NCBI RefSeq assembly: GCF_947581915.1
Contig: NZ_CANPWG010000065.1
Span: forward strand, 161,181 to 225,180
Reading direction: 5' to 3'
Length of the DNA stretch: 64,000 bases
Source: Candidatus Palauibacter scopulicola
GTDB lineage: Bacteria; Gemmatimonadota; Gemmatimonadetes; Palauibacterales; Palauibacteraceae
In this document: positions 1 to 64,000 of the stretch, piece by piece
How positions within the stretch are numbered: position 1 is the stretch's first letter
How the letters are laid out: every line of letters begins with the position of its first letter
Program-made: the position numbers and the translations under genes
The notes under the pieces: model-generated
Told to the model about the DNA's origin: nothing
Databases searched by the model: none
The model's input: only the letters and a program-made list of their open reading frames with translations

Positions 1-294
1 GTGAGCCACTCCGCCGAATCGCACCCGAGCACGCGCCTCTACATCGCCGTCGCGGTGATCCTCGCCGCGCTGACGGCGCTCGAGGTAATGGTGTTCTACA
101 TCGAGGCGCTCGCGCCGGTGCTCATCCCGATCCTGCTCGTGATGATGGCGGCGAAATTCGCGCTCGTCGCAATGTTCTTCATGCACCTGAAGTCCGACGG
201 CCCGGTCCTCACCTCGATCTTCGCCTGGGGGGCGTTCATCGCCACGGCCATCGTCGTCGCACTGATGGCGATCTACGGCAAGTTCGGCGCCTAG
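1..294 (+). CDS. cytochrome c oxidase subunit IV (prokaryotic caa3-type small subunit family)
   Basis: 97-aa protein with two TM helices and the HPS..LY / ALT..EV / KFxLVxxFFMHLK pattern typical of the bacterial COX4_pro family. The GTG at position 1 coincides with the window edge, so the true 5' end could lie upstream. Confidence 0.55.
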   Translation: MSHSAESHPSTRLYIAVAVILAALTALEVMVFYIEALAPVLIPILLVMMAAKFALVAMFFMHLKSDGPVLTSIFAWGAFIATAIVVALMAIYGKFGA

Positions 295-312
295 CCTCGG
301 CCTGCTGGACCG

Positions 313-1116
313 TCAGCGGGACGGGGTGGCGGAGAGTGCGTAGAGAAAGAGGTTCACGCCCATTCTGATCGCGGACTCCCGTACTTCGGGTGCGTCCCCG
401 TGTACGCCCTCATCCTCCCAGCCGTCCCCCAGGTCGGATTCGAAGCTGTAGAAGACCGCGAGCCGGCCATCGAGGAAGATGCCGAACCCCTGGGCGGGAT
501 TCCCGTCGTGTTCGTGGACCTTGGGCAGGCCGTCCGGCATCTCGTAGAAGACCCGGTAGATGCTGTGCTCGAGCGGTACCTCGGCGAGCGGCGTGTCCGG
601 GAAGAGGCGAGCGATCTCCCGGCGAAAGGACTCGTCCAGGCCGTAGTTGTCGTCCACGTGCAGGAAGCCGCCCCCGTACAGGTAGGCACGCAGGCGTTCG
701 ACCTCGAGGGCGGTGAAGGACATGTTGCCGTGTCCGGTCGCGTACAGGTACGGATGGTCGGCGAGGTCGGGATCGGCGGCGCCGACTTCCGCGGGCCGGT
801 CGGCGACCGGAACCCCGGTCCGAAGCCGGATCTGCTCGAGGAGGTTGTCGAGGCTCGAGGGGTTCGCGTACCAGTCGCCCCCGCCGTCGTAGCGCAGCCG
901 CGCGATCGTCGGTGGCTCCGTCCCCCGCGAGCCGTCCGGCGGCTGGCCGGCGAGGCTCGGACAGGAGCCGAGCGCGGCCAATGCGGCAGCGGCGACCGTG
1001 ACGAAGCCGATCACCATCTGCGGCGTGCGGTCGCCGCGCCGCTGCGTGGCCCGGCAGTGCGGACAGATTTTCGTCGCGTCCGGCACGTTGCACCGGCAGC
1101 GCCGGCACGGCTTCAT
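313..1116 (-). CDS. DUF4159 domain protein with N-terminal C4 zinc ribbon and one TM helix
   Basis: The ORF-track protein contains MKPCRRCRCNVPDATKICPHCRAT (zinc ribbon), then a TM segment (MVIGFVTVAAAALAALG), then a DUF4159-like body (GNMSFTALEVERLRAYLYGGGFLHVDDNYGLD). Start chosen at the internal ATG at 1116, which is preceded by GGAGGAG at a 6-nt spacing. The longer 313..1284 ORF N-terminus is Arg-rich and looks like out-of-frame junk. Confidence 0.7.
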   Translation of the reverse strand: MKPCRRCRCNVPDATKICPHCRATQRRGDRTPQMVIGFVTVAAAALAALGSCPSLAGQPPDGSRGTEPPTIARLRYDGGGDWYANPSSLDNLLEQIRLRTGVPVADRPAEVGAADPDLADHPYLYATGHGNMSFTALEVERLRAYLYGGGFLHVDDNYGLDESFRREIARLFPDTPLAEVPLEHSIYRVFYEMPDGLPKVHEHDGNPAQGFGIFLDGRLAVFYSFESDLGDGWEDEGVHGDAPEVRESAIRMGVNLFLYALSATPSR

Positions 1117-1297
1117 ACGAACTCCTCCGCCAGGGCTCGACCTGGGTTCATCTTGGCGCCTCGGTCGCATGGCGCGGCACTTCGGCCGCGTGGTGTCCCA
1201 CCCGTAGATTATCGGTTCGCGCGGTCCAGGGCGAAGGCTTAGGATGTGCCGCGCGACGGGCCGCTTTCCGGCCTGCCGGACCACGAGGACCTGGACG

Positions 1298-2437
1298 ATG
1301 CGTCGATACTCGGCCTACGACCCCCCTGAGTACGTCTCCTGGCAGCCGGACCCCGAACTCCTGGAGGAGTACAGGTCGCGCATCCGGGCGGACGACGCCC
1401 GCGCGCGCGAGATCGCCGTGTTGCCTCCCGCCGCGCACATCGCGCTGTACCGCGGACTCCTCCGCTTCCGCCTCAGCGACATCGCCCTCACGCGGTGGGT
1501 GAAACAGGGCGTGATCTCGAAGGCGTGGCTCGGGACCGGCGAGGAAGCCGTGACCGTGGGGGCCGTGAACGCGCTCGACCGCCGCGGTCCCGACGGAGAC
1601 ATCGTCGGGCCCATGATCCGCAACCAGGGCGCGAACCACGAGATGGGCATGCCGATGGCGGAGGTGTTTCGCACCTACCTCGGGACGGCGGACGCCCCCG
1701 CGGGGGGACGCGATCTGCACCTCGGAGACCTGCGCTACGGCGTGTGTCCGCCCATCAGCATGGTCGCGACGCTGTCGACGGTCATGAACGGGTTCGCCCT
1801 CGCCTTCCGGATCCGCGGAGAACCGCGGGTGGCCCTGACCTGGGTCGGGGACGGCGCGACGAAACACGGCGAGGCGCACGAGGCGTTCGCCTTCGCGGCT
1901 TCGCTCGGGCTGCCGATCGTCTTCATCATCCAGAACAACCAGGTGGCGCTGGGGACGCGGCTGGACCAGCACCATGTGCCGCCCGACTTCTCGGACTGGG
2001 GGGCGGCGTACGGGATTCCCTCCGAATCGGTCGACGGGAACCATGTGCTGGAGGTCTATGCGGCCACGCGGGTGGCGGCCGAACGCTGCCGGCGGGGGGA
2101 GGGGCCGCAACTCCTCGAGGCGCGCACCTTCCGCATGGGAGGGCACGCGACGCACGACGTGCGCGAGGCCCGGGCCACCTTCTCCAGCGAGCTGTTCCGA
2201 TACTGGGGACGGCGGGATCCGATCGGGCTCTATGAAGAGTACCTGGCGGAGGTCGACCTCGGAGTCGCCGGCGCCGGAAACCTGCGGGAGCGGAACCTCC
2301 GCAAGCTCGCATCGGTGGAGCGGGAAGTGGAGGCGGAGATCGAGCAGGCCGCGGGCGAGGCGCTGGCGAGCCGCGAGATGGCCGTGCCGCGCGGCGAAAC
2401 GGTGACGCACGGCGTGTACGGAGGGGGGGCGGCATGA
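1298..2437 (+). CDS. thiamine-diphosphate-dependent 2-oxoacid dehydrogenase E1 component alpha subunit (pyruvate/acetoin/branched-chain E1-alpha family)
   Basis: TPP-binding E1-alpha signature (GTGEEAVTVGAV..., MGGHATHDV, FIIQNNQVALGT). Start taken at ATG 1298 (MRRYSAYDPP). No E1-beta gene follows. Confidence 0.8.
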   Translation: MRRYSAYDPPEYVSWQPDPELLEEYRSRIRADDARAREIAVLPPAAHIALYRGLLRFRLSDIALTRWVKQGVISKAWLGTGEEAVTVGAVNALDRRGPDGDIVGPMIRNQGANHEMGMPMAEVFRTYLGTADAPAGGRDLHLGDLRYGVCPPISMVATLSTVMNGFALAFRIRGEPRVALTWVGDGATKHGEAHEAFAFAASLGLPIVFIIQNNQVALGTRLDQHHVPPDFSDWGAAYGIPSESVDGNHVLEVYAATRVAAERCRRGEGPQLLEARTFRMGGHATHDVREARATFSSELFRYWGRRDPIGLYEEYLAEVDLGVAGAGNLRERNLRKLASVEREVEAEIEQAAGEALASREMAVPRGETVTHGVYGGGAA

Positions 2438-2892
2438 CGGACGGTGGCGCCCGCCCGCGGCGGTCGGGCCGGATCGGTGGCGCAGCGTGGACGTTGTACG
2501 ACGCGGGCCGGGCGCCATCCGGCCTCGGTCTCGGCTACTTCGTTTGCGACGACCCGCAGGCGGCGGACCGGCGGGCGGCGCTTCCCGCCGGGCAGGCCCT
2601 CGCGGATCTCGACGATGACGCCTTCCGCGCGTTGTGGGAGGCGGGTCGACCGCTCACGGCGACTGAACGCCGGGTCGTCGACGGGAGCGGAGCGATCTGG
2701 CTCGCCCAGGGCATGGGACCGGTCTGGGCCGAGGGCGGGAGCGCGGCGGGTACCACGGGCCTTCGCCTGCGCTGCGTCAGCGCTCATCGCCCCGTGGTGG
2801 AACTGAACGGCGCCACGCTCTCCGGGACGTCGGACGCGGAACTGATCGCGCGCATCGGCGCGCCCGAAGGAGTCGCGCCATCCTCCGACTGA
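2434..2892 (+). CDS. hypothetical protein (152 aa)
   Basis: ORF whose ATG overlaps the stop of the upstream gene (ATGA). No recognisable motifs. Kept only because it fills a 450-nt gap and has non-junk composition. Confidence 0.3.
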   Translation: MTDGGARPRRSGRIGGAAWTLYDAGRAPSGLGLGYFVCDDPQAADRRAALPAGQALADLDDDAFRALWEAGRPLTATERRVVDGSGAIWLAQGMGPVWAEGGSAAGTTGLRLRCVSAHRPVVELNGATLSGTSDAELIARIGAPEGVAPSSD

Positions 2893-3818
2893 CGTTTCTC
2901 GGAACGGCTTCTTCGCGGCCGACGGTGTCGCGGAACGTTTCGTCGCTCGCGCTGAAGCGGGAAGGGCGGCTGTTTCTCCTCGACTGCGGCGAGGGAACGC
3001 AGCGGCAGATGATGCGCTACGGGGTGGGTTTCTCCCTCGGAGACATCCTCATCACGCACCTCCACTCCGACCATTACCTCGGGCTGCCGGGTCTGCTTCG
3101 CACGATGAGCCTCCAGGGGCGCGAGGAACCGCTCCGGATCTGGGCGCCAGGCGGGGCGGGCGAGACGCTCCGCGCGCTCCGGGATCTGGGAGGGGATCGC
3201 CTGGCGTTCGAGGCGACCGTGCACGAACTCCGGGCGGGTGAAGCGGTCGAAGGGGAGGGATTCCGAGTGGAGGCGTTCGCGACCGAGCACACGCGGCGCT
3301 CGCTCGGATACGCCCTCATCGAGGATGATCGCCCCGGGAGGTTCGATGTGGCGGCGGCCCGCGAACTGGGCGTCCCGGAAGGCCCGCTCTTCGGTCGGCT
3401 CCACCGCGGCGAGAGCGTGGATCTCGAGGACGGCCGCCGCGTGCGCCCCGCGGAACTCGTGGGTCCTCCGCGGCCGGGCAGGAAGGTTGTGTACACGGGG
3501 GATACGCGTCCCTGTCCCGAAACGGTTCGGATCTCGCACGGCGCCGATCTCCTCGTGCACGAGGCGACGTTCACGGAGGAGGAACGGGGTCGGGCGCGGG
3601 ACACCGGCCACTCCACCGCCGCGGATGCGGCCCGGGTCGCGCGCGAGGCGGGGGTGCGGCGGCTCGTGCTGACGCACGTCAGCGCCCGCTACGCCGAACG
3701 GCCGGCGCAACTGCTCGAGGAGGCGCGCGCCCTCTTCGCCCGGGTGGAACTCGCGCGCGACGGCTGGTCCACCGAGGTCTCCTTCGATGACGCGGACGCG
3801 GGGGATCCCGAGCCTTGA
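2889..3818 (+). CDS. rnz: ribonuclease Z (tRNA 3'-processing endonuclease, MBL fold)
   Basis: HxHxDH motif (ITHLHSDHYLGLPGLL), the C-terminal LTHVSARY/HSTAADAA motifs and ~300 aa length. The conserved RNase Z N-terminus (L)TFLGTASSRPTVSRNVSSLAL is encoded in-frame upstream of the first canonical start (GTG 2925). The 5' end is therefore placed at CTG 2889 (an ATC at 2880 is the alternative); see findings. Confidence 0.85.
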   Translation: MTFLGTASSRPTVSRNVSSLALKREGRLFLLDCGEGTQRQMMRYGVGFSLGDILITHLHSDHYLGLPGLLRTMSLQGREEPLRIWAPGGAGETLRALRDLGGDRLAFEATVHELRAGEAVEGEGFRVEAFATEHTRRSLGYALIEDDRPGRFDVAAARELGVPEGPLFGRLHRGESVDLEDGRRVRPAELVGPPRPGRKVVYTGDTRPCPETVRISHGADLLVHEATFTEEERGRARDTGHSTAADAARVAREAGVRRLVLTHVSARYAERPAQLLEEARALFARVELARDGWSTEVSFDDADAGDPEP

Positions 3819-5794
3819 TCCGCGTGCGCGTACCCGGGGACAAGTCGATCTCCCACCGCGCCGCGCTTATCGCGCCCCTCGCCTCGTCGCCATCCGTCGT
3901 CCGCGGCCTTTCGGACGGCGTCGACGTGCGGGCCAGCGTGCGGGCGATGCAGCGGCTCGGCGCCGCCGTCGAGTGCACGGACGAAGAGCGCGGTCTCACG
4001 ATCCGTTGCGCGGGCGGCGGGCTCGAGTTCGGCCTGGCTCCGCGGCTCGACTGCGGGAACAGCGGGACGACGGCACGCCTGCTCGCCGGGATCCTGGCGG
4101 GTTCCGGCGCCGCGGCGGTCCTGGATGGCGATCCATCGCTTCGCAGCCGACCCATGCGCCGCGTCATCTATCCGCTGCAGGCCATGGGGGCGCGGATCGA
4201 GTACGACGGAGAGCCGGAGCGGCTCCCGGTGCGGCTCCACGGGCGAGCCACGGGGGCCCTGCGGACGCTGCGGCACCGCGGCAGGGTCGCCAGCGCCCAG
4301 GTCAAGTCGGCCGTGCTGCTGGCCGGTGTGCTGGGCCGCGTGCGGGTCGAGGTCAGCGAGCCCGCCCTCTCCCGCGATCACACCGAACGCATGCTCGCGG
4401 CGATGGGCGTGCCGATCGCGTTCGATCCGGAGCGGATGGGAGCGGGAGAGGTGCGCTTCGACCCATCCGGCTGGGAAGGCGGGCTCGAGGGGCTCCGCAT
4501 GACCGTGCCCGGCGACCCCTCCTCGGCCGCCTTCCTGATCGGAGCGTCGCTCCTAGGCGGCCGCGCGGTGCGGGTGGAAGCCGTGGCGGCCAACGCCGGG
4601 CGCATCGGGTTTCTCTCCGTGCTCGAGGAGATGGGGGCGCGGGTCGACCGGGACCCCGAGCCGGCCCAGGCGGACGAACCGCTGGAAACGTGGACCGTCC
4701 ATCCTCCGGACGGTCTGCGGGCGTTCTCGATCGGCGGCGACCTGATCCCGCGGGTGGTCGACGAGATTCCGCTCCTCGCCGTCCTCGCCGCCCGGGCGCG
4801 GGGTCGTTCCGAGATCCGCGATGCCGCCGAGTTGCGCGTGAAGGAGAGCGACCGCCTCGCCGTGCTGGCCCGGACGCTCGGGAGGCTCGGGGTCGTCGTG
4901 GAGGAAAGGGCGGATGGGCTCACGATCCGGGGCCGCGCCGGACGGTTGCGCGGCGACGTCGAGACCCGCGGCGACCACCGGATCGCCATGGCGTTCGGAG
5001 TCCTCGACGCGGCGGGAGACGCCGACCTGCGGATCGACGACCGCGCATGCGTGGACGTCTCGTATCCGGGCTTCTGGGAGGCGATCGAGCCGTTTCGCCG
5101 CAGGGGCCGCCGAGCGCGTTCCCCCCGGACGGGACGAGTGATCGCGGTGGACGGGCCCGCCGCCTCCGGCAAGAGCAGCACCGCCCGGAGCGTGGCCCGG
5201 AGACTCGGCTTTGTGCATGTGAACTCCGGGCTGCTCTACCGGGCGATCACCCGGTGGGCCCTCGACCGGGGCATCGCCGAAGACGGCCCGTCGATCGAGG
5301 CGGCCGCGCCCGGGCTGGAGATCGATCTCGTCCCCGCGGGCGATGGATTCGACGTATCCGTGGAGGGAACCCGCCCCGGCCCGGGTCTCGAAACGCCCGA
5401 GGTGACCGCGCGGGTGTCGGCCGTTTCCATGCTTCCGGCGGTTCGGGAGGTCGTGCTGGAGCGGCTGCGCCGGGCGGGCCGCCGGCACGACATCGTCTGC
5501 GACGGACGCGACATCGGTACGGCGGTCTTCCCCGGCGCGGACCTGAAGGTCTTTCTCGTCGCGGAGGCCCGTGAGAGGGCGCGCCGTCGACTGCGCCAGC
5601 GTGGCGCCCCCCTGACGGACGATGAGGTCGAGCGCGAGACCCGGCGTCTCGATGCACGCGACCGGCTGGATCGTTCGCGTCCGCTGTCCCCGCTGCGGCG
5701 AGCGTCCGACGCCATCGAGATCGATACGACCTCCATGTCCCCGAAACGGGTCGTGGATGCGATCCTCGAGCTTGCGGCCGCCGCTTTCCGTTGA
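3815..5794 (+). CDS. aroA: bifunctional 3-phosphoshikimate 1-carboxyvinyltransferase (EPSP synthase) / cytidylate kinase fusion
   Basis: The N-terminal ~430 aa are AroA-like (VPGDKSISHRAALIA..., LDCGNSGTTARLLAG, RVKESDRL). The C-terminal ~220 aa are Cmk-like (VIAVDGPAASGKSSTARSVARRLGFVHVNSGLLYRA). It is a single 659-aa ORF with a TTG start overlapping the rnz stop (TTGA). Confidence 0.85.
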   Translation: MIRVRVPGDKSISHRAALIAPLASSPSVVRGLSDGVDVRASVRAMQRLGAAVECTDEERGLTIRCAGGGLEFGLAPRLDCGNSGTTARLLAGILAGSGAAAVLDGDPSLRSRPMRRVIYPLQAMGARIEYDGEPERLPVRLHGRATGALRTLRHRGRVASAQVKSAVLLAGVLGRVRVEVSEPALSRDHTERMLAAMGVPIAFDPERMGAGEVRFDPSGWEGGLEGLRMTVPGDPSSAAFLIGASLLGGRAVRVEAVAANAGRIGFLSVLEEMGARVDRDPEPAQADEPLETWTVHPPDGLRAFSIGGDLIPRVVDEIPLLAVLAARARGRSEIRDAAELRVKESDRLAVLARTLGRLGVVVEERADGLTIRGRAGRLRGDVETRGDHRIAMAFGVLDAAGDADLRIDDRACVDVSYPGFWEAIEPFRRRGRRARSPRTGRVIAVDGPAASGKSSTARSVARRLGFVHVNSGLLYRAITRWALDRGIAEDGPSIEAAAPGLEIDLVPAGDGFDVSVEGTRPGPGLETPEVTARVSAVSMLPAVREVVLERLRRAGRRHDIVCDGRDIGTAVFPGADLKVFLVAEARERARRRLRQRGAPLTDDEVERETRRLDARDRLDRSRPLSPLRRASDAIEIDTTSMSPKRVVDAILELAAAAFR

Positions 5795-5819
5795 CGCTTT
5801 CGCGGCCCGAATCTAAGTT
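5791..5819 (+). promoter_or_regulatory. putative sigma70-like promoter for rpsA (TTGACG, 17 bp spacer, TAAGTT)
   Basis: -35 TTGACG at 5791-5796 (overlapping the cmk stop), a 17-nt spacer, then -10 TAAGTT at 5814-5819. This lies about 185 nt upstream of the rpsA ATG and is consistent with a long S1 leader. Confidence 0.3.
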
Positions 5820-6003
5820 GGCTTACTGTTCGAGGACCGGTGGCGGAAAAAGTGGCGCTCCGCCCCGGATCCTGTGGAGACCCGACACCAGGGGATCGGC
5901 CGGCGGCTGGGCGGAGATGGTGAAGCTCGGTTGAGGTCGATTCTTTTTTGCCACGAGGCCCGGCGGGACGCACGGTTGGCCCCGCGCGGGAACTTGATTC
6001 CCT

Positions 6004-7881
6004 ATGCCCGACGACACGAACCCTCAGACCGACGTCCCCGAGACCGACACCCCCGAGGAGATGGAAGCGGTGACGGAAGTCGCCGACTCCGCTCCGGACG
6101 ACGCGGAGGTCGCCGTTGCGGCCCCGGTCGCCTTCGAGCCGAGTGCCATCGACCTGGATCTCGACGCCGACCCCCGGGACGACTCGCAGCACGACCAGGC
6201 GGAGTACGCCGAACTCTACGCGCTCTACGAGGACACGCTCAGCCGCATCACGGAAGGCGAGATCGTCTCGGCGCAGGTCATCGGAAAGACCGAGACGGAC
6301 ATCATCCTCGACGTCGGCTTCAAGTCCGAAGGGGCCGTCCCGCTCGAAGAGTTCTCGGATCCGGACGAAGTTCAACTGGGCGACTCCGTCGATGTTCTCC
6401 TCGAGAGCCTCGAGGATGAGGAAGGCGTCGTCGTCCTGTCGAAGAAGAAGGCGGATTTCCTCCGCGTCTGGGAGAAGATCAAGGATGCCTTCGACAACGA
6501 CCGACCCGTGCAGGGGCGCATCAAGCGGAAGATCAAGGGTGGCGTGACGGTCGACCTCATGGGGGTCGACGCTTTCCTCCCGGGGTCGCAGATCGCGCTT
6601 CGCCGCGTGCCCAACGTCGACGACCTGCTGGGCGACGAGTACGACTTCAAGATCCTCAAGCTCAACAAGCGCCGCCGGAACATCGTGGTGAGCCGTCGCG
6701 TCCTTCTCGAGGAGGAGCGGGCAGGGAAGCGCGAGGAGCTGAAGAAGGAGCTGTCGGTGGGCGATGTGCGCCCCGGGATCGTCAAGAACATCACGGACTT
6801 CGGCGCTTTCATCGACCTGGGCGGCATGGACGGCCTCCTCCACATCACCGACATGTCCTGGGGGCGCATCGGCCATCCCTCGGAAGTCTGCGAGATCGGC
6901 CAGTCGCTCGAGATCAAGATCCTCGACATCGACTGGGATCGGGAGAGAATCTCGCTCGGTCTGAAGCAGCTTCAGGAGTACCCCTGGAAGAACGTGGCCG
7001 AGAAATACCCGGTCGGAATACGCGTGCTGGGCCGCGTCGTCTCGATCACGAACTACGGCGCCTTCATCGAACTCGAGCGCGGGATCGAGGGTCTCGTCCA
7101 CATCTCCGAGATGTCGTGGACCCGCAACGTCCGCCATCCTTCGCAACTGGTGGGCATCAACGACAAGGTCGAATGCGTCGTGCTGCGCGTCGATGAGGAG
7201 GCGCAGAAGATCTCGCTCGGGATGAAGCAGGTGGAGGAGGACCCGTGGCTGGCGCTCCCGGCGCAGTACCCGCCGGGGACGAAGATCCGCGGACTCGTGC
7301 GCAACCTCACGTCCTTCGGGGCCTTCGTGGAGGTCGAGGCGGGCATCGACGGTCTCGTACATATCTCCGACATGAGCTGGACCCGGCGGGTGCAGCATCC
7401 GGCGGAGGTGCTTCGCAAGGGGGAGGAGGTCGATGTCGTCGTGCTATCGATCGATCCCGACCAGAAGCGGATCTCCCTCGGTTTGAAGCAGGTGCAGGAA
7501 GACCCCTGGTATCAGCTCGCGCAGGCTTACCAGCCGGGACGGGAGGTGGCCGGCTCGATCACGCGGTTGCTCGAGAAGGGCGTCGTCGTGGACCTCGGGA
7601 GCGATCTCGAAGGGTTCGTGCCGATCTCGCAACTCGGTGTGGAAGCGCCGATCGCCGAGCCCGCCGACCACTTCGACGAGGGTCATCGGTTGGATCTGCG
7701 CGTACTCGAGACGGATCCGATCAACCGCCGCATCGTCCTCGCCGTCGTGGACGCGCCCGATGTTCCGTACGACGCCGAGGAGGTGGAGTACGAGAACATG
7801 GCGGCGTCGAAGTCCGGTTCCGCGGCGGACGACACGGACGAGGGGGAGCAGTCCGATTCCGGTGGTGAGGCAGGGGAGTAG
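6004..7881 (+). CDS. rpsA: 30S ribosomal protein S1
   Basis: Repeated S1 domains (VxGxVxxIxxFGAFVxL..GLLHISEMSW), 625 aa with an acidic N- and C-terminus. It sits downstream of cmk, as in the classical cmk-rpsA arrangement. Confidence 0.95.
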   Translation: MPDDTNPQTDVPETDTPEEMEAVTEVADSAPDDAEVAVAAPVAFEPSAIDLDLDADPRDDSQHDQAEYAELYALYEDTLSRITEGEIVSAQVIGKTETDIILDVGFKSEGAVPLEEFSDPDEVQLGDSVDVLLESLEDEEGVVVLSKKKADFLRVWEKIKDAFDNDRPVQGRIKRKIKGGVTVDLMGVDAFLPGSQIALRRVPNVDDLLGDEYDFKILKLNKRRRNIVVSRRVLLEEERAGKREELKKELSVGDVRPGIVKNITDFGAFIDLGGMDGLLHITDMSWGRIGHPSEVCEIGQSLEIKILDIDWDRERISLGLKQLQEYPWKNVAEKYPVGIRVLGRVVSITNYGAFIELERGIEGLVHISEMSWTRNVRHPSQLVGINDKVECVVLRVDEEAQKISLGMKQVEEDPWLALPAQYPPGTKIRGLVRNLTSFGAFVEVEAGIDGLVHISDMSWTRRVQHPAEVLRKGEEVDVVVLSIDPDQKRISLGLKQVQEDPWYQLAQAYQPGREVAGSITRLLEKGVVVDLGSDLEGFVPISQLGVEAPIAEPADHFDEGHRLDLRVLETDPINRRIVLAVVDAPDVPYDAEEVEYENMAASKSGSAADDTDEGEQSDSGGEAGE

Positions 7882-9796
7882 CCCCTTCCACGAGCGGCGA
7901 AGAGCGGCGCAGAGGCGCGTAGCCCTCGGCTGCGGCGCCGTTCTGGTCGCGGCCGCCGGTTGTGCGTTCATCGCCGGCAACCCACCCATCGAGACCGCCG
8001 CGCCGAACGCGGTCGATGCGGAGGGAGCGGCAGCCGCGCTCCGACTCGCCGAGGCGGACTACGAGCAGGGGCGATTCGCCGAGGCCGCGGCGCGCGCGGA
8101 TTCCCTCGACGCCGCATGGCGTGAGGTCGAACCTCTTCGCCCCCTCGCGGACCGCGCCCTCTCCGTGGCGGGCCGGGCGCTGGAGGCGCAGAGGCTCCCG
8201 CGGGCCGCGGCGGATCGCTATGGCCTCCTCCTCGCGCGGGCGCCTGCCGACCCACTGGAAACGGCCACCCTGGAGCGACTGGTTCGGGTCCTCTCGGACA
8301 CGAGTCGCGAGGCGGAGGCGGTCGCCGCGATCCTCTCCACGCCCCGAGGGCCCGAGACGGTCGGCGCCGAGGAGCTTCGCCGGTTGACCTCCGCCCTCAC
8401 GGTCGCGGAATTGCGTCCCTTGACGGAGACCTTCCCGCCGGAGACCGCCGCGGCCGCGATCGTTCATGCCCACCTTGCCCGCCTTCTCGTCATCGAGAGG
8501 GAGGCGGATGAGGCGAGGCGTCTGGCCGCCCGCATCCTCGAGGGGCAACCCGCGGAACGCGAACGGACCACGGCGGAGATGATCGCGGGAACGGAGGCGG
8601 ATCTCGGCAGCGGAAACGCGCGCATCGGCGCGATCCTCCCGCTCACGGGCGACCTCTCGGAGGTGGGCCACGTCCTGCGCGAGGGAATCGAACTCGCCGT
8701 CGAGCGGTATCGCGACGGGCGCCCGTCCGGCTTCGACGTCGAGCTCATCGTCCTCGATGACGAATCGGATCCGGAGAACACGGCGGGCCTCGTGCGGTCG
8801 CTCGAAGGACGGGACGTGATCGCGATCGTGGGTCCCCTGCGCTCCGAGCCCTTCGCGGCGGCCGCACGGGCGCGCCGGAATCCGAGGCTGCCGATCATCA
8901 GCCCCACGGCGACGGAGGTGCTGAACCCCGCGCCGGCGACCTACTCCCTCTACGACGCGGGCACGCGCGCCTCGGATGTGGCGGAGGAACTGGCGCGCTG
9001 GACGCTGGAGGAACTGCGGCTCCGGCGGGTCGCCGTCCTCGAGCCGGATGGGGTCGGACTCGGTGGAGCCGTGGGCGCTTTCACCCGAACGATCCGGGAG
9101 TACGGCGGCCTGCTCGTCGGTCACGAACGGTACGATCCCGGACTCACGACCTTCCAGGAGCCCATCGAGGCCGTCGCGGCCTCGGAGCCGGACGTCGTCT
9201 TCGCCCCGGCGGCGTCCGCATCCGGCGTTCTCGCCGTGGCGCCTCAGCTGTTCTATTACGGGCTCTACAACGTGATCGTCGTGGGGAGCGAAGCCTGGGC
9301 CGAACCGGCCGTGTTGCGGCGCCTCGAACGCTTCGCGACGGACCATCGGGTGATCGGTCTTGTCACCGATCGCGTCAACCCGGGTACGCCGTGGCAGCGA
9401 TTTGTCACGGACTATGAGAGACGATATCGAAAAACGTTGCGGGACAACATTATGCCGGCTCTGGCGCACGACGCGACGCTTCTCGTGCTCTCCGCGCTCG
9501 ACGGTGCGAGGCTGCCGATCCCGGCCGCGCTCGCCGCATACCTCGAGTCGGGGCCGGAAATCGAGGGTGTGACGGGCCGCCTGCGTCCCGAAGCCGAGCG
9601 ATCCGTCGTGCGGCGCTCCACGGAGGTCCGCATGCTGGTCGACGGCGCACCCGTGGAGGCGGACACGGAGGAGCTTCTCGCCTGGCTGGCGGAGGTGCGG
9701 GCGGCGCCGTCTCCCTTTGCTCCGCGCGACTCGCTGCGCGTGGACACCCTGCGCACGGAGGCGCGCCGCCGGGCGGGAGCGATGAGCATCCCATGA
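7865..9796 (+). CDS. LpoA-like lipoprotein: TPR-like N-terminal region plus type-I periplasmic-binding (LivJ/Peripla_BP_6-like) C-terminal domain
   Basis: Translation from GTG 7865 gives [35 protein letters not shown], a lipoprotein signal with a lipobox. It has a TPR-like stretch ([19 protein letters not shown]) and a C-terminal PBP type-I fold ([17 protein letters not shown]..., VVGSEAW). The start overlaps the end of rpsA by 17 nt. Confidence 0.6.
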
Positions 9797-11340
9797 GCAT
9801 GCGCGAGAAGCTGGCCGACCTCGAGGCCCGATCCGAGCGCGCAGCCCACGGAGATCCGGACCGGCTCGCCCGCCAGCATGAGCGCGGCAAGCTGGGCGCC
9901 CGGGAGCGCCTCGAGATCCTCCTCGACGAGGGGAGCTTCGTGGAGTTCGACCGCTTCGTCGAGCACCGCTGCACGGACTTCGGGTTGGGGGACCGGCGCA
10001 TCCCCGGCGACGGCGTCATCACGGGCTACGGCCGCATCGACGGACGTATCGTCTACGTGTTCAGCCAGGACTTCACGGTCTTCGGGGGGTCGCTGTCGGA
10101 GGCGCACGCCGGCAAGATCGTGAAGGTGCTGGACCTCGCGACGCGGAACGGCGCCCCCTTCATCGGCATCAACGACTCGGGCGGCGCACGGATCCAGGAG
10201 GGGGTCGCCTCTCTCGGCGGCTACGCGGACATCTTCCTCCGGAATACGCTGGCCTCGGGCGTGATCCCGCAACTGAGCGCGATCCTGGGGCCGTGTTCCG
10301 GAGGGGCGGTCTACAGCCCCGCCATTACGGACTTCGTGTTCATGGTGGACGGGGTGAGCCACATGTTCATCACGGGCCCCGGCGTCGTGAAGACCGTGAC
10401 GCACGAGGACGTGACGTTCGACGAACTCGGCGGCGCGGCCGTACACGCGAGCCGGTCCGGCGTGGCGCACTTCCGTTCGGCGACCGAAGTCGAGGCGCTC
10501 GGCGCCGTACGTCGCCTTTTGTCGTATCTGCCCCCGAACAATCAGGAGACGCCGCCGTGGCGGGAGACGACGGATCCGCCGGACCGGGCCGACGAGGCAC
10601 TTCTCGAGATCGTGCCGGACGACCCGAAGCTTCCGTACGACATGCTGGACATCATCCGCCGGGTCGTCGACACGGGAAGCCTGATGGAAGTCCACGAGGA
10701 TTACGCCCGCAACATCATCACCGGCTTCGCCCGGCTCGGCGGCAACGCCGTGGGCATCATCGGCAACCAGCCCGCGGTCCTCGCCGGCGTCCTGGACAGC
10801 GATGCGAGCATCAAGGCCGCGCGTTTCGTCCGCTTCTGCGACGCGTTCAACGTTCCGCTCGTGACCTTCGAGGATGTTCCCGGCTTTCTCCCGGGGCTGC
10901 GGGAAGAGCACGAGGGCATCATCCGGAACGGCGCGAAACTCCTGTTCGCCTACTGCGAGGCGACCGTGCCGAAGCTCACGGTCATCACCCGCAAGGCATA
11001 CGGGGGCGCGTACGACGTCATGTCGTCGAAGCACATCCGCGGCGACCTCAATCTCGCGTGGCCCAGCGCGGAGATCGCGGTGATGGGCGCGAAGGGTGCG
11101 GTGGAGGTCCTGTTCCGGCGCGAGATCGCCGCGGCCGAGGACCCGGTGGCGCGCACGGCGGAACTCGAAGCGGAGTATCGGGCGAAGTTCGCCAACCCCT
11201 ACCTGGCGGCCGAGCGCGGGTTCATCGACGACGTGATCGACCCCCGCGAGACGCGGGCGCGCCTCGTGTCCGGGCTCGAGGCCATGGCCGGGAAGCGCGA
11301 CCGGAACCCCCCCAGGAAGCACGGCAACATCCCGCTGTGA
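9793..11340 (+). CDS. pccB: acyl-CoA carboxylase carboxyltransferase (beta) subunit (propionyl-CoA carboxylase beta / methylmalonyl-CoA carboxyltransferase 12S family)
   Basis: Carboxyl_trans domain signatures ([50 protein letters not shown]), 515 aa. Confidence 0.9.
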
Positions 11341-11356
11341 CCCCTTTCGAGGCCGG

Positions 11357-12847
11357 ATGTTCGACAAGGTCCTGATCGCGAACCGCGGCGAGATCGCGGT
11401 TCGGGTCATCCGCGCGTGCCACGAGGAGGGCCTGGGAACGGTCGCCGTCTACTCCGACGCGGACCGCCAGGCTCCCCACGTGCTTCTTGCAGGCGAGGCG
11501 GTCCGGATCGGCGGGGCCGCCGCCGTGGAGAGCTACCTTTCGATCGACCGCCTCGTCGCCGCCGCGGAGGAGACGGGGGCGGGCGCGGTCCACCCGGGGT
11601 ACGGCTTTCTGGCCGAGAACGCCGACTTCGCGCGTGCCGTCGAGGCCGCCGGGCTCGTCCATGTCGGACCTCCCGCCGAGGCGATCGAAATCATGGGGGA
11701 CAAGACGCGGGCCCGGGCGCGGATGGTCGAGGCCGGAGTCCCCGTCATCCCGGGCAGCGACCCACTCGCTTCGGCGCGGGACGCCGTCCGCGAGGCGGGC
11801 AGGATCGGATTTCCCGTCCTGCTGAAGGCGGCGGCGGGAGGGGGCGGCAAGGGCATGCACGTCGTCTCGGACGCGGAGGAGATCGCCGGGGCGTTCGGGC
11901 GTGCGACGCGGGAAGCGCGGGCCGCCTTCGGTGACGGACGGGTGTTCGCGGAGCGCTTCCTGCGTGCCCCCCGGCACATCGAGATCCAGGTGCTCGCCGA
12001 CGACGAGCGGACAGTGGACTTCGGCGAGCGGGAGTGTTCGATCCAGCGGCGGCACCAGAAACTGATCGAGGAGGCGCCGTCCACGGCGATCGGCGACGCC
12101 CTCCGGCGCCGGATGGCGGAGGTCGCCGTCCGGGCGGCCGAGGCGGTCGGCTACCGAAGCGCCGGTACGGTCGAGTTCCTGGTCGAGGGAAGGGAGTTCT
12201 TCTTCCTCGAGATGAACACCCGGATTCAGGTCGAGCACCCCGTGACGGAGCTGGTCACCGGCGTGGACCTCGTCCGGCAGCAACTGCGCGTCGCCCGAGG
12301 GCTTCCGCTGCTCGGAGGCGGAGCGCCGCCCGCGGCGCGCGGACACGCGATCGAATGCCGGATCAACGCGGAGGATCCCACCGCAGGTTTCGTCCCGTCG
12401 ACCGGGCGGATCGACCGGCTCGAAGTCCCGACGGGGCCGGGCGTGCGCTGGGACGGCGGGATCCGCAACGGGTCGGAGGTCGGCCCGCACTACGACTCGC
12501 TGCTCGGCAAGCTCGTCGTCCACGCCTCGGATCGGGAGGCGGCGATCCGGCGCATGCGGTCCGCGCTCGAGGGGCTCGTCATCGGCGGCGTCGAGACGAC
12601 TGTCCCGTGGCACCTCGCCGTGATGGACGAACCCGACTACCGGATGAACGACCTCTCCATCCGATACGTGGAAGAACACCCCGGACTCGGTGAGACCGCG
12701 GATCCCGAACTGCGCGATGTGGCGATGGCGGCCGCCGTGCTCCTCACGGATCGCGAGCGGCCACGGGTCGTTTCCGGCGGTGCGCGGCGCCCCCGCGGCG
12801 AAGGGAACGGGCTGTCGGCCTGGGTGCGGGCGGGTCGGGAGTGGTGA
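11357..12847 (+). CDS. accC: biotin carboxylase subunit of acyl-CoA carboxylase
   Basis: ATP-grasp biotin carboxylase motifs (MFDKVLIANRGEIAVRVIRAC, GYGFLAENADFA, EMNTRIQVEHPVTE). 496 aa with no fused BCCP domain. Confidence 0.9.
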   Translation: MFDKVLIANRGEIAVRVIRACHEEGLGTVAVYSDADRQAPHVLLAGEAVRIGGAAAVESYLSIDRLVAAAEETGAGAVHPGYGFLAENADFARAVEAAGLVHVGPPAEAIEIMGDKTRARARMVEAGVPVIPGSDPLASARDAVREAGRIGFPVLLKAAAGGGGKGMHVVSDAEEIAGAFGRATREARAAFGDGRVFAERFLRAPRHIEIQVLADDERTVDFGERECSIQRRHQKLIEEAPSTAIGDALRRRMAEVAVRAAEAVGYRSAGTVEFLVEGREFFFLEMNTRIQVEHPVTELVTGVDLVRQQLRVARGLPLLGGGAPPAARGHAIECRINAEDPTAGFVPSTGRIDRLEVPTGPGVRWDGGIRNGSEVGPHYDSLLGKLVVHASDREAAIRRMRSALEGLVIGGVETTVPWHLAVMDEPDYRMNDLSIRYVEEHPGLGETADPELRDVAMAAAVLLTDRERPRVVSGGARRPRGEGNGLSAWVRAGREW

Positions 12848-12854
12848 AGCGATT

Positions 12855-13358
12855 GTGAAGTACTACGTCGAGGTGGGCGGCGGGAACTTCGAGGTCGAAC
12901 GGCTGGCCTCCGGACTGCGCCTCAACGGCGCGAAACGGGAAGCCGGGTTCGAGTGGCTGGCGAACGGCGAGGTCCAGCTCACCCTGGACGGCGCGAACCA
13001 TCGCGTGTTCGCGCGCCGGACTCCCGGGGGCTGGCGGCTGACCGTGCGCGGCCGGACGTTCGACGTCAAGGTGGAGGATGAACGCACCCGGGCCCTCCGT
13101 GCGCTGGCCGACCGGAGCGCGGGGGGGCGGGGACCGCGGGAGTTGCGCGCTCCGATGCCCGGGCTCGTCACGCGCGTCGTCGCGGAAGCCGGGCAGCGCG
13201 TGGACGCGGGCGATGGGCTGGTCGTGATCGAAGCCATGAAGATGGAGAACGAACTGCGGGCCCGGGAACCGGGAACCGTGGCCGGGATCGCGGTTCGCCC
13301 CGGCGATGTCGTGGAGCGCGACCAGGTGCTCGTGACGCTCGAAGCGGAGACGTCATGA
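12855..13358 (+). CDS. biotin carboxyl carrier protein (biotin/lipoyl attachment domain)
   Basis: C-terminal EAMKMENEL biotinyl-lysine motif. Start placed at GTG 12855, just after the accC stop; the longer ORF N-terminus (12690-) is junk. Confidence 0.8.
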   Translation: MKYYVEVGGGNFEVERLASGLRLNGAKREAGFEWLANGEVQLTLDGANHRVFARRTPGGWRLTVRGRTFDVKVEDERTRALRALADRSAGGRGPRELRAPMPGLVTRVVAEAGQRVDAGDGLVVIEAMKMENELRAREPGTVAGIAVRPGDVVERDQVLVTLEAETS

Positions 13359-14917
13359 GCGAGCGGCGTCGGGTCTTTTCCACGACGAGCGGCATCGAGG
13401 TCGATCCCGTCTACCGCGCGGGCGATGCGAGCCGGGATTCGGCGCCGCCCGGCGAGTTCCCCTACACGCGCGGCGTATACCCCACCATGTACCGGGGGCG
13501 GTTGTGGACGATGCGCCAATACGCCGGCTTCGGGACGGCCGCGTCGACGAACGCGCGTTTCCGTTACCTGCTCGACTCCGGGCAGACAGGTCTTTCCGTC
13601 GCCTTCGACCTTCCGACCCAGATGGGGTACGACTCCGACGACGCCAGGGTGCGAGGGGAAGTCGGACGGGTCGGCGTGGCGATCGATTCGATCGAGGACA
13701 TGCACCGCCTGTTCGAGGGGATCCCGCTCGAGCGCGTATCGACGGCCATGACGATCAACGCCACCGCCCCGGTGCTGCTCGCCATGTACGCGGGGGTGGC
13801 CCGGGAACGGGGAGTCGACCCGGCGGTCCTCCGGGGCACGGTCCAGAACGACGTGCTGAAGGAGTTCATCGCGCGGGGGACGTACATCTACCCGGTGGAG
13901 CCCAGCGTTCGGTACGTGACGGACGTGTTCGACTTCTGCGCCCGCGAGATGCCGCGCTGGCGTTCGATCTCCATCAGCGGGTACCACATCCGCGAGGCCG
14001 GCGCGACGGCGGCCCAGGAGCTGGCCTTCACGATCGCCAACGGGCTCGAATACGTGCGCCGCGCCATCGAGCGAGGGCTGGAAATCGACGACTTCGCTCC
14101 GGGGCTCAGCTTTTTCTTCTCGGCCGACCGGTTGTTCTTCGAGGAGGTGGCCAAGTTCCGCGCGGCCCGCCGTATGTGGGCCCGGCTCATGCGGGACCGG
14201 TTCGGAGCCTCGGAGGCGAGTTGCCGGCTGAAGTTCCACACCCAGACGTCCGGGGCCGCGCTGACGGCCCAGCAGCCGTTGAACAACGTGGTGCGCGTCG
14301 CGGTCCAGGCGCTCTCCGCCGTCCTCGGGGGCACGCAGTCGCTGCACACGAACAGCTACGATGAAGCCTTGTCGCTCCCCGACGCGGATGCCGCGCGGCT
14401 CGCGCTCCGCACGCAGCAGGTTCTGGCGGCCGAGACGGGTGTGGGGGACACCGTCGACCCCCTGGGGGGCTCCTGGTTCGTGGAGTCGCTCACGGACGAC
14501 CTCGAGGCGCGCGCGGCGGAGTACCTCGCGCGCCTTGAGGAACTGGGCGGTCCGGTGCAGGCGATCGAGTACATGCGGGAGGAGATCCACCTCGCCGCCC
14601 GCCGGCACCAGGAGGCCGTCGAGAGCGGTGAACTCGAGGTTGTCGGCGTGAACGTGCACGCGGATGCCGAACCGGTCGAGATGCCGAAGGCGCCGGACTT
14701 CGCCCGCCTGGCGGAGGAGCAGCGCCGACGGCTCTCGCGGCTCAGGGCGGAGAGGGACGGCGCGAACGTGGAAGCTTCGCTGGGGGAGATCCGGCGAGCG
14801 GCGGCCGGAGATGCTAACCTCCTGCCCGTACTGATCGACGCCGTCCGGCGCCGCGTGACTCTGGGTGAGATCAGCCACGCGTTGCGCGACGTGTGGGGGG
14901 AATACCGTCCCGGCTAG
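13355..14917 (+). CDS. methylmalonyl-CoA mutase, catalytic (N-terminal TIM-barrel) subunit, without B12-binding domain
   Basis: MM_CoA_mutase family motifs (PYTRGVYPTMYRGRLWTMRQYAGFGTA, SVAFDLPTQMGYDSD, SISGYHIREAGATAAQELAFT). 520 aa, which is the length of the split catalytic chain; the B12-binding chain is not in this window. Confidence 0.9.
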   Translation: MSERRRVFSTTSGIEVDPVYRAGDASRDSAPPGEFPYTRGVYPTMYRGRLWTMRQYAGFGTAASTNARFRYLLDSGQTGLSVAFDLPTQMGYDSDDARVRGEVGRVGVAIDSIEDMHRLFEGIPLERVSTAMTINATAPVLLAMYAGVARERGVDPAVLRGTVQNDVLKEFIARGTYIYPVEPSVRYVTDVFDFCAREMPRWRSISISGYHIREAGATAAQELAFTIANGLEYVRRAIERGLEIDDFAPGLSFFFSADRLFFEEVAKFRAARRMWARLMRDRFGASEASCRLKFHTQTSGAALTAQQPLNNVVRVAVQALSAVLGGTQSLHTNSYDEALSLPDADAARLALRTQQVLAAETGVGDTVDPLGGSWFVESLTDDLEARAAEYLARLEELGGPVQAIEYMREEIHLAARRHQEAVESGELEVVGVNVHADAEPVEMPKAPDFARLAEEQRRRLSRLRAERDGANVEASLGEIRRAAAGDANLLPVLIDAVRRRVTLGEISHALRDVWGEYRPG

Positions 14918-14977
14918 CAGTCCGCGGCAAGACCCTGCGGGCATGCCGGGCGTTCCACGATGGACCCGGGGGCACGA

Positions 14978-15292
14978 GTGCCAACGTACGAGTACAGATG
15001 TCGCGGTTGCCGACACGATTTCGAGCGCTTCCAGCGCATGTCGGACGCGGCGATCCGCGTCTGCCCGTCGTGCGGGGAAGAGCAGGTGGAGCGCCTCATC
15101 TCGACCGGAGGCGGGATCGTCTTCAAGGGGTCCGGCTTCTACGCCACCGACTATCGGCAGCCGGCAGCCGATGGCGGCACGTCCGACGCGGCGAAGGCGT
15201 CGGACGGAGACTCGTCCCCGTCGCGGGACGGCCCCTCGGCCGCGTCCGAACCCACTCCATCCGGGTCATCGAAGGGCGGCTCCGGCTCTTGA
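14978..15292 (+). CDS. FmdB-family zinc-ribbon putative regulatory protein
   Basis: MPTYEYRCRGCRHDFE...CPSCG CxxC...CxxC zinc-ribbon signature at the N-terminus (start at GTG 14978), with a Ser/Gly/Asp-rich tail. Confidence 0.75.
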   Translation: MPTYEYRCRGCRHDFERFQRMSDAAIRVCPSCGEEQVERLISTGGGIVFKGSGFYATDYRQPAADGGTSDAAKASDGDSSPSRDGPSAASEPTPSGSSKGGSGS

Positions 15293-16977
15293 CGGGTGAT
15301 GCCGGGCCGGCCCGGCTCGCCGAGGCGCTCGAATCCGCCCTTTCCGCCGCCGGGGCTCCGGAGGGCTTCTCTCCGGCGCTGGAGCGGCCGCGGGATCCGA
15401 CGCACGGAGACTGGGCGTCCAACGCGGCGCTCGTGCTCGCGAAGAGCCTGGGCCAGCCTCCCCGGGCGCTTGCGGCGCGCGTCTGCGAACTGATCGACTC
15501 CGAGGCCGCCGGCATCGCGGCCGTGGAAGTCGCGGGCCCTGGATTCCTGAACTTCCGGCTCTCCGATCGATCCATCTGGCGTAGACTGGCGGGGGTCATC
15601 GAGGCTGGCCGCGATTGGGGGCGGACGCGGGCCTCGCCCGTGCTCCGCGTCAACGTGGAGTTCGTCTCCGCCAATCCGACGGGGCCGCTGCATGTGGCCC
15701 ACGGTCGTGGCGCGGCGCTCGGCGACGCGGTCGCGTCGCTGCTGGAGTGGGCCGGACACGAGGTGACGCGCGAGTTCTACGTGAACGACGCCGGACGGCA
15801 GATCGAACTGCTCGGCGAATCCGTCGAGGCACGCTACGAGGAAACGGCGGGCCGGCCCGCGGCCATCCCCGAAGGCGGATACCACGGCGAGTACGTCCGC
15901 GACGTGGCGCTGGCGGTTCGGGACGCCGCCGGCCCCGGGGTTCTCGCCTCCCTCTCCCCGGACGAGCGCCGCGCGCACTTCAGGCGCGAGGCCGTGCGCC
16001 TGCTCCGCGATGAGCAGGCGGAGGACCTGTCGCGGTTCGGCGTCCACATGGACCTGTACTATTCCGAACGGTCGCTCTACGAGTCCGGAGCCATCGACCG
16101 CCTCCTCGATGCGCTGGAGGCCGGCGGCCTGATCTACCGCTCGCAGGGGGCGACCTGGCTTCGGACTTCGAGCCTCGGCGACGAGAAGGACCGGGTCCTC
16201 ATCAAGAGCGACGGCTCCTTCACCTACTTCCTGCCGGACCTCGCCTATCACCTCGACAAGGCGAGGCGCGGCTTCGAACTCGCGATCGATGTCTGGGGTG
16301 CGGATCACCAGGGCCACGAGAAGCGGATGCTGGCGGCCCTGCGCGGGCTGTCGTACCCGGAGCTGCTCGAGGTCCTCATCATCCAGCTTGTCACGGTTCT
16401 GCGCGACGGCAGGGAGGTCCGGATGAGCAAGCGCGCGGGGCGCTTCGTGACGCTGGGCGAACTCGTCGACGAAACGGGCCCGGACGTGGCGCGATACTTT
16501 TTTCTCATGCGCCGGGCCGAGGTCCATCTCAACTTCGACCTCGATCTGGCTCTGGATACGTCGGACGCGAATCCGGTCTACAAGGTCCAGTATGCGCATG
16601 CGCGCATGTGCAGCGTGTTCCGCAGGGCCGGAATTGTTGCCGACGAGGTTCCGGCCGCGCTCGACGTCCCGGAGACCTTCGGTACCCCGGCCGAGCGCGA
16701 GGTCGCCCTGTCCGTCATGCGGCTTCCGGAGGTCATCGCGACGGCCGCGGCGGGCCGGGCTCCGCACCTGGTCTGCACCTACCTGGAGGAGACGGCGGGG
16801 CTCGTGAACGCCTGGTATCACCAGGGGAACCTGAACCCGGCGCAGCGAATCCTGGCGGATGTGCCGGAGCGGGCCGCGAGAATCCGGCTCGCGCGCGCGG
16901 TCCAGCTCACCCTGGGCAACGGGCTGCGGGCGCTCGGCCTCTCGGCTCCCGAGACCATGACCCGGGAGGACACGTGA
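15289..16977 (+). CDS. argS: arginine--tRNA ligase
   Basis: Class-I HIGH motif (PTGPLHVAHGRGAALGD) and KMSKR-like MSKRAG. 562 aa from TTG 15289, which overlaps the FmdB stop (TTGA). The longer ORF N-terminus is out-of-frame junk over the FmdB gene. Confidence 0.9.
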   Translation: MTGDAGPARLAEALESALSAAGAPEGFSPALERPRDPTHGDWASNAALVLAKSLGQPPRALAARVCELIDSEAAGIAAVEVAGPGFLNFRLSDRSIWRRLAGVIEAGRDWGRTRASPVLRVNVEFVSANPTGPLHVAHGRGAALGDAVASLLEWAGHEVTREFYVNDAGRQIELLGESVEARYEETAGRPAAIPEGGYHGEYVRDVALAVRDAAGPGVLASLSPDERRAHFRREAVRLLRDEQAEDLSRFGVHMDLYYSERSLYESGAIDRLLDALEAGGLIYRSQGATWLRTSSLGDEKDRVLIKSDGSFTYFLPDLAYHLDKARRGFELAIDVWGADHQGHEKRMLAALRGLSYPELLEVLIIQLVTVLRDGREVRMSKRAGRFVTLGELVDETGPDVARYFFLMRRAEVHLNFDLDLALDTSDANPVYKVQYAHARMCSVFRRAGIVADEVPAALDVPETFGTPAEREVALSVMRLPEVIATAAAGRAPHLVCTYLEETAGLVNAWYHQGNLNPAQRILADVPERAARIRLARAVQLTLGNGLRALGLSAPETMTREDT

Positions 16978-17930
16978 CGTACCGTGACCCCGAGGATGGC
17001 GGGGCCCCGGCGGCGCCGATCCTCGTCGTGGGCAGCGTCGCCCTCGATGAAATTTCGACCCCCGCCGGACACCGGGAGGGCGTGGTCGGCGGAACGGCGG
17101 TAAACTTCAGCGCCGCGGCCTCCCTGTTCGCGCCGGTTCAGCTCGTAGGGGTCATCGGGGACGATTATCCGACGGATGAGCTCGATTTCCTCCTCCGCCG
17201 GGGCGCGGATTTGTCGGGGCTCGAGCGGCGGCCCGGCCGCAGCTTCCGGTGGGGCGGCTTCTATCGCCGGGACATGAACACGAGGGAAACGACGTTCACC
17301 GAACTGGGCGTGTTCGCGGACTTCCATCCGACGATCCCCGAGGCGTTCCGAGGCGCGCCCTGGGCCTTTCTGGGCGCCATCGACCCCACCCTTCAGCTTG
17401 AGGTACTGGATCAGATCGAGTCGCCGGTGCTCGCGGCGTGTGACACGATGAACTACTGGATCGAGGGGACGCCGGAGCGTCTCGCCGAAGTCATCGAGAA
17501 GATCGACCTCATCACGCTGAACGACGAGGAGGCGAAACAGCTATCGGGCGAACACAACCTGGCCCGGGCCGCGCGCTGGATCCGGAACCGCGGCCCGCGG
17601 CACGTCGTGATCAAGAAGGGCGAGCACGGAGCCGTGCTGCTCACCGGCGACGGGTTCTTCCTCACGCCCGGCTTTCCGCTCGAAGACGTGGTCGACCCGA
17701 CCGGTGCCGGCGATGCGTTCGCGGGCGGCCTGCTCGGATACCTGGCGCGCTGCGGTTCGATCACGGGACCGGCGTTGAGGCGGGCCGTGGTGTACGGCTG
17801 CGCGCTCGGGTCCTTCGCGTGCGAAGCCTTCGGCGCCGGCCGCATGGTGACGCTCACCATGGCCGAAGTGGAGGATCGGGTGCGAAGCTTTGGCGCGCTC
17901 ACGAGATTCGATGTTCCAGCAGGGGCGTGA
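16974..17930 (+). CDS. PfkB-family carbohydrate/nucleoside kinase (ribokinase-like)
   Basis: C-terminal PfkB signature DPTGAGDAFAGG. About 318 aa from GTG 16974, overlapping the argS stop (GTGA). Confidence 0.8.
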   Translation: MTYRDPEDGGAPAAPILVVGSVALDEISTPAGHREGVVGGTAVNFSAAASLFAPVQLVGVIGDDYPTDELDFLLRRGADLSGLERRPGRSFRWGGFYRRDMNTRETTFTELGVFADFHPTIPEAFRGAPWAFLGAIDPTLQLEVLDQIESPVLAACDTMNYWIEGTPERLAEVIEKIDLITLNDEEAKQLSGEHNLARAARWIRNRGPRHVVIKKGEHGAVLLTGDGFFLTPGFPLEDVVDPTGAGDAFAGGLLGYLARCGSITGPALRRAVVYGCALGSFACEAFGAGRMVTLTMAEVEDRVRSFGALTRFDVPAGA

Positions 17931-17937
17931 CTGAGAC

Positions 17938-18963
17938 ATGAACGACGGATTGACGTACCGGGACGCCGGCGTGGACCTCGAGGCGGCCCGCGCGACCAAA
18001 GCCCGGATCTCCCGGCTCGTCCAGGGAACCCGGACGGATGCCGTGAGTTCGGACTTCGGTTCGTTCGGAGGACGGTTCCGGGCGACCCCGGGGCGGGAAC
18101 TCGTGGCGAGCGCCGATGGCGTCGGGACGAAGCTGAAGATCGCCTTCATGGCGGACCGGCACGACACGGTGGGCGCCGATCTCGTGAATCACTGCGTGAA
18201 CGACATCCTCGTCGAAGGGGCCCGGCCGCTCGTCTTCATGGACTACGTCGCCTGCGGTGTACTGGATCCGGATACCGTGACGAGCGTCGTGTCGGGACTC
18301 GCCGCTGCCTGTCGCGCGAACGGTTGCGCGCTGCTCGGGGGAGAGACCGCGGAGATGCCGGACTTCTACGCGCCTGGCGAATACGACCTCGCGGGGTTTG
18401 TGGTGGGCGAGATCGTCTACCCGGAGCTGTCACGCCGCGATCTCGAGCCTGGGGACCGTCTCATCGGGCTCGCGTCGAGCGGCATCCACACGAACGGCTA
18501 CAGCTTCGTGCGCGCCCTCTTCCTCGACCGCCTCGGACTCGGGGCGCACGACCCCTTCCCGGGGGCCGAACGCTCCGTGTCGGACGTCCTCCTGCGTCCC
18601 CACCGGAGCTACCTGCCGATCCTCGAGCGCAGCCTCGAAGCGGGGCGCGTGCGGGCGCTTGCCCACATCACGGGCGGCGGAATCCCCGGGAATGTGGACC
18701 GGGTCATCGGACAGCATCTTGATGCGGTGGTGCGCACGGACCGTTGGCCGCGCCCGCACGAGTTCGACGTCATCGCGCGGGAGAGCGGGGCGGACGAGGC
18801 GGAACTCTTCTCCACCTTCAACATGGGGGTGGGGATGGTCGCGGTCGTGCGCGGGCGGGAGGCCGGACGGGTCCTCGAGGAGATCCGCGGCGCCGGGTGC
18901 GAGGCGTTCCTGTGCGGTGAGCTCGTTGCCGGCAGCGGCCGGGTGCACCTGGAGCACTCGTGA
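17938..18963 (+). CDS. purM: phosphoribosylformylglycinamidine cyclo-ligase (AIR synthetase)
   Basis: YRDAGVDLEAA, GGETAEMPDFY and GIHTNGYS motifs; 341 aa. Confidence 0.92.
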   Translation: MNDGLTYRDAGVDLEAARATKARISRLVQGTRTDAVSSDFGSFGGRFRATPGRELVASADGVGTKLKIAFMADRHDTVGADLVNHCVNDILVEGARPLVFMDYVACGVLDPDTVTSVVSGLAAACRANGCALLGGETAEMPDFYAPGEYDLAGFVVGEIVYPELSRRDLEPGDRLIGLASSGIHTNGYSFVRALFLDRLGLGAHDPFPGAERSVSDVLLRPHRSYLPILERSLEAGRVRALAHITGGGIPGNVDRVIGQHLDAVVRTDRWPRPHEFDVIARESGADEAELFSTFNMGVGMVAVVRGREAGRVLEEIRGAGCEAFLCGELVAGSGRVHLEHS

Positions 18964-20120
18964 CGGCGCGGGGATTCGACCCCATCTCCGGGGCCCCGCC
19001 GAGCCGCACCGAGGACCTGCGCCACATGCGCGAGGCGCTGGCCGTGGCGCCGCGCGGACAGGGCCGCGTGTCGCCCAATCCGCTCGTGGGCGCCGTCGTT
19101 GCCCGGGGCAACCAGGTTTTCGGCACGGGATGGCACGCGGAGTACGGCGGCGATCATGCGGAAGTGGTGGCGCTGCGCGAGGCCGGGTCGCGCGCGGCAG
19201 GCGCGACGCTGTACGTCACGCTCGAGCCGTGCCGCCACGAGGGGCAGACGCCGCCGTGCACGACCGCCATCATCCGCTCCGGCGTGCGCCGCGTCGTGAT
19301 CGCCTGCCGGGACCCCAATCCCGAGGCGCGCCACGGGGCGGAAGAGCTGCGGCAGGCCGGCCTGGATGTCGAGATCGGGATCGAGGAGAACGCCGCGAAG
19401 CGGCTGAACGCGGCCTTCCTCTGGTTTCACCAGCGATGGGTGCCCTTCGCTTCGCTCAAGCTGGCGCTCTCCCTTGACGCGAAGCTCGGGGAGGAGAGCG
19501 TCCGCACGCCGGTGACCGGCATCCGGGCGCTGGACGAGGTCCACCGTCTCCGCTCCTGTCACGATGCGATCCTGATCGGCTCGAACACGATCGAGATCGA
19601 CGATCCCCTGCTGACGGCCCGCGGAGAGGTCGTGCCGCGGGTGCCGCCGATACGGGCGGTCCTGGATACTACGCTCCGGCTCCGAACCTCGAGTCAGCTC
19701 GTGCGCACGGCCTCGCAGGCGCCGGTATGGGCCTTCGCCGACCCCGAGACGGACGGATTCGACGAGCGCGCAGGTCCGCTCCGCGATGCGGGCGTGGAGG
19801 TGATCGGAGTCCCGCGGAGCGGGGACCACAGGCTGGACCTGAGCGCGGTCTGGAACGAAATGGCGATCCGCGGCGTACTTTCGGTGCTCGTCGAGGGAGG
19901 GGGGCAGGTCGCCGCATCGTTGCTGCGCGACGGGCACATCCAGAGGATCCATGCCTTCATCGCCCCCATGTTCTACGGGCGGGACGGCGTACCGGCGTTT
20001 CCCGGTCTCGATCCGTCGACGCCCGGCGACTGGCTGCCCGTGCAGCGGGAGTCACTGGGACAGGACACGCATATCGTGTTCGAGCACCGCCAGCTCCAGG
20101 AAACCCTGGACAACCTCTGA
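18960..20120 (+). CDS. ribD: bifunctional diaminohydroxyphosphoribosylaminopyrimidine deaminase / 5-amino-6-(5-phosphoribosylamino)uracil reductase
   Basis: CMP/dCMP deaminase zinc motif (HAEVVALREAG...TLYVTLEPCRHEG) plus a C-terminal RibD reductase domain. Confidence 0.9.
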   Translation: MTARGFDPISGAPPSRTEDLRHMREALAVAPRGQGRVSPNPLVGAVVARGNQVFGTGWHAEYGGDHAEVVALREAGSRAAGATLYVTLEPCRHEGQTPPCTTAIIRSGVRRVVIACRDPNPEARHGAEELRQAGLDVEIGIEENAAKRLNAAFLWFHQRWVPFASLKLALSLDAKLGEESVRTPVTGIRALDEVHRLRSCHDAILIGSNTIEIDDPLLTARGEVVPRVPPIRAVLDTTLRLRTSSQLVRTASQAPVWAFADPETDGFDERAGPLRDAGVEVIGVPRSGDHRLDLSAVWNEMAIRGVLSVLVEGGGQVAASLLRDGHIQRIHAFIAPMFYGRDGVPAFPGLDPSTPGDWLPVQRESLGQDTHIVFEHRQLQETLDNL

Positions 20121-20132
20121 GGGGCCCGACTC

Positions 20133-20741
20133 GTGTTCACCGGAATCATACGGGCGGTCGGCGAGGTCGCGGGCCGTGAGCGCCGGAAGACCGGACTCCG
20201 GCTGACGATCGCCCGCGTCCCCTTTATCGAACGGCTCCGGGACGGGGATTCGGTGTCGCTCGCGGGCGTGTGTACGACGGTCGTCGCTCTCGGAGAGGCG
20301 TCGTTCGATGTCGACGTCGTCGAGGCGACGCTGGAGCGGACGACGGTCGGGAGCTGGCGGGTCGGCGATCTCGTGAACCTCGAACCTGCGCTGTGCGCCG
20401 GGGACCCGCTCGGCGGGCACATGGTGCAGGGACACATCGATGGGGTGGGGACCGTGGCCGCGGCCAGGTGGGAAGCCGGGTCGGGTCGGCTCGAGATCGA
20501 ACTCCCGGGCGGCCTCGAGAGGGTGACCGTGCCGCAGGGCTCCTTCGCGGTCGATGGCGTGAGTCTCACGGTCAACCGCCTGAGCGGGACCATCGCGCGT
20601 TTCGCCATCATCCCATATACATGGACCCACACGACCCTCGGGCGCCTCGTATCCGGCGCGAGCGTCAACCTCGAGGCGGACCTGATCGGCAAACACGTGG
20701 CGCGTGCCCTCCGACCGCACGCGGCCCCGGCGGACTCCTGA
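20133..20741 (+). CDS. ribE: riboflavin synthase alpha subunit
   Basis: [12 protein letters not shown]... lumazine-binding repeats; 202 aa. Confidence 0.9.
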
Positions 20742-20758
20742 GACTTCGGCTGGCGGAC

Positions 20759-21973
20759 ATGCCCGCAGACACGGTGGAAGCGGCGATCGCGCGGATCCGC
20801 AGCGGCGGACTCGTGATCATCGCGGACGATGAGGATCGCGAGAACGAGGGGGACCTCGTCTGCGCGGCCGCGCTCGCGACGCCCGAGACGATCAACTTCA
20901 TGGCCAGGCACGCGCGGGGCCTCATATGTCTCGCGATGCCCGACGAAATGGCCGATCGCCTCGATCTCCCGCTCATGACGGACGACCGGCTGGCGGACCC
21001 GAACAAGACGGCGTTCACCGTGTCGATCGATGCCCGCCAGGATTTCGGCGTGTCGACCGGGATCTCCGCGCAGGATCGTGCCCGGACGATCCGCGTCGCC
21101 GTGGATCCCCAGACCCGGCCCACGGACCTCATGCGCCCGGGCCACATCTTCCCGCTCCGCTCCCGGCCCGGCGGTGTGCTCCAGCGCGTGGGCCAGACGG
21201 AGGCTTCGGTCGATCTCGCCCGGCTCGCCGGGCTCACCCCGGCGGGTGTGATCTGCGAGATTCTGAACGAGGATGGGACGATGGCGCGCCGCCCGGATCT
21301 CGAGAAGTTCGCGGCGGAGTACGACCTCCCCTTCATCACGGTCGCCGCCCTCGTCTCCTACCGGTTGCGCACGGAGAGTCTCGTACGGCGCGTCGCCGAG
21401 GCGGATCTTCCCACGCCCTGGGGAGATTTCCGCATCGTCGGGTACGCGAACGAGGTGGATGGGCGCGAACACGTCGCGCTCGTGCGCGGCGACGTGGCGG
21501 GTGCGGAGGATGTCCCTGTGCGCGTTCACTCGCGTTGCCTGACGGGCGATGTGTTCCACTCCCACCGCTGCGATTGCGGCAGCCAGCTCGAGGCGGCGAT
21601 GCGGATGGTCGTGGAGGCTGGTGCCGGGGTCATCGTCTATCTCGACCAGGAAGGGCGGGGGATCGGACTCCTGAACAAGCTCCGAGCCTACGAGCTGCAG
21701 GACGAGGGCCACGACACGGTCGAAGCGAACGAGGCGCTCGGTTTCCCGCCCGACCTGCGGAACTACGGAATCGGGGCCCAGATCCTCGTGGATCTCGGGT
21801 TGCGCTCGATCCGGGTCCTCACGAACAACCCGAAGAAACTCGCGGGGCTGGAGGGGTTCGGTCTCGTGATCCGCGACCGCCTGCCGCTCGAGTTCGGCGG
21901 GGTCGATGACCGGCTGGTCCGCTATCTCCGCACGAAGCGCGAGAAGCTGGGACACCTGACCGAATCCGCGTGA
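20759..21973 (+). CDS. ribBA: bifunctional 3,4-dihydroxy-2-butanone-4-phosphate synthase / GTP cyclohydrolase II
   Basis: DHBP synthase motifs ([20 protein letters not shown]) and GTP cyclohydrolase II CxxC ([20 protein letters not shown]). Start at ATG 20759. Confidence 0.9.
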
Positions 21974-22494
21974 GAAGCGGGTCGGACACCCCTCGCGGCG
22001 ACGGCCCCGACAGGTTCACCCGCGGGCGCCTGAAGGAGTACGAGGGCGCGGCTTCCGGAACCGGCCGGAGGGTCTGCATTCTCGTCAGCCGGTTCAACTC
22101 CCGGGTCACCGAACGTCTGCTGGAAGGCGCCGCGCGGGCGACCCTCGAATGCGGTGTCGCCGAGAAGGACGTCGATATCGTGTACGTCCCGGGCGCCTGG
22201 GAGCTGCCGCTCGCCGCGCAACGGGCCGTGACGCGCGGATACGCCGCCATCGTCGCCCTGGGCTGTGTGATTCGCGGGGAAACCGCGCACTTCGACCACG
22301 TAAGCCGGGCGGCCACGGACGGCCTCGCGAAGGTACAGCTCGACTCTGGCGTGCCGATCGGTCTCGGCGTCCTCACGCCGGACACGCTGGAGCAAGCGCT
22401 CGCGCGGGCCGGCGGCGAACTCGGAAACGCCGGCTCGGAGGCGGCGCGCGCGGCGCTACGCATGGCCGACCTCCACGAACGGCTGGGCGCGTGA
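21970..22494 (+). CDS. ribH: 6,7-dimethyl-8-ribityllumazine synthase
   Basis: VCILVSRFNSRVTERLLEGA..., GAWELPLAAQ, IVALGCVIRGETAHFDHV. Confidence 0.9.
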   Translation: MRSGSDTPRGDGPDRFTRGRLKEYEGAASGTGRRVCILVSRFNSRVTERLLEGAARATLECGVAEKDVDIVYVPGAWELPLAAQRAVTRGYAAIVALGCVIRGETAHFDHVSRAATDGLAKVQLDSGVPIGLGVLTPDTLEQALARAGGELGNAGSEAARAALRMADLHERLGA

Positions 22495-22925
22495 CGCCGG
22501 CCTCCCGGACGCACGTCCATTCGCGCGCGCGGAGCTGGGCGTTGAACCTCCTCTATGCGTGGGAGGTGGGCGGAAAGGGCACGCCGCTCGAACACGCGGC
22601 GCAGAGCCTCGTCCACCGCCGCATGTCCGACCGCTACCGCCCGCACGTCCGGCGCCTGCTCGAGACCGCGAGCCGCCACCTCGACGAGATCGACGCCACG
22701 ATCGCCCATCACGCGTCGAACTGGCGGATCGAGCGCCTGCACGCCATCGACCGGAACATCCTGCGGATCGGGATCGCGGAGCTTCTGTGGTTCGAAGACG
22801 TACCGCCGAAGGTCGCGATTCACGAAGCTCTGAAGCTGGCCCGCCGGTATGGGAGTCCCGGCAGTCCGCGGTTTCTCAACGGCGTGCTCGACGCGGTGCT
22901 GAAGGCGCGGGAGGCCGGGTCCTGA
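22491..22925 (+). CDS. nusB: transcription antitermination factor NusB
   Basis: ARSWALNLLYAWEV... and ERLHAIDRNILRIGIAELL. GTG start overlaps the ribH stop (GTGA), giving the classical ribH-nusB pair. Confidence 0.85.
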   Translation: MTPASRTHVHSRARSWALNLLYAWEVGGKGTPLEHAAQSLVHRRMSDRYRPHVRRLLETASRHLDEIDATIAHHASNWRIERLHAIDRNILRIGIAELLWFEDVPPKVAIHEALKLARRYGSPGSPRFLNGVLDAVLKAREAGS

Positions 22926-22933
22926 GCGAACCC

Positions 22934-24058
22934 GTGGCGCGGCCGCTCCGGATCCTCCTCCTCAACTGGCAGGACCGGGAGAACCCCGAGGCCGGCGGCG
23001 CCGAGGTGCACCTCCACGAGATCTTCGGCCGGCTCGCGGCCCGGGGGCACCTCGTGCGGGCCGTCGTGAGCGGCTGGCCCGGCGCGGCCCCGTCCGCGAC
23101 ACTCGATTGCATCGACTTTCGGCGCGTCGGAAACCGGCACAGCTACGCATGGCGGGGGCGGCGGGCCGCGCGGGAGGTCGTGCACGACTTCGCCCCGGAT
23201 ATTCTCGTCGAGGACATCAACAAGATCCCGCTGTACTCCCCTCGGTGGGCCGGCGTCCCCGTCGTCGCCCTCGTTCCGCACCTGTTCGGGGCCACGGCTT
23301 ACGCGGAGGCGTCGATCCCCGTCGCGACGGCGGTCTGGGCCGCGGAACGGGCGATCCCCCGCGTCTATCGCAACTGCCCCTTTCAGGCGATCTCGGAGAG
23401 CACCGCGCTCGATCTCACGAAGCGGGGCCTGCTCGCCCGCGACATCACGGTCATCCCGCCCGGCATCGATCACGACACCTATTGTCCGGACCCCGCGACG
23501 GAACGTGCGGAGGCGCCGACGCTGCTCTATGTGGGCCGCCTCAAGCGCTACAAGGGTCTCGATCTCCTGCTCGAAGCGCTGTCGCGGCTGAGCGGCCGGC
23601 TGCCCGACGCAAGGCTCGTCATCGCGGGGCGCGGTAGCGACGAACGCCGTCTCCGAAGGCTCGTGCGGGGCGCCGAGCTCTCGCACCGGGTACGCTTTCT
23701 GGGGTACATCTCCGAGGAGGAGAAGGTCGCCTGGCTGCGTCGGGCCTGGGCCGTGGTCTATCCCTCTCCGAAGGAAGGGTGGGGAATGACGAACGTGGAG
23801 GCCGCCGCGTGCGGCACGCCGGTGATCGCGAGCGACTCCCCGGGGCTGCGGGAGTCGGTGGCGGCGGGGGAGTCGGGAGTTCTCGCCCCGCATGGCAACG
23901 TCGCGGCGTGGGTGGCCGCGATCGACGAACTTCTCGGGCAGCCGTCGGTGCGCAAACAGCTCGGACGGGGCGGGATCGCCCACGCGGCTCGGTTCTCGTG
24001 GTCGCGTGCAGCGGATGAGACGGAAGCGCACCTTTACCAGTCACTCGAACCCCGATGA
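22934..24058 (+). CDS. glycosyltransferase family 4 (GT-B, RfaG-like)
   Basis: C-terminal GT4 motif (YVGRLKRYKGLDLLLEA... PSPKEGWGMTNVEAAACGTPVIASDSPG). Start at GTG 22934. Confidence 0.8.
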   Translation: MARPLRILLLNWQDRENPEAGGAEVHLHEIFGRLAARGHLVRAVVSGWPGAAPSATLDCIDFRRVGNRHSYAWRGRRAAREVVHDFAPDILVEDINKIPLYSPRWAGVPVVALVPHLFGATAYAEASIPVATAVWAAERAIPRVYRNCPFQAISESTALDLTKRGLLARDITVIPPGIDHDTYCPDPATERAEAPTLLYVGRLKRYKGLDLLLEALSRLSGRLPDARLVIAGRGSDERRLRRLVRGAELSHRVRFLGYISEEEKVAWLRRAWAVVYPSPKEGWGMTNVEAAACGTPVIASDSPGLRESVAAGESGVLAPHGNVAAWVAAIDELLGQPSVRKQLGRGGIAHAARFSWSRAADETEAHLYQSLEPR

Positions 24059-24064
24059 GGACCG

Positions 24065-24412
24065 ATGCGAACCATCGTCACCGCGCGTAACGCCGATGTC
24101 TCGGACATCCGCGAGATCATCGAGACGCGCTTCACGAACCTGACCCGTTTCGAGCCGCGCGCGTCGAAGGCCGAGATCGTATTCACCGGAGAGAAGACGC
24201 AGGTGCGCGCGGCGGCCGTGGTCAGCGTCGACCGCGCCCGTCCCGTGCACGGGGAGGCGGCGGGCCCCGACCCGCGCACGGCGCTCGACCGGCTCGCGGA
24301 CAAGCTGGGCAACCAGCTCCGCCGCAACCACGACCGGTACAACGAGCACTCGGCGCCGCCGATGGATGAGCTGTTCGGGAATCCCTTTGAAGCGGGCGGA
24401 GAAGCCGAGTGA
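24065..24412 (+). CDS. hpf: ribosome hibernation promoting factor / RaiA family (sigma-54 modulation protein)
   Basis: 115-aa protein with the beta-alpha-beta-beta-beta-alpha HPF-like pattern (IVTARN.DVSD.IREIIE.RF..L.RFE). It sits immediately upstream of hprK, as in rpoN-hpf-hprK loci. Confidence 0.75.
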   Translation: MRTIVTARNADVSDIREIIETRFTNLTRFEPRASKAEIVFTGEKTQVRAAAVVSVDRARPVHGEAAGPDPRTALDRLADKLGNQLRRNHDRYNEHSAPPMDELFGNPFEAGGEAE

Positions 24413-25365
24413 CCCTCACGGTCGCGTCGCTGCTTCGACGCAAGCGGGAAGCGTTTTCCCTCACGGTGGTGGCCGGCGAGTCCGGCCTCGAGCGCCGGAT
24501 CGATGTCCCGGAGGTCTCGTCGCCGGGACTCGCGCTGGCGGGCTACCGCGAGCGCTTCGTGTCTCAGCGGGTCCTCATCTTCGGCGAAACGGAGATCGCC
24601 TATCTCCAGAGCCTCCGCGCCTCGCAACGCGCCGCCGCTCTCACGTTCGTGTTCGAGTCCGGCGTGCCCTGCGCGATCATTACGAAGAGCCAGGCGCCGC
24701 CTGAAGAACTCGTCTCCGCGGCGGAGGCGGCCGGCGTGGCGGTGCTGGAAACGCCTCTGAAGACGGGCGATTTCTACCGGAGACTGCAGCCCTATCTCGA
24801 GGAAGAGTTCGCGCCCCGGACTTCGCTCCACGGCTCCCTCGCCGATGTGTACGGGATCGGCCTCCTCTTCATCGGGCCGTCCGGCATCGGCAAGAGCGAA
24901 TGCGTGCTCGATCTCGTGGAGCGGGGCCACCGCCTCGTCGCGGACGATCTCATCCTCGTGCACCGCCGCCAGAGCGACATTCTCCTCGGACGCGCGCACG
25001 AACACCAGCGCCATCACATGGAGATCCGGGGCGTCGGCATCATCGATGTGCGGGCCATGTTCGGGATCCGGGCCGTGCGCCAGCAGAAGCGGATCGAAGT
25101 CGTCGTCGAACTCGAGGTCTGGGGAGAGCGCGACGACTATGACCGAACCGGTCTCGAAGCGGAGGAGTGCGAGATCCTGGGCGTCAAGCTGCCGAAGGTC
25201 CGCATCCCGCTGAACCCGGGCAAGAACATCACGGTGATCGCCGAAGTCGTGGCCATGAACCATCTGCTGCGCTATTCCGGGGAGGACCCCGCGGCGGCCT
25301 TCGAGCGCGATCTCATCGAGCGCATGCGGCCGGTGCGCGACTACCTCGAGTCCGATGACGAATAG
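24409..25365 (+). CDS. hprK: HPr kinase/phosphorylase
   Basis: Walker A GPSGIGKSE plus the HprK signature LVADDLILV...MEIRGVGIIDV. Confidence 0.9.
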   Translation: MTLTVASLLRRKREAFSLTVVAGESGLERRIDVPEVSSPGLALAGYRERFVSQRVLIFGETEIAYLQSLRASQRAAALTFVFESGVPCAIITKSQAPPEELVSAAEAAGVAVLETPLKTGDFYRRLQPYLEEEFAPRTSLHGSLADVYGIGLLFIGPSGIGKSECVLDLVERGHRLVADDLILVHRRQSDILLGRAHEHQRHHMEIRGVGIIDVRAMFGIRAVRQQKRIEVVVELEVWGERDDYDRTGLEAEECEILGVKLPKVRIPLNPGKNITVIAEVVAMNHLLRYSGEDPAAAFERDLIERMRPVRDYLESDDE

Positions 25366-25756
25366 CCGGGTTCGCGGCGTCGTCGTGGCGCACGTGGAAC
25401 TGGCTCATGCCCTCGTGTCCGCCGTCGAGGCCATCAGCGGCGTCAGCGGCGCGCTGCATGCCGTGAGCAACGAAGGCCTGGGGCCGGACGAACTCGCCGA
25501 AATCATCGGAGAGGCGGCGAAGGGCGCGGAGGCCATCCTTTTCGTGGACCTCGCGGGCGGCAGCTGCGGTCTGGCCAGCCTCCGGCATGTGCGGGAGAGC
25601 GGGGGCGGCGCGTGGATCACCGGCGTCAACCTTCCGATGCTGCTCGACTTCGTCTTTCACCGCGAAATGCCGCTCGAGGCGCTCGTCCCCCGCCTTCTCC
25701 GGAAGGGACGGGCCGGACAGCGCGCCCACCCGTCCCCGCCGTCCGGAACCGACTGA
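25355..25756 (+). CDS. PTS mannose/fructose/sorbose-family EIIA component
   Basis: EIIA-Man fold signature (GVVVAHVELAHAL...). Co-located with the IIB/IIC/IID genes. Confidence 0.75.
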   Translation: MTNSRVRGVVVAHVELAHALVSAVEAISGVSGALHAVSNEGLGPDELAEIIGEAAKGAEAILFVDLAGGSCGLASLRHVRESGGGAWITGVNLPMLLDFVFHREMPLEALVPRLLRKGRAGQRAHPSPPSGTD

Positions 25757-25765
25757 GCACGAACC

Positions 25766-26245
25766 GTGGCGCTCGAACTCCTCCGGATCGATGAGCGTCT
25801 GATCCACGGCCAGGTGCTCGTGGGCTGGGGACGTCCCCTGGACCTCGACTTCTACGTCATCGTCGACGAACCTCTCGCTTCCAGCGCGTGGGAGCAGGAG
25901 CTCTGGGCCAGCGCCCTCGACGACGAAGAAAGCGCCGAGTTCCTCGGGGTGGACGAGGCAGCGCGGCGCTTCGGGGAACTGAGCGCCCGGGTGGAGCGGG
26001 GCGCGCTCCTGACGCGGGATACGGCGACGATGCGGGCACTGGCCGAGCGTGGGTGCCTCGACGGGCGGACGGTGAACGTGGGAGGCGTGTACGCCGCGGC
26101 AGGGCGGAGGAAAATCCTCGACTACGTCCACCTCTCGCCGGAAGAGGTCGAGGACCTGCGGGCGATCGGTGAGCACGCTGCCGTGAGCGCCCGCAACCTC
26201 CCCACCGCACCCGAGGTCCGTCTCGACGCGCGGAAGCTCCGATGA
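25766..26245 (+). CDS. PTS mannose/sorbose-family EIIB component
   Basis: RIDERLIHGQV motif with the phosphorylatable His, characteristic of EIIB-Man. Confidence 0.8.
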   Translation: MALELLRIDERLIHGQVLVGWGRPLDLDFYVIVDEPLASSAWEQELWASALDDEESAEFLGVDEAARRFGELSARVERGALLTRDTATMRALAERGCLDGRTVNVGGVYAAAGRRKILDYVHLSPEEVEDLRAIGEHAAVSARNLPTAPEVRLDARKLR

Positions 26246-26931
26246 CCGGGGTCGAGCTCACGGTCGGCGACTGGGCGCTGGCCTGTCTGCTCGGCGCGGT
26301 CATCGGTCTCGACGAGGTGTCCTGGCCCCAGGCCATGTGGTCCCGGCCCATCGTGGCCGGCACGCTGGGAGGCATGCTTTTCGGGGCGCCCGCCGCCGGT
26401 TGCCTGGTCGGAGTCTGGCTGGAACTCGTCCTGTCGCGACATCCCTCCTTCGGCGGCGCGCGGCATCCGGAGGCCGGGCCGGCCTCTTTCACGGCGGGGG
26501 CGGCGTACGCGATCGCCGGCGGCGGCACCCCGGGCGGGATCGTCGCCGCGGTCGCGGTCGGGTGGGCGGTCGGGTGGACGGGCGCGTACTCGGTGACCCT
26601 CCTCCGGCGCGTGACGCCGCGCCTCGTCTCGCGGCCCGAAGGCTTTGGCGGGGGGGGCGCCGCCCTCGCGCGACGCCATAGGCTGGCGATGGCCCTGGAC
26701 GGGTTGCGCGCAGGATTCCTCGTCGCCGCGCTGCTCGTGCCGTCGACGCTGTTCGTGCGTCTGCTGTCGACGCAGCCACCGGGCGCCGCGTGGTGGCCCG
26801 TCGTGGCGGGGCTCGGACTCGCCGGAGCCGCGGGCGTCGGGGCTCGCGGGCTCGGCGCGCGAGCCCGCCACTGGCCCGCGCTGGCGGCCGGATGCGTCCT
26901 GGGGACGGTCCTCGCCCGGGTGCTCTCGTGA
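26242..26931 (+). CDS. PTS mannose/sorbose-family EIIC component (short)
   Basis: Polytopic membrane protein that sits between IIB and IID, with ATGA coupling to IIB. At 229 aa it is shorter than typical transport IIC-Man proteins. Confidence 0.65.
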   Translation: MTGVELTVGDWALACLLGAVIGLDEVSWPQAMWSRPIVAGTLGGMLFGAPAAGCLVGVWLELVLSRHPSFGGARHPEAGPASFTAGAAYAIAGGGTPGGIVAAVAVGWAVGWTGAYSVTLLRRVTPRLVSRPEGFGGGGAALARRHRLAMALDGLRAGFLVAALLVPSTLFVRLLSTQPPGAAWWPVVAGLGLAGAAGVGARGLGARARHWPALAAGCVLGTVLARVLS

Positions 26932-27656
26932 AACCGCGCAGAAGGGATTTCGCACGCGCCATCCTGCGCAGCTTTTCCATCCAGGGTTCATGGAACGACC
27001 GCACGATGACGGGGCCCGGACTTGCGCATGCGCTGGCGCCGCTTCTGGCGCGGATCCACGCGGGCGATCCGGCCGCGTTCCGGCAGGCCGTGCAACGTCA
27101 TTCGCGAGCCTTCAACGCGCATCCGTACCTCGCTCCCGTCGCGATCGGGGCCATCGCGCGCCTCGAATTCGATGGCGATGACCCCGACACCCTGTCGCGC
27201 TTCCGTTCCGCCCTCCGCGCGCCGCTTGGGGCGCTGGGCGACGGGGTCGCGTGGGCCGGATGGCGGCCCTTCTGCACATCCGCCGCGGCCATCGGGTTCG
27301 TGCTTGGACTCGACGCCCCGGTCGCGGCCGGCGCGTTCCTCGTTCTGTACAATGCCGGCCACCTCGCCCTCCGCATCTGGGGGCTGCGCTGCGGCTGGAG
27401 GTCCGGCCGGTCCGTGGCCTCCGCGTTGAAGCGCGCGCCGCTGCGCCGGCTGGAGAGAGCGTTCGTGTTCGCGAACCAGGTGCTCATCGGAGCCCTCGCC
27501 GCGCTGCTCATCGGCCAGCTTCCCGGAGCCGGCCTCGTCCCCTGGCGGGACGGCGGTGCAGTCATCGTGGCGCTAATGGGTTATCTTGTCCCCCGACACA
27601 TCTCGGCGGTCGCCATGGCGAGCCTCCTCGCCGCGTGCGCGGTGTGGCTCCTGTGA
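26928..27656 (+). CDS. PTS mannose/sorbose-family EIID component
   Basis: FNAHPYLAPVAIGAIARLE and LRAPLGALGD resemble IID-Man. Start at GTG 26928 (GTGA overlap). Confidence 0.7.
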   Translation: MKPRRRDFARAILRSFSIQGSWNDRTMTGPGLAHALAPLLARIHAGDPAAFRQAVQRHSRAFNAHPYLAPVAIGAIARLEFDGDDPDTLSRFRSALRAPLGALGDGVAWAGWRPFCTSAAAIGFVLGLDAPVAAGAFLVLYNAGHLALRIWGLRCGWRSGRSVASALKRAPLRRLERAFVFANQVLIGALAALLIGQLPGAGLVPWRDGGAVIVALMGYLVPRHISAVAMASLLAACAVWLL

Positions 27657-27741
27657 GCGTCCCGACAGGCGGTGCAGCCTGCCGCGACGCGCGGCCCGAC
27701 GCCGATCGTTCGCTCGACCGGAGCGGAAGGTTTCTGTGACG

Positions 27742-28044
27742 ATGCGACACGAAGCAGCGGTACGTATTCGGAACCGGCTGGGGCTGCACGCCCGTCCGGC
27801 CGCGGAGTTCGTTAAGCTTGCGAGCCGGTTCCGTGCCGAGGTGAGGGTCGAGAAGGACGAACTGGAAGTGAACGGGAAGAGCATCATGGGGGTGATGATG
27901 CTCGCCGCCGAGGCCGGCGCCTCCATCCGCATCCGGGCCACGGGGTCCGACGCCGCCAACGCCGTCGACTCCCTCACCGAGCTCGTTCTGTCCGGGTTCA
28001 GCGAGGAACTCGCTCTGGACGTGGACGCGGACGGCCCGGCGTGA
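27742..28044 (+). CDS. ptsH: phosphocarrier protein HPr
   Basis: VRIRNRLGLHARPAAEFV (His-15 region) and GKSIMGVMMLAA (Ser-46 region). Confidence 0.85.
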   Translation: MRHEAAVRIRNRLGLHARPAAEFVKLASRFRAEVRVEKDELEVNGKSIMGVMMLAAEAGASIRIRATGSDAANAVDSLTELVLSGFSEELALDVDADGPA

Positions 28045-29789
28045 GCGAGGTTGTTCACGGGATCGGCGCCGCGCCGGGGCGCGCGCTCGGCGTGGTTCAG
28101 CGGATCGAGCGTCACGAGTGGCGGCCGGAGCACCGGACGATCCCCGCCGATGCCGTCGAGCGCGAGGTCGCGCGTTTCGAGGAGGCGCTGGCCTGGGCCG
28201 CCGACCGCGTCCGGGATACGCGCGAGCAGGCCGCGCGTTCGCTGGGCGAGGTCGAAGCGAACATCTTCGATCCGCAGATTCTCATCCTCTCGGACCCGGA
28301 CCTCGTCGCGGGCACGATCCGCTATATCCGGGAAAACTTCCTCTCCGCGGAGCGCGCCTTCGACTGGCGCCTGACCGAACTTCGGACGGCGATCATCGAT
28401 GCGGGGCACTTCATGGTCGTCGACCGGCTGGCCGACCTGCGAGACATCCGGTCTCGCGTCCTCGCGCGGCTCACCGGGCGCAGCGAAGACCCGCTCGCCC
28501 TTCCGAAGGAGCCCGGGCTCATCGCCGTCGACGACCTCACGCCCAGCTTCGCGGTGCGTCTCGACCCGGCACTCGTCCTTGGCGTGGCGAGCGGATCGGG
28601 GTCGCGGACCTCGCACAGCACGCTGGTTGCTCGCTCTCTGGGCATTCCGGCGGTCGTCGGACTCGGCGCCGACCTCGCGAAGATCGAAGACGGGACGACC
28701 GTTCTCCTCGACGGAGGCAACGGTCGCGTCCTGATCGAGCCCACGGAGGCGGAGAAGGCGGCACACGTGCGGATGGTCCGCCGGCTTTCAGCACGTCCCG
28801 CCGCCGACCTCACGCCCGAATCCGCGCCTCTGCTGACGGCGGACGGAGTCCGCGTCCATCTTCGCGCCAACATCGATCAGCCGCACGATGTGCCGGCGGC
28901 CCGGCGCGTGGGGGCAGAAGGGGTCGGGCTCTTCCGATCCGAATTCCTCGTCATCGGACGGAGGGTGATTCCAAGCGAGGAAGAGCAGTACGAAGCCTAC
29001 CGCGAGGTCGTGGAGGGGTTTCCGAACGAGCCCGTGACGCTCCGGACGTTCGATATCGGCGGCGACAAGTTCCCGCTCTTTCTCGACCTTCCTCCGGAGG
29101 AAAACCCCTACCTGGGCTGGCGTGCCATCCGTGTGTGCCTGGACCGGCCGCAGCTCTTCCGCAACCAGTTGCGCGCCGCGATCCGCGCCGGAGGGCCGGA
29201 GGCCCGCATGCGGATCCTCGTCCCCTTCGTCATCTGCGAAACCGAGATCCTGCGCACGAAGGAAATCGTGGCGGAAGTCGGACGCGAGCTGGGTCAGGCG
29301 GAACCCGCCCCCTTCGGTGTGATGGTGGAGACGCCCGCCCTTGCCGACACGCTCGATCTCGTGGGGCGGCACCTCGATTTCATCAGTCTCGGCACGAACG
29401 ACCTGACGCAGTATGCGCTCGCCGTGGACCGCGGCAACGCCCGGCTCCAGCACCTCTCGAACCCCATGCACCCCGCGCTCATCCGCAGCTACGAGCGGAT
29501 CTTCAACACGGCCAGCGCCCTCGACCTCGACATCGGCGTCTGCGGAGACCTGGCCGCGGAACCGGTGGGACTCGCCCTCCTGCTCGGCCTCGGCTATCGG
29601 GATTTCAGTCTCGCGCCCGCGTCGATCCCCGAAGTGAGGGAACTCGTGGGACTCCTGTCCGTGGCCGAGCTGTCGGAACTCTGGAGCCGGGTCGGTCGTG
29701 CCGGCTCGCCCTCCGGGATGCCCGGCGAACTCCTCGCGCGGCTTGAGGACGCGATTCCGGTGGAGCCGTCGCCGCTGTACATGTCCTGA
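28041..29789 (+). CDS. ptsI: phosphoenolpyruvate--protein phosphotransferase (Enzyme I)
   Basis: [22 protein letters not shown] (active His), [15 protein letters not shown]; 582 aa. Confidence 0.92.
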
Positions 29790-29895
29790 TCACGCGGCGG
29801 CGACGTTGCCTCCGCCCGCCCGCGCGGCCACTATCTTGGCCGCTACGCCTCCTGCGGCGCTCCGCCGCGAACCTCGAAGTGGGAGAATCAGCCTC

Positions 29896-31038
29896 GTGAA
29901 GGGGATACAACCGTTTTCCTCCGAATCCGTGACCGAGGGACACCCCGACAAGGTCGCGGACCAGATTTCCGACGCAGTACTCGACGGCATCCTCGCGGAG
30001 GATGACCGGGGCCGGGTCGCATGCGAGACGCTCGTGACGACGGGCCTCGTCCTCGTGACCGGCGAGATCACCACGGCCGCCGGGATCGACATCGCGGCCA
30101 TCGCCCGGGAAGTGCTGCGCGACATCGGCTACACGCGCGCCGAGCACGGAATCCGGTGGGACACGTGCAGCGTGCTGACCGCGGTCGACGAGCAGTCGCC
30201 GGACATCGCCCAGGGGGTGAATGTCGGCGGGGCCGGAGATCAGGGGATGATGTTCGGATACGCGACGGACGAGACGCCGCAGCTGATGCCCCTTCCGATC
30301 ATGCTGGCGCACGCGCTGGCGAAGCGCCTGGCCGACGTACGGAGATCCGGGGGGATCGCGTGGCTGCGGCCGGACGGGAAGGCGCAGGTATCCGTCGAAT
30401 ACCGGGACGGCGAACCGGCCCGGATCACCACCGTGGTCGTCTCGGCCCAGCACGACGGCGACATCGCGCCGGATGAGATCGAAGCGGCGATCAGGGAACA
30501 GGTCATCGGGCCCGTGCTGCCGGGCGAGCTCTACGACGAAGGCCGGGCGCAGTGCCACATCAACCCCACGGGTCGTTTCGAGATCGGCGGACCGCAGGGC
30601 GATGCGGGCCTCACGGGGCGAAAGATCATCGTGGACACCTACGGAGGCGTGGGCCGGCACGGGGGCGGCGCCTTCTCGGGGAAGGATCCGTCGAAGGTCG
30701 ACCGCTCGGCGGCATACGCGGCGCGGTGGATCGCCAAGAACCTCGTCGCGGCGGAACTCGCCCGACGGGCCGAAGTCCAGCTCGCCTACGCCATCGGGGT
30801 CGATGAGCCCGTCAGCGTGAGGGTCGACACTTTCGGCACGGGGCGCCGGCCGGACGACGAACTCGCCGGCCGGGTGACGGAAGTGTTCGACCTTCGGCCG
30901 CGCGCGATCATCGAGCGGCTCGGACTCCGGAAACCGATCTACCGCCGGACCGCCGCTTACGGGCACTTCGGCCGCGAGCCCGAAGGCGATGCGTTCACGT
31001 GGGAGAGAACCGATCGAACCGATGCCCTCGCCGGCTGA
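29896..31038 (+). CDS. metK: S-adenosylmethionine synthetase
   Basis: [36 protein letters not shown] and [19 protein letters not shown]. Start at GTG 29896. Confidence 0.92.
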
Positions 31039-31074
31039 CCCTCTACGTCGGGGCAGGAGGGGGAGGGGGCCGGA

Positions 31075-31614
31075 ATGACGGAGTCCGGGATGCTGGAGGT
31101 CGCCGTGGCCAGCCTTGGACTCGACAAGACGACGGGTGCCCCCGTCGTCATTCTCAGGGAGAAGGACGGCGAGCGCTTCCTCCCGATCTGGATCGGACCC
31201 GGCGAAGCTTCGGCCATCGCGATGGAACTCGCCGGAGTCCAGTTCACGCGTCCCCTCACGCACGATCTCTTCAACGCCGTGGTGCGCGGGCTGGACAGCA
31301 CCTTCGTCCGCGTACTCATCACGAAGGTGGTCGACAACACCTACTACGCGTCGCTCGTGTTCCGGCGAGAGGACGAGTTCATCTCCATCGACGCCCGTCC
31401 CAGCGACAGCATCGCGCTGGCGCTGCGAGCCGGCGTCCCGATTCATGCGGCGGAGAGCCTCCTCGAGGCGAGCGCGTTCGAGATCGACGAGACCGGAGTG
31501 GCCGAGGGGGAAGCGCCACCTCCCGGAACCGGGCCCTCCCGGGCCCCCGAAGAGCCGCTGAGCGACTACCTCAAGGGGCTTGACCCGGAGGACTTCGGTC
31601 GCTTCGAGCCCTGA
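31075..31614 (+). CDS. bifunctional nuclease family protein (BFN/DUF151)
   Basis: PVVILREKDGERFLPIWIGPGEASAIAMEL..RPLTHDL..., the DUF151 nuclease pattern. Confidence 0.7.
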   Translation: MTESGMLEVAVASLGLDKTTGAPVVILREKDGERFLPIWIGPGEASAIAMELAGVQFTRPLTHDLFNAVVRGLDSTFVRVLITKVVDNTYYASLVFRREDEFISIDARPSDSIALALRAGVPIHAAESLLEASAFEIDETGVAEGEAPPPGTGPSRAPEEPLSDYLKGLDPEDFGRFEP

Positions 31615-31868
31615 ACGACGCTACAACGGGGAGCCGTTTCCCGTGCGTGGCGGGGAGGCGGCGAGCGGCGCGTCGTCGCCGATGGAGGTCCTCCAAACGT
31701 TGTTCTGGCGGAAGCTCGCCGGACCCGAACGGGCGGAGCGGCGTCCGCTTGCCGTGCACCACCCGCGAGCGGACCTTGCCGGGAAGCACCGAACCGCCGG
31801 GGTGCCGGCGGCTCCCGGTCGGCGAACGGTCGCGGGCCGCACAGGGTTGGGCATCAGAGGAGCGGATC

Positions 31869-33005
31869 ATGCGGAGACGTAGCTGGACACGGATTGGGGC
31901 GCTGGCGATCGTCGCCGGGTGTGGCGGTTCGAACGGGACGGGGCCGGATAACCCGGGCGTCGTCACGCCCGACCGCTCGGAATTCGCCGTTCTCAACTCC
32001 ATCTCCGGGACCCTGCAGCAGTTCAACCGGATCGGCGGCGCGCTCGTCCCCTTCGGGCGTGACATTCAGCTTGGGGCGGGGTTCAGGGGCGAGACGGCGG
32101 ATTTCATCCAGGATCTCTGGGTGACGGCGTGGGACGCTCCGGAGGGGAGCCAGGTCCTCTTCGGTTCCTTCTCCACCGACGAACGGACGACGGCCGTCTT
32201 TCCGAACAACGCCATCGTGGACCCCGGTAAGCCCACCGTGATCTTCGATGCGGGCGGTACGGTGGGCGCGCTCATTCCCGCCCGGGCGCTGGACGAGGTG
32301 TACGTGGCCTTCCCGGGCACTCCGATGGCGCAGATCGCCGTCGAGGCGGTGGGCACCTTCGTGGAGCGAGTGATCCCGGCCGGGCAGTTCCTCGTCTCCG
32401 CCGACGGCAACCTCGACGACGCGGACGGCGGACGCGAACCCCTCGGCCCGCCCCGCATCGTCCTCCACGAGTTCATCAGCGGCAGCTACTTCGACGAGCT
32501 GAGGCTTCCGGAAGGCACGGTCGGGGTCACCGAAGCCATAGTGCTCGAAGACAACATGCTCCTGCTGGCCGGCGGGGGAGTCGATCCGGCGACCTCCGCC
32601 GGGCTGGGGGACGGGAATCTCGTCGAGATCGACATGTCGGCCCGGAGCGTGCAGGACGTGAACGCCCTCGGCGGAAACGGACTCTCCATGGAGGCCGGGC
32701 GGGACGGGCTCGTCTATGTCGTGCGAACGAAGGGTGTCGACACGGCGGAAACGGACGTGCTGACGTTCAGCTTTGCGGTTCGGTCGTGGATGAACGGGCC
32801 GGAAAACCCGATCCAGCCGCGCGACCGGGACGGCTCGAACCTCAACTGCCGGGTCGCGGCCGGATTCCTTGACGGCCAGATCCTCTGCGCCACCTACGTG
32901 GCCGCGGGCCAGGGACGTCTCGTTCTCCTTTCGGCCGAGGGCGAGTTCATCCACGAGGTGCCGATCGGGGCGGGAACGACCGATATCCTGCTTCGCCCGA
33001 GCTGA
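31869..33005 (+). CDS. hypothetical lipoprotein (secreted, repeat/beta-rich)
   Basis: MRRRSWTRIGALAIVAGCGGS lipoprotein signal at ATG 31869. The 254 nt upstream are in-frame but Arg-rich junk. Confidence 0.5.
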   Translation: MRRRSWTRIGALAIVAGCGGSNGTGPDNPGVVTPDRSEFAVLNSISGTLQQFNRIGGALVPFGRDIQLGAGFRGETADFIQDLWVTAWDAPEGSQVLFGSFSTDERTTAVFPNNAIVDPGKPTVIFDAGGTVGALIPARALDEVYVAFPGTPMAQIAVEAVGTFVERVIPAGQFLVSADGNLDDADGGREPLGPPRIVLHEFISGSYFDELRLPEGTVGVTEAIVLEDNMLLLAGGGVDPATSAGLGDGNLVEIDMSARSVQDVNALGGNGLSMEAGRDGLVYVVRTKGVDTAETDVLTFSFAVRSWMNGPENPIQPRDRDGSNLNCRVAAGFLDGQILCATYVAAGQGRLVLLSAEGEFIHEVPIGAGTTDILLRPS

Positions 33006-33032
33006 CCGCGCCCGGGACCGGCAGTCCGCCGA

Positions 33033-33764
33033 GTGGGACTCGTAACGACCCGGGCGGTGGTCCTCCAAACGTACCGGTACAGCGAAACCAGCAAGATCCT
33101 GCGCCTGATGACGTGGGAACTCGGCCCCTGCTCAGCGCTCGCCCGCGGGGCGCTGCGTCCTCGAAGCCGCTTCGGCGGCCTGCTGGAGCCTTTCGTGGAG
33201 GGGGAGGCGACCTTCTACAGCCGGGAGGGACGCGACCTGCATACCCTCTCCAACTTCGAACTCCTCCGCGACCGGCGGGGCATCGACCGTTCGATCGAAC
33301 TCTTCACGATCGCATCCGTGCTCTGCGAACTCGTGATGCGCCTCGCCCCGGAGCACAGCGATGCGGAGCTGTACCGCACGCTGACAAAGGGTCTCGACGG
33401 GCTCCACCGCCGGGTCCGGGAAAGGGCGTCGGCCGGCGGCCTCGAGTACGTCTGGGGTGTGGTCAGCGCCCTGGGGTTCCGCCCGGAGATCGAACGTTGC
33501 GTCGGTTGCCGGAATCCCATCGGAGCCGCGGGCGCGCGCTTCGACTTCGAGGCCGGCGGGCTTCGCTGCGCCTCGTGCGGTCCGATAGGGCCCGAACTTG
33601 ATCCGGGGGAGCTCAATGCCCTTCGGATCCTCGTGTCCGGCGGGCCGGCGGAACGGAGCCGCGCCAACGGCCGCCAGGGCCGCTGGCTGGCCGAGTTCAT
33701 CCGGCACCACGTGGCGGAGGGGGCGCAGTTGAAGTCTCTGCCTTTTCTGAGTCGGCTGGACTGA
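33033..33764 (+). CDS. recO: DNA repair protein RecO
   Basis: N-terminal OB fold (AVVLQTYRYSETSKILRLMT) plus a C-terminal Cys4 zinc motif (CVGCRNP...CASCGP). Confidence 0.85.
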   Translation: MGLVTTRAVVLQTYRYSETSKILRLMTWELGPCSALARGALRPRSRFGGLLEPFVEGEATFYSREGRDLHTLSNFELLRDRRGIDRSIELFTIASVLCELVMRLAPEHSDAELYRTLTKGLDGLHRRVRERASAGGLEYVWGVVSALGFRPEIERCVGCRNPIGAAGARFDFEAGGLRCASCGPIGPELDPGELNALRILVSGGPAERSRANGRQGRWLAEFIRHHVAEGAQLKSLPFLSRLD

Positions 33765-33793
33765 ACGGCCCGTGAAGAACCGGTGAAGACACG

Positions 33794-35704
33794 GTGAGCG
33801 AGGGCGCGAGCGATCGGCGCGGGATCGTGATCGGGACGGCTGGCCACGTGGATCACGGCAAGACCGCCCTCGTGCGGGCGTTGACGGGGATCGAGACGGA
33901 TCGCTGGCTGGAGGAGCAAAAGCGGGGGCTCACGATAGACCTGGGCTTCGCGCGGCTCGACCTCGACCCCGGCCTGGAGACGGGAGTCGTCGACGTCCCG
34001 GGACACGAGGATTTTCTCAAGAACATGCTCGCCGGGGCCACGGGCATCGATGTCCTCCTCCTGGTCGTGGCGGCCGACGAGGGCCCGATGCCTCAGACGC
34101 ACGAGCACCTCGCGATCGCGCGTCTTCTGAACGTCCGGCGCGGGGTCGTCGCGCTCACGAAGCGGGACCGGGTCGATGAGGACTGGCTCGAACTCGCGAG
34201 CGAAACGACCCGGGAACTGCTGGACGAAGACCCCGCCCGGGCGTCGTGGGAGATCGTACCGGTCTCCGCCCTGACGGGCGAAGGGATCGAACCGCTGCGA
34301 GCCGCGCTGCGCAGGTCGACCGCGGAAATCCGCGCGCGCAGCGTCGAAGACCGCTTTCGGCTCCCGGTCGACCGGTCCTTCTCCATCCGGGGCACGGGTA
34401 CCGTGGTGACCGGCACGGTATGGAGCGGATCCGTCGGCGTGGGCGACACCGTGCGCATCTTCCCGGGGGGCGGCTCGGCCCGCGTGCGCGCGCTCCAGGT
34501 GCATGAAGACCCGCGTCGCCGCGTCGCCGCCGGCCGCCGGTGCGCCGTCGCGCTCGTCGGCGTTGCGCCGGCTGCGGTGGCGCGGGGCAGCGTGCTGGTG
34601 GATCCGTCCGAGTGGGGGTCGAGCGAGCGTCTCGGCGTCCGTGTACGGGCGCTCGGGAGCCGCGACCGGCCCCTCCGGCACGGACAGCGCCTGAGGGTCT
34701 ACCTCGGCACCCGCGAGGTCATGGCCCGACTGCAGACGGCCGATCGCCAGCCCGTCGCGCCCGGAGCGACCGCCTGGGCCGTGCTGGCCCTCGAGGCGCC
34801 GCTCCTCGCCCGGACCCGCGATCGGGCCATCCTCCGCTTTTATTCGCCGGTGACGACGATCGGCGGGATCCGCGTGGCGGAACTGAACCCGCCGCCCGAC
34901 TGGCCGGCGCGGACGGGAGCCTGGCGGCGCATTCTCGACGGCGCCCCGGCGGAAGCGATCGCCGCCGCCGTCGCCCTGGAGGGCCTGCGCGGGCTTCCCG
35001 TCGCGACATCATCGATCCTCCTCGGCCGGCGCGCCCCCACGCTCGAGACGGCCGCGGAGGAGGCCGGCTGCGTGCACATCGGCGACCGCTGGTTCGCCGC
35101 CGACGCCGTGACCGAGGCCATGGAAGCCGTGGAGCAGAGCGTGACCCGTCTCCACGCCGCGGATCGCCGCGCCCCCGGCGTGTCGAAAGAGGCCGTGCGC
35201 TCCGCGATGGCGCCGTTCTGCGACCTCGAACTGGCGGAGACCGCCGTACGTCGCCTCCTCGCCGGTCGTGGCCTCCTTGAGAGCGGGCCGCGGCTGGCTC
35301 TTCCGGGCCATGCCCCCCGCCTCACCGCGCAGGAGGAGGAGGGGCGCGCGCAACTCGCCGGGACGATAGAAGCCGCCGGTCTGCAGCCACCGCTCGTCAC
35401 GGAGTTGGGGAAGAAGCTGCGCCTGGACCGCGCCGTGCTCGACGACCTCCTCCGGCTGTTGCAGGAGTCCGGCCTGACGAAGGCGGTCACGCCCGAGCTG
35501 CACGTCGCCGTCGGGGCACTGGAGACGATGGAGGCGCGAGTGCGAGAGCTTCTCGCCGATGCCGCGCCGGTCCCTCCCGCGCGGTTCAAGGAGACGTTCG
35601 GGCTCTCCCGGAAGTACCTGATCCCGCTCCTCGAGTACCTGGACCGGGAGGGCGTGACGCGGCGAACCGCGAAAGGGAGGGTCCTCGCCCGCCCCGCCGA
35701 CTAG
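33794..35704 (+). CDS. selB: selenocysteine-specific translation elongation factor SelB
   Basis: EF-Tu-like GTPase ([31 protein letters not shown]-like TKRD) followed by ~300 aa of winged-helix C-terminal extension; 636 aa. Confidence 0.9.
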
Positions 35705-35731
35705 CAGTCCGTGGCTGCCGGCAGTCCGGGT

Positions 35732-36088
35732 TCAGCCGACGTGGTAGAGGAAGCAGCCGCAGTACTCGCACGATTCGACGCGGAGATTCCGATCCGCCTC
35801 GGAGGCGCGAGCCGTCGAAACCGCCACGAAGCAGCCGTAGCAGATGCCGTTGATGACGGGTGCGACGACGCGCGGCGCCTTGTCGGCGATGCGGCGGTAG
35901 CGCTCCTGGATCCCCCGCGTCAGCCTCTGCGCCAGTTCCTCGACCTTCTCGTCGAGCAATCGGATCGCGTCTTCGATCTTCACGTCGAAGACATCCGCCT
36001 CGAGGTCCGTCAGCGTTCCGTCCGAGAGACCTCGACGCTGCATCCGCAGGTCCTGAATCTCAAGGAGGAGTTCGAGTTGCTGGTCCAC
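35732..36088 (-). CDS. zinc-ribbon domain protein (COG1579-like, C4 zinc ribbon preceded by coiled coil)
   Basis: C-terminal CYGCFV...CEYCGC. GTG start overlaps the ptsN stop by 1 nt (TAGTG). Confidence 0.6.
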   Translation of the reverse strand: MDQQLELLLEIQDLRMQRRGLSDGTLTDLEADVFDVKIEDAIRLLDEKVEELAQRLTRGIQERYRRIADKAPRVVAPVINGICYGCFVAVSTARASEADRNLRVESCEYCGCFLYHVG

Positions 36089-36540
36089 TAGAGACCCTTC
36101 GCATCGAGCAACTCGATGAACTGGTCGGGACTCGAGATTTCAGCGAGCAATTCCGGCACGTCGGCCTCCTTGCCGAACTGCGCGATCTTCCCCAGCACCG
36201 GGAGATACTGATTCGAGACCTCGAGCGGCGGTGCGACGATGAGGAAGACGTACCGAACGGGCTTTTCGTCGATCGCCTTGAAGTCGAGACCCGAGAGCTT
36301 TCGGCCGAATGCAACCCTCAACCGGGTCACGACGAGCGAACGGCAGTGGGGGATCGCGATGCCGCGGCCGATCCCGGTCGAGCCGAGATTTTCCCGCCGC
36401 TTCAACATCTTGTAGAGGATTCCTTCAGACTTTCCGTCGAGACCCATACACGACACAAGTTCCTTCAGGGCCTCATCCTTCGTCTCCGCCGCCAGGTCGA
36501 GCTTGATGGCGGACGGAACGAACAGTTCTCGAAGCTGCAC
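36088..36540 (-). CDS. ptsN: PTS IIA-Ntr-type regulatory protein (PTS EIIA type-2 domain)
   Basis: GIAIPHCR (active His) in an EIIA-2 fold; 150 aa. Confidence 0.8.
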   Translation of the reverse strand: MQLRELFVPSAIKLDLAAETKDEALKELVSCMGLDGKSEGILYKMLKRRENLGSTGIGRGIAIPHCRSLVVTRLRVAFGRKLSGLDFKAIDEKPVRYVFLIVAPPLEVSNQYLPVLGKIAQFGKEADVPELLAEISSPDQFIELLDAKGL

Positions 36541-36733
36541 TTGGATCTATGTCTCCTCCCCGCGAACGCGGGGCGCATATCGAATCAACGGGAACCGGCG
36601 CCGCCGGACCCGGCAAACTCCGAGTATACCCGTGCCGGTTTCCGGCTGTCAAAAGAACTCCGGGGCCGCTCCCGGAACTTGCGCCGCACGCCGGGATAAA
36701 CGACCGTGTGGGGTAGCCTTTGCGAGTATTCGG

Positions 36734-37101
36734 GGGGGCGACACGGCTTCGACGCGTGAACCGGAAGCCGCGGAAGCGTGCCGAGGTGCCCGGGGCCTCG
36801 TTAAACACCGGGAAATCTTCAGGTGCCAACAACGGTTTGGCTCTGGCTGCGTAAATCTGCGTAGCCCGTCCCCGAGAGATCCGGGCCCGAGGACCTCCCG
36901 GCGGACGTCGATGAATCGGGCTGGTCGCCCCGGCGCGCCGTGAGCCGCGGGTGACGAGAGCACGGCGAGAGCCGCGTACACGGCTGGTTTCGCAAGGGGT
37001 TGTTCGTGAACCCTCGCGGGATGAGACCTGATCACGGACTACGCACGTAGATGCCGTGGCGGATGGGCTCGCGGACGCGGGTTCGATTCCCGCCGCCTCC
37101 A
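36734..37101 (+). ncRNA. ssrA: tmRNA (transfer-messenger RNA, SsrA)
   Basis: 5' GGGGGCGACACGGCUUCGACG..., 3' T-arm GCGGGUUCGAUUCCCGC, with the acceptor 3' strand CGCCUCC pairing to the 5' GGGGGCG and discriminator A. There is an internal tag ORF ...GCC AAC AAC GGT TTG GCT CTG GCT GCG TAA (ANNGLALAA*) at 36825-36854. Length 368 nt; CCA is not encoded. Confidence 0.85.
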
Positions 37102-37132
37102 CTATTGCGATCGGTGCAGTGCTCCGCCCGGG

Positions 37133-37167
37133 GCGCCTCCCTTTCCGGGAGCGCCTCGGCTTTTTTT
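37133..37167 (+). terminator. putative intrinsic terminator downstream of ssrA
   Basis: GC-rich imperfect hairpin (GCGCCUCCC / GGGAGCGC, loop UUUCC) followed after a short spacer by a T7 run at 37161-37167. Confidence 0.4.
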
Positions 37168-37202
37168 GCGGCCGGCCCGTCAACGGGTCGAGGAGGTTCC
37201 GG

Positions 37203-37670
37203 ATGATCGAAGAACTGCAGCGCAAGATCGGGGACGAAGCGGAGACGCTCCTCCACGAGCTGAACGTCATCCTTCCGAAAGAGATCGAGAAGGCCGTCGC
37301 CCAGGGCGATTTGCGGGAGAACTCCGAGTACACCGCCGCCCTGGAGCGGCAGGGTTTCGTGCGGGCGCGGCTCGACTACCTGGCGCGCCGAATGTCGCAG
37401 CTCGGGGAACTCGATATCGAGAACATCCCGACGGACCGGGTCGGGTTCGGATCGAGAGTTGCGGTGCGCGACCTGGAGGACGACGAGATCGAGTCCTTCA
37501 ACCTCACGATCGGTGACGACGTCGACATCGAGAACAACGACATCTCGATGGAATCGCCCATCGGCCGGGCGCTCCTCGGGAGAAGGAAGGGCGAACTCGT
37601 GAGCGTGAGGCTCCCCGCCGGCGCGCGCGAGTTCGAGGTCGTCGATTTCGAGACGCTCCACGACCTCTAG
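37203..37670 (+). CDS. greA: transcription elongation factor GreA
   Basis: N-terminal coiled coil plus an FKBP-like C-terminus (DRVGFGSRVAVRDLEDDEIESFNLTIG). GAGGAGG RBS 8 nt upstream of ATG 37203. Confidence 0.9.
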   Translation: MIEELQRKIGDEAETLLHELNVILPKEIEKAVAQGDLRENSEYTAALERQGFVRARLDYLARRMSQLGELDIENIPTDRVGFGSRVAVRDLEDDEIESFNLTIGDDVDIENNDISMESPIGRALLGRRKGELVSVRLPAGAREFEVVDFETLHDL

Positions 37671-37700
37671 CACTGCCGGCCCGAAGCCTCCGTCCGGCCG

Positions 37701-38681
37701 CTAGAAGACCCGGATCGGCGGGATGAACTTGCCGGGGTCGGCCCGCACTTCGGCGAGGAACGCGTTCAGGTCCACCACGACCTTGAGGAACTCTTCGTAC
37801 AGCGTCTCGTCGCCGATGAGCTGCCCAACCGCCCCTTCGCCGTCCTCGATAAGACCAAGGATGGTGTTGGCCCGGGTCGCGGACGATGCGATCGCCCGAT
37901 ACAGGGAGTCCGACGCCAGCATCCGCCCGAGCGTCCCTTCGCCGGCCGCCAGCGCCGCCGTCACCGTGTCGAAGCGGGCGGTGGAGGACACGAGGCGGTC
38001 GTACAACTCCGGATCCTCGAGCAGGCGGGCCAGCGAGCCCTCCCCGTCCGCGATCGGTCCCAGCACGGCCGCGAGGTTCTCGTTGAGGTCGACGAGGCCG
38101 TCGTAGAGCGCTTCGTCGACAAGGAGGCGTCCAAGCGAACCCTCGCCGCTCGAGACGCGCTCCAGCGTCGCGGAAAGATCGTTCGAGAGCTGCGTGAGAC
38201 CGAGGACGGCGTCGGCCGCCTGCCCGAGGAGTTCGTCGTAGCTCAGCGCGGGCGCCGTTCCGATGGTGTCTCCCGGAACGAGGACCGCCGAGTCGGGAGA
38301 TCCCGGTTCGATGTCGATGAGACGGTCGCCGAGCAGTCCCTGCGTCCGCACGCGGGCTCGCGAGCCGCGCCGGATCTGCTCGCGGACATCCACGTTGACT
38401 CCGAGCCAGACCGCGACCGCCGCCTCCGAGTCACCGCGCTCCTCCGGTGCGATGAATTCCACGCGCTCAACCTGGCCGACGCCTCGCCCGGCCACCTGGA
38501 CGGGGGCTCCGGGGCGGAGCCCCGACGCGGATTCCATCAGCGCGACAAGCTGATAGCGCTCGCCGAACACGTCCCCGATCCGGCCCACGAACAGCACGCA
38601 CAGCGCGAGCAGGACGAGAGAGACGATGAGGACGAACCCCACGCGCATCTGGTCCCAGGTGATCGGTTCCGACCGTCGCAT
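37701..38681 (-). CDS. mlaD: MCE-family protein MlaD (phospholipid ABC transporter substrate-binding component)
   Basis: N-terminal TM helix plus an MCE domain (YQLVALMESASGLRPGAPVQVAGRGVGQVERVEF), with a C-terminal helical repeat region. Confidence 0.8.
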   Translation of the reverse strand: MRRSEPITWDQMRVGFVLIVSLVLLALCVLFVGRIGDVFGERYQLVALMESASGLRPGAPVQVAGRGVGQVERVEFIAPEERGDSEAAVAVWLGVNVDVREQIRRGSRARVRTQGLLGDRLIDIEPGSPDSAVLVPGDTIGTAPALSYDELLGQAADAVLGLTQLSNDLSATLERVSSGEGSLGRLLVDEALYDGLVDLNENLAAVLGPIADGEGSLARLLEDPELYDRLVSSTARFDTVTAALAAGEGTLGRMLASDSLYRAIASSATRANTILGLIEDGEGAVGQLIGDETLYEEFLKVVVDLNAFLAEVRADPGKFIPPIRVF

Positions 38682-38723
38682 CGTATCCCTGTGCCCCCTG
38701 TCTGACCGGTTGGCGGTCCGTGC

Positions 38724-39566
38724 TTAGCCCCGGAAAGCCCGAACATAGCGGTCTTCCGTCGCGTGCATCTCCTCCGGAGTTCCGCTGAAGATAATCTTCC
38801 CGTCCTTCAGGAGCGCGGTCTCGGTCGCGATTCTCGCCGCGGACCGCACATCGTGGGTCACGACGACCACGCAGACATGAAGCTCCCGCCGCAGCTTCAG
38901 GATCAGTTCATCGATCCTCCGCGTCGTGATCGGATCGAGCCCGCTCGTCGGTTCGTCGAACAGGAGGATGGGGGGGCGGTGCACGATCGCCCTCGCGATG
39001 GCGACGCGCTTGCGCATACCTCCGGACAGTGCGGACGGAAGCAGCGGGAGAACCATCGTCGGGTCGAGGTCCACGAAGGACAGCACCTCCTCCACGCGGT
39101 CCCGGACTTCGTCATCTCCCAGCTTCGTATGCTCGTAGAGCGGAAAGGCCACGTTGTCGAACACGTTCAGGGAATCGAAGAGAGCCGATCCCTGGAACAC
39201 CATTCCCATCCGTTCTCGCAGCGCCAGGGCCTCCGGACGCGAAACGGCGCTGATGTCGCGTCCCTCGATGAGTACCTCGCCGCGGTCCGGGAGGAGGAGC
39301 CGGAGCATGAGGCGCAGGATCGTCGACTTCCCGACCCCCGACCCGCCGAGGATGCAGAGCGTTCCGCCCCGCGCGACGCCCAGCGAGACGCCCCGCAGCA
39401 CCTCGTGATCTCCGAACGAGAGCCACACGTCCCGCAGTTCGACGATCTCGGGCTGCGCGGATCCGCCTCCGTGGGTCTCCAGCTCGCGGCGAATCTCGTC
39501 GCGCAACTCCGCCTCGAAGGCCTCGCTTCCCGGCTCCGGCCCGCCGGCGGGCGTGCGGTCGCTCAC
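38724..39566 (-). CDS. mlaF: ABC transporter ATP-binding protein MlaF
   Basis: Walker A GGSGVGKST, signature LSGGMRKRVAIARA and Walker B ILLFDEPTSGLD. Confidence 0.85.
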   Translation of the reverse strand: MSDRTPAGGPEPGSEAFEAELRDEIRRELETHGGGSAQPEIVELRDVWLSFGDHEVLRGVSLGVARGGTLCILGGSGVGKSTILRLMLRLLLPDRGEVLIEGRDISAVSRPEALALRERMGMVFQGSALFDSLNVFDNVAFPLYEHTKLGDDEVRDRVEEVLSFVDLDPTMVLPLLPSALSGGMRKRVAIARAIVHRPPILLFDEPTSGLDPITTRRIDELILKLRRELHVCVVVVTHDVRSAARIATETALLKDGKIIFSGTPEEMHATEDRYVRAFRG

Positions 39567-39579
39567 GTCGGATCCTCGC

Positions 39580-40350
39580 TCACCATTGGAAGATGGCGAG
39601 CAGGATCTGGGTGAGGAAGTAATCCACGGCGAGGATGAGAATGGAGGACGTCACGACGGCCCGCGTCGTCGCGCGCCCGACCCCCTCCGTACCGCCCTCC
39701 GCCCTGAGACCGTGGAAACAGCTCGTGAGCGCGATGATCCCGCCGAACGCGAAGGGCTTGCCCAGTCCCTGAATCAGGTCGATGGGGACGACCGTGAACA
39801 CGAAGCCGGTCTGCGCGAGGGTTTCCCACACGGAGTTGATGTACAGCTCGGCCGTGAAGTCCAGCGTCAGCACGGCGATGAGGAGCCCGCCCAGGATGGC
39901 GATGGCATCGCCGATGATCGTGACCACGGGGAGCATCACGAGGGCGGCCAGGAAACGCGGCACCACCAGTTTCCGGATCGGGTCCACACCCATCGTCCGG
40001 AGCGCGTCGACCTGCTCCGTGACCCGCATCGCGCCCAGGGCCGCAGCCATGCCGGCCCCCGCGCGGCCGGTGACGATGAGCGCCGTGAGGACGGGTCCGA
40101 GTTCGCGGATCGTGCTCGCCCCCACCAGTCGGCCGATGTAGACCGTCGCCCCGAAACGTTCCATCTCCACGGCGGCCTGGAGAGCGAGCACCATCCCCGT
40201 GAAGAGGCCCGTCAGCATGACGATGAAGATCGAGGCGACCCCGATCGTGTCCATCTGCTGCACGAGGTCGCCGCGATAGAAGGGCCGACTCAAACAGGCC
40301 CTCGCCACGCGCACGAGAAGCCTGAAGTACGCCTCGACCGCGAAGGCCAT
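39580..40350 (-). CDS. mlaE: ABC transporter permease MlaE
   Basis: 256-aa polytopic permease (MAFAVEAYFRLL...ELGPVLTALIVTGRAG). The start was checked as CAT on the + strand at 40348-40350. The longer 39580..40905 ORF N-terminus is junk. Confidence 0.85.
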   Translation of the reverse strand: MAFAVEAYFRLLVRVARACLSRPFYRGDLVQQMDTIGVASIFIVMLTGLFTGMVLALQAAVEMERFGATVYIGRLVGASTIRELGPVLTALIVTGRAGAGMAAALGAMRVTEQVDALRTMGVDPIRKLVVPRFLAALVMLPVVTIIGDAIAILGGLLIAVLTLDFTAELYINSVWETLAQTGFVFTVVPIDLIQGLGKPFAFGGIIALTSCFHGLRAEGGTEGVGRATTRAVVTSSILILAVDYFLTQILLAIFQW

Positions 40351-40617
40351 GCGGAGTGCGGCATCGCGGGCGAGTCTTGCGGCGGAACGGCGAGCCGAGC
40401 CGTTGGGCACGATCTTTGGCGCTCTCCGGGGGATCGAAGTATGTTCGCCCGACCGCCAGAACGCGTTCGAACGCAACGACTCGCCTCCAGCGATGAGGCG
40501 TACGGGCGAGGTTACCGGCTCCCACCGATCCGATGCAAGGCAACGGCGACCCACGGGCACGCCGCGTCCTGCCCGGTGGCGGCGGCCGGTCGCCCGCCCC
40601 CGAAAGGAGCCTCGAGC

Positions 40618-41007
40618 ATGCAGACCGGACCGGTCCACACCGACCATGCACCCGCCGCCGTCGGCCCCTACTCCCAGGGGTACTGGGCCGGCGAGCTGTT
40701 CTACTCCGCAGGGCAGGTGGGGCTGGTTCCGTCCAGCGGCGAGCTGGTGGGGCCCGACGTCGTATCCCAGGCGGAGCGCGTGATGACGAACCTCGCGGCC
40801 GTGCTGGACGAGGCGGGGCTCGCCTTCGGAGATGTCGTGAAGACGACGATCTTCCTCGCGGACATGGGCGATTTCGGTGCCGTGAACGAGGTCTACGCCC
40901 GCCATTTCGAGCCCCCGTTTCCCGCGCGCTCGACGGTCGCCGTGGGTGCGCTGCCCCTGGGGGCCCGGGTCGAGATCGAGGTGATCGGGCGCGCCCGATC
41001 GGGGTGA
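40618..41007 (+). CDS. ridA: RidA/YjgF-family reactive-intermediate deaminase
   Basis: 129 aa with AVGPYSQG...AGQVGL...TTIFLADM...PARSTVAVGALP, the canonical RidA pattern. Confidence 0.85.
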   Translation: MQTGPVHTDHAPAAVGPYSQGYWAGELFYSAGQVGLVPSSGELVGPDVVSQAERVMTNLAAVLDEAGLAFGDVVKTTIFLADMGDFGAVNEVYARHFEPPFPARSTVAVGALPLGARVEIEVIGRARSG

Positions 41008-41045
41008 GATCGGTCGGACCGGAACGACGAACGATGCGGATGACC

Positions 41046-41141
41046 GGGAGCGGATGGTGACTGGTGTCGCCTGCGGTCTTCAAAACCGTTACGGGGCGTT
41101 CGCGCGTCCCGGGTGGGTTCGATTCCCACACGTTCCCGCCA
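41046..41141 (+). tRNA. selC: tRNA-Sec (selenocysteine tRNA, anticodon UCA)
   Basis: Manual fold: anticodon arm GCGGU/CUUCAAA/ACCGU with anticodon UCA (41080-41082); 6-bp D stem GGUGAC/GUCGCC with a 4-nt loop; a long extra arm (~41090-41112); T arm GUGGG-UUCGAUU-CCCAC; acceptor GGGAGCGG/ACGUUCCC, discriminator G and encoded CCA. The 6-bp D stem, long variable arm and G73-CCA are selC hallmarks. selB lies 5.3 kb upstream. Confidence 0.8.
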
Positions 41142-41292
41142 TTTTCGTCCTCGCGGCCCTTCTGACCGGCCAGGGCCTGGACCCCTCGCCGCTGTGCGGG
41201 CAGGATCCTCCGCCTCCCGCGGCCGCACCCGATTCCGCCGCGGCGGAATCGAGCCCCGCCGCCGACACGACGGGGGTCCGGCGCCCGCCCAT

Positions 41293-41650
41293 CTCCCCGC
41301 TTGGCGCCTTCGGCCGCTCCCTGATCCTTCCGGGCTGGGGACAACTGGAGGTCGGGCGCCCGGCCCGCGGCGCCTTCTACTTCGCCGCGGAGTCCGTCTT
41401 CCTGTTCATGGTCTTCAAGTCGGACGCGCGCCTCTCGGCGGCGAAGGAGGAGTTGCCGCCGAACGAAGAGCGGATATCCAACCGCACGGGGCAGCGGGAG
41501 AACTGGATCGTCCTCGCCGGATTCTTCGCCTTTCTGAGCGGTCTTGACGCCTGGGTGTCCACGCAGTTCTGGGACTTCGAGCCCTCGATCGGCCCGCCCG
41601 CCGATGGGTCTGTCGGGATCGCCCTCGGCTTCAAGGTCGATTTCCCCTAG
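41293..41650 (+). CDS. hypothetical membrane/secreted protein with LPGWGQ motif (DUF5683-like); start uncertain
   Basis: The C-terminal body (SLILPGWGQ...FYFAAESVFLFMVFKSD...) looks genuine. The ORF-track ATG at 41054 lies entirely on top of the tRNA-Sec gene, so the start is placed at TTG 41293; it could be elsewhere. Confidence 0.35.
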
Positions 41651-41657
41651 GCAGAGC

Positions 41658-42401
41658 TCAGCCTGCGCCGGGTCCCTGGTACGATTCGAGGCGGATCTCG
41701 TCCGGTGTCACGACGGCGAAGCTGTTGTGATGGAGCCAGTCACCCGAGTTGAGGTAGAACCTCCCCGGTGCGAGTTCGGTGACCTCCGGCCGGTGCGAGT
41801 GTCCGAACACGACGAGGTCCACATCCTCGTGAGCGGTCAGCACCTCGACCGCGTGCCGCGCGAGGAGCGACGCCCGGGGCGACTCGCTCCTCGCCCCCCC
41901 CGCCTGCGCCCGCCGTGTACCGCTGGCGAGCCGCGCGAGGGGGACCCCGAGGTCGGGGTGGACCCAGCGAAAGAGCCCGCGTGCCAACGGACTGCGGGCG
42001 GCCCGGCGCAGGACCCGGTAACCCCGGTCCGCGGGGCCGAGTCCATCGCCGTGCGCGATGTACGCCCGCCGCCCGGCGATGCGTCGCAGCGCCGGCTCTT
42101 CGAGGATTTCGACCCCGACCTCGTCACGGAGGAAGCTCCCCCCCCACGCGTCGTGGTTCCCGCCCATGAACAGCACCGGCATGCCGCCTTCCACGAGGTT
42201 CCGCAAGCGGGCGAGCACGTCGAGCTGCCCGCGCGGGATCACCTGCCGGTATTCGAACCAGAAGTCGAACAGGTCGCCGTTGATCAGGAGTTCGTCGCCC
42301 CAGCGCTTCGCCTCCTCGAGGAAGGCAAGAAACGCGCGCGCGTTCTCCTCGGCGACGGCCCCGAGGTGGATGTCGGACACGACGACGGTGCGTTCGGGCA
42401 T
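41658..42401 (-). CDS. metallophosphoesterase, UDP-2,3-diacylglucosamine hydrolase (LpxH)-like
   Basis: VVSDIHLG...NGDLFDFW...GGNHD...GHSH calcineurin-like motifs. Confidence 0.75.
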   Translation of the reverse strand: MPERTVVVSDIHLGAVAEENARAFLAFLEEAKRWGDELLINGDLFDFWFEYRQVIPRGQLDVLARLRNLVEGGMPVLFMGGNHDAWGGSFLRDEVGVEILEEPALRRIAGRRAYIAHGDGLGPADRGYRVLRRAARSPLARGLFRWVHPDLGVPLARLASGTRRAQAGGARSESPRASLLARHAVEVLTAHEDVDLVVFGHSHRPEVTELAPGRFYLNSGDWLHHNSFAVVTPDEIRLESYQGPGAG

Positions 42402-42485
42402 GGGGCCGAAGCTCGGCGCGCCGGGCGCGGCACGTCAAACGGTGAAAGTTCGACACCCGGTGCGTCGCGGGAGCATATTGCGGGC

Positions 42486-42929
42486 ATGGAAGGCGCAAAC
42501 GGAGTCGGAACGACGGAAGTACGCGTACGGTATGCCGAGACCGACCAGATGGGGCGTGCGCACCACCGCCACTACCTCGTCTGGTGCGAACTCGGACGCA
42601 CGACGCTCATGCGCGAGCGCGGCGTGTCGTACGCGGAACTCGAGCGCGGAGGCCTCTGGCTCCCGGTGTCCCGGGTCGAGGTCGAATACCGGATCCCGGT
42701 CGAGTACGACGAACTCATCCGCATCCACACCCGGGTGGAACGCGTCCGCAGCCGCGAGGTCGTGTTCGCCTACCGGATCGCGCGCGCCTCCGACGACGCG
42801 ACGCTCGCCCGCGCCCGCACGGCCCTCGTGTGCACCGATGCGCGGGGCCGTCCGCACCGCTTTCCGGAGGCCGTGAGGCGGCAACTGCAGACTCTGCCGG
42901 CCGTCGCCGCCCCGCCGACCGCCACATGA
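42486..42929 (+). CDS. acyl-CoA thioesterase (4HBT / YbgC-like hotdog fold)
   Basis: VRVRYAETDQMGRAHHRHYLVWCELGRT..., the 4HBT pattern; 147 aa from ATG 42486. Confidence 0.8.
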   Translation: MEGANGVGTTEVRVRYAETDQMGRAHHRHYLVWCELGRTTLMRERGVSYAELERGGLWLPVSRVEVEYRIPVEYDELIRIHTRVERVRSREVVFAYRIARASDDATLARARTALVCTDARGRPHRFPEAVRRQLQTLPAVAAPPTAT

Positions 42930-43864
42930 GCCGTGCGCCCGCGCGCCGCGTCCTGCGGCTGCTCCTCATCGTGCCCCTCACCGCGTGCGGCGGCGGTTTC
43001 GAGCGCGGGGCCCCGATGCCGGATGCGGAAGAGATCGCGCGGCGCGCGCGCGCCGACTCGGGCACGGAGCAGCCGATGCACGTCGTCTTCCGGTGGGAAT
43101 ACGCCGGCGAGAGCGGCAACTTCCGCGGCGACGGCGCGGCCCGGGTGAATCCTCCCGACCGCTTTCGTCTCGACCTCTTCTCGACGGGGGAGGGAAGCCT
43201 CCAGGCCACGCTCGTCGACGGGGTTCTGGCCACGTCGGGCGACATCGAGGGCGTCGAACTCCCCCCGACCGTCTTCCTGTACGCCATGGCGGGCGTGTTT
43301 CGCCCCGGCGACATGCCTCCCGCCGCCGGCTTCGAGATCCCCGGTTCCCGCGTCCTCGAGTTCGCGGTCGAAGAAGGCGCGACGCGGAGCTATTATCTTG
43401 AGGAGGGACGGCTCACCCGCCTCGAGGAGCGGCGAGCCGACCGCCGCGAACGCTGGATCGAACTCGAGTGGGGAAGCGACCGCAGCTGGCCCAGGGAAGC
43501 CCGATATCGGGACATCGTGGACTCGAGCGGGGTCCTTTGGGAGCTGGTGAGCGCGACGGCTCAATCACAGCCATACGACGAGGAACACTATGTCCTGCCG
43601 ATTCCGCGCCGGAGCGATGGCCGCGATCGCGATGCTCGCCGTGCTGGCCGGGTGCTACGGTTTCTCCGGCGGCGGCGGGCTGCCCAGCCACATGCGCACC
43701 GTGTGGGTCGCCCCGATCGAGAACGAGAGCACTCAGTTCGGCATCGCGGAGTCGCTGATGGACGAACTCCTCACGGCGGCGCGCCAGCGGCTGGGGCTGC
43801 GGCTCGCGTCCGAGGAGGAAGCCGACGCGGTCATCACGGCGCAGATCCGGCGCTACGCCGATGA
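42926..43864 (+). CDS. lipoprotein (LolB/DUF4292-like, tentative); C-terminal ~80 aa probably not genuine
   Basis: ATG 42926 overlaps the thioesterase stop (ATGA), followed by the lipobox LTACGGG. After ~230 aa the translation becomes Arg-rich junk and overlaps the next gene by ~250 nt (see findings). Confidence 0.45.
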   Translation: MSRAPARRVLRLLLIVPLTACGGGFERGAPMPDAEEIARRARADSGTEQPMHVVFRWEYAGESGNFRGDGAARVNPPDRFRLDLFSTGEGSLQATLVDGVLATSGDIEGVELPPTVFLYAMAGVFRPGDMPPAAGFEIPGSRVLEFAVEEGATRSYYLEEGRLTRLEERRADRRERWIELEWGSDRSWPREARYRDIVDSSGVLWELVSATAQSQPYDEEHYVLPIPRRSDGRDRDARRAGRVLRFLRRRRAAQPHAHRVGRPDREREHSVRHRGVADGRTPHGGAPAAGAAARVRGGSRRGHHGADPALRR

Positions 43865-44102
43865 GGCGGTCAACTTCGACGCGGTCGGGGGCGTGGGCGC
43901 GGACGTCTTCCAGCGTCGCGTCACCGTCAGCGTTTCCGTGGAGATCCTCGATGTGGCCGAGAACCTCATCATCTGGGGCAATCAGAGCCTGACCGGGACC
44001 GGCGAGTATGAACCCGGGGCGGAAACCGAAGACCAGGCGTTGATCGTCGCGCTGGAGAACCTCGTCCAGCAGATCGTCGACGGAGCGCAATCGCAGTGGT
44101 AG
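43617..44102 (+). CDS. lipoprotein, LptE-like (tentative)
   Basis: MAAIAMLAVLAGCYGFSGG lipobox, then RTVWVAPIENESTQFGIAESLMDELLTAARQR, resembling LptE/RlpB-family lipoproteins; ~160 aa. Confidence 0.5.
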   Translation: MAAIAMLAVLAGCYGFSGGGGLPSHMRTVWVAPIENESTQFGIAESLMDELLTAARQRLGLRLASEEEADAVITAQIRRYADEAVNFDAVGGVGADVFQRRVTVSVSVEILDVAENLIIWGNQSLTGTGEYEPGAETEDQALIVALENLVQQIVDGAQSQW

Positions 44103-44265
44103 ACTGACCGGCGTCGATCGCCGGGACGGGATCGGGCGGGAGCCTCTCGCGCCCGCGCGACCGGTTCGCCATTCTGTGGTCGACTTGTTTACACGGGCCG
44201 ATAACCTTCACTCAACGTCCGGGCGCCGACATGCCGCCAGCCGCTCGACCCGCCACCCCGAATCC

Positions 44266-44745
44266 GTGACGTACGCCGTCGGCCTCGTCGCCATCCTGGC
44301 GGCCGTATGGCTCATCTGGTCGGGGCACTTCGAAAACCCGGTCATTCTAAGTCTGGGGGCGGTGTCCATCGGGCTCGTCGTCTTCATCTCGCTCCGCATG
44401 AGGATTGTCGATGACGAGGGGGCACCGATCCAGCTCCCGCTGGGGCTGGTCCGCTATCTGCCCTGGCTGGTGATCGAGATCGTGAAGGCGAATGTCGCCG
44501 TAGCCCTGCGCATCGTGAGCCCCGGGCTGCCGATCCAGCCCCGCGTGATACGGGTGCGGGCCGGGCAGCGCACGGACATCGGTCGGGTCATCTACGCGAA
44601 CTCGATCACGCTCACGCCCGGCACCGTGACGGTCGACACGGAAGGCGATCACATCACGGTCCACGCCCTCACCCGCGAGGCGGCGGAAGGCGTGCTCTCG
44701 GGCGAGATGGACCGGCGGGTGGCGCGGGTCGAGGGGCGCGGATGA
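44266..44745 (+). CDS. mrpE: Mrp-type cation/proton antiporter subunit E
   Basis: MnhE-like, ~159 aa (LVAILAAVWLIWSG... ANSITLTPGTVTVD). Start at GTG 44266. Confidence 0.8.
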   Translation: MTYAVGLVAILAAVWLIWSGHFENPVILSLGAVSIGLVVFISLRMRIVDDEGAPIQLPLGLVRYLPWLVIEIVKANVAVALRIVSPGLPIQPRVIRVRAGQRTDIGRVIYANSITLTPGTVTVDTEGDHITVHALTREAAEGVLSGEMDRRVARVEGRG

Positions 44746-45023
44746 CCCTCGCCGCCGTGGTCGCCGCGATCATCGTCACGATGGGACTCGCTCTCGTCCG
44801 GGCCGCGAAGGGTCCCACGGTCTTCGACCGCATCCTCGCGCTGAACATGTTCGGGACGAAGACCGTGCTGCTGATCGCGGTCATCGGATTCGTGACGGGC
44901 CGGCCGGATTTTCTCGACCTCGGACTCGTCTACGCCCTCATCAACTTCATCGGCGTCATCGCGGTGCTCAGATTCTCGAAGTACGGCAATTTCGCGGACC
45001 CGGACCGGGAGAAGGCGACGTGA
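44742..45023 (+). CDS. mrpF: Mrp-type antiporter subunit F
   Basis: 93-aa three-TM protein (FDRILALNMFGTKTVLLIAV), MnhF-like; ATGA coupling. Confidence 0.8.
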   Translation: MTLAAVVAAIIVTMGLALVRAAKGPTVFDRILALNMFGTKTVLLIAVIGFVTGRPDFLDLGLVYALINFIGVIAVLRFSKYGNFADPDREKAT

Positions 45024-45343
45024 TGCCGGAGTCCGCGTTCGAGATCGTGAGCGCCGTGCTCATGCTGACGGGCGCCCTCTTCGCCGTCATCGGCGGGATC
45101 GGGGTCGTGCGCCTGCCCGACTTCTTCTGCCGCATCCACGGGGCCGGGATCACGGACACGCTCGGAGCGGGGCTCATCCTCACCGGGCTCATGTTCCTGT
45201 CGCCCGGGTGGATCGTGACCGCCAAGCTGGTTTCGATTCTCGTCTTCCTCTGGATCACGAGCCCGACATCCACGCACGCACTGGCCAATGCCGCGCTGGA
45301 GACCGGACTCCGACCGTACGTCGACGAGGCGGAGGAGGCGTGA
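45020..45343 (+). CDS. mrpG: Mrp-type antiporter subunit G
   Basis: MnhG signature GGIGVVRLPDFFCRIHGAGITDTLG. Confidence 0.8.
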   Translation: MMPESAFEIVSAVLMLTGALFAVIGGIGVVRLPDFFCRIHGAGITDTLGAGLILTGLMFLSPGWIVTAKLVSILVFLWITSPTSTHALANAALETGLRPYVDEAEEA

Positions 45344-45921
45344 TCGATCCCGTAGCCCTGGAGATCCAGGTTGCGACGGCGCTGCTCCTCACGCTGCTCT
45401 GCGCGACGGCGGTCGCGGTGCTGCGGATGCGCGGGCTGTTCGCGGCCGTGATGTTGATGGGCATTTTCAGCTTCCTCGGCGCCGGCTGGATGCTCCTGCT
45501 GGATGCTCCCGACGTCGCCCTCACCGAGGCCGCCGTCGGCGCCGGGATCTCGACGATTCTCGCGCTCGCCACTCTGGCCCTCACCACGCGCAAGGCCAAG
45601 CGGCCGGTGCGACCCGCGGTGTTGCCGCTGGCCGTGGTGACGATCACGGGCGTCGCGCTCGTGTACGGCACGCTGGACATGCCGCGGTTCGGCGACCCCG
45701 AGGCCCCGGCCAGCAACTATCCGCTGCCCTCGTACGTCGAGCGGACGGACCACGACATCCACATCCCGAACGTCGTCACCGCCGTGCTTGGCAGCTACCG
45801 CGGCTACGACACGCTCGGAGAAACGGTCGTCATCTTCACCGCCGGCATCGCGGTGCTCGTTCTCCTCCGCGGAAGCCGCAAACGCCGGCCCGCGGCGGAC
45901 GGCGGGGAGGACGACGCGTGA
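45340..45921 (+). CDS. MrpA C-terminal-domain-like membrane protein (MnhB-like/DUF4040; MbhD-equivalent)
   Basis: Polytopic ~193-aa protein in the position that the MrpA C-terminal (MrpB-like) domain occupies in Mbh/Mbx-type clusters. GTGA coupling to mrpG. Confidence 0.6.
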   Translation: MIDPVALEIQVATALLLTLLCATAVAVLRMRGLFAAVMLMGIFSFLGAGWMLLLDAPDVALTEAAVGAGISTILALATLALTTRKAKRPVRPAVLPLAVVTITGVALVYGTLDMPRFGDPEAPASNYPLPSYVERTDHDIHIPNVVTAVLGSYRGYDTLGETVVIFTAGIAVLVLLRGSRKRRPAADGGEDDA

Positions 45922-46340
45922 CCGATCACACCATCCTGCGCGTGGTCAGCAAGTTCCTGCTGCCGTATGTCCTCCTCTTCGCCCTGTACGTCCAGTTCCA
46001 CGGCGACTACGGACCGGGCGGAGGGTTCCAGGCCGGCGTCATCTTCGCGGCCGGGTTCGTGCTCTACGGGCTGATCTACGGACTCACGGCCGTGCGCCGC
46101 GTGGCGCCGGAGCGAGTGATCGAAATCCTGATCGCGGTCGGCGTGCTCATCTTCGCCGGCACGGGCGTTCTTACGATGCTTCGGGGCGGCAACTTCCTCG
46201 AGTACGGCGTCCTGACGCCGGCGTATCCGTCGTCGGGACAGCACTACGGGATCCTCGTCGTCGAACTCGGCGTCGGAGTGACGGTCGCCGCGGTGATCAT
46301 CGCGATCTATTCGACCTTCGCGGGACGCGGGCGCCAGTGA
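45918..46340 (+). CDS. mrpB: Mrp-type antiporter subunit B
   Basis: MnhB-like (YVQFHGDYGPGGGFQAGVIFAAGFVLYGL); 140 aa. Confidence 0.75.
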   Translation: MTDHTILRVVSKFLLPYVLLFALYVQFHGDYGPGGGFQAGVIFAAGFVLYGLIYGLTAVRRVAPERVIEILIAVGVLIFAGTGVLTMLRGGNFLEYGVLTPAYPSSGQHYGILVVELGVGVTVAAVIIAIYSTFAGRGRQ

Positions 46341-46708
46341 TCGAGTCCATCTTCGACTCCGCGCTCGGACTGTACAACTACTGGGTCGTCATCTTCCTGA
46401 TGATGACGGGGTTCTACATCGTCATCTCGCGCGGGAACCTCATCAAGAAGGTCATCGGACTCAACATCTTCCAGGTCTCGGTCTTCCTCTTCTACATCAC
46501 CGTCGGAAAGGTCAGCGGAGGCACGGCACCGATCACGGCCGAGGGGTTCGAGGTCTACAGCAACCCGCTCCCCAGCGTCCTCATCCTGACCGCGATCGTC
46601 GTGGGCGTCGCGACGACCTCCGTCGCCCTCTCGCTCGTCGTCCGCATCCGTGAAGCGTACGAGACGATCGAGGAGGACGAGATCTACGCGCAGGACGACC
46701 CCCGATGA
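46337..46708 (+). CDS. mrpC: Mrp-type antiporter subunit C (NuoK-like)
   Basis: NuoK/MnhC-like three-TM protein (VIGLNIFQVSVFLFYITVG); 123 aa. Confidence 0.8.
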   Translation: MIESIFDSALGLYNYWVVIFLMMTGFYIVISRGNLIKKVIGLNIFQVSVFLFYITVGKVSGGTAPITAEGFEVYSNPLPSVLILTAIVVGVATTSVALSLVVRIREAYETIEEDEIYAQDDPR

Positions 46709-48204
46709 ACTGGCTGACCTCGGCGGTCGGAGATCAACTGCCGGTCCTGCAGGTCGTCATTCCGCTCCTGGCGGCGCCGCTCTGCATCATCCTGCGGCGG
46801 CGCTCCCTGGTGCTGCCCTTCGCGATCATCGTGTGCTGGGCCGCGTTCGGCGTCTCCGTCGCGTTGCTCCAGGAGGTGCTCGAGGTCGGCGCCATCACCT
46901 ACGAACTGGGGGGCTGGGCCGCGCCGTGGGGCATCGAGTATCGCGTCGACGCCCTCGGCGCCTTCGTGCTTCTCTTCGTGTCGGGAATCGGCGCGCTCGT
47001 GCTGACCTATGCGCCGCGCAGTCTGATCGATGAGGTTCCCGCCGGCCGGCAATACCTCTTCTGCACGCTCTACCTGCTCTCCCTCACCGGCCTGCTCGGA
47101 ATCGCGATTACCGGCGACCTCTTCAACGTCTTCGTCTTCCTCGAGATTGCGGCGCTCTCCTCGTACGCCCTGATCGCGCTCGGAGGGCGCAGGCAGGCGC
47201 TGCCCGCGGCGTTCCAGTACCTGGTCATGGGTACGATCGGGGCCACGTTCATCCTCATCGGCATCGGTCTCATGTACCAGATGACCGGGACGCTGAACAT
47301 GGTCGACATGGCCGACCGGCTGCCCGCCGTCGAGGGCATGCGGACGGCGCTCGTCGCCTTCGGCTTCCTCACCGTGGGCATTGCCCTGAAGATGGCGCTC
47401 TTCCCGCTCCACGTCTGGCTGCCCAACGCCTACGCGTACGCGCCGTCCGTCGTCAGCGCCTTTATCGCGGCGACCTCGACCAAGGTCTCCGTCTACATCC
47501 TGCTGCGCTTCATGTTCAGCGTGTTCGGGCTCGAATTCTCGTTCGAGCACCTCGGGCTGGGGCGCGCGCTCATGCCGCTCGCCCTGGCCGGGATCTTCGT
47601 GGCCTCCACGGTCGCGATCTTTCAGCGCAACATTAAGCGGATGCTCGCCTATTCGTCGGTGGCCCAGGTCGGATACATGGTCCTGGGAATCAGCTTCGCG
47701 ACGGCGACCGGGCTCACCGGGGGCATCGTCCACCTGTTCAACCACGCGCTCATCAAGGGCGGGCTCTTCATGGCCATGGGGTGCATCATGCTGCGGCTGC
47801 ACTCCGTCGACCTCGATGACATGGCCGGGATCGGACGCGCGATGCCGTGGACGATGGCCGCGTGGGCGCTCGGTGGCCTCGGCCTCATCGGGGTCCCGGC
47901 GACGGCGGGCTTCATCAGCAAGTGGTACCTCATCGAGGCGGCGTTGGAGCAGGGCAGCGTCCTCGTCGCGGTCCTCCTGCTCCTCAGTTCGCTGCTGGCC
48001 CTCGTCTACGTGTGGCGCGTGGTCGAGACCGCCTTCTTCCACGAACCGAGCGAGCGGGCGCGCGAGGCGCGCGAGGCGCCGCTTTCGATGCTGGTCCCGA
48101 CGTGGGTGCTGCTCGGCGCGACGGTCTTTTTCGGCATCTACACGGCGTACTCGGCGGGCGTGGCGGAGCAGGCGGCGGAGGCCGTGCTCGGCGGGCTCCG
48201 GTGA
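46705..48204 (+). CDS. mrpD: Mrp-type antiporter subunit D (NuoN/M-like)
   Basis: Proton-pumping NuoL/M/N family motifs (LFNVFVFLEIAALSSYALI, HLFNHALIKGGLFMAMG); 499 aa. Confidence 0.85.
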   Translation: MNWLTSAVGDQLPVLQVVIPLLAAPLCIILRRRSLVLPFAIIVCWAAFGVSVALLQEVLEVGAITYELGGWAAPWGIEYRVDALGAFVLLFVSGIGALVLTYAPRSLIDEVPAGRQYLFCTLYLLSLTGLLGIAITGDLFNVFVFLEIAALSSYALIALGGRRQALPAAFQYLVMGTIGATFILIGIGLMYQMTGTLNMVDMADRLPAVEGMRTALVAFGFLTVGIALKMALFPLHVWLPNAYAYAPSVVSAFIAATSTKVSVYILLRFMFSVFGLEFSFEHLGLGRALMPLALAGIFVASTVAIFQRNIKRMLAYSSVAQVGYMVLGISFATATGLTGGIVHLFNHALIKGGLFMAMGCIMLRLHSVDLDDMAGIGRAMPWTMAAWALGGLGLIGVPATAGFISKWYLIEAALEQGSVLVAVLLLLSSLLALVYVWRVVETAFFHEPSERAREAREAPLSMLVPTWVLLGATVFFGIYTAYSAGVAEQAAEAVLGGLR

Positions 48205-49667
48205 GCGGCATGGTGCCGCTGTACTGGGCGCTGGCGATCCCGCTCGCCGGCGCCGTGCTCATCGCCCTGTTCGGCCGCTGGCCCAACATCCGGGAAGCCG
48301 TCACGCTCGCCACCGGCGCGGCGCTCTTCTGGTTCGTCGCGTCGCTCCTGCCGCACGTCCTTGCCGGCGCGACCCCCGGGGTGCTCATGGTGCGGCTGCT
48401 TCCCGGCGGCCTCTCCCTCGTGCTCCGGCTGGAGCCCCTCGGGATGCTCTTCGCCCTGGTCGCGGCCGGGCTCTGGATCGTCACTTCGCTGTACTCGATC
48501 GGCTACATGCGGGGACACGCGGAGGTGCACCAGACGCGGTTCTACGTCTGTTTCGCGGTCTCCATTTGCGCCGCCATGGGCGTGGCGCTCGCGGGCAACC
48601 TGCTCACGCTGTTCCTCTTCTATGAGGTGCTGACGCTCTCGACCTACCCGCTCGTCTCGCACCACGGGACGCCGAAGGCGATGAAGGGCGCCCGCACGTA
48701 TCTGGGCATCCTCGTCACCACATCCGTCGCGTTTCTGCTCCTCGCGGTCGCGTGGACCTGGGTGCTCGCCGGCACGCTCGACTTCCGCGTCGGGGGGATC
48801 CTGGCCGGCCAGGCGAGCGACGGCGTGCTCCTCGTCCTGCTCGCGCTCTTCGTGTTCGGGACGGGGAAGGCCGCCCTCATGCCGGTCCATCGCTGGCTGC
48901 CCGCCGCCATGGTCGCGCCGACGCCCGTGAGCGCGCTCCTGCACGCGGTCGCGGTCGTGAAGGCCGGCGTGTTCACGATCATGAAGGTCGTCATCTACAT
49001 CTTCGGTCTCGACCTGCTGAGCGCGACCGGGATCAGCGTGTGGCTCATGTACGCCGCCGGCTTCACCGTCATCGCGGGCTCGCTCGTGGCCATGGCGCAG
49101 GACAATCTCAAGCGGCGCCTCGCATATTCCACGGTGAGCCAGCTCTCCTACATCGTCCTCGGGGCGGCGCTCGCGAACGCCTGGGGCGTGGTCGGCGGCA
49201 GCATGCACATCCTCATGCACGCCTTCGGCAAGATCACCCTCTTCTTCTGCGCCGGCGCGATCTACGTCGCGGCGCACAAGACGGAGATCAGCGACATGCG
49301 CGGGCTGGGCCGCGCGATGCCGATCACGATGGCGGCCTTCCTCATCGGGGCCCTCAGCGTCATCGGCGTCCCGCCCCTCGGCGGGAGCTGGAGCAAGTGG
49401 TACCTGGCACTCGGGGCGCTCGACGCCGGGCAGATCCTCTTCGTCGCCGTCCTCATGGTCAGTTCGCTGCTGAACATCGCGTACCTCGTCCCGATCCCCA
49501 TCCGGGCGTTCTTCTCGAAACCCGCCGACGGGTCGGACCCGCCGCGCTTCAAGGAGGCGCCGGCGTTCTGCGTCGCGGCGCTCTCGTTCACGGCGGTCGG
49601 CTGCATCGTCCTCTTTTTCCTCGCGGACGATGTGTACCGCCTGCTCGTCCCCCTGGGCGGAGGGTAA
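48201..49667 (+). CDS. second NuoL/M/N-family antiporter-like subunit (MrpA N-terminal / MrpD paralog)
   Basis: FLFYEVLTLSTYPLV, LHAVAVVKAGVFTIMKV, ILMHAFGKITLFFCAG; ~488 aa. GTGA overlap with mrpD. Confidence 0.8.
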   Translation: MSGMVPLYWALAIPLAGAVLIALFGRWPNIREAVTLATGAALFWFVASLLPHVLAGATPGVLMVRLLPGGLSLVLRLEPLGMLFALVAAGLWIVTSLYSIGYMRGHAEVHQTRFYVCFAVSICAAMGVALAGNLLTLFLFYEVLTLSTYPLVSHHGTPKAMKGARTYLGILVTTSVAFLLLAVAWTWVLAGTLDFRVGGILAGQASDGVLLVLLALFVFGTGKAALMPVHRWLPAAMVAPTPVSALLHAVAVVKAGVFTIMKVVIYIFGLDLLSATGISVWLMYAAGFTVIAGSLVAMAQDNLKRRLAYSTVSQLSYIVLGAALANAWGVVGGSMHILMHAFGKITLFFCAGAIYVAAHKTEISDMRGLGRAMPITMAAFLIGALSVIGVPPLGGSWSKWYLALGALDAGQILFVAVLMVSSLLNIAYLVPIPIRAFFSKPADGSDPPRFKEAPAFCVAALSFTAVGCIVLFFLADDVYRLLVPLGGG

Positions 49668-49670
49668 GCC

Positions 49671-49982
49671 ATGGCCGCTGACACGCACGACACGGGCGGA
49701 CGGACGAAGGACCGGGGCCGGCACTACTTCGACGATCCGAAGCGCTGGAAGCGCCTGATCGCGATCCTGGTCGTGGTGTGCGGCGTGCTGTTCGCGCTCG
49801 ACTTCGTGAATTTCCTGCAGCAGCGAATGGGGTGGTGGGAGTTGCGCCACCCGGAGCGCGACTGGGAGGGCCTGCCGCCCTTCTACGCGGTCTACGGCTT
49901 CCTCGCGTACACGGCGATCGTCTACACCGCCAAGCTGCTCCGGAAGGGCGTAATGCGGGACGAGGACTACTATGATCGGTAG
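49671..49982 (+). CDS. small two-TM membrane protein, hypothetical
   Basis: 103-aa ORF between two antiporter-subunit genes, with a good hydrophobic core (LIAILVVVCGVLFALDFVNFL...FYAVYGFLAYTAIVYTAKLL). Confidence 0.45.
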   Translation: MAADTHDTGGRTKDRGRHYFDDPKRWKRLIAILVVVCGVLFALDFVNFLQQRMGWWELRHPERDWEGLPPFYAVYGFLAYTAIVYTAKLLRKGVMRDEDYYDR

Positions 49983-51714
49983 CCTTCCTCCCGCCGCGAT
50001 CATGATCCTCGGGGCGTTGCTCGTCCCCCTCCTCCGGGGCCGTGCGCGCACGGGCTGGGTCCTCCTCCTGCCCGTCGCGAGCCTCGCCGCCCTTCTCGCG
50101 GTGGGCGAAGGAGAGTTCGGGCAGATCTCGATCTTCTCGTACGAGCTGACGCTCGTCCGGATCGACGGGCTGAGCCGGATCTTCGGGTGGCTCTTCCACA
50201 TCGCGGCCTTCATCGGGCTCATCTTCGCGCGGCGCGGAGGGAGCGCGCTGGAAGATGCCGCGGCGCTGGTCTACGCGGGCGCCGCCATCGGAGCCGTGCA
50301 GGCCGGCGACCTGATCACGCTCTTCGTCTTCTGGGAGCTTCTGGCCCTGAGTTCCGTCTTTCTGGTGTGGGCGCGCGGCACGGAACGTTCCTACCGGGCG
50401 GGGATCCGCTACCTGATCGTGCAGGTCGGCTCCGGGGTCGTCCTCCTGGCCGGCATCATCGCCCACGCGCGGGCCACGGGCTCCGTCGCCTTCGACCACC
50501 TGGGGACGGGGACCCTGGCGACGGGGACGCTGGGGACGAACCTCATCCTCCTCGGAATCGGCATCAAGGCGGCCTTCCCGCTGCTGCACAACTGGCTCAC
50601 GGACGCCTATCCCGAGGCCACCTACAGCGGCGCCGTCTTCCTGAGTGCGTTCACGACCAAGGTCGCCGTTTACGCCCTGGCGCGGGGATACCAGGGCGAG
50701 GAGCTGCTGATCTGGGTCGGCGTTGTCATGACGATGTTCCCGATCTTCTACGCCGTGATCGAGAACGATCTGCGCCGGGTGCTCGGATACAGCATGATCA
50801 ACCAGATCGGCTTCATGGTCTGCGGCGTCGGAATCGGCACCGAGATGGCCGTGAACGGGGCGGTTGCGCACGCCTTCAACGACGTGCTCTTCAAGGGGCT
50901 CCTCTTCATGTCGACGGGGGCGCTGCTCTACCGCGCGGGCACGACGAAGTGCAGCGAGCTGGGCGGACTCTACAAGAGCATGCCGAAGACGGCGGGTTTG
51001 TGCGTCGTCGGCGCCGCCTCCATCTCCGCCTTCCCGCTGTTCAGCGGGTTCGTGAGCAAGTCGATGGTGATGGCGGCGGCGCTGGAGATGAACCTCGACA
51101 TCGTGTGGCTCTTCCTCCTGTTCGCCTCGGCCGGCGTGCTGCACCACGCGGGGATCAAGATCCCGTTCTACGGCTTCTTCGGGCCCGATTCCGGGATCCG
51201 CACGAAGGAGGCGCCGACGAGTATGCTCATCGCGATGGGGATGGCGGCCTTCCTGTGCATCCTCAACGGGTCGTGGCCAACGCTGTTCCTGTATCCGAAC
51301 CTGCCGTACGAGGTGACGTACGTGCCGTTCACCCCCGCGCACGTGATCAGCCAGCTGCAGCTGCTCTTCTTCGCCGTGCTCGCCTTCGTGTGGCTGCGGC
51401 TCACCGACCGGGAACCGCACGAGCTGCCGTCGACGAACCTCGACGCGGACTGGTTCTATCGCCGATTCGGCAGGGGGCTGGCGCTCGCGGCGGGGGGCGT
51501 CTCGTCGCGGCTGCGGGAAGCCGTCGCGGCGCGCACCGTGGTCGCGGCCGGCGACGTGATCGGATCGGCCAGGCGCTACATGGGCCCGAGCGGCGTGTTG
51601 GGGCGTACCTGGCCCACCGGAGTCTCCGTCATATGGGTTGCGATCCTGCTCCTGGTGTTCCTGCTCCTCTACTACGCGACTACGCCCGTCACGAACGCCC
51701 TCCCGCCGCCATGA
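49972..51714 (+). CDS. third NuoL/M/N-family antiporter-like subunit
   Basis: LFVFWELLALSSVFLV, HAFNDVLFKGLLFMSTGALL; 580 aa. Confidence 0.8.
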   Translation: MIGSLPPAAIMILGALLVPLLRGRARTGWVLLLPVASLAALLAVGEGEFGQISIFSYELTLVRIDGLSRIFGWLFHIAAFIGLIFARRGGSALEDAAALVYAGAAIGAVQAGDLITLFVFWELLALSSVFLVWARGTERSYRAGIRYLIVQVGSGVVLLAGIIAHARATGSVAFDHLGTGTLATGTLGTNLILLGIGIKAAFPLLHNWLTDAYPEATYSGAVFLSAFTTKVAVYALARGYQGEELLIWVGVVMTMFPIFYAVIENDLRRVLGYSMINQIGFMVCGVGIGTEMAVNGAVAHAFNDVLFKGLLFMSTGALLYRAGTTKCSELGGLYKSMPKTAGLCVVGAASISAFPLFSGFVSKSMVMAAALEMNLDIVWLFLLFASAGVLHHAGIKIPFYGFFGPDSGIRTKEAPTSMLIAMGMAAFLCILNGSWPTLFLYPNLPYEVTYVPFTPAHVISQLQLLFFAVLAFVWLRLTDREPHELPSTNLDADWFYRRFGRGLALAAGGVSSRLREAVAARTVVAAGDVIGSARRYMGPSGVLGRTWPTGVSVIWVAILLLVFLLLYYATTPVTNALPPP

Positions 51715-52151
51715 CGGAGTCCGGCGCGGCGCGGACCGACGGGGCTCGGGATGCGGGCGCGCGGGCCCTGATCGAGTCCATCCTCGCCGACTCGGAGGCG
51801 ATCGTCGCGCTCGGCGTCACGCTCGAAGAACTGGGCGACGACACCGCCGTCCTCCGGATGACCATGCGTCCCGACCTTACCCGAGACGGCACGATGTACC
51901 ACGGCGGTCCGGTCGCCTCGCTGATCGACATCGCCGGGGACATGGTCGTCGCCGTGCGGGCCGGAGGCGGCGTCCCGACGATTTCGCTGCGGGTCGACTA
52001 CCTGCGCCCCTGCACCGGCCCGTACCTGCTGGCCACGGCCCGTTTGCGGCGTCACGGCCGTACGATCTCGGTGTCGGACGTCGACGTGCACGACGATCAG
52101 GGGCGCCTCTGCGCGGTCGGACGGGGGACCTACTCGTCGCTGGCGGGCTGA
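51711..52151 (+). CDS. PaaI-family hotdog thioesterase
   Basis: MYHGGPVASLIDIAGDMVV...ISLRVDYLRP, the PaaI/4HBT-II pattern; ATGA coupling to the upstream gene. Confidence 0.8.
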   Translation: MTESGAARTDGARDAGARALIESILADSEAIVALGVTLEELGDDTAVLRMTMRPDLTRDGTMYHGGPVASLIDIAGDMVVAVRAGGGVPTISLRVDYLRPCTGPYLLATARLRRHGRTISVSDVDVHDDQGRLCAVGRGTYSSLAG

Positions 52152-52155
52152 TGCG

Positions 52156-53166
52156 GTGAGGGCGGTCCTCTACGACGGGCACGGCGACGCCGACGAACTC
52201 TACCTGGGCGAGGTCCCGGACCCCGAACCCGCTCCCGGCGAAGCCCTGGTCCGGATCCGCGCCTGCGGGCTCAACGGCTTCGACCCGATGATGCTCGGCG
52301 GCACGACGGGGCTGCGGGTCCCGCTCCCCATGACGCCGTGCGGCGACGCGGCGGGAGAGATCGCGGGCTTCGGGGCCGGGACGGACGCGGCCGGACGGCG
52401 GGTCGGGGACCGCGTTCTGATCGACCCGTTGATCGAAGGCCGCGGCATGCTGGGCGAGAAGGCTCCGGGCGCGGCCGCCGAGTACCTTGCCGTCCCTCTC
52501 GGCAACCTGCTGCCGATCCCCGAAGGCGTCTCGTTCGAGCAGGCCGCAGCCCTGCCCGTCGCGTACGGGACCGCCCTGCGCATGATCGAGGACCGCGCCC
52601 GGGTGCAGGCGGGCGAGACCGTGCTGATCCTGGGCGCGACCGGCGGCGTGGGCTGTGGCTGCGTCCAGCTCTGCAAGCGAATCGGGGCGCGGATCATCGC
52701 CACCGGCGGCTCCGGACGGAAACTGGAACGGCTCCGCGCGCTGGGTGCGGACCACGTGCTGCCCTCCGACTCCGCCGAACTCGTGAGGCGGGTGCGGGCG
52801 ATCGCGGGCCGGCCCCGCTACCACGATCCCGACGCCGGCGGCGTGGACGTCGTGATCAACTACATCGGCGGGGCCTCGTGGGCCGCCAGCCTGAGGATGC
52901 TGCGCTTTCAGGGCCGCATGGTCACCTGCGGGGCGACCGCCGGCTACGACCCGCGAACGGACATCCGCTACATCTGGAGCTTCGAGCAGTCGATCGTCGG
53001 ATCGGACGGGTGGAGCCGCGAGGGGCTGGCGCGGCTGCTCGACATGGTGGCCGGGGGCGAACTCGACCCGGTGATCCACGCCGTCAGACCGGTCGGCGAG
53101 GTCCGCACCGCGATGCGCGAACTGATGGAGCGCGCCGTATTCGGCAAATCGATCCTGACTCCGTGA
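52156..53166 (+). CDS. zinc-type alcohol dehydrogenase / quinone oxidoreductase (MDR superfamily)
   Basis: MDR/GroES-like N-terminus plus a Rossmann fold (VLILGATGGVGCGCVQLCKRIGARIIAT). Confidence 0.85.
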   Translation: MRAVLYDGHGDADELYLGEVPDPEPAPGEALVRIRACGLNGFDPMMLGGTTGLRVPLPMTPCGDAAGEIAGFGAGTDAAGRRVGDRVLIDPLIEGRGMLGEKAPGAAAEYLAVPLGNLLPIPEGVSFEQAAALPVAYGTALRMIEDRARVQAGETVLILGATGGVGCGCVQLCKRIGARIIATGGSGRKLERLRALGADHVLPSDSAELVRRVRAIAGRPRYHDPDAGGVDVVINYIGGASWAASLRMLRFQGRMVTCGATAGYDPRTDIRYIWSFEQSIVGSDGWSREGLARLLDMVAGGELDPVIHAVRPVGEVRTAMRELMERAVFGKSILTP

Positions 53167-54500
53167 ACTACCCGATCGCCCGCAAGATCCCGCGGGCGGT
53201 CCTGGACGCCGAAGCCGACCGGCTGGCGGCGCTCGCCGACGCTCCTTTGCACCGGAAGCTCGGCGGCTACGCCCGCCTGGCCGGGCCGGGGTTCATGGGC
53301 GCGGCGCTCACGCTCGGCGCCGGTACGCTCACCTCCTCGATGCTGTCGGGCGCCACGTTCGGGTACCGCACGCTGTGGCTGATCTGGCTGAGCGCGGGGC
53401 TGGGCCTGTTCATGATGGCCGCGATGGCCCGTTTCACCTGCAGGGGCGGCTTCCGCGTGATCCCGGTACAGAACCGGCGCCACTCCTGGGTCATCGGGTC
53501 GCTGATGACCGGACTCGTCGGCACGGCTGCGGTCGCCGTGATCTTCAACTTCGGCCAGGTCGCCCTCGGCACCCATCTCATCGAGTCGCTGGCACCGTTC
53601 GCCGGCTTCACATTCCCCGCCGAGTACAACTGGCTCATGTACTGTGGGGTCACGAGCGCGCTCATCCTCAGCTACGGGCGTCGGGGAGGCCGGGGGACGC
53701 GGCTTGTCGAGGCGGTCATGAAGAGCGGCATCGCCGTCATGATCCTCGCTTTCGGAGCCGTCCTGCTGCTCGTGGGCGTCGACTGGGGCGCGGCGGCGCG
53801 CGGCTTCTTCGTGCCGTGGTTGCCTGGCGGCGGGGAGGGCCTGGATCTCTTCATCGCGTCGTCCGCCGCCGCCGTCGGCGTCATGGACTGGGTCTTCTTC
53901 CACTACGCGGGCCTCGGCCGCGGCTGGGGGCGGAAGCACGAATCGCTGGCCCGCTTCGACCTGATCGCCGGGCTCTTCCTCCCGTTCGTGGTCATCAACT
54001 TCCTGGTGATCGGAGTGTTCGCGGCGACGCTGTTTCCGCAGGGGATCACGCCGGACTCCGCGCCCGCACTGGCGGCCGCGCTCATGCCGCTCCTCGGGCC
54101 CACATGGTCGCAGATCCTCTTCTACGCGGGCTTCCTGGCCGTGCCGATCACGACGACGGTCGGGATGAGTCTGGCCGGGGCCATGGCCGTCCACGAGGCC
54201 TTCGGCTGGGAGCCCGACACGTCGTCGTGGCGCTGGAAGGTCAGCGCCCTGCTGCCGCAGATCGCCTTCCTTGCCGCATGGAACGCCCGTCCGGTCTGGC
54301 TCGTGATCGCGATCGCGGCCTTTCTCTCGCTGGCGAACAACGTCGTCGGATGGTCGATGTACCTGCTGCTGAACGACCGCGAACTCCTCGGCGCGGACCG
54401 CTGCCGGTCGTACCTGTGGAACCTCGGAATCCTGCTCCAGGTCACCCTCCTGAACGCGATCGCCGTCACGTACGTCTTCAACCGGCTGGGGTGGTGGTGA
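53163..54500 (+). CDS. mntH: NRAMP-family divalent metal cation transporter (MntH-like)
   Basis: GPGFMGAALTLGAGTLTSS (NRAMP consensus motif region), polytopic, ~445 aa from GTG 53163 (GTGA overlap). Confidence 0.8.
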   Translation: MNYPIARKIPRAVLDAEADRLAALADAPLHRKLGGYARLAGPGFMGAALTLGAGTLTSSMLSGATFGYRTLWLIWLSAGLGLFMMAAMARFTCRGGFRVIPVQNRRHSWVIGSLMTGLVGTAAVAVIFNFGQVALGTHLIESLAPFAGFTFPAEYNWLMYCGVTSALILSYGRRGGRGTRLVEAVMKSGIAVMILAFGAVLLLVGVDWGAAARGFFVPWLPGGGEGLDLFIASSAAAVGVMDWVFFHYAGLGRGWGRKHESLARFDLIAGLFLPFVVINFLVIGVFAATLFPQGITPDSAPALAAALMPLLGPTWSQILFYAGFLAVPITTTVGMSLAGAMAVHEAFGWEPDTSSWRWKVSALLPQIAFLAAWNARPVWLVIAIAAFLSLANNVVGWSMYLLLNDRELLGADRCRSYLWNLGILLQVTLLNAIAVTYVFNRLGWW

Positions 54501-54724
54501 TGGGCGCCGTCGACCGGCTACTCGAACGACGGGCCGGGCCGTGGTCCGGGCGGGTCTGGGGACTGCTCCTCAACCTGGTCGCGAACGCCGTGGCGCTGTG
54601 GGGCGTCTCGTCGGTCATGCGGACCGGCGACGGCTGGACGTGGGTCGCCGTCGGCTGCGCGGCCACGGTCGTTTGCATCGCCGTGCTCGCGCGCCCCTCG
54701 CGGTCCCCGGGGTCGGAGGAGTGA
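54500..54724 (+). CDS. small membrane protein, hypothetical (74 aa)
   Basis: Two hydrophobic segments, packed between mntH and the acyl-CoA synthetase with 4-nt overlaps. Weak support. Confidence 0.3.
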   Translation: MGAVDRLLERRAGPWSGRVWGLLLNLVANAVALWGVSSVMRTGDGWTWVAVGCAATVVCIAVLARPSRSPGSEE

Positions 54725-56313
54725 GCGGCGCCGGGCGGAGCGACCGATCCCGCGGCCGCGATTCCAACCTCGGATACTGGCTCCGCGACGCCGCCGAGGC
54801 CTTCCCGGGCCGGGTCGCGCTCATCGACCTTTCGGGCCCCGTCCCCCGCGAAGTCACGTACGCCGAAATCGACGAGCGGATGGATCGCGTGGCGAACCTC
54901 CTCTCGGATGCCGGCATCGGGGCGGGCGACCGCTTCGTTCTGAGCGTCGGCAACCGCTTCGAGTTCGTCGAGATCCTCTTCGGAGGCATGCGCTGCGGAG
55001 CCGTCCCCGTTCCGCTCAACTTCAAGCTGTCGGAGGACTCGCTCGCGCACATCGTCCGGGACGCGGCCTGCCGGGCCGCCTTCGTCGAGACCGCGGCGAC
55101 CGAGCGCTCGGTCGCGGTCGTCGAACGGTTGGGGATCGAGAGAAGGTGGGACGTCGGCGGCGACGGCATGGGGGGCGAGCGGGGAGGCGCCGGCTGGCTG
55201 GACTACGAGAGCGCCCTCGCGGGATCGTCGCCCCGGTTCGATCCCCCGCGGCTCGATGCCCGCCGCCCGGCGTTCCAGCCCTACACGTCGGGGTCGACGG
55301 GCAAGCCCAAGGGCGTCGTCCTCTCCCACGAGGGCCAACTCTGGTGGGTGCGCTGCCTGCGGAAGTACTGGCCGGCCGACCCCGGCGACCGGGCTCTCGT
55401 CGCCGTACCCCTCTACCACAAGAACGCGATGGCCGGGGCCATCAAGCCCCTGCTGCAGGCCGGGGCCTCGGTCGTGATTCTGCCCGGCTTCTCCCCGGAA
55501 CCGTTTCTTCGGGCCCTCAGCGGGTACCGCTGTACGCAGGTGGGCGCCGTCCCCGCCGTGTTCGCGATGGTCCTGGATCGGATGGATCTGATCGAGAAGC
55601 TCGATTTCTCGGCGCTTCGGAAGGTCACGCTGGGCTCCGCCCCGGTGCAGCCCGAACTGATGGACGCGGTCGAGCGCGCGTTCGACATCGAAGTCGGCGA
55701 GAGCTACGGGCTCACCGAAGGCGGGCCGGTCATGATCGGACCTGGGCCCGACGGACGCCCGACCCCGAGGGGAAGCTGCGGCGCGGCGTGGCCCGAGGGA
55801 GAGATCAAGCTCGTGCGCGATGGCAGCGAAGATCCGGAGTACGGAGAGCTATGGGTCCGGAATCCCGGCGTCACGACGGGCTATCACAATCTGCCCGAGG
55901 TGAACGCGGCCCGGATCCGGGACGGCTGGCTCGCCACGGGCGACCTCTTCTTCCGCGACGGGGAGGGCTTCTACTACTTCCGCGGCCGCACCGACGACAT
56001 GTTCAACTCCGGCGGCGAGAACATCTATCCCAAGGAGGTGGAGGACCTGCTGCTCTCCCATCCCGATGTCCGTGACGCGACCGTCGTGCCCGTGCCCCAC
56101 GCCCTCAAGGGTGCGGTCCCGGCCGCGGTGGTCCGGCTCAGAACCGAGGCGACCGTCACGGCCGAATCCCTCAAGCGGTACACGCTCGAGCGGGGACCCG
56201 CCTATGCGCACCCCCGTCGCATCGCGATCGTGGAGGAGATGCCGCTCACCGGCGTGGGGAAGGTCGACCGGGCGGCGATCCTCGGCGTGCTGGGAGACGG
56301 CGGCGCGGGGTGA
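54721..56313 (+). CDS. AMP-dependent acyl-CoA synthetase/ligase (ANL superfamily)
   Basis: AMP-binding motif YTSGSTGKPKGV, plus GYGLTEGG, GDLFFRDGEGFYYFRGRTDD and IYPKEVE. Confidence 0.85.
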   Translation: MSGAGRSDRSRGRDSNLGYWLRDAAEAFPGRVALIDLSGPVPREVTYAEIDERMDRVANLLSDAGIGAGDRFVLSVGNRFEFVEILFGGMRCGAVPVPLNFKLSEDSLAHIVRDAACRAAFVETAATERSVAVVERLGIERRWDVGGDGMGGERGGAGWLDYESALAGSSPRFDPPRLDARRPAFQPYTSGSTGKPKGVVLSHEGQLWWVRCLRKYWPADPGDRALVAVPLYHKNAMAGAIKPLLQAGASVVILPGFSPEPFLRALSGYRCTQVGAVPAVFAMVLDRMDLIEKLDFSALRKVTLGSAPVQPELMDAVERAFDIEVGESYGLTEGGPVMIGPGPDGRPTPRGSCGAAWPEGEIKLVRDGSEDPEYGELWVRNPGVTTGYHNLPEVNAARIRDGWLATGDLFFRDGEGFYYFRGRTDDMFNSGGENIYPKEVEDLLLSHPDVRDATVVPVPHALKGAVPAAVVRLRTEATVTAESLKRYTLERGPAYAHPRRIAIVEEMPLTGVGKVDRAAILGVLGDGGAG

Positions 56314-57272
56314 GCGAGCCGCTCGTCGTCGGGGCCAGGAGGTCGCCGCTCTCCCGGGCGCAAGCCGCCTGGGTGGGCGAACGGCTGCGCGAACGCTGGC
56401 CGGAGCTGTCCGTCGAATACCGGTTCATCTCCACCGCCGGGGACCGCGATCCCGGGACGCCGCTTCCGGAGATCGGGGGGAAGGGGCTGTTCACCGAGGA
56501 CCTCGAACGCGCCCTCCGGAAAGGGGACATCGACGTCGCGGTGCATTCCCTGAAGGACCTGCCGACGGACCTCCCCGATGGATTGACGCTGGGCGCGGTC
56601 CCCTCCCGCGAAGATCCCCGCGACGTCCTCGTGGTCCGCGAATCGCCGGTTGCCGCGCCCCGGGACACGGGCGGACGCGACCTCCTCCGACGTCTGCCCT
56701 CCGGCGCACGGGTCGGCACGTCGTCGCTGCGGCGCGCCGCGCAGTTGCGCGCCGCGCGGGCCGACCTCGAGCCGCGGCCGATCCGCGGGAATGTCGACAC
56801 GCGGCTCCGCAGGCTGGAGGACGGCCGCTTCGAGGCGCTGGTGCTGGCGGCAGCCGGGCTCCGGCGGCTCGGTCTGTGGCCCCGGGGCGCCCGCATCCTG
56901 GATGAGGACTGGCTACCCGCTCCCGGCCAGGGCGCGCTCGGGCTCCAGTGTCGGGACGGAGAGGATGGCATGGCCGCTCGCGTCGGGGCGCTGGACGACC
57001 CGGGCGTCCGAGCCGAGGTGACCGCCGAGCGGGCCCTGCTCGCGGCGCTCGAAGGGGGTTGCCGGGTTCCGATCGCCGCCCGCGCGTGGCTGCGGGGGGG
57101 AGATCTCTGGCTCCGCTCAGCCGTCTACGACGTGGACGGTGGCCCGCCGGTCGAAGCGGCCGGAACGGGGTCGCGCGCTTCGGCCGGCGCACTCGGCCGC
57201 GGGCTGGCGGAACAGTTGTTGAAGGCGGGGGCGTCCCGCCTCGTGGAGCGGGCGCGGCGGCTCAGCCCGTGA
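56310..57272 (+). CDS. hemC: hydroxymethylbilane synthase (porphobilinogen deaminase)
   Basis: VVGARRSPLSRAQA, VHSLKDLP, RGNVDTRL and a C-terminal dipyrromethane cofactor Cys region. Confidence 0.9.
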   Translation: MSEPLVVGARRSPLSRAQAAWVGERLRERWPELSVEYRFISTAGDRDPGTPLPEIGGKGLFTEDLERALRKGDIDVAVHSLKDLPTDLPDGLTLGAVPSREDPRDVLVVRESPVAAPRDTGGRDLLRRLPSGARVGTSSLRRAAQLRAARADLEPRPIRGNVDTRLRRLEDGRFEALVLAAAGLRRLGLWPRGARILDEDWLPAPGQGALGLQCRDGEDGMAARVGALDDPGVRAEVTAERALLAALEGGCRVPIAARAWLRGGDLWLRSAVYDVDGGPPVEAAGTGSRASAGALGRGLAEQLLKAGASRLVERARRLSP

Positions 57273-57891
57273 GGCGGCGCGAACCGTCTCCCTGGAATCC
57301 GTACATGAGAGTCACGCATCCGGGCGTCGCCTGCGGGCAGTAATAGCTCAGGATCCTCAGCTTCGCGTAGCGCCCCTCCGCCGTCCGGATCACGTAGGTC
57401 TCGTCCTTCGGTTCGAGGAGGTGGGAGAAAAATCCGTACCGGTACCAGCGTTCGAGTCCGGGCGTCGCCGGGCCGTCCTCCAGCGCGCCCTCCGTCGTCG
57501 CGTAACCGGACGCCGGAGCCTCCGTCACAGCCTCCCACGGGGCGCCGATGGCGATCGCCCCCCCGGCCCCGGGATATCCGCTGCCACCGTTGACAACGAG
57601 GTGGTACCGGTTGAGGGCGAGGTCCCAGCCGGCGAGCGGACCGCCGACCGCGCTCCCCTTGTCGAAATCGAAGTAGACCCAGTGCGAGCCGTCCCGGGCA
57701 TCGACGGTGACGGTGTCCACGACGAACCGGTCCACGGGGGGGCGCGGGCCGACGGGAGAAGGAACGAAGGTCACGGGGTCGGGCCTCGTGAACGAGCCGG
57801 CAACGACGACGACGAGGATGAACAGGAACACGGCCCCCGCGACGTACAGTACAACCGGCCGGTCCCCGTCCGTCCGGTCCCCGCCCTTCAC
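57262..57891 (-). CDS. hypothetical membrane-anchored protein, possibly HmuY-like (tentative)
   Basis: GTG start at 57891 shares GTGA with the stop of the upstream small ORF. There is an N-terminal TM (VVLYVAGAVFLFILVVVVAG) then a beta-rich domain (WVYFDFDKG...WDLALNRYHLVVNGG...YAKLRILSYY). The similarity to the HmuY heme-binding family is from memory only and unverified. Confidence 0.45.
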   Translation of the reverse strand: MKGGDRTDGDRPVVLYVAGAVFLFILVVVVAGSFTRPDPVTFVPSPVGPRPPVDRFVVDTVTVDARDGSHWVYFDFDKGSAVGGPLAGWDLALNRYHLVVNGGSGYPGAGGAIAIGAPWEAVTEAPASGYATTEGALEDGPATPGLERWYRYGFFSHLLEPKDETYVIRTAEGRYAKLRILSYYCPQATPGCVTLMYGFQGDGSRRLTG

Positions 57892-58115
57892 CGTCCTCGG
57901 TGCCACGGGGAATCGTGCCGCGTTCCGCTCAGGAACCGGGCCAGGTTGGCGAGATAGTAGGCGAGCGCCGCCGTCGCGAGCGCGAAGATCACGCCGATTG
58001 CCAGCGCCCCGAGACTCCCGGCGCTCGCGAAGATCCGGAATTCCCACGCGGCGAAGACGGCGCAGAAGACGATGGCCGTCGCGATGAGAAAACGGTGAAA
58101 CCCGATGATCGACAT
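57888..58115 (-). CDS. small membrane protein, hypothetical (~75 aa)
   Basis: MSIIGFHRFLIATAIVFCAVFAAWEF...LGALAIGVIFALATAALAYYL. Translationally coupled (GTGA) to the downstream gene. Confidence 0.35.
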   Translation of the reverse strand: MSIIGFHRFLIATAIVFCAVFAAWEFRIFASAGSLGALAIGVIFALATAALAYYLANLARFLSGTRHDSPWHRGR

Positions 58116-58225
58116 GGGATGTTCCGATTCACGGTGGACTTCGGTCCGTCTGCCGGACATCGTACGAAGGCGGGACGCGAGCCGAAACTTCGCCTCCATC
58201 CCCTGTTGACCCTCTGCCGGCCCGA

Positions 58226-59134
58226 TTGGAGCTTCCACTCCCCATGAGTTCCGGATTTCGCACCTACCACGAAGTGGACGAACTGCGCTCGGATCTCCCG
58301 GATCAGATCGCGGCCGGGGACGAGCGCGTGTCCGTGCGGCTCGCTTCCGTCGCCCGCGTCATCGCGGTGATGAGCGGCAAGGGCGGGGTGGGGAAGAGCC
58401 TCGTCTCCGCCCTTCTCGCGACCGCCCTCGCCCGGGGGGGGGATCGCGTGGGCCTGGTCGATGCGGACCTCAACGGCCCCAGCGTGCCGCGCCTTCTCGG
58501 CATCGAACCCGAAAGCCTCGCCGAATCCCGGGATGGGTTCGCACCGCCCGCTTCGCGCGCCGGAGTCCGCGTCATGTCGATGGCGTTCCTCACGGAGCCG
58601 GACCGCGCCCTCACGTGGCGCGAGCCCGCCGACGCCGGCTTTGTGTGGCGTGGCGCCCAGGAGCGGGGGGCCCTGCGGGAATTCCTGTCCGATGTCGCGT
58701 GGGGAGAACTGGATGCGCTCCTCGTGGACCTGCCGCCGGGTACCCAGCGGCTCGCCGAACTCCACGCGCTCGTCCCCGGAATCGCCGGCATCGTCGCGGT
58801 CACCATCCCGAGCGCCGCCTCCCGCGACGCGGTGGCGCGTTCGCTCGATCTCGCTCGGAGACGCGGCCTTCCCATCCTGGGACTCGTGGAGAACCTGTCG
58901 GGGGTTCGCTGCGACGCCTGCGGAGAGCTTGCTCCGCTGCACGCCGGTGACGCCGGGGCCGAACTGGCGGGCCGTTTCCGGGTTCCCCTGCTTGCGCGCC
59001 TCCCCTTCGATGCGGCGCTGGGGGCCGCGGCGGACGAGGGACGGCTCGAGGAATGGCTGGCGGGCGGGCGCGGAGCCGCGGAGGCGCTCCGGAAGGTGGT
59101 CGACGTGCTTCACGCGGCGCGCGCGGCGCGATGA
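58226..59134 (+). CDS. apbC: Mrp/NBP35-family Fe-S cluster carrier ATPase (ApbC-like)
   Basis: Deviant Walker A SGKGGVGKS, and a CxxC near the C-terminus (RCDACGE). Confidence 0.9.
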   Translation: MELPLPMSSGFRTYHEVDELRSDLPDQIAAGDERVSVRLASVARVIAVMSGKGGVGKSLVSALLATALARGGDRVGLVDADLNGPSVPRLLGIEPESLAESRDGFAPPASRAGVRVMSMAFLTEPDRALTWREPADAGFVWRGAQERGALREFLSDVAWGELDALLVDLPPGTQRLAELHALVPGIAGIVAVTIPSAASRDAVARSLDLARRRGLPILGLVENLSGVRCDACGELAPLHAGDAGAELAGRFRVPLLARLPFDAALGAAADEGRLEEWLAGGRGAAEALRKVVDVLHAARAAR

Positions 59135-59574
59135 AGTTCCTCTGCGTGGACTGCGACCGGCAGATGGCCTTCGACGAGCGGGCCGTGCCCGGCGACGGCA
59201 CGATGGCCGCCGTCTTCAGGTGTCCCTCCTGCGGGCGGAAGACCGCGATGCTCGCCAACCCCATGGAAACGCAGCTCGTGAGTTCGCTCGGCGTGAAGGT
59301 GGGAGGCCGCACCGTCCCGAACGAGAACTTTGAAGGCATCCGCGCCGGCGTGGAGCAGGCGCGCGACGAAGCCCCGTCCGCACCGCCGTTGACGAACCCC
59401 GGACCCGTGCGCTGGAACGTGGACGCGGTCGAGCGCCTCGGCCACGTGCCCTCCTTCGTGCGGGGGATGGTGAAGAAGATCTACAACGAATACGCCCGGG
59501 AACGCGGGATCGAGGAGATGACGCCCGCCGTCATGGACCGGGCCCGGTCCGATCTCGGCCTGGAAGGCATGTAG
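59131..59574 (+). CDS. zinc-ribbon + PCP_red-domain protein (protochlorophyllide-reductase 57 kDa-subunit C-terminal-like domain)
   Basis: N-terminal CVDCD...CPSCG zinc ribbon. The C-terminal VRWNVDAVERLGHVPSFVRGMVKKIYNEYARERGIEEMT matches the PCP_red consensus (W..EA..RL..IP.FVR......E..A...G...IT). ATGA overlap with apbC. Confidence 0.6.
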   Translation: MKFLCVDCDRQMAFDERAVPGDGTMAAVFRCPSCGRKTAMLANPMETQLVSSLGVKVGGRTVPNENFEGIRAGVEQARDEAPSAPPLTNPGPVRWNVDAVERLGHVPSFVRGMVKKIYNEYARERGIEEMTPAVMDRARSDLGLEGM

Positions 59575-59580
59575 CCGGCG

Positions 59581-59871
59581 GTGACGGATGGCGGCGGAGG
59601 GGTGAGCGATACGCGTGAAGGGGCGGGGGCTCCGGATCCGTCCGTGGAACGGGAGGTCCACGGGCTCCGCGCCGTCATTGACCGCGACCTGTGCGTCGGC
59701 TTCGGGGACTGCATCGAGGAGGCGCCGGAGGCCTTCGATCTCGACGAGGATGGGGTAGCGGTGTTCACCGGCCCGGAGCATGCCTCGCGGAAGCGCTTCA
59801 TCGAGGCGTGCGCGTCCTGTCCGGTCGATGCGATCACCGTCCTGGAAGACGGGATAGAGATCGTTCCGTGA
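59581..59871 (+). CDS. small single-cluster [3Fe-4S]/[4Fe-4S] ferredoxin
   Basis: IDRDLCVGFGDCIEEAPEAF...CASCPVDAI, a CxxGxxxC...C(P) ferredoxin pattern. Confidence 0.7.
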   Translation: MTDGGGGVSDTREGAGAPDPSVEREVHGLRAVIDRDLCVGFGDCIEEAPEAFDLDEDGVAVFTGPEHASRKRFIEACASCPVDAITVLEDGIEIVP

Positions 59872-60815
59872 ACCCCGGCGCCGCGGCGAAGCCCCCGCTG
59901 GTGACGGCGGAGGCGGTCGCCTACCGCTACCCCGATGGGAGTCCCGCCCTCCGGGACCTCTCGCTCGAGGTCCGGGAGGGAGAGCGCCTCGCGCTCCTCG
60001 GCCCCAACGGGTCCGGCAAATCGACCTTCCTCCGACTCCTCGGCGGCGACGGCGCTCCGGGGCTTCGTCGGGCCCCCGGTGTCGACGATGCCCGGCAGCG
60101 CTGGCTCGCCCCCGACCGGCCCGCCCTGCGCACGTGGCTCAGCGGGCGCGACAACGCGGCCGTCCTGCTCGAACTCCACGGCGCCGGACCCGGCGAGGCG
60201 CGCGCCACGGCGGACGCGTGGCTCGCGCGCTTCGGGCTCGAGGCGGACGCCGGCCGCCCCGCCGGCGCCTACTCGAGCGGCATGCGGAGACGGCTCGCGC
60301 TCGCGACCGCGTTCGGAACCGCGGCCCCGTTGCTCCTGCTCGACGAGCCGCTGGCCGGGCTCGATCCCGGTGGTCGGGCGGCCTTCGCCGAAGCCCTCGC
60401 CGACCACGCCGCCGACGGGGGGACCGCGGTGCTGTCCGCCCATGATCCCGTCTTCGCCGCCGCGCACTGCGACCGTGTCGCGTTCATCGTCGACGGGCGC
60501 TGCGCGGTGGTGGACACCCCGGCCCGGCTCCTGGAGCGCGTCGGCGCCCGCCCCCGCGTGGAGATCCGGTTCGCCGCCGGGCGGAGCCCCGACCCCGACA
60601 CCCTGGACCCCGCGCCGGAGGACGTGCGCACGTCGGTCTGGGACGAGAGCGCGGTGATCCTCGAGGTCGAGGACCCGAGCCGGGCGCTTCCCGAGACGCT
60701 GGCCTGGGTCCTGCGCGGCGGGGCCTCCGTCGCCTCGGTCGCCGTCCGGGAACCCAGTCTCGCGGACGCCTTTGCGACGCTCACGGGCCGGCGTCTGGAA
60801 GAGAGTTCCGAGTGA
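59868..60815 (+). CDS. ABC transporter ATP-binding protein (ABC-2 exporter type)
   Basis: Walker A GPNGSGKST, signature YSSGMRRRLALA and Walker B LLLLDEPLAGLD. GTGA overlap with the ferredoxin. Confidence 0.85.
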   Translation: MNPGAAAKPPLVTAEAVAYRYPDGSPALRDLSLEVREGERLALLGPNGSGKSTFLRLLGGDGAPGLRRAPGVDDARQRWLAPDRPALRTWLSGRDNAAVLLELHGAGPGEARATADAWLARFGLEADAGRPAGAYSSGMRRRLALATAFGTAAPLLLLDEPLAGLDPGGRAAFAEALADHAADGGTAVLSAHDPVFAAAHCDRVAFIVDGRCAVVDTPARLLERVGARPRVEIRFAAGRSPDPDTLDPAPEDVRTSVWDESAVILEVEDPSRALPETLAWVLRGGASVASVAVREPSLADAFATLTGRRLEESSE

Positions 60816-61519
60816 CGATCTGGCGCCTGGCGTGGCGCACGGCCCTGCGGCGGCGGCGGTTGTTCCTGTGGAACGTCGGGGTCCCGCTCCTCCTCCTCAC
60901 GCCCGTGGCCCTCAGCGCGACCGCGGCGCCGCACCGGGTCGCCGTCTTCGGCGTATTCATCGTCTTCTTCGGAGCCTTCGGCTCGGCCATCCCCGCCGTG
61001 CGCGACGCCCGCGACGGGTGGCTCGATGAGATCCTTCGCACCGGCTACTCCGCACCCCGCTGGCTCCTCGAGCGCACGCTCGCGGGCACGACGATCGACG
61101 CGCTCCAGCTCGCGCCCGCGGTCCTCGTCCTCCTGTGGTCGGCCGGCGGCGCCGGTGCGGGACCCGTCGTCCTCCTGTCGGCCCTCGCGACGTTGTGGTT
61201 CGCGAACCTGCTCGGTCCCCTTGTGGCGGCCGCGGTGCGTTCGCTCGCCGAAGCGGCCCTCGCTTCCGCCGCGCTTTCCCTCCTCCTCCTGCACTTCGCC
61301 GGCTTCTTCCGGACCCCCGTTCCGGGCTGGACCTCCTTCGTCGCCGAGTGGAATCCGTACGCGCCGCTGCGGGCCGCGCTCACGGCGGGCACCGGCGGGA
61401 TGCCCATGGACGCTTCCGTCTGGCTCCGCAGCCTTCTCGTCGCGGCCGGCGTGACCTTCGGGGCCGCGGTTTTGGCCTCGGATTGGAGCCGCCGCCTCCG
61501 CTGGCCGCGAACTCCCTAG
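60812..61519 (+). CDS. ABC-2-type transporter permease
   Basis: Six predicted TM segments; GTGA coupling to the ATPase. Confidence 0.6.
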   Translation: MTIWRLAWRTALRRRRLFLWNVGVPLLLLTPVALSATAAPHRVAVFGVFIVFFGAFGSAIPAVRDARDGWLDEILRTGYSAPRWLLERTLAGTTIDALQLAPAVLVLLWSAGGAGAGPVVLLSALATLWFANLLGPLVAAAVRSLAEAALASAALSLLLLHFAGFFRTPVPGWTSFVAEWNPYAPLRAALTAGTGGMPMDASVWLRSLLVAAGVTFGAAVLASDWSRRLRWPRTP

Positions 61520-61731
61520 TGCCGTTTGACTTTCCCCGTGGGCAGCCGCACCTTCTTGGCGCATAAGCGGGGTTCCGGACCTTCCGGCGGCCCCGACAAC
61601 CTTGGATCAGCGTCGCCGAATTCCTCGTCCGTGGCCGATTCTCGCGGACTGCGTACATCCGGGCTTCGCAGCCGGGCGAGGCTGGTGCGAGCAGCGTGAA
61701 CCGGCCGCAGCACGCCGTCCAACGGAGCGCC

Positions 61732-63993
61732 ATGTATCGAGAGGTATTCGTCCCGGTCGATAACTCGCGCGAGTCGGACTGGGCCGTGGACCGGGCCATC
61801 GAACTCTGCGCTCGCTCCGGAGGCCGCATCACCGGCTCTCACGTCTACGCCGCGCGCCTCCACGACATCCGGTTTCGCCAGCTCGAGATCGGCCTCCCGG
61901 CCCAGTTCCAGGAGCCGGCGGAGATCCGCAGGCAGCGCAAGATCCACGACAAGCTGATCGAGAAGGGGCTTCAGCTCATCTCGGACAGCTTCCTGGACCA
62001 GCTCCACCGCCGCTGCTCCGAAGCCGGCGTGACCCTCACGCGGCAGCTTCTCGAGGGCATCAACTACGAGGAGATCATCAACGAGGCGAACCGCGGCGGC
62101 GGACGTCTCCCGAGCCTCATCGGTTTCGACCCGAACATCGCCCACAACTACGACGGCAGCGAGAAGCAGCGCGCGGACGTCAAGCTGGGCGAGAACGGCC
62201 GGCTCGTGGCCGAGGACGAAGAGCAGGAGGACAAGCTCGCCGGTACCTCCGGTCGCGACTACGACCTCGTCACCATCGGCGCCCACGGCCTCGGGCGGCA
62301 GGAACGGAGCCGCCTCGGCGGCGTCGTCGCGCGCGCGCTCCGCGGGATCGAGAAAGACGCGCTCATCGTCCGCGACGACCGGCCGCTGGAGGGTGGCAGG
62401 TGGCTCGTCGGCGTGGACGGGTCGGCGTACGCCTACAAGGGCCTGCGCATCGCGCTCGACATGGCCCGCGAATACGGCGCCAAGGTCTACATCGCGAGCG
62501 CCTTCGACGTGCAGTACCACCACGTCGTCTTCCACAACATCAAAGACGTGCTCTCGGTCCAGGCCTCGAAGGTGTTCAAGTTCGAGGAGCAGGAGGAGCT
62601 CCACAACAACATCATCGACAAGGGCCTGCTCCGCCTCTGCAAGGCGAACATCAAGCGGGCCGAGGTGATGGCGAGCGAGTATCCCGAGGTCGAGATCGAG
62701 ACCCAGGTGCTGGTCGGGAAGCCGTTCGACGTGCTCCTCAAGTGGGCCGAGGAGATCGATCCATCGCTCATCGTCGTGGCCCGCCACGGCTCGCACCGCA
62801 TCGAGGGCACGGACATCGGCTCGCAGGCCGACAACCTCGTCGCCCTCGCGGACGCGAACATCCTGCTCATCGGCACCGGGAACGTCCGGCCCGAGGAGAT
62901 CCCCTGGATCGAGGAGGACGGCGAGGCCGGGCTCGAGTGGGCGCCCGAGGCGGAGGTGAGGATCCTGCGCGTGCCGCCGTTCGCCCTCGGGATCGCGCGC
63001 AAGGCCGTCGAGGAGTTCGTCCTCGAACACTACGGACCCGGGAGCCGCTACGCGGCCGCCTTCGTCCCGAATCCGAAGGACGAGAAGCAGTACCGGGCGG
63101 CTCGGCCGCCGGCGGACGGAGACGCCGTGGCCGGCAATGGGGCGAGCGGCACCGCGAAGGTGGCGCGTGACGCGCTGGAGACCGGCGCGGCGCCTTCGAT
63201 CGCCGAGGTCGGAGAGGCCGCCAACGGGCGCGGGAACGCGGAGAAGACCGAACTCTGGAATCGCGACCAGCTGCCCGTCGTGACGAATGATCGCCTCGAC
63301 GAGGCGATCAAGAAGCTCCTCCCGACCCACATGCAGCTCGTGATGGGGATCGGCGACGCGGAGGAACTCGCCCTCGCCGAGGTGAAGGCGGACGAGGCGA
63401 TGAAGCGCACCGTGGTGGAGACGAGCGACGCCGACGCGTTCGAGGCCCCGCTTCCGGTGATGGCGAAGTGCCCGGTCACGGACAACCAGATCCCGCGCGA
63501 CCGCACGGCCGCCGACCCGATCGTCTGGACGCACGAGGCGTTCGAGCGCCTGGGGCGCGTGCCGCTGATCGCCCGCCCCCTCGCCCGGAACACGGTGGAG
63601 CGCTTCGCCCGCGACCAGGGCATGTGGCGCGTGACCACCGTCGTCATGGACGAGAACAAGGACGCGATGATCGCGGCCGACGAGTTCGACCTCGACACGA
63701 TGCTCGTGATGTTCAACGAGTTGAAGGCGAAGCAGGCGCGGGCCGAAGCCGCCGGCGTTGACGGCATGAGCGAGGAGATGAAGCGCTTCATCGAGGAGGC
63801 GAAGGCCTCCGGGGTGACGCGCTGTCCGATCCGCGACATCGAGCAGCAGGCGGCGGACTGTCCCGTCGACTTCAAGATGGTGTCGCCCGACGATGCCCGC
63901 GCGGCGGTCGAGAAGTTCGCGCGCACGGAGCTCGGGGACGAGTCGGAAGCGGACGCCCGTCCCGCTTCGGAGCAGGGGCCGCGCGCGAAGTGA
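61732..63993 (+). CDS. multidomain protein: tandem universal stress protein (UspA) domains + two PCP_red domains + C-terminal Cys-Pro motif region
   Basis: UspA-like 1 (MYREVFVPVDNSRESDWAVDRAIELC ... DYDLVTIGAHGLGRQERSRLGGVVARALR). UspA-like 2 (WLVGVDGSAYAYKGLRIALDMA ... LIVVARHGSHRIEGTDIGSQADNLV). PCP_red 1 (EWAPEAEVRILRVPPFALGIARKAVEEFVLEHYG). PCP_red 2 (WTHEAFERLGRVPLIARPLARNTVERFARDQGMWRVT). C-terminal RCPIRD...CPVDF. Start at ATG 61732; the ORF-track GTG is at 61696. Confidence 0.75.
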   Translation: MYREVFVPVDNSRESDWAVDRAIELCARSGGRITGSHVYAARLHDIRFRQLEIGLPAQFQEPAEIRRQRKIHDKLIEKGLQLISDSFLDQLHRRCSEAGVTLTRQLLEGINYEEIINEANRGGGRLPSLIGFDPNIAHNYDGSEKQRADVKLGENGRLVAEDEEQEDKLAGTSGRDYDLVTIGAHGLGRQERSRLGGVVARALRGIEKDALIVRDDRPLEGGRWLVGVDGSAYAYKGLRIALDMAREYGAKVYIASAFDVQYHHVVFHNIKDVLSVQASKVFKFEEQEELHNNIIDKGLLRLCKANIKRAEVMASEYPEVEIETQVLVGKPFDVLLKWAEEIDPSLIVVARHGSHRIEGTDIGSQADNLVALADANILLIGTGNVRPEEIPWIEEDGEAGLEWAPEAEVRILRVPPFALGIARKAVEEFVLEHYGPGSRYAAAFVPNPKDEKQYRAARPPADGDAVAGNGASGTAKVARDALETGAAPSIAEVGEAANGRGNAEKTELWNRDQLPVVTNDRLDEAIKKLLPTHMQLVMGIGDAEELALAEVKADEAMKRTVVETSDADAFEAPLPVMAKCPVTDNQIPRDRTAADPIVWTHEAFERLGRVPLIARPLARNTVERFARDQGMWRVTTVVMDENKDAMIAADEFDLDTMLVMFNELKAKQARAEAAGVDGMSEEMKRFIEEAKASGVTRCPIRDIEQQAADCPVDFKMVSPDDARAAVEKFARTELGDESEADARPASEQGPRAK

Positions 63994-64000
63994 CCGGGGC

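Follow-up and report, generated by a model that had tools for sequence, protein, structure and literature searches.

In the window analysed here (the whole stretch of 64,000 nucleotides), a gene for the selenocysteine tRNA (selC) overlaps the 5′ end of a predicted protein-coding sequence (CDS) on the same strand. This locus raises the question whether the N-terminus of the open reading frame (ORF) is not real, as argued in the preliminary description, or whether translation of the CDS begins inside the tRNA gene. The features considered are listed in Table 1.

Table 1. Features of the selB-selC region (window positions; offsets such as +8 are counted from the first base of the tRNA).
Feature	Position	Strand	Description
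selB, selenocysteine-specific elongation factor	33794-35704	+	TIGR00475 equivalog; Pfam domains
ridA, Rid family deaminase	40618-41007	+	TIGR00004, 153 bits; stop 38 nt before the tRNA
uORF	41040-41060	+	6 codons, atg acc ggg agc gga tgg tga; its end lies one base past the ATG at 41054
selC (tRNA-Sec)	41046-41141	+	96 nt; anticodon UCA at 41080-41082; CCA encoded; ARAGORN, Rfam RF01852, RNAalifold
Shine-Dalgarno-like GGAG, 5′ acceptor strand (tRNA nt 2-5)	41047-41050	+	3 nt upstream of the ATG
ATG (tRNA nt 9-11, +8) and GTG (tRNA nt 12-14, +11)	41054-41059	+	sole canonical in-frame starts for the downstream CDS in the window before codon 118
DUF5683-like CDS	41054-41650	+	198 aa in the gene call; codons 1-29 lie in the tRNA; homologues, database matches, codon signature
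Signal-peptide-like segment (IFVLAALLTGQGLDPSPLCGQ)	41141-41203	+	hydropathy, codon-position GC, AQ[ED] motif; by inspection
Conserved domain (PPISPLGAFGRSLILPGWGQ ... QRENW ... DAWVS.FWDFEP)	41288-41647	+	25 invariant columns in the alignment

The tRNA-Sec gene and its genomic context

Two RNA genes were detected in the window by ARAGORN, a tmRNA (36734-37102) and a tRNA-SeC on the forward strand, the latter with exactly the ends given in the preliminary description. The Rfam model RF01852 was matched over its full length (model positions 1-91 of 91) by the sequence 41046-41137 with 79.7 bits (gathering score 47, E = 8.6e-15). The anticodon tca was placed at tRNA positions 35-37 by ARAGORN as well as by direct reading. 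The anticodon loop CUUCAAA, the D stem GGUGAC/GUCGCC of 6 bp with its 4-nt loop UGGU and the extra arm of about 20 nt (8 bp and a 4-nt loop) could all be read in the sequence as they had been described. This also holds for the T arm GUGGG/UUCGAUU/CCCAC (5-bp T stem), the discriminator G and the encoded CCA, whereas the acceptor stem is not a clean helix of about 8 bp, since it consists of 7 standard pairs and a G8.A mismatch. The mismatch is common to most relatives and is replaced by G-C in a few lineages. The 8/5 acceptor/T-stem geometry (13 bp) of bacterial tRNA-Sec would depend on G.A stacking as the eighth pair. A U.U opposition is located at the top of the anticodon stem in the tRNA-Sec of the window.

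For comparison, the tRNA-Sec genes of relatives were gathered, which resulted in 54 distinct sequences, 24 diverse ones of which were folded together using RNAalifold. The resulting cloverleaf comprises 31 pairs, and compensatory double changes were found in 11 of them, located in the variable arm, the T-stem closing pair, the D stem and the anticodon stem. Across the 54 sequences the anticodon loop, the T loop and the discriminator are invariant, as is GGAUGG at nt 7-12. Compensatory pairs combined with invariance of the anticodon loop, T loop and discriminator are the signature of a functional tRNA. The length of the gene is 97-98 nt in some lineages, and 94-nt variants without encoded CCA are present in others (class F).

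In comparison to canonical bacterial selC (E. coli, RF01852), the gene shares the UCA in a CUUCAAA loop, the 6-bp D stem with a 4-nt loop, the long extra arm, the 5-bp T stem, the G discriminator, the encoded CCA and the co-occurrence with selB. It differs in the eighth acceptor pair, which is G.A in most of the Gemmatimonadota clade, and in the variants of 97-98 nt or without CCA (94-nt class F). In addition, the selC of the window lies between ridA and an unrelated gene and adjoins neither selA nor selB. The two unpaired positions in the acceptor and anticodon stems, together with the lack of selA and selD in the window and the 7.5 kb beyond it, could speak for a pseudogene or a non-working tRNA-derived mRNA leader. 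This explanation is considered very improbable, since the covariance model is matched at full length and far over its threshold, every arm carries compensatory changes, the anticodon loop, T loop and discriminator do not vary, and an intact, conserved selB is kept in synteny. On these comparative grounds it is essentially certain that 41046-41141 is a genuine bacterial selC.

Because the window has a G+C content of about 70%, genes were called by third-position G+C, and annotation was performed with Pfam and NCBIfam. The product of selB, the 3′ end of which (35704) lies 5.3 kb upstream of selC, reaches 370.8 bits against TIGR00475 (cut-off 242.25) and contains the domains GTP_EFTU, GTP_EFTU_D2, Beta-barrel_SelB and SelB-wing_3. 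The SelB-specific beta-barrel and winged-helix domains bear out the earlier assignment of a selB about 5 kb upstream. The protein is 88-92% identical to SelB of Candidatus Palauibacter MAGs (Gemmatimonadota). The order selB - tmRNA - greA - mlaDFE - ridA - tRNA-Sec is shared by 28 species-level loci, in which SelB identity falls as low as 52%.

As had been noted before, selA, selD and a TGA-containing selenoprotein gene are not visible in the 64-kb window. By Pfam and NCBIfam annotation neither selA nor selD could be found, and the 7.5 kb past the 3′ end of the window contain no sel genes. The only AIR-synthase-family protein in the window (17938-18963), a candidate for SelD, was identified as PurM (TIGR00878, 314 bits), and a SelA candidate of 452 aa upstream of recO-selB (31647-33005) has no Pfam or NCBIfam match. 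A scan of the window for in-frame TGA codons with a coding signature on both sides resulted in four matches, all of which are ordinary gene junctions, where the stop codon of one gene precedes another gene in the same frame (metK/BFN, EIIA/EIIB, ribD/ribE and unknown/recO). The presence of selC and selB suggests that Candidatus Palauibacter-like Gemmatimonadota are likely to decode UGA as selenocysteine. In the part of the literature covered, selenocysteine is unmentioned in the comparative papers on Palauibacterales and Gemmatimonadota.

The distance between ridA and the tRNA ranges between 12 and 70 nt across relatives. A sequence scan of 40400-41800 revealed neither a promoter-like nor a terminator-like site. 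Since a separate promoter would have no space and a terminator is lacking, ridA, selC and the downstream ORF are probably co-transcribed.

The coding sequence downstream of selC

In the public gene call for the source, a 470-kb metagenome scaffold (ENA ERZ23496730, ROBB21-1_SAMN13943211_METAG-scaffold_5), a CDS of 198 aa starts at 41054, which is nt 9 of the tRNA. The ORF thus begins on top of the tRNA gene, as the preliminary description had it. Homologues of the encoded protein were identified in 26 of 28 GTDB loci, and 154 matches were obtained from protein databases, some of them with PF18935/DUF5683. The protein of the window itself scores below threshold for PF18935 (15.5 bits versus a gathering score of 26.7, E = 0.017) and matches it in the LPGWGQ region only; a relative (P0099) reaches 26.8 bits. 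Based on these matches, the protein is best called DUF5683-like.

The conserved domain contains two hydrophobic helices, placed by hydropathy peaks at residues ~106-122 and 150-168. Within this domain, pairwise codon differences were found to be synonymous in 5713 cases versus 1839 non-synonymous ones, and the variable sites are distributed over codon positions 1/2/3 as 31/14/97. Judged by this codon pattern, the body of 41054-41650 is a real conserved gene under purifying selection.

The region between the tRNA and the domain also has coding character. It reads IFVLAALLTGQGLDPSPLCGQ|DPPPP and resembles a signal peptide in its hydrophobic core and cleavage region; A76 of the tRNA is the first base of the codon with which the core starts. 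The Kyte-Doolittle mean of its first 9 residues is 2.87. The G+C content at codon positions 1/2/3 of the segment was 0.77/0.45/0.86, which is of coding type. Among relatives the length of the segment varies by whole codons only, and the motif AQ[ED] is conserved 19-28 residues past the tRNA end. By inspection and hydropathy, the segment looks like a signal peptide.

A sister clade without the tRNA offers a comparison. There the DUF5683-like gene has the same Metallophos(-) and 4HBT(+) neighbours as in the window (41658-42929), and a DAG-kinase-like gene lies upstream in place of ridA-selC. In these tRNA-free orthologues a canonical ATG opens a putative signal peptide of 20-24 residues, in which K/R precedes a hydrophobic core and AQ|[ED]. 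A matching distance of 19-28 residues separates the tRNA end from AQ[ED] in the tRNA-adjacent genes, so that the CCA end sits at the expected place of the start codon.

In one sister Palauibacter genome, a mobile element (phage integrase and terminase) is integrated at the 3′ end of selC. In this genome, 15-22 nt left over from the 3′ end of the tRNA (attR) precede the DUF5683-like gene, whose frame reads through them from a new ATG in the island DNA. By parting the gene from selC, the insertion constitutes a natural test of the overlap. The selC gene is a known integration site for genomic islands and prophages, for example LEE/PAI-I in E. coli. The element at the selC 3′ end with its attR remnant resembles such islands; the window differs in having no island.

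Candidate start sites at the junction between selC and the coding sequence

In the window, the in-frame ATG, GTG and TTG codons are those at +8 and +11, after which none occurs until +362. The latter is Met118 and lies within a conserved hydrophobic helix. Upstream of the tRNA the frame is closed by a stop at -64, and the stretch from there to +8 lacks start codons. The anti-Shine-Dalgarno duplex of the GGAG in the acceptor strand was calculated to be -6.6 kcal/mol, which is comparable to neighbouring genes; GGAG, GAGG or AGGA at -7 to -20 was found in ~60% of 27 nearby genes. Both the AUG and the GGAG are buried in the folded cloverleaf, a fold that was recovered computationally.

In a wider comparison, 88 distinct Gemmatimonadota loci were evaluated, and an in-frame start within the tRNA with an open frame is present in 85 of them; in 76 it is the only option. 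A plausible downstream start was found in 10 of the 88. The three loci without a tRNA-internal start have in-frame starts at -2 or -26, among them an ATG at -2 straddling tRNA nt 1 (L101) and a GTG at -26 (L106). In L048 and L068 a stop within the tRNA interrupts the +8 frame, and these two loci belong to the small group with a good downstream GTG. Canonical starts are missing between the end of the tRNA and the hydrophobic core in 63 of 80 loci. The spacers in the GTDB loci have 11 distinct lengths between 137 and 224 nt, none of which shifts the domain out of the frame set by the tRNA-internal ATG. In L034 the variable arm of the tRNA carries a 1-nt insertion, for which the spacer compensates by belonging to the other residue class.

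At the protein level, 90 of 120 protein-cluster representatives start at the tRNA-internal ATG, in two T-arm frames: 56 read ...GWVRFPHVPA through a 96-nt tRNA and 34 read ...RVGSTPTRSRH through a 97-nt tRNA, both tRNA lengths being continuous from this ATG. NCBI-annotated members in which the tRNA is avoided have differing internal starts from genome to genome, and their n-region or part of the hydrophobic core is missing.

A scan of metagenome contigs added 80 further loci. The tRNA-Sec was found directly upstream of the DUF5683-like gene in every metagenome locus with enough sequence. For assigning the gene frame, the longest ORF after the tRNA proved to be misleading in high-G+C DNA, and homology-anchored frames were used instead. 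The rule that the ATG at nt 9-11 is always in frame, true for 26 of 28 GTDB loci, was refuted by metagenome clades in other frames. These have 98-nt tRNAs, some 96-nt tRNAs and 94-nt tRNAs without encoded CCA. The candidate start is ATG+8 in classes A and B, GTG+19/+55 in class D and GTG+52/+67 in class E, and some class F loci have none inside the tRNA. Since the start codon would differ among clades, the ATG+8 frame is a property of clades and not universal.

With these data, the statement that the N-terminus of the ORF is not real appears to be too simple and is probably wrong. The core of the putative signal peptide abuts the tRNA 3′ end, no other canonical start precedes codon 118, the tRNA-free orthologues carry an ordinary ATG where the tRNA end sits, and the calls that avoid the tRNA are inconsistent. 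The CDS has no start codon of its own and therefore seems to begin inside the tRNA gene, and this arrangement is shared by many Gemmatimonadota. Because the ORF is conserved, no other start is available, the truncated NCBI-style calls disagree with each other and the tRNA-free orthologues have their own ATG, the overlap looks biological and not like an artefact of the gene caller. We lean, by a small degree only, towards a true initiation of the DUF5683-like CDS within selC.

According to this proposal, the downstream CDS, whose reading frame is open into the tRNA, would have lost its own start codon. In the window, translation would start at the AUG of tRNA nt 9-11 with the G-rich acceptor strand GGGAG as a weak Shine-Dalgarno sequence, and codons 1-29, which are tRNA sequence, would serve as a long, positively charged n-region. 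The 30S subunit could load only with the acceptor stem unformed, for example co-transcriptionally; as the AUG and the GGAG are buried in the cloverleaf, initiation would have to take place before the 3′ acceptor strand is synthesized, or on unfolded molecules. Once the cloverleaf has folded, RNase P and 3′ processing would cut out the tRNA and behead the mRNA. Each transcript would thus be split between tRNA-Sec and protein, or would pass through one early round of translation and then yield the tRNA. Whether this extends to a phylum-wide arrangement in Gemmatimonadota, in which selC would contain the start and some 10-30 initial codons of the gene for a conserved protein, secreted or membrane-bound, and the ridA-selC-ORF transcript would be partitioned, we regard as evenly balanced.

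Several findings weigh against initiation within selC. The start codon would differ between clades, and the AUG and GGAG lie in a very stable cloverleaf with a short Shine-Dalgarno spacing of 3 nt. An mRNA of this kind would be destroyed by tRNA processing. Reading through the tRNA is possible in two frames out of three, each with chance starts, so that the availability of a start in the tRNA is by itself weak evidence, and the truly independent lineages are few (~5-7 frame classes).

The main rival to initiation within the tRNA is a start at or just after its last base. Translation would then begin on a non-canonical codon, in the window AUU (A76+UU), and the 29 tRNA codons would be an artefact of the gene caller. 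Such a start would not require translation through an excised tRNA, and the distance from the tRNA end to AQ[ED] corresponds to the complete signal peptide of the tRNA-free orthologues. In 27 of 45 A/D-frame loci (60%), the window included, the codon exactly at A76 is the near-cognate ATC, ATT or ATA, and one database protein (P0045) has a Met at this position. The other 18 of these 45 loci, however, have ACC, ACT, AAT, AAC or AAG there, which are non-initiating, and in classes B and E the codon is CAC or CAT. Bacterial initiation on AUH codons is very inefficient. A start at A76 would leave most Palauibacter genes without a charged n-region, and no upstream Shine-Dalgarno sequence is available except within the tRNA. 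Weighing both sides, we consider this start rather unlikely. That an ATG inherited from the ancestor at A76 could be the true start was rejected, as no DNA locus has an ATG at this codon.

A start upstream of the tRNA, by reinitiation after ridA or the uORF or at in-frame codons before nt 1, would nest the whole tRNA in the ORF, for which the alphaproteobacterial selC nested in selB is a precedent (PMC8124441). In addition to the ATG of L101 and the GTG of L106, in-frame ATGs at -13 or -22 were found in several Palauibacter loci, some database proteins begin with MRIDRER... or MRNEPDDRER..., and the uORF of the window ends right beside the tRNA-internal ATG. Such upstream starts are not conserved, the uORF motif is limited to close relatives, and in the window itself the startless stretch behind the stop at -64 stands against them, so that the probability of this explanation appears low. 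Slightly lower still is that of scattered internal GTG, TTG or ATG starts after the tRNA, as in the NCBI calls, or of a gene that is unexpressed in this lineage; in either case the high G+C would account for the frame being open into the tRNA. At 70% G+C long open frames are frequent, and two of the three tRNA frames contain no stop. Usable downstream starts exist in 10 loci, which also counts against initiation within selC. The window, though, has no such start before codon 118, which is inside the conserved hydrophobic helix, and elsewhere the candidate positions vary by genome, and their use would remove the n-region or some of the hydrophobic core. A dead gene is at odds with the purifying selection on the domain, and the length changes after the tRNA, all of whole codons, also count against this explanation.

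Precedents and implications

Overlaps of selC with a CDS have been described by Mukai (2021, Int J Mol Sci 22:4605; PMC8124441). In Alphaproteobacteria the 3′ end of selB contains a nested selC, and in Dyella/Luteibacter and Nitrospirae the two genes overlap in part. As in the window, a tRNA-Sec shares sequence with a same-strand ORF across lineages, the overlap is conserved yet dispensable, tRNA length classes keep the frame, and the alternatives proposed are folding and processing of the tRNA versus translation. In the published cases the tRNA forms the 3′ end of selB and encodes a C-terminal extension, with the start codon far upstream (PMC8124441). In the window, in contrast, the tRNA is the 5′ end and apparently provides the start codon and the n-region of the signal peptide of a DUF5683-like gene unrelated to selenocysteine, in another phylum. 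Unlike in the published arrangement (PMC8124441), selB is a separate gene 5 kb away. A tRNA-Sec within a same-strand ORF conserved across lineages is common to both, whereas a selB host with the tRNA at its 3′ end was not found here. The Gemmatimonadota arrangement is absent from this study (PMC8124441) and from a 2026 review of prokaryotic selenoproteomes, in which only Mukai's overlap cases are cited (PMC13188914). A search of the literature on Gemmatimonadota, selC and tRNA/CDS overlap, covering part of the journals, revealed no other report.

The probable transcription of the tRNA together with flanking CDSs would be a feature shared with several known systems, which differ from the window in other respects. 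In the E. coli operons metY-nusA-infB and thrU-tufB, tRNAs are co-transcribed with CDSs and excised by RNase P and 3′ processing. These tRNAs and CDSs share no nucleotides. Mitochondrial tRNA punctuation includes real tRNA/CDS overlaps, which are ascribed to genome compaction, an explanation that is inapplicable to a genome of 3.6-4.3 Mb. One cited example is a tRNA-Lys inside cox1 of Armadillidium (as cited in PMC8124441).

The overlap differs from the published case in the host gene, which is unrelated to selenocysteine, in its position at the 5′ end and in the phylum; the tRNA itself is an ordinary member of its family and of value mainly for annotation. Systematic annotation errors result from the overlap: pipelines that forbid CDS/tRNA overlaps truncate the DUF5683-like gene at arbitrary internal codons, and pipelines that ignore the tRNA hide selC beneath the CDS. 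The tRNA-Sec marks sponge-, coral- and sediment-associated Gemmatimonadota as likely users of selenocysteine. With the overlap, the range of host genes, limited to selB in the one published bacterial case, widens to a gene unrelated to selenium. If true, it would be the second known type of bacterial tRNA/CDS overlap and the first in which translation starts in a tRNA that also encodes part of a signal peptide. If translation starts inside selC, one stretch of RNA would be cloverleaf, ribosome-binding site and coding sequence, and the locus would offer a simple natural system for the competition between RNA processing and translation initiation.

Annotation and integration at selC

The DUF5683-like gene, which is called from the ATG at window position 41054 and overlaps the tRNA-Sec gene selC, was found to be annotated in two systematically conflicting styles among its homologs in the protein database (P0024, P0026, P0029, P0030, P0032 and P0035 versus P0001-P0023). 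NCBI-type calls avoid the tRNA and shorten the gene at varying internal codons to 142-168 aa, whereas Prodigal-type calls give a CDS of 191-211 aa that covers selC.

One sister Palauibacter genome carries, inserted at the selC 3' end, a mobile element that encodes a phage-type integrase and the terminase TerL. The displaced DUF5683-like gene is preceded there by a tRNA 3' remnant of 15-22 nt (..CACACGTTCCCGCCA). The same integration signature was identified in two further protein clusters (P0019 and P0025), in which the island-derived N-termini differ.

At its 5' edge, selC is overlapped by a short uORF, which starts 6 nt upstream of the tRNA and whose stop lies one base past the ATG at 41054. 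Such an arrangement is typical where reinitiation is coupled to termination. The uORF motif, cggatgacc, is kept in close Palauibacter relatives only.

Features of the window and of related loci (L-numbers; GTDB genomes and metagenome contigs)
Feature	Location	Strand	Remarks
Conserved ORF	window 31647-33005 (called 31869-33005, 378 aa)	+	directly 5' of recO-selB
tmRNA (ssrA)	window 36734-37104	+	ARAGORN; Rfam RF00023, 147 bits
uORF	window 41040-41060	+	six codons (atg acc ggg agc gga tgg tga)
Mrp/Mbh-type multisubunit cation/proton antiporter cluster	window 44176-51714	+	downstream of lptE
PCP_red (protochlorophyllide-reductase 57 kD-like) cluster	window 59053-63993	+	
PCP_red cluster	L129 8320-14591		
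selC-integrated element	L007 17236-17331 and downstream; L044 4608-6049; L045		sister Palauibacter genome
tRNA-Sec variants	L101, L106, L109, L117, L125, L127; also L070, L083		

tmRNA and other gene clusters

The tmRNA of the window encodes the tag peptide ANNGLALAA and is flanked by selB and greA in all relatives; no smpB was found next to it. Additional permuted "tmRNA*" calls by ARAGORN in three relatives (L016 13238-13767, L017 13221-13549 and L018 12938-13306) overlap the real tmRNA, and the tag peptide of the L018 call is implausible. These calls look false or mis-parsed.

The conserved ORF has no matches in Pfam or NCBIfam, and its position is identical in near-identical contigs. The antiporter cluster comprises MnhE, MrpF, MnhG, MbhD/E, MnhB and three Proton_antipo_M subunits. 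The PCP_red domain occurs in unusual contexts: in a protein of 147 aa, fused to Usp in one of 753-765 aa, and together with radical-SAM/SPASM in another. Genes of the cytochrome bd-like and multihaem cytochrome types lie 3' of the cluster.

Variation of tRNA-Sec among relatives

The variant loci include 94-nt forms of tRNA-Sec without encoded CCA and forms of 97-98 nt with either a longer variable arm or a 7-bp D stem. Since the partner of position 8 in the 5' acceptor strand is A, G or C depending on the lineage, the 8th acceptor pair is present in some lineages only.

Follow-up and report, generated by a model that had tools for sequence, protein, structure and literature searches.

Ten genes on the + strand of the 64,000-nucleotide stretch of DNA analysed here (the window), at positions 44266-51714, probably encode one self-contained Mrp (CPA3) complex that would work as a secondary antiporter of monovalent cations and protons, with Na+/H+ exchange as its most likely activity. 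The membrane arms of complex I and membrane-bound hydrogenases are considered to descend from Mrp antiporters, and to our knowledge solved structures are limited to two-channel (Group 1/2) Mrp, archaeal MBH and MBS. As a type of system the cluster is ordinary, an intact and widespread ion-homeostasis operon, and for the window itself the outcome is mainly the correct annotation of such an operon in a sponge-associated Gemmatimonadota bacterium. New here, as read from sequence, are a small protein (X) that is a large unannotated family always present in this operon type, a D2-X-D3 gene cassette common to the Mrp operon and rhizobial complex I, and the replacement of an MrpF Asp by Asn throughout the operon type.

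Gene layout of the cluster

By open reading frame coordinates, the genes lie in the order E-F-G-B'-B-C-D1-D2-X-D3. Successive genes are joined by 4-nt overlaps (ATGA/GTGA) except at two junctions, from D2 to X, where there is a 3-nt gap, and from X to D3, where the overlap is 11 nt; none of the ten reading frames is broken, and all are translationally coupled. Pfam and NCBIfam assigned an Mrp family to every subunit except X, and a single operon brings together the homologues of MrpB, C, D, E, F, and G, as in Mrp (CPA3) antiporters. These assignments support the first-pass annotation in calling the cluster Mrp-type, and agree with it on the content, positions and strand of the ten genes. We found no other Mrp- or Nuo-like genes in the 64-kb window.

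Downstream follow genes for a 4HBT/PaaI-type thioesterase (51711-52151, + strand; Pfam 4HBT), a zinc-type MDR dehydrogenase, and NRAMP, as had been read earlier. The thioesterase ATG at 51711 overlaps the D3 stop (TGA at 51712-51714; CCATGACG), and this gene is probably co-transcribed with the cluster in the window lineage. It lies outside the conserved cluster, since it does not recur beside the cluster in other phyla.

Small subunits and the putative cation path

The cluster opens with an MrpE-like protein of 159 aa (44266-44745, +, with a GTG start at 44266; Pfam MNHE, 113 bits), which matches NCBIfam subunit E models with every score below cut-off, and whose stop overlaps the start of F. 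An MrpF-like protein of 93 aa (44742-45023, +; Pfam MrpF_PhaF, 65 bits) and an MrpG-like protein of 107 aa (45020-45343, +; Pfam PhaG_MnhG_YufB, 88 bits; TIGR01300, 79 bits against a cut-off of 63) follow. B' is a free-standing MrpA-C-terminal-like protein (MbhD+MbhE / DUF4040) of 193 aa (45340-45921, +; Pfam MbhD and MbhE; NF009159, 207 bits against 141), which aligns to MrpA residues ~605-800, the equivalent of TM17-21, and to MbhD, MbhE, MbsD, and MbsE. It is succeeded by an MrpB-like protein with an MnhB domain (140 aa; 45918-46340, +; Pfam MnhB, 100 bits; NF009162, 179 bits against 120) and an MrpC/NuoK-like protein (123 aa; 46337-46708, +; Pfam Oxidored_q2; NF005624, 130 bits against 95) for which the closest solved relative is MbsG (76 bits). 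The cluster contains a cation module (E, F, G, and B) as well as a connecting module (B', corresponding to MrpA TM17-21, plus C).

In B', E63 of an LTEA motif and D157 and E161 of a DTLGE motif are 98-100% conserved among relatives, and the acidic residues lining the 6Z16 Na+ path are conserved too (PMC7419157). In our alignments, Asn35 of MrpF stands opposite an Asp in five of five solved homologues (6u8y_B, 6cfw_B, 6z16_F, 7qru_F, and 7d3u_F). In 6Z16 chain F this Asp is D35, where the proposed Na+ path is entered from the cytoplasm; among 65 relatives of the same operon type, 98% retain N35. In MrpC, V47 and F50 occupy the aligned positions of H37c and H40c, so that the two histidines of Anoxybacillus MrpC are absent here, and Q46, which is 100% conserved among relatives, aligns with the Glu/Asp of MbsG/MbhG. 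Given the MrpF Asn and the missing MrpC histidines, the cation and its route may differ from those of solved Mrp.

Because these residues of the usual Na+ path are changed (Asn35 in MrpF; Gln46 without His37/His40 in MrpC), the complex could instead be a stand-alone CPA3 transporter for another purpose, exchanging K+ or Ca2+ for H+ or serving mainly pH homeostasis or proton uptake, as the Ca2+/H+ antiport of Thermomicrobium roseum Mrp and the link of Pha1 to K+ illustrate (PMC5703873). We consider this unlikely. The B' acidic residues and the D1 Glu-TM5 of the Na+ path are conserved, and the MrpC histidines are likewise missing from MBH and MBS, which are nevertheless considered Na+ translocators (PMC7684303). 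Moreover, Na+ extrusion fits both the marine or saline origin of many source genomes, an uncounted impression from record titles, and the enrichment of Mrp in saline Gemmatimonadota (PMC9426454).

Three antiporter-like subunits and the parts of MrpA

Three genes carry Proton_antipo_M, so that the three antiporter-like subunits claimed in the first-pass annotation are indeed present. D1 (499 aa; 46705-48204, +; Proton_antipo_M, 220 bits) is of the MrpD/MbhH/MbsH type: its best solved relatives are MbsH (224 bits), MbhH (210), and MrpD (208), with MrpA at only 110, and its predicted identity is accordingly MrpD/MbsH-like. Its E147, K229, K260, and K406 are 100% conserved.

D2 (488 aa; 48201-49667, +; Proton_antipo_M, 191 bits) contains both Pfam Proton_antipo_N and Proton_antipo_M, and has the residue signature of MrpA-N/NuoL without a lateral helix; its best solved relatives are NuoL and NdhF (138 bits). 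Among its conserved residues (E142, K223, H248, K254, H336, K344, and K399), the spacing up to K254 (81, 25, and 6 residues) equals that of E167/K248/H273/K279 in A. flavithermus MrpA, as does the 8-residue gap of H336-K344 that of H369/K377, while the TM12 lysine K399 lies 8 residues closer than MrpA K432 (PMC7419157).

D3 (580 aa; 49972-51714, +; Proton_antipo_M, 158 bits) carries TM15, a lateral helix, and TM16, and scores 695 bits with the equivalog NF009310, above its cut-off of 564. MbsH' is its best solved relative by sequence (115 bits), and its top Foldseek matches over the full length are MrpA, then NdhF/NuoL; the AF2 model (pTM 0.70) has helices at 455-477, 492-543, and 550-569, with pLDDT below 50 at the C-terminus. 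E122, K199, K230, and K363 are conserved. The set of Glu-TM5, Lys-TM7, Lys-TM8, and Lys-TM12, which forms a proton pathway in Mrp and complex I (PMC7419157), is 98-100% conserved in D1, D2, and D3 across ~65-84 relatives.

With their best NCBIfam models, D1 and D2 fall short of the cut-offs, and none of the three large proteins reaches the cut-off of any NCBIfam MrpA model. The C-terminal MrpB-like domain is absent from D1, D2, and D3, and no protein joins both MrpA parts; HMM classification thus bears out the earlier view that no large subunit is an MrpA with its own C-terminal domain. The parts of MrpA are found on separate proteins, with the 14-TM core and lateral helix in D3, TM17-21 in B', and the TM8 His/Lys signature in D2. 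Since D3 has the lateral helix and is closest to MbsH'/MrpA, we infer that D3 and B' together are a split counterpart of MrpA, and therefore that the complex does not simply lack MrpA.

Distribution and genomic neighbourhood

X lies between D2 and D3 in 77 of 77 D3-selected loci having upstream DNA. The full ten-gene order was found in 61 D3-selected loci, and five further complete loci were reached through X itself, giving 66 complete clusters. This order spans at least eight phyla (Gemmatimonadota, Proteobacteria, Myxococcota, Planctomycetota, Latescibacterota, and others), and a D3 relative occurs in at least 569 species genomes. The extra paralogs and inserted small protein, which had been taken as a peculiarity of this DNA, are a fixed D2-X-D3 cassette in every relative examined. 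As the architecture is also already recognised as Group 3 Mrp and routinely annotated, the cluster is less unusual than the first-pass annotation supposed. Any one flanking family is found beside at most 10 of the 66 complete clusters, and the loci that share one are mostly from relatives of the window organism.

The E-F-G-A'-B-C-D order noted earlier matches mbhA-H/mbsA-H as well as P. furiosus mrpEFGBB'CD (PMC8415708). An alternative is that the cluster encodes the membrane arm of a complex-I/MBH/MBS-like, redox-driven enzyme whose NuoH-like anchor and peripheral subunits are encoded elsewhere in the genome. In its favour, besides the gene order, D1 and D3 resemble MbsH and MbsH' most, D2-X-D3 is really used in a rhizobial complex I variant, and MrpD-like pairs have been recruited to other respiratory complexes (PMC9040806). 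However, no NuoH/MbhM-like or NuoB/C/D/I-like genes were found in the cluster, in the 64-kb window, or recurrently beside the 66 related clusters, the complete E/F/G/B cation module of stand-alone Mrp is kept, and the rhizobial cassette sits inside a full nuo operon rather than unlinked to one. In every redox-coupled relative known to us, the NuoH/MbhM-type and NuoB/D-type subunits are encoded in the same operon. The membrane-arm option raised in the first-pass annotation thus finds no support in a NuoH/MbhM homologue or a common flanking family, and we judge it very improbable. Its other option, a stand-alone antiporter, stands as the best reading because no NuoH/MbhM-like or peripheral subunit is linked, and its report of no linked hydrogenase or Nuo peripheral genes holds.

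The idea of a decaying or fragmentary copy of a canonical mrpABCDEFG operon, which the absence of a single-polypeptide MrpA and the sub-cut-off scores of D1 and D2 might suggest, is refuted by the conservation data, namely the ten intact, translationally coupled frames, D3 identities of 54-96% across the 80 loci listed from many phyla, functional residues conserved at 98-100%, and an identical architecture in dozens of unrelated genomes.

Comparison with known antiporters and respiratory complexes

Group 3 Mrp, as defined by Swartz/Ito, are without mrpA, have one or several mrpD, and show a non-canonical gene order (PMC8415708). The cluster likewise has no MrpA, three Proton_antipo_M genes, and the order E-F-G-B'-B-C-D1-D2-X-D3; the joined MrpA polypeptide (a NuoL-like N-terminal TM1-16 with lateral helix plus an MrpB-like C-terminal part), whose absence defines Group 3, is missing. 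Named examples are 'MrpEFGBCD1D2D3' of Verruconatronum alginivorum and 'MrpEFGBBCDD' of the Solemya velum symbiont (PMC8415708, PMC5703873, PMC13274419, PMC4287430), and the likeness extends to the subunit families, the E-F-G-B-B-C-D... order, the three D genes, and the annotated role in Na+/H+ antiport. These papers list genes only, and do not mention X, how MrpA features are shared out between D2 and D3, or the Asn that replaces Asp in MrpF. The Group 3 Mrp of the cyanobacterium Aphanothece halophytica (mrpCD1D2EFGAB), likened here by its published description, also has several MrpD-type genes and a small 'MrpA' that is the C-terminal domain only, and gives demonstrated Na+/H+ antiport in E. 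coli; it differs in gene order, in having two D genes rather than three, and in that no X is reported (PMC5703873).

The first seven genes are identical in order and domain content to the P. furiosus stand-alone Mrp and to the MBH and MBS arms, and in P. furiosus the archaeal mrpEFGBB'CD influences physiology with respect to pH and Na+ (PMC8415708). Among solved structures, F, C, B', D1, and D3 are best matched by MBS subunits B, G, D/E, H, and H', respectively. There is one antiporter-like subunit in P. furiosus Mrp, one in MBH, and two in MBS, as against three plus X in the window cluster. In contrast to MBH and MBS, where a NuoH-like anchor and NuoB/C/D/I-like subunits are encoded alongside, the window cluster lacks the MbhM/J/K/L/N-type redox subunits.

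With canonical Group 1/2 Mrp (A. flavithermus 6Z16, B. pseudofirmus 7QRU, and Dietzia 7D3U) the cluster shares all seven subunit families, the Glu-TM5/Lys-TM7/Lys-TM8/Lys-TM12 sets, the MrpA-C acidic residues, and the lateral helix. Unlike in those systems, however, MrpA is split into D3 (TM1-16 with the lateral helix) and B' (TM17-21), its TM8 His signature is on a third protein, D2, and there is one extra proton-channel subunit plus X, along with Asn for Asp in MrpF, no MrpC histidines, and another gene order.

Proposed mechanism

In the favoured reading of a stand-alone antiporter, the proton-motive force would drive proton entry through D1, D2, and D3, and changes in charge would travel along the central polar axis, in line with proposals for solved Mrp structures, and expel the cation through the F/G/B'/C region. 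The D3 lateral helix would strap neighbouring subunits together. A third proton channel should raise the ratio of H+ per cation above that of two-channel Mrp, which would help a marine, sponge-associated bacterium to exclude Na+.

Small protein X and the D2-X-D3 cassette

X is a predicted two-helix membrane protein of 103 aa (49671-49982, +) without an assigned family, conserved in its position between D2 and D3, and it had no match among Pfam, NCBIfam, or PDB sequences. Its family comprises 1,492 representative clusters. A GF...R...EDYY motif is invariant, as are G76, F77, R91, and Y101, and D21, C37, Asp44, His60, and Glu66 are nearly so; the AF2 model is weak (pLDDT 60). We propose that X is a small subunit accompanying D2 and D3. 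The operon type, which appears very common among marine and saline bacteria, offers a small, conserved putative subunit labelled hypothetical by annotation pipelines, together with a natural split of MrpA features over three proteins.

A homologous D2-X-D3, in the same order, replaces NuoL in the nuo operons of rhizobial 'green complex I' (Rhizobium/Sinorhizobium/Ensifer megaplasmids). The Ensifer cassette matches that of the window with 444 bits for D2, 482 bits for D3, and an E-value of 1.4e-15 for X, and the S. meliloti SM11 cassette gave the same outcome. Replacement of NuoL by two MrpD-like subunits has been described for green complex I and for Complex_I_3 of Ca. Manganitrophaceae, with a C-terminal amphipathic helix noted in 'MrpD2' (PMC9040806). 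The rhizobial cassette differs in lying between nuoK and nuoM of a full nuoA-N operon encoding a redox-driven pump, a nuo context seen only in the rhizobial plasmids, whereas the window cassette follows mrpC-D1, precedes a thioesterase gene, and is without redox subunits. Through the D2-X-D3 that they share, the antiporter is linked directly to the four-pump 'green' complex I found in nitrogen-fixing rhizobia.

As D2-X-D3 stands in place of NuoL, the cassette is expected at the membrane arm's distal end, where it would form a sub-assembly with X as its dedicated structural subunit. Tentatively, and with a little less than even confidence, we suggest that D2-X-D3 is a portable 'double pump' cassette in which X is an obligatory subunit holding both pumps together, plugged onto an Mrp core to give a three-channel complex in which the H+/cation ratio is raised and the MrpF entry site altered, and onto complex I in place of NuoL. 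If so, the window would represent a major Mrp branch that has a stoichiometry, and possibly a cation path, of its own. The segment that begins with the lateral helix and runs to TM16 measures ~60 residues in the Mrp type but ~85 in its rhizobial complex I counterpart (~19-25 longer), a length difference that fits scaling of the strap with the number of subunits spanned (PMC7684303, PMC9040806).

Gene content and fixed order of the cluster

Ten reading frames occupy positions 44266-51714 on the + strand of the window, which has a G+C content of ~70%, and we assigned their identities by Pfam and NCBIfam. They encode, in order, MrpE (MNHE), MrpF, MrpG, a free-standing protein that we call B' (193 aa; MbhD and MbhE domains (DUF4040), equivalent to MrpA TM17-21), MrpB (MnhB), the NuoK-like MrpC, the antiporter-like subunits D1 (499 aa) and D2 (488 aa), a 103-aa protein without family, X (49671-49982, +), and a third antiporter-like subunit, D3 (580 aa). 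Most starts overlap the preceding stop codon (ATGA/GTGA); the exceptions are X, which begins after a gap of 3 nt from the D2 stop, and D3, which begins 11 nt upstream of the X stop. Reading frames and both model sets thus bore out the first-pass annotation in its ten-gene content and coordinates, in the free-standing MrpA-C-terminal-like protein, and in two additional antiporter subunits parted by a 103-aa protein. The possibility that the large subunits are ordinary MrpA carrying its own C-terminal domain did not hold: none of D1, D2 and D3 reached the NCBIfam threshold for MrpA, and the MrpB-like C-terminal domain was found in none of them by Pfam or NCBIfam. D3 passed the NCBIfam equivalog NF009310 (695 bits against a cut-off of 564).

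No additional Mrp- or Nuo-like genes were found elsewhere in the 64-kb window. LptE, a lipoprotein and an LpxH-like gene lie upstream. Downstream are the thioesterase (4HBT), MDR dehydrogenase and NRAMP transporter already named in the first-pass annotation, followed by an AMP-binding enzyme. Across 43500-53500, a promoter/terminator scan returned no promoter-like site and two terminator-like matches, both intragenic and fewer than in shuffles.

To place the cluster among its relatives, we used a D3 alignment in a one-genome-per-species scan, which gave at least 569 confirmed relatives; the best 80 were fetched and annotated using the proteins of the window together with an X HMM. Among these 80, the D3 of Candidatus Palauibacter irciniicola shared 96% identity with the window D3, and hosts comprised Gemmatimonadota, Alpha-, Beta- and Gammaproteobacteria, Myxococcota, Acidobacteriota, Planctomycetota, Latescibacterota, Nitrospiraceae, Desulfopila and Opitutales. 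The closest X and D3 proteins carried the source names Ca. Palauibacter or Gemmatimonadota. The window is accordingly assigned to a Palauibacter-like bacterium of the Gemmatimonadota, marine or sponge-associated. The full order E-F-G-B'-B-C-D1-D2-X-D3 was present in 61 of these D3-selected loci that had enough upstream DNA, with B' and B fused in some loci. X stood between D2 and D3 in every locus with DNA upstream of D3 (77/77, drawn from the best 80 of at least 569; E-values 1e-14 to 1e-55), and in most its frame extends a few bases beyond the D3 start, as in the window. The paralogs and inserted small protein first described as extras are therefore present, but not as an add-on: they are a constant part of the ten-gene unit.

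Five more loci, including one in a Planctomycetota MAG, were found via distant X homologues and showed the same order with unrelated neighbours. When all flanking reading frames of the resulting 66 complete-cluster loci (61 D3-selected and five found via X) were clustered, no family recurred in more than 10 loci and no conserved neighbour emerged as a candidate peripheral partner; thus the ten genes form a self-contained unit. The top flanking families mostly reflected shared Gemmatimonadota synteny, and one resembled a generic ABC-type transporter. A comparative study of Gemmatimonadota reported 'MrpBCDEFG' as enriched in the saline SG8-23 order (PMC9426454).

Two comparison loci represent a metagenomic variant with an extra 55-aa gene between D2 and X (L002 9829-9996; L003 7789-7956), longer D1 (535 aa) and D3 (633 aa), a separate MbhD, fused MbhE and MnhB, and a Na_Ca_ex gene after D3. 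In two others, L050 (Latescibacterota) and L052 (Gemmatimonadota), weak antiporter-like genes (~130 bits to D1) flank the Mrp cluster on both sides and may be nuoL/M/N of an adjoining complex I operon.

MrpA properties are divided among D2, D3 and B'

We classified the three large subunits by ranking HMM and phmmer scores, by signature residues and by a Foldseek ranking. The PDB sequences closest to D1 were MbsH (224 bits), MbhH (210) and MrpD (208), with MrpA distant at 110. D2 matched Proton_antipo_N (Pfam), and its nearest PDB sequences were NuoL and NdhF (138 bits); for D3 the nearest was MbsH' (115 bits), which is the second MBS subunit and bears a lateral helix. Four proton-pathway residues are conserved in each protein across ~65-84 relatives: E147, K229, K260 and K406 in D1; E142, K223, K254 and K399 in D2; and E122, K199, K230 and K363 in D3.

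D2 additionally carries H248, six residues N-terminal of K254, together with H336 and K344. Its spacing from the TM5 glutamate to the TM8 lysine (81, 25 and 6 residues) equals that of Anoxybacillus MrpA (E167/K248/H273/K279), as does the 8-residue gap between H336 and K344 (H369/K377 in MrpA); the TM12 lysine is 8 residues closer in D2 (K399) than in Anoxybacillus MrpA (K432). A TM8 histidine marks MrpA/NuoL-type subunits (PMC7419157). For D3, the AF2 model (pTM 0.70, with a low-confidence C-terminus) adds to a 14-helix core a fifteenth helix (455-477), a long broken helix (492-543) and a final transmembrane helix (550-569). MrpA chains headed the Foldseek ranking for this model, followed by NdhF, ND5 and NuoL, and the alignments spanned the full length. 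MrpA properties are divided, with the core signature on D2, the lateral helix and TM16 on D3, and TM17-21 on B'.

X is a small protein without a known family

The N-terminus of X is basic. Cys37 and Asp44 are conserved in the first hydrophobic helix, a loop carries His60 and Glu66, a second helix opens with an invariant Gly76-Phe77, and the tail is R-x-E-D-Y-Y-D. Its AF2 model is a two-helix hairpin of low confidence (pLDDT 60). A profile search run exhaustively against 1.84 billion representative proteins recovered 1,492 clusters at E≤1e-3, of which 479 reached E≤1e-10, and the best 150 of the 1,492 were all short (68-197 aa). X matched no model in Pfam or NCBIfam, and its best PDB sequence match, a CorA TM hairpin, was not significant (E 0.17). 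When the X family was compared by hhalign with those of D1, D2, D3, B', B, C, E, F and G, no probability exceeded 2.2%; X is therefore not detectably a fragment of the NuoL/MrpA C-terminus or of another subunit. Palauibacter X proteins have a ~10-residue insertion (FLQ...RMGWWEL) in the inter-helix loop that is absent in most family members.

The D2-X-D3 cassette also occurs in complex I operons

A tblastn search of plasmids with D3 matched 99 rhizobial megaplasmids. On Ensifer canadensis pT173d, the annotated order is nuoJ, nuoK, a 487-aa 'antiporter subunit D family protein', an 84-aa hypothetical protein, a 586-aa 'Na+/H+ antiporter subunit D', nuoM, nuoN, and nuoA, B, C, D, E, F and G. In order, the three intervening proteins are homologous to D2 (444 bits), X (E 1.4e-15; C-terminal end RREDYYD) and D3 (482 bits), and S. 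meliloti SM11 has the same arrangement. Two MrpD-like subunits in the place of NuoL characterize 'green complex I', as described in PMC9040806 and PMC7415380, and the Ensifer and S. meliloti nuo arrangement with the cassette is this complex. A related MrpD-like pair is used by Complex_I_3 of Ca. Manganitrophaceae (PMC9040806, PMC7415380).

D2-X-D3 also occurs by itself, at 8191-11683 of L077, a locus from a gammaproteobacterial MAG, where other Mrp/Nuo genes are absent within ~8 kb upstream and ~10 kb downstream. In 59 of the 73 Mrp-type D3 proteins measured, the stretch between the DxDWxYR motif and the last helix is 59-62 residues long; the window D3 has 66 and that of Ensifer has 85. Across MBH, MBS, complex I and four-pump complex I, the strap is reported to lengthen with the number of subunits to be spanned (PMC7684303, PMC9040806). 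The cassette in rhizobial nuo operons, its solitary occurrence in L077 and these strap lengths together argue for a single distal sub-assembly, made up of D2, X and D3 and attachable to different cores. The L077 cassette is flanked by genes for a TRAP transporter, a universal stress protein, a K+-channel-like protein and a mechanosensitive channel.

The cation module and the probable mode of action

B' retains the Glu of an APDVALTEA motif as well as both acidic residues, Asp and Glu, of a DTLGE motif. By motif and spacing, we tentatively equate the three with E706, D792 and E796, which lie on the 6Z16 Na+ path (PMC7419157). Alignment to solved relatives showed that MrpF carries Asn35 where 6Z16, 7QRU, 7D3U, MBH and MBS have Asp; this position is D35f, the proposed entry to the Na+ path in those structures, and the Asn is retained in 98% of relatives. 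MrpC lacks His37/His40 and has a 100% conserved Gln46 where MbhG and MbsG have Asp or Glu. Both departures hold family-wide.

The best-supported reading is a stand-alone, electrogenic Mrp-type cation/proton antiporter with three proton channels. The analysis shows directly which genes are present, that their residues are conserved, that the unit is modular and that it lacks redox partners. If it works like the Mrp complexes of solved mechanism (PMC7419157), and considering the habitat, H+ would move inward and the cation outward, the exported cation would most likely be Na+, and the H+/cation ratio would be raised; the putative placement of X in the complex has the same basis. Because MrpF and MrpC are changed at positions defined in solved relatives, transport of a cation other than Na+ is a real possibility. 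The first-pass annotation had offered the membrane arm of a redox enzyme alongside a stand-alone antiporter; the arm is unlikely, as a NuoH/MbhM-type subunit is linked nowhere. A decayed cluster is excluded.

The antiporter itself belongs to a known kind, since Group 3 already covers clusters that lack mrpA and have more than one mrpD (PMC5703873, PMC8415708), the strings 'MrpEFGBCD1D2D3' and 'MrpEFGBBCDD' were printed in genome papers of 2026 (PMC13274419) and 2014 (PMC4287430), and dedicated NCBI models exist for subunits. In the literature we found no description of the universal small subunit X, of MrpA features split among D2, D3 and B', of the family-wide MrpF Asn, or of the rhizobial 'MrpD pair' as the same D2-X-D3 cassette including X. 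These four points are modest, testable additions and do not amount to a new kind of system.

Other features of the window

At 51711-53166 (+), the 4HBT/PaaI thioesterase begins with an ATG that overlaps the stop of D3 (ATGA); the MDR dehydrogenase starts 4 nt past the thioesterase. Both enzymes are probably co-transcribed with the antiporter in the window lineage; in other phyla they showed no linkage to it. A complete tmRNA gene lies at 36734-37104 (+; Rfam 147 bits; ARAGORN tag peptide ANNGLALAA), directly upstream of a GreA-like reading frame. A selenocysteine tRNA with anticodon TCA was found at 41046-41141 (+; Rfam tRNA-Sec, 80 bits); its presence implies that this Gemmatimonadota bacterium makes selenoproteins. 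The reading frame at 41054-41650 nominally starts within this tRNA, and that gene must therefore have a later start.

Follow-up and report, generated by a model that had tools for sequence, protein, structure and literature searches.

A conserved cluster of Fe-S carrier, ferredoxin, PCP_red and radical SAM genes as a candidate cofactor-maturation module for a bd-like complex in Candidatus Palauibacter scopulicola

The window analysed is a 64-kb stretch (64,000 nucleotides) of the Candidatus Palauibacter scopulicola genome, in which five plus-strand genes lie in a row, encoding an Mrp/NBP35 protein, a Zn-ribbon–PCP_red protein (ZnPCP), a single-cluster ferredoxin, an ABC ATPase and an ABC-2 permease. 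These gene calls, made in an earlier note on this DNA, stand, and their domain assignments are backed by Pfam. The first gene (58244..59134) encodes an ApbC-like P-loop Fe-S carrier ATPase that matches PF10609 NUBPL/Mrp with E = 7.8e-63; the start previously given, a TTG at 58226, merely marks where the reading frame mechanically begins, and the likely start is the ATG at 58244, as on the source contig. It is followed by the genes for ZnPCP (147 aa, 59131..59574; PF08369 PCP_red, 47.8 bits against a cut-off of 32.5), the ferredoxin (59581..59871; Fer4_13, E = 7.6e-11, with Fer4_15 also matching), an ATPase of the DrrA/ABCA type (59868..60815; ABC_tran, E = 6.1e-20) and a permease of 235 aa with about six transmembrane (TM) segments (60812..61519; PF01061 ABC2_membrane, 44.2 bits). 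The tight coupling claimed for them can be read directly from the sequence: the Mrp stop overlaps the ZnPCP start by 4 nt in an ATGA at 59131-59134, the ZnPCP stop TAG ends at 59574 and the ferredoxin GTG starts at 59581, leaving a 6-nt gap, and the two remaining junctions are GTGA overlaps at 59868-59871 (ferredoxin/ATPase) and 60812-60815 (ATPase/permease).

Between the permease stop at 61519 and an ATG at 61732 lies a non-coding gap of 212 nt (61520..61731, no strand), followed, as described before, by a large Usp–PCP_red gene on the plus strand (61732..63993; open reading frame from 61696). Its 753-aa product consists of tandem Usp and two PCP_red domains (E = 8.2e-30 and 4.5e-15, respectively, two stretches each). 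An Rfam search of the gap gave no match. In the loci measured, the gap before the Usp gene spans 56-260 nt; only the ribosome-binding site is kept across lineages, with TTGACA-like boxes in some loci. The gap is probably the boundary between two expression units. The window stops 11 nt into the next plus-strand gene (63990..64000; GTGA overlap at 63990-63993), which encodes a radical SAM/SPASM/PCP_red protein of 470 aa (rSAM) and is complete at 14860-16272 of our locus L001. Beyond the window, the same contig continues with genes for a CydA-like protein, three c-type cytochromes (cytc1, cytc2 and cytc3), a CarboxypepD_reg lipoprotein, COX2-COX1-COX3-COX4 and UbiA/CtaB. The five genes form the upstream unit of this cluster, which comprises at least 14 genes.

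On the other side, the divergent pair of HmuY-like and small-membrane-protein genes reported beside hemC is real, as judged from Pfam, the source contig and phmmer. The hemC gene (porphobilinogen deaminase; 56310..57272, plus strand) matches Porphobil_deam with E = 1.2e-71. The HmuY-family protein (57262..57891, minus strand; PF14064, 55.1 bits against a cut-off of 27) has an N-terminal membrane anchor, its one TM segment spanning residues 13-31, and scores 54.3 bits to 8b6a_A and 46.9 bits to the HmuY chain 3h8t_A. Overlapping the start of its gene is one for a 75-aa protein with two hydrophobic, presumably TM, segments (57888..58115, minus strand), called on the source contig, for which Pfam and NCBIfam gave no family match. 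Among 59 loci with at least 5 kb of upstream sequence, the HmuY-like gene is found upstream in 39, and hemC and the 75-aa protein gene in 32 each. This recurrence of heme-related neighbours (hemC, HmuY-like) was counted in support of a heme reading.

Gene order was counted over loci of 80 GTDB species, with denominators that differ by gene. Almost without exception, these genomes keep the core order Mrp–ZnPCP–Fdx–UspPCP–rSAM–CydA-like: Mrp is present in 72/72 loci, directly upstream of ZnPCP in every one, Usp-PCP in 72/73, rSAM in 69/69 and CydA-like in 68/69, and metagenome loci show the same order. The earlier note had set conservation of gene order as a check, and more than 70 species-level genomes keep the order; its view of the region as the most accessory-looking part of the window has to be abandoned, as this is no accessory island but a conserved chromosomal cluster with housekeeping genes around it. 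Furthermore, the coupling exceeds chance: the -4 overlap recurs across orthologous loci, in 73/76 for Mrp to ZnPCP, 37/39 for ATPase to permease and 27/36 for ferredoxin to ATPase. Further along, the same overlap joins Usp to rSAM in 29/46 loci (with another 9 at -1) and rSAM to CydA-like in 29/65 loci.

In Chloroflexota-like and other lineages the module is rearranged and still sits beside bd-like or heme-copper oxidase genes. Thus, the order is cyt c/EB_dh–COX operon–UspPCP–Mrp–ZnPCP–small TM protein–rSAM-PCP in L087 and L099 (ZnPCP relatives named Anaerolineales), CydA-like–cyt c–...–UspPCP–Mrp–ZnPCP in L098, Mrp–ZnPCP x2–small TM protein–rSAM-PCP–Fer4–DUF6789–Caa3_CtaG in L093 and ZnPCP–DUF420 in L090. 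One lineage (L091, L094-L097) has the Mrp–ZnPCP pair but neither an oxidase nor a radical SAM gene over the 8-9 kb that precede it, and its contigs break off shortly after the pair; the role of the pair may therefore be broader.

The Mrp protein belongs to PF10609 together with ApbC, MrpORP and the complex I factor Ind1/NUBPL and, like them, has a CxxC and a deviant Walker A; these proteins offer a precedent for a carrier serving one metalloenzyme system. Its orthologues keep GKGGVGKS in 72/73 and CxxC in at least 59/73. However, the best NCBIfam matches, MrpORP (221 bits) and ApbC (143 bits), are both under the equivalog cut-offs, the C-terminal domain of MrpORP is absent (the match spans model positions 2-249 of 365), and, unlike ApbC, MrpORP or NUBPL, this Mrp has a Zn-ribbon–PCP_red protein as its obligatory partner. 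The ZnPCP family comprises 292 clusters at 50% identity (E <= 1e-10), and both its N-terminal four-Cys ribbon (C5, C8, C31, C34) and an N-P-M-E-T motif are invariant among 18 homologues.

By sequence and by fold, PCP_red (PF08369) is the C-terminal domain of BchB/ChlB, the tetrapyrrole enzyme subunit of dark-operative protochlorophyllide reductase (DPOR). The C-terminal three-helix domain of the ZnPCP AF2 model, which has low confidence at residues 43-89, matches 2kru with an rmsd of 1.1 Å, and 2ynm_D shows the same fold. In DPOR structures, this domain may act as a lid over the tetrapyrrole. Unlike in BchB/ChlB, the PCP_red domains of the cluster are detached from any nitrogenase-like core; their fusion partners are a Zn ribbon, a tandem Usp and a radical SAM enzyme, and they stand in a non-phototrophic respiratory context. 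The Usp–PCP_red protein is 66-84% identical across loci, with many invariant columns; its Cys-Pro motifs, which could suggest heme binding, are lineage-specific.

The ferredoxin (75-96 aa; its start may be later than called) has a Cx5C...Cx2C(P) pattern whose exact spacing is kept in 59/76 orthologues, the others keeping the pattern with an extra Cys, and its gene lies downstream of ZnPCP or, in some lineages, upstream of Mrp. The ABC-2 pair is of a different standing. The exporter, called an unusual companion in the earlier note, is present here, yet it is a facultative insert, with both genes in only 38/72 loci and a distribution that requires at least five gains or losses. The ATPase has its Walker A, signature, Walker B and H-loop all intact; in NCBIfam it scores 129 bits to drrA and 93.8 bits to ccmA, both under cut-off, and its nearest solved relatives are ABCA nucleotide-binding domains, with NosF at 81 bits. 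As in CcmAB, CydDC and NosFY, an ABC exporter lies within a putative respiratory-enzyme maturation cluster, and the ATPase partially matches CcmA and NosF. However, no match to the permease was found in CcmB, in NCBIfam or among solved transporters, and the pair is dispensable in half of the clusters.

The CydA-like protein (606 aa, about 13-14 TM segments) is of the OR-N2 type. It retains the equivalents of H19, H186 and E107, the E99 position is Y, and the E99 and E107 positions have a spacing of 7; this signature agrees with Supplementary Table 6 of bioRxiv 10.1101/2021.01.16.426971. According to the same study, OR-N2 operons carry several cytochromes c and an EbdC homologue. Known cytochrome bd-like oxidase clusters of the OR-N2 type, the NIDE0901-type of Nitrospira and TO_1 of Ca. 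Manganitrophus, share the residue signature, the number of TM segments and such partners (several cytochromes c and an EbdC/NxrC-like heme b domain), and here the partners are the three c-type cytochromes, one of which (cytc3) has an EbdC-like (EB_dh) domain. Two features differ: in this lineage an aa3-type oxidase operon with CtaB comes after, and the literature searched on OR-N2 clusters mentions no accessory genes of the radical SAM, PCP_red, Usp or Mrp kind.

The radical SAM enzyme, with CX3CX2C in 69/69 orthologues, ranks highest in NCBIfam with NirJ2 (270 bits) and AhbD (265 bits), followed by TIGR04053, NirJ and AhbC. It has the CX3CX2C and the SPASM auxiliary-cluster region in common with AhbC, AhbD and NirJ of the siroheme-dependent heme and heme d1 pathways, a group in which every characterised member acts on tetrapyrrole side chains (PMC10114771). 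Like them, it depends on being loaded with Fe-S clusters and on a donor of single electrons, roles that Mrp and the ferredoxin could fill. It differs from them in scoring far under every equivalog cut-off, at about half (270 versus 500), in its C-terminal PCP_red domain and in the position of its gene, which adjoins a bd-like oxidase and not ahb or nir genes. A conceptual precedent is HemW, a heme chaperone of radical SAM type by which the respiratory NarI receives its heme b (PMC10114771), that is, an Fe-S-dependent radical SAM-family protein dedicated to the heme supply of a membrane respiratory enzyme; HemW, however, is of the CgdH/HemN lineage rather than SPASM, and has no PCP_red domain, Mrp partner or Usp partner.

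Taking neighbourhood and family resemblance together, we lean, with moderate confidence, towards the cytoplasmic genes of the cluster being dedicated to maturing the cofactors of the bd-like complex, probably by tailoring or inserting heme; the contribution of the five genes would be Fe-S loading, an adaptor, electrons and, optionally, export. They would make up the first of two expression units in a conserved cluster, the second of which opens with Usp–PCP_red and continues with the radical SAM enzyme coupled to the OR-N2-type CydA-like protein and the three cytochromes. In the proposed scheme, both the radical SAM enzyme and the ferredoxin would receive their [4Fe-4S] clusters from Mrp/NBP35, the electron for SAM cleavage would come from the ferredoxin, and the radical SAM enzyme, from the AhbC/AhbD/NirJ tetrapyrrole side-chain clade, would tailor or insert heme. 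ZnPCP, whose gene always overlaps that of Mrp, may be an adaptor between Mrp and the other PCP_red proteins or may take part in tetrapyrrole hand-over, and the ABC-2 pair may provide an optional membrane or export step in this lineage. The supply idea behind the Fe-S or redox-partner module suggested earlier thus holds, with a different client: because the five genes front a cluster centred on a radical SAM enzyme coupled to CydA-like, that enzyme, and not a free-standing ferredoxin pair, is the likely client of the carrier and the ferredoxin.

Peptide modification is common among SPASM enzymes, and PqqE, MftC, SkfB and sactipeptide maturases appear in the rSAM match list. The enzyme could then be a protein or peptide maturase that introduces a cross-link or an altered residue into a cytochrome or the CydA-like protein, with PCP_red for protein recognition or docking and the five genes still supplying Fe-S clusters and electrons; the translational coupling of rSAM to the CydA-like gene fits this, as do the up to three tandem PCP_red copies per protein, which resemble an interaction scaffold. 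We regard it as unlikely, though, given that the peptide maturases reach 94-140 bits, compared with 150-270 bits for NirJ2, AhbD, NirJ and AhbC, and that no conserved small precursor-peptide gene was found in the cluster.

The near tie of AhbD with the best match raises another alternative, which we consider quite unlikely, namely that rSAM is a general oxygen-independent heme b synthase (an AhbD-like coproheme decarboxylase) and that a heme biosynthesis cluster stands beside hemC and the oxidases by chance. Although hemC is upstream in 32 of the 59 loci and oxidases are the chief heme consumers, the score is about half of the AhbD cut-off of 500, and AhbA, AhbB, AhbC and other late heme genes are absent from the cluster and the window. 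Moreover, rSAM is bound to CydA-like in 68/69 loci and moves with Usp-PCP, Mrp and ZnPCP upon rearrangement, which would be needless for a housekeeping enzyme.

A regulatory or energetic module, rather than a biosynthetic one, seems improbable. Here Usp–PCP_red would sense nucleotide or stress and gate oxidase assembly or activity, or Mrp would be a BchL/NifH-like ATP-driven reductase docking on its PCP_red partners. In its favour, the N-terminal half of the Usp–PCP_red AF2 model matches Rv2623 and TTHA0350, two tandem Usp proteins that bind ATP, its sequence shows a G-x9-G-S-like motif, Mrp and BchL are of one P-loop class (TIGR01281 and Fer4_NifH match weakly), and PCP_red comes from BchB, the partner of BchL. 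Against this, no DNA-binding or signalling output domain was found with Pfam or NCBIfam, the radical SAM enzyme is always present, pointing to chemistry over sensing, and Mrp has, by sequence inspection only, a carrier-type CxxC instead of NifH cluster ligands. We give as little credence to the earlier note's reading of five self-contained genes, functionally independent of their neighbours, in which Mrp delivers Fe-S to the ferredoxin beside an exporter with no obvious substrate, since, for all that Mrp proteins are generic Fe-S carriers and the conserved non-coding gap before Usp may mean that the five genes have their own promoter, the unit almost never occurs without Usp-PCP, rSAM-PCP and CydA-like directly downstream, PCP_red ties ZnPCP to the two downstream proteins, and the ABC pair is missing from half of the loci.

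No paper linking these genes was found in the literature searched. The Fe-S carrier, the ferredoxin, the three PCP_red proteins and the heme-type radical SAM enzyme constitute a widely conserved, undescribed set immediately upstream of an uncharacterised bd-like complex, for which they would probably serve in cofactor maturation.

The five genes for the Mrp/NBP35 ATPase, the Zn-ribbon–PCP_red protein (ZnPCP), a ferredoxin, an ABC ATPase and an ABC-2 permease, at 58244-61519 on the forward strand, make up the 5′ end of a respiratory cluster of far greater size, since it continues beyond the window. Past the tandem-Usp–PCP_red gene (Usp-PCP, 61732-63993), the GTGA at 63990-63993 starts a further gene that runs over the window end, and its continuation was seen on the identical contig, on a 470-kb metagenome scaffold and on a 4.0-Mb Gemmatimonadota chromosome. 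The product of this first gene is a radical SAM/SPASM protein of 470 aa that ends in a PCP_red domain (rSAM-PCP); the gene is overlapped by 4 nt by that for a 606-aa Cyt_bd_oxida_I protein (CydA-like). There follow a membrane-anchored diheme cytochrome c with two CxxCH motifs (cytc1), a monoheme membrane cytochrome c with one (cytc2), and a diheme cytochrome c with two, an EB_dh (EbdC/NxrC-like) domain and a C-terminal anchor (cytc3), then a CarboxypepD_reg lipoprotein, COX2-COX1-COX3-COX4 and a UbiA-family (CtaB-like) gene. On balance we lean towards the view, drawn from sequence, that the cytoplasmic genes of the cluster would be a cofactor-maturation module for the bd-like complex.

Pfam bore out all the domain names given in the earlier note. 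The Mrp/NUBPL P-loop ATPase matches PF10609 (E = 7.8e-63 for the window protein), the 147-aa ZnPCP joins a four-Cys N-terminal ribbon, invariant among homologues, to a C-terminal PCP_red domain, and Usp-PCP holds two Usp and two PCP_red stretches. The junctions likewise are as described there: ATGA at 59131, GTGA at 59868 and 60812, a 6-nt gap before the GTG at 59581 and a 212-nt gap upstream of the Usp ATG at 61732. The Mrp start is likelier at ATG 58244 than at TTG 58226. The overlaps are no local accident, since they recur at orthologous loci: a 4-nt overlap joins the end of Mrp to the beginning of ZnPCP in 73 of 76, and the ATPase gene to the permease gene in 37 of 39. The non-coding gap 5′ of the Usp gene spans 56-260 nt at the loci measured, and a search of it for sequence conserved between lineages found only the ribosome-binding site kept; a riboswitch or leader RNA at this position is therefore unsupported. 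Scanning 57200-64000 for promoters and terminators gave no signal exceeding the shuffled background. Rfam, run on the whole window, returned only a tmRNA (36734-37104, 147 bits) and a tRNA-Sec (41046-41137, 79.7 bits), neither within the cluster. The arrangement points to two expression units, one of Mrp–ZnPCP–Fdx–(ABC) and the other of Usp–rSAM–CydA-like–cytochromes.

The earlier note had suggested that the gene order be sought in related genomes. In a scan of one genome per GTDB species, 506 stretches encoded a ZnR–PCP_red relative, and the best 80 of these 506 loci, analysed by tblastn with all cluster proteins, keep the core order almost throughout. Counting for each gene the loci with enough flanking sequence, Mrp lies directly upstream of ZnPCP in 72 of 72, Usp–PCP_red is present in 72 of 73, the radical SAM–PCP_red protein in 69 of 69 and CydA-like in 68 of 69, while a ferredoxin stands on either side of Mrp–ZnPCP in 76 of 80. 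The closest relatives of the window are Candidatus Palauibacter genomes (Gemmatimonadota), with ZnR–PCP_red identity of up to 97%. The analysed loci are mostly from Gemmatimonadota, together with a Rokubacteria MAG (locus L050) and sponge MAGs labelled Gammaproteobacteria. By tblastn, the clusters of L057, L065 and L076, from such sponge MAGs, look nearly the same as those of the Longimicrobiales MAG loci L072, L075 and L079, their coordinates and their identity to the window proteins being alike, which suggests mis-binning or recent transfer.

Among distant ZnPCP relatives (~40% identity), the module is rearranged, intact, and still beside respiratory oxidase genes. Loci L087 and L099, from a protein cluster that includes Anaerolineales entries, read cyt c/EB_dh–COX operon–UspPCP–Mrp–ZnPCP–small TM protein–rSAM-PCP–PNPOx-like protein; L099, the metagenome locus of this Chloroflexota type, begins inside cytc3, short of any CydA-like gene. 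Locus L098 reads CydA-like–cyt c–...–(PNPOx-like domain fused to UspPCP)–Mrp–ZnPCP, and L093 reads Mrp–two ZnPCP paralogues–small TM protein–rSAM-PCP–Fer4–DUF6789–Caa3_CtaG. The PNPOx-like domain, of ~230 aa and weak similarity (E = 0.0014 and 0.0027), is absent from the window. In L098 (4328-6277) it forms the N-terminal part of a fusion with Usp–PCP_red, and in L087 (12216-12923) it has its own gene after rSAM. This gene fusion links it to the module as one more component. In one further lineage (L091, L094-L097) the Mrp–ZnPCP pair lies on contigs that end immediately downstream, and a pair thus without visible partners weakens the maturation reading.

CydA-like is by its sequence of the OR-N2 type, its residues fitting the OR-N2 row of Supplementary Table 6 (bioRxiv 10.1101/2021.01.16.426971). 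Against 6rko_A and 5doq_A it is alignable over about the first 190-200 residues only (query 52-247); the equivalents of H19 and H186 are kept, E99 is replaced by Tyr, E107 is kept, seven residues on, and there is no Q-loop match. A crude scan counted 13 hydrophobic segments, against about 14 TM helices expected of OR-N2. Murali, Gennis and Hemp reported that OR-N2 operons carry several cytochromes c and an EbdC homologue, and called the electron donor unclear (bioRxiv 10.1101/2021.01.16.426971); the set of cytc1-3, with EB_dh in cytc3, fits this description. Nitrospira NIDE0901, put forward as a novel terminal oxidase, belongs to the OR-N2 type as well.

On the 4.0-Mb chromosome (L085 10001-20486), the bd-like/cytochrome c unit is followed by the CarboxypepD_reg lipoprotein and then by an aa3-type COX2-COX1-COX3-COX4 operon. 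The OR-N2-then-COX order also occurs in L036, L039, L049, L054, L055, L064, L068, L073, L074, L124, L132, L133 and L135; L085, the sole locus of that set long enough, has UbiA/CtaB after the COX operon. L042 and L050 differ in having the COX genes upstream of the unit. With the two so regularly paired, the bd-like complex may feed or partner the heme-copper oxidase and not be an oxidase in its own right.

The radical SAM enzyme has a CX3CX2C motif and a SPASM region, and its best NCBIfam families are, in order, NirJ2, AhbD, TIGR04053, NirJ and AhbC. Characterised members of the NirJ/AhbC/AhbD clade remove or convert tetrapyrrole side chains (PMC10114771). The scores stay under every equivalog cut-off (NirJ2 269.8/500, AhbD 265.5/500, NirJ 177/515, AhbC 152/650), which weakens the maturation reading. 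That the enzyme instead matures a protein or peptide we regard as unlikely, the tetrapyrrole enzymes NirJ2, AhbD, NirJ and AhbC being among its best-scoring families. A housekeeping AhbD-like heme b synthase would suit the second-ranked family, and seems a shade less probable still with AhbD at about half its cut-off and the gene embedded in a respiratory cluster.

Two proteins would supply the radical SAM enzyme. Mrp has the deviant Walker A motif GKGGVGKS in 72 of 73 orthologues and a C-terminal CxxC, CDAC at residues 223-226 of the window protein, in at least 59 of 73. It reached neither the ApbC equivalog cut-off (142.7 bits against 348) nor that of MrpORP (221.4 against 450); by sequence it is a member of the Mrp/NBP35 (ApbC-type) Fe-S carrier family, predicted to carry and transfer clusters. 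The ferredoxin is of the single-cluster type (Fer4_13/15, 43 bits against a cut-off of 24.5), with a Cys pattern, Cx5C...Cx2C(P), conserved among orthologues.

The PCP_red domain recurs through the cluster. The gathering score of 32.5 is exceeded by ZnPCP (47.8 bits) and Usp-PCP (55.9 bits), and the rSAM C-terminus matches 2xdq_B residues 450-508, making it a third PCP_red protein. In the AF2 model of ZnPCP this domain has a pLDDT of 84-90 and the three-helix BchB C-terminal fold, superposing on 2kru (Foldseek) with an rmsd of 1.1 Å and TMt of 0.75. Between the Zn ribbon and PCP_red, at 59251-59307 (residues 41-59), lies the invariant L-x-N-P-M-E-T-x-x-V-x-S-L-G...G-G; its AlphaFold pLDDT is < 50, and the segment may be a partner-binding or partner-dependent motif. 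ZnPCP is tandemly duplicated in one lineage (L093 1968-2832) and holds two or three PCP_red repeats in others (L090 1327-2142, L091 10001-10768), the triple-PCP_red form of L090 being followed by DUF420.

No other accessory protein is as conserved as Usp-PCP (66-84% identity). Over its N-terminal half it folds like Rv2623 and TTHA0350, tandem Usp proteins that bind ATP (Foldseek E = 1.7e-14, TMt up to 0.82); the AF2 model is confident in this half only and so carries no fold information on the linker and C-terminal parts. Three Cys-Pro dipeptides, C580-P (63469-63474), C698-P (63823-63828) and C710-P (63859-63864), do not vary among the Gemmatimonadota orthologues and look like heme regulatory motifs. 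As a core feature of Usp-PCP such a motif is rejected, being missing from the L087 (Chloroflexota-type), L093 and L098 orthologues. That the genes form a regulatory or BchL-like reductase module, which the BchB-type fold might recall, is very improbable, Mrp having a carrier-type CxxC and a radical SAM enzyme being a constant part of the cluster.

From the observed genes, their coupling, near-invariant co-occurrence and family relationships, we infer client roles and a heme substrate as follows. In the maturation reading, Mrp would load the clusters of rSAM and the ferredoxin, and the ferredoxin would provide the electron for SAM cleavage. The rSAM, of the AhbD/NirJ clade, would act on heme or an iron-porphyrin bound for the adjacent complex. 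ZnPCP would be either an adaptor from Mrp to the PCP_red-bearing partners or a tetrapyrrole hand-over protein, and Usp–PCP_red would add scaffolding or nucleotide-dependent control. Put at its most specific, Mrp, ZnR-PCP_red, ferredoxin, Usp-PCP_red and rSAM-PCP_red might tentatively be seen as an unrecognised, dedicated heme-tailoring/insertion pathway for OR-N2 'bd-like' oxidases, in which rSAM might make or insert a non-standard heme for the active site and PCP_red might serve as a portable domain for tetrapyrrole handling or for docking.

The ABC-2 pair, which the earlier note considered an odd companion, belongs to the unit here but is facultative, standing between ZnPCP/Fdx and Usp in 38 of the 72 loci assessed among the best 80 of 506. 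Placed on the 46-taxon NJ tree of Usp–PCP_red, its pattern of presence calls for at least five gains or losses. An ABC_tran ATPase with intact motifs and an ABC2_membrane permease make it an ABC-2 (type V) exporter. The ATPase, a generic domain of DrrA/ABCA type, partly resembles CcmA and NosF, and the permease has no NCBIfam match and no solved relative; neither gave the substrate clue sought from them. Identity with the CcmAB heme exporter was rejected, the ccmA score being 93.8 bits against 131.6 and the permease ABC2_membrane only, not CcmB-type. Many loci without the pair carry instead a small protein of ~120-130 aa that looks four-TM, in the ABC slot after ZnPCP or just upstream of Mrp (L057 10534-10893, L046 8756-9109, L025 8722-9078 and about 30 further loci). 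It was counted in 23 of 64 loci, with both it and the ABC-2 pair in only 4, so that the two are largely mutually exclusive, and it is absent from the Palauibacter lineage, window included. With the exporter facultative and the cluster running on into respiratory genes, a self-contained Fe-S and exporter module, as first proposed, retains little probability.

Upstream, the divergently transcribed genes for an HmuY-like protein and a small membrane protein were found as previously described, as was hemC. The HmuY-like product scores 55.1 bits against a Pfam cut-off of 27, and 46.9 bits by phmmer to 3h8t_A; the alignment is not dependable over the stretch of HmuY that carries the two heme-ligating His residues. 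The anchored protein lies upstream in 39 of 59 loci. More speculatively, since cytc3 joins Sec-type CxxCH heme c sites to an EbdC-like heme b domain, a non-covalent heme would be inserted in the periplasm, and the anchored HmuY-like protein with the facultative ABC-2 pair (or the small four-TM protein) could move heme to that domain. An AMP-binding (acyl-adenylate-forming) enzyme at 54721-56313 overlaps the start of hemC (56310-57272) by 4 nt, a pairing that recurs in about ten close Gemmatimonadota/Palauibacter loci (among them L005, L009-L011, L014, L020 and L022).

The region had also been judged accessory-looking. The cluster, however, does not sit on a mobile island, an idea ruled out by the even G+C content of the window (about 70% along its length) and by its remainder, an ordinary housekeeping chromosome: E1 dehydrogenase, AroA–Cmk, ribosomal protein S1, propionyl-CoA carboxylase, methylmalonyl-CoA mutase, ArgRS, riboflavin genes, HPr kinase/PTS, RecO, SelB, Mla, an Mnh/Mrp antiporter and Nramp. 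The tRNA-Sec and the nearby SelB elongation factor (33794-35704) imply that the organism makes selenoproteins. A single 659-aa ORF at 3815-5794, with EPSP synthase at residues 3-423 and cytidylate kinase at 443-654, looks like a fusion of AroA with Cmk. A multi-subunit Mnh/Mrp-type cation/proton antiporter operon (44176-51714; MNHE, MbhD/E-like and two Proton_antipo_M subunits) lies upstream of 4HBT–ADH–Nramp genes.

Every component comes from a known family, and the OR-N2 complex has already been described bioinformatically. In the literature searched, no paper connecting bd-like oxidases with PCP_red, Usp, Mrp or a radical SAM enzyme was found, and no description of the OR-N2 cofactor. Databases give the parts names of their own, such as 'PCP reductase family protein', 'universal stress protein' or 'cytochrome ubiquinol oxidase subunit I', and these names hide one coherent system. 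By its sequence relationships, the finding would belong among cofactor-maturation systems in which a radical SAM enzyme has an Fe-S supply of its own. The OR-N2 'bd-like' oxidases are widespread and are proposed terminal oxidases of Nitrospira and relatives, their oxygen affinity, donor and metabolic role having been left undetermined (bioRxiv 10.1101/2021.01.16.426971 and others). A conserved radical SAM enzyme with its own Fe-S carrier, ferredoxin and PCP_red partners offers a testable lead to the OR-N2 cofactor and its assembly. If true, the proposal would give PF08369 its first function outside protochlorophyllide reductase, and Mrp/NBP35 proteins a defined client.
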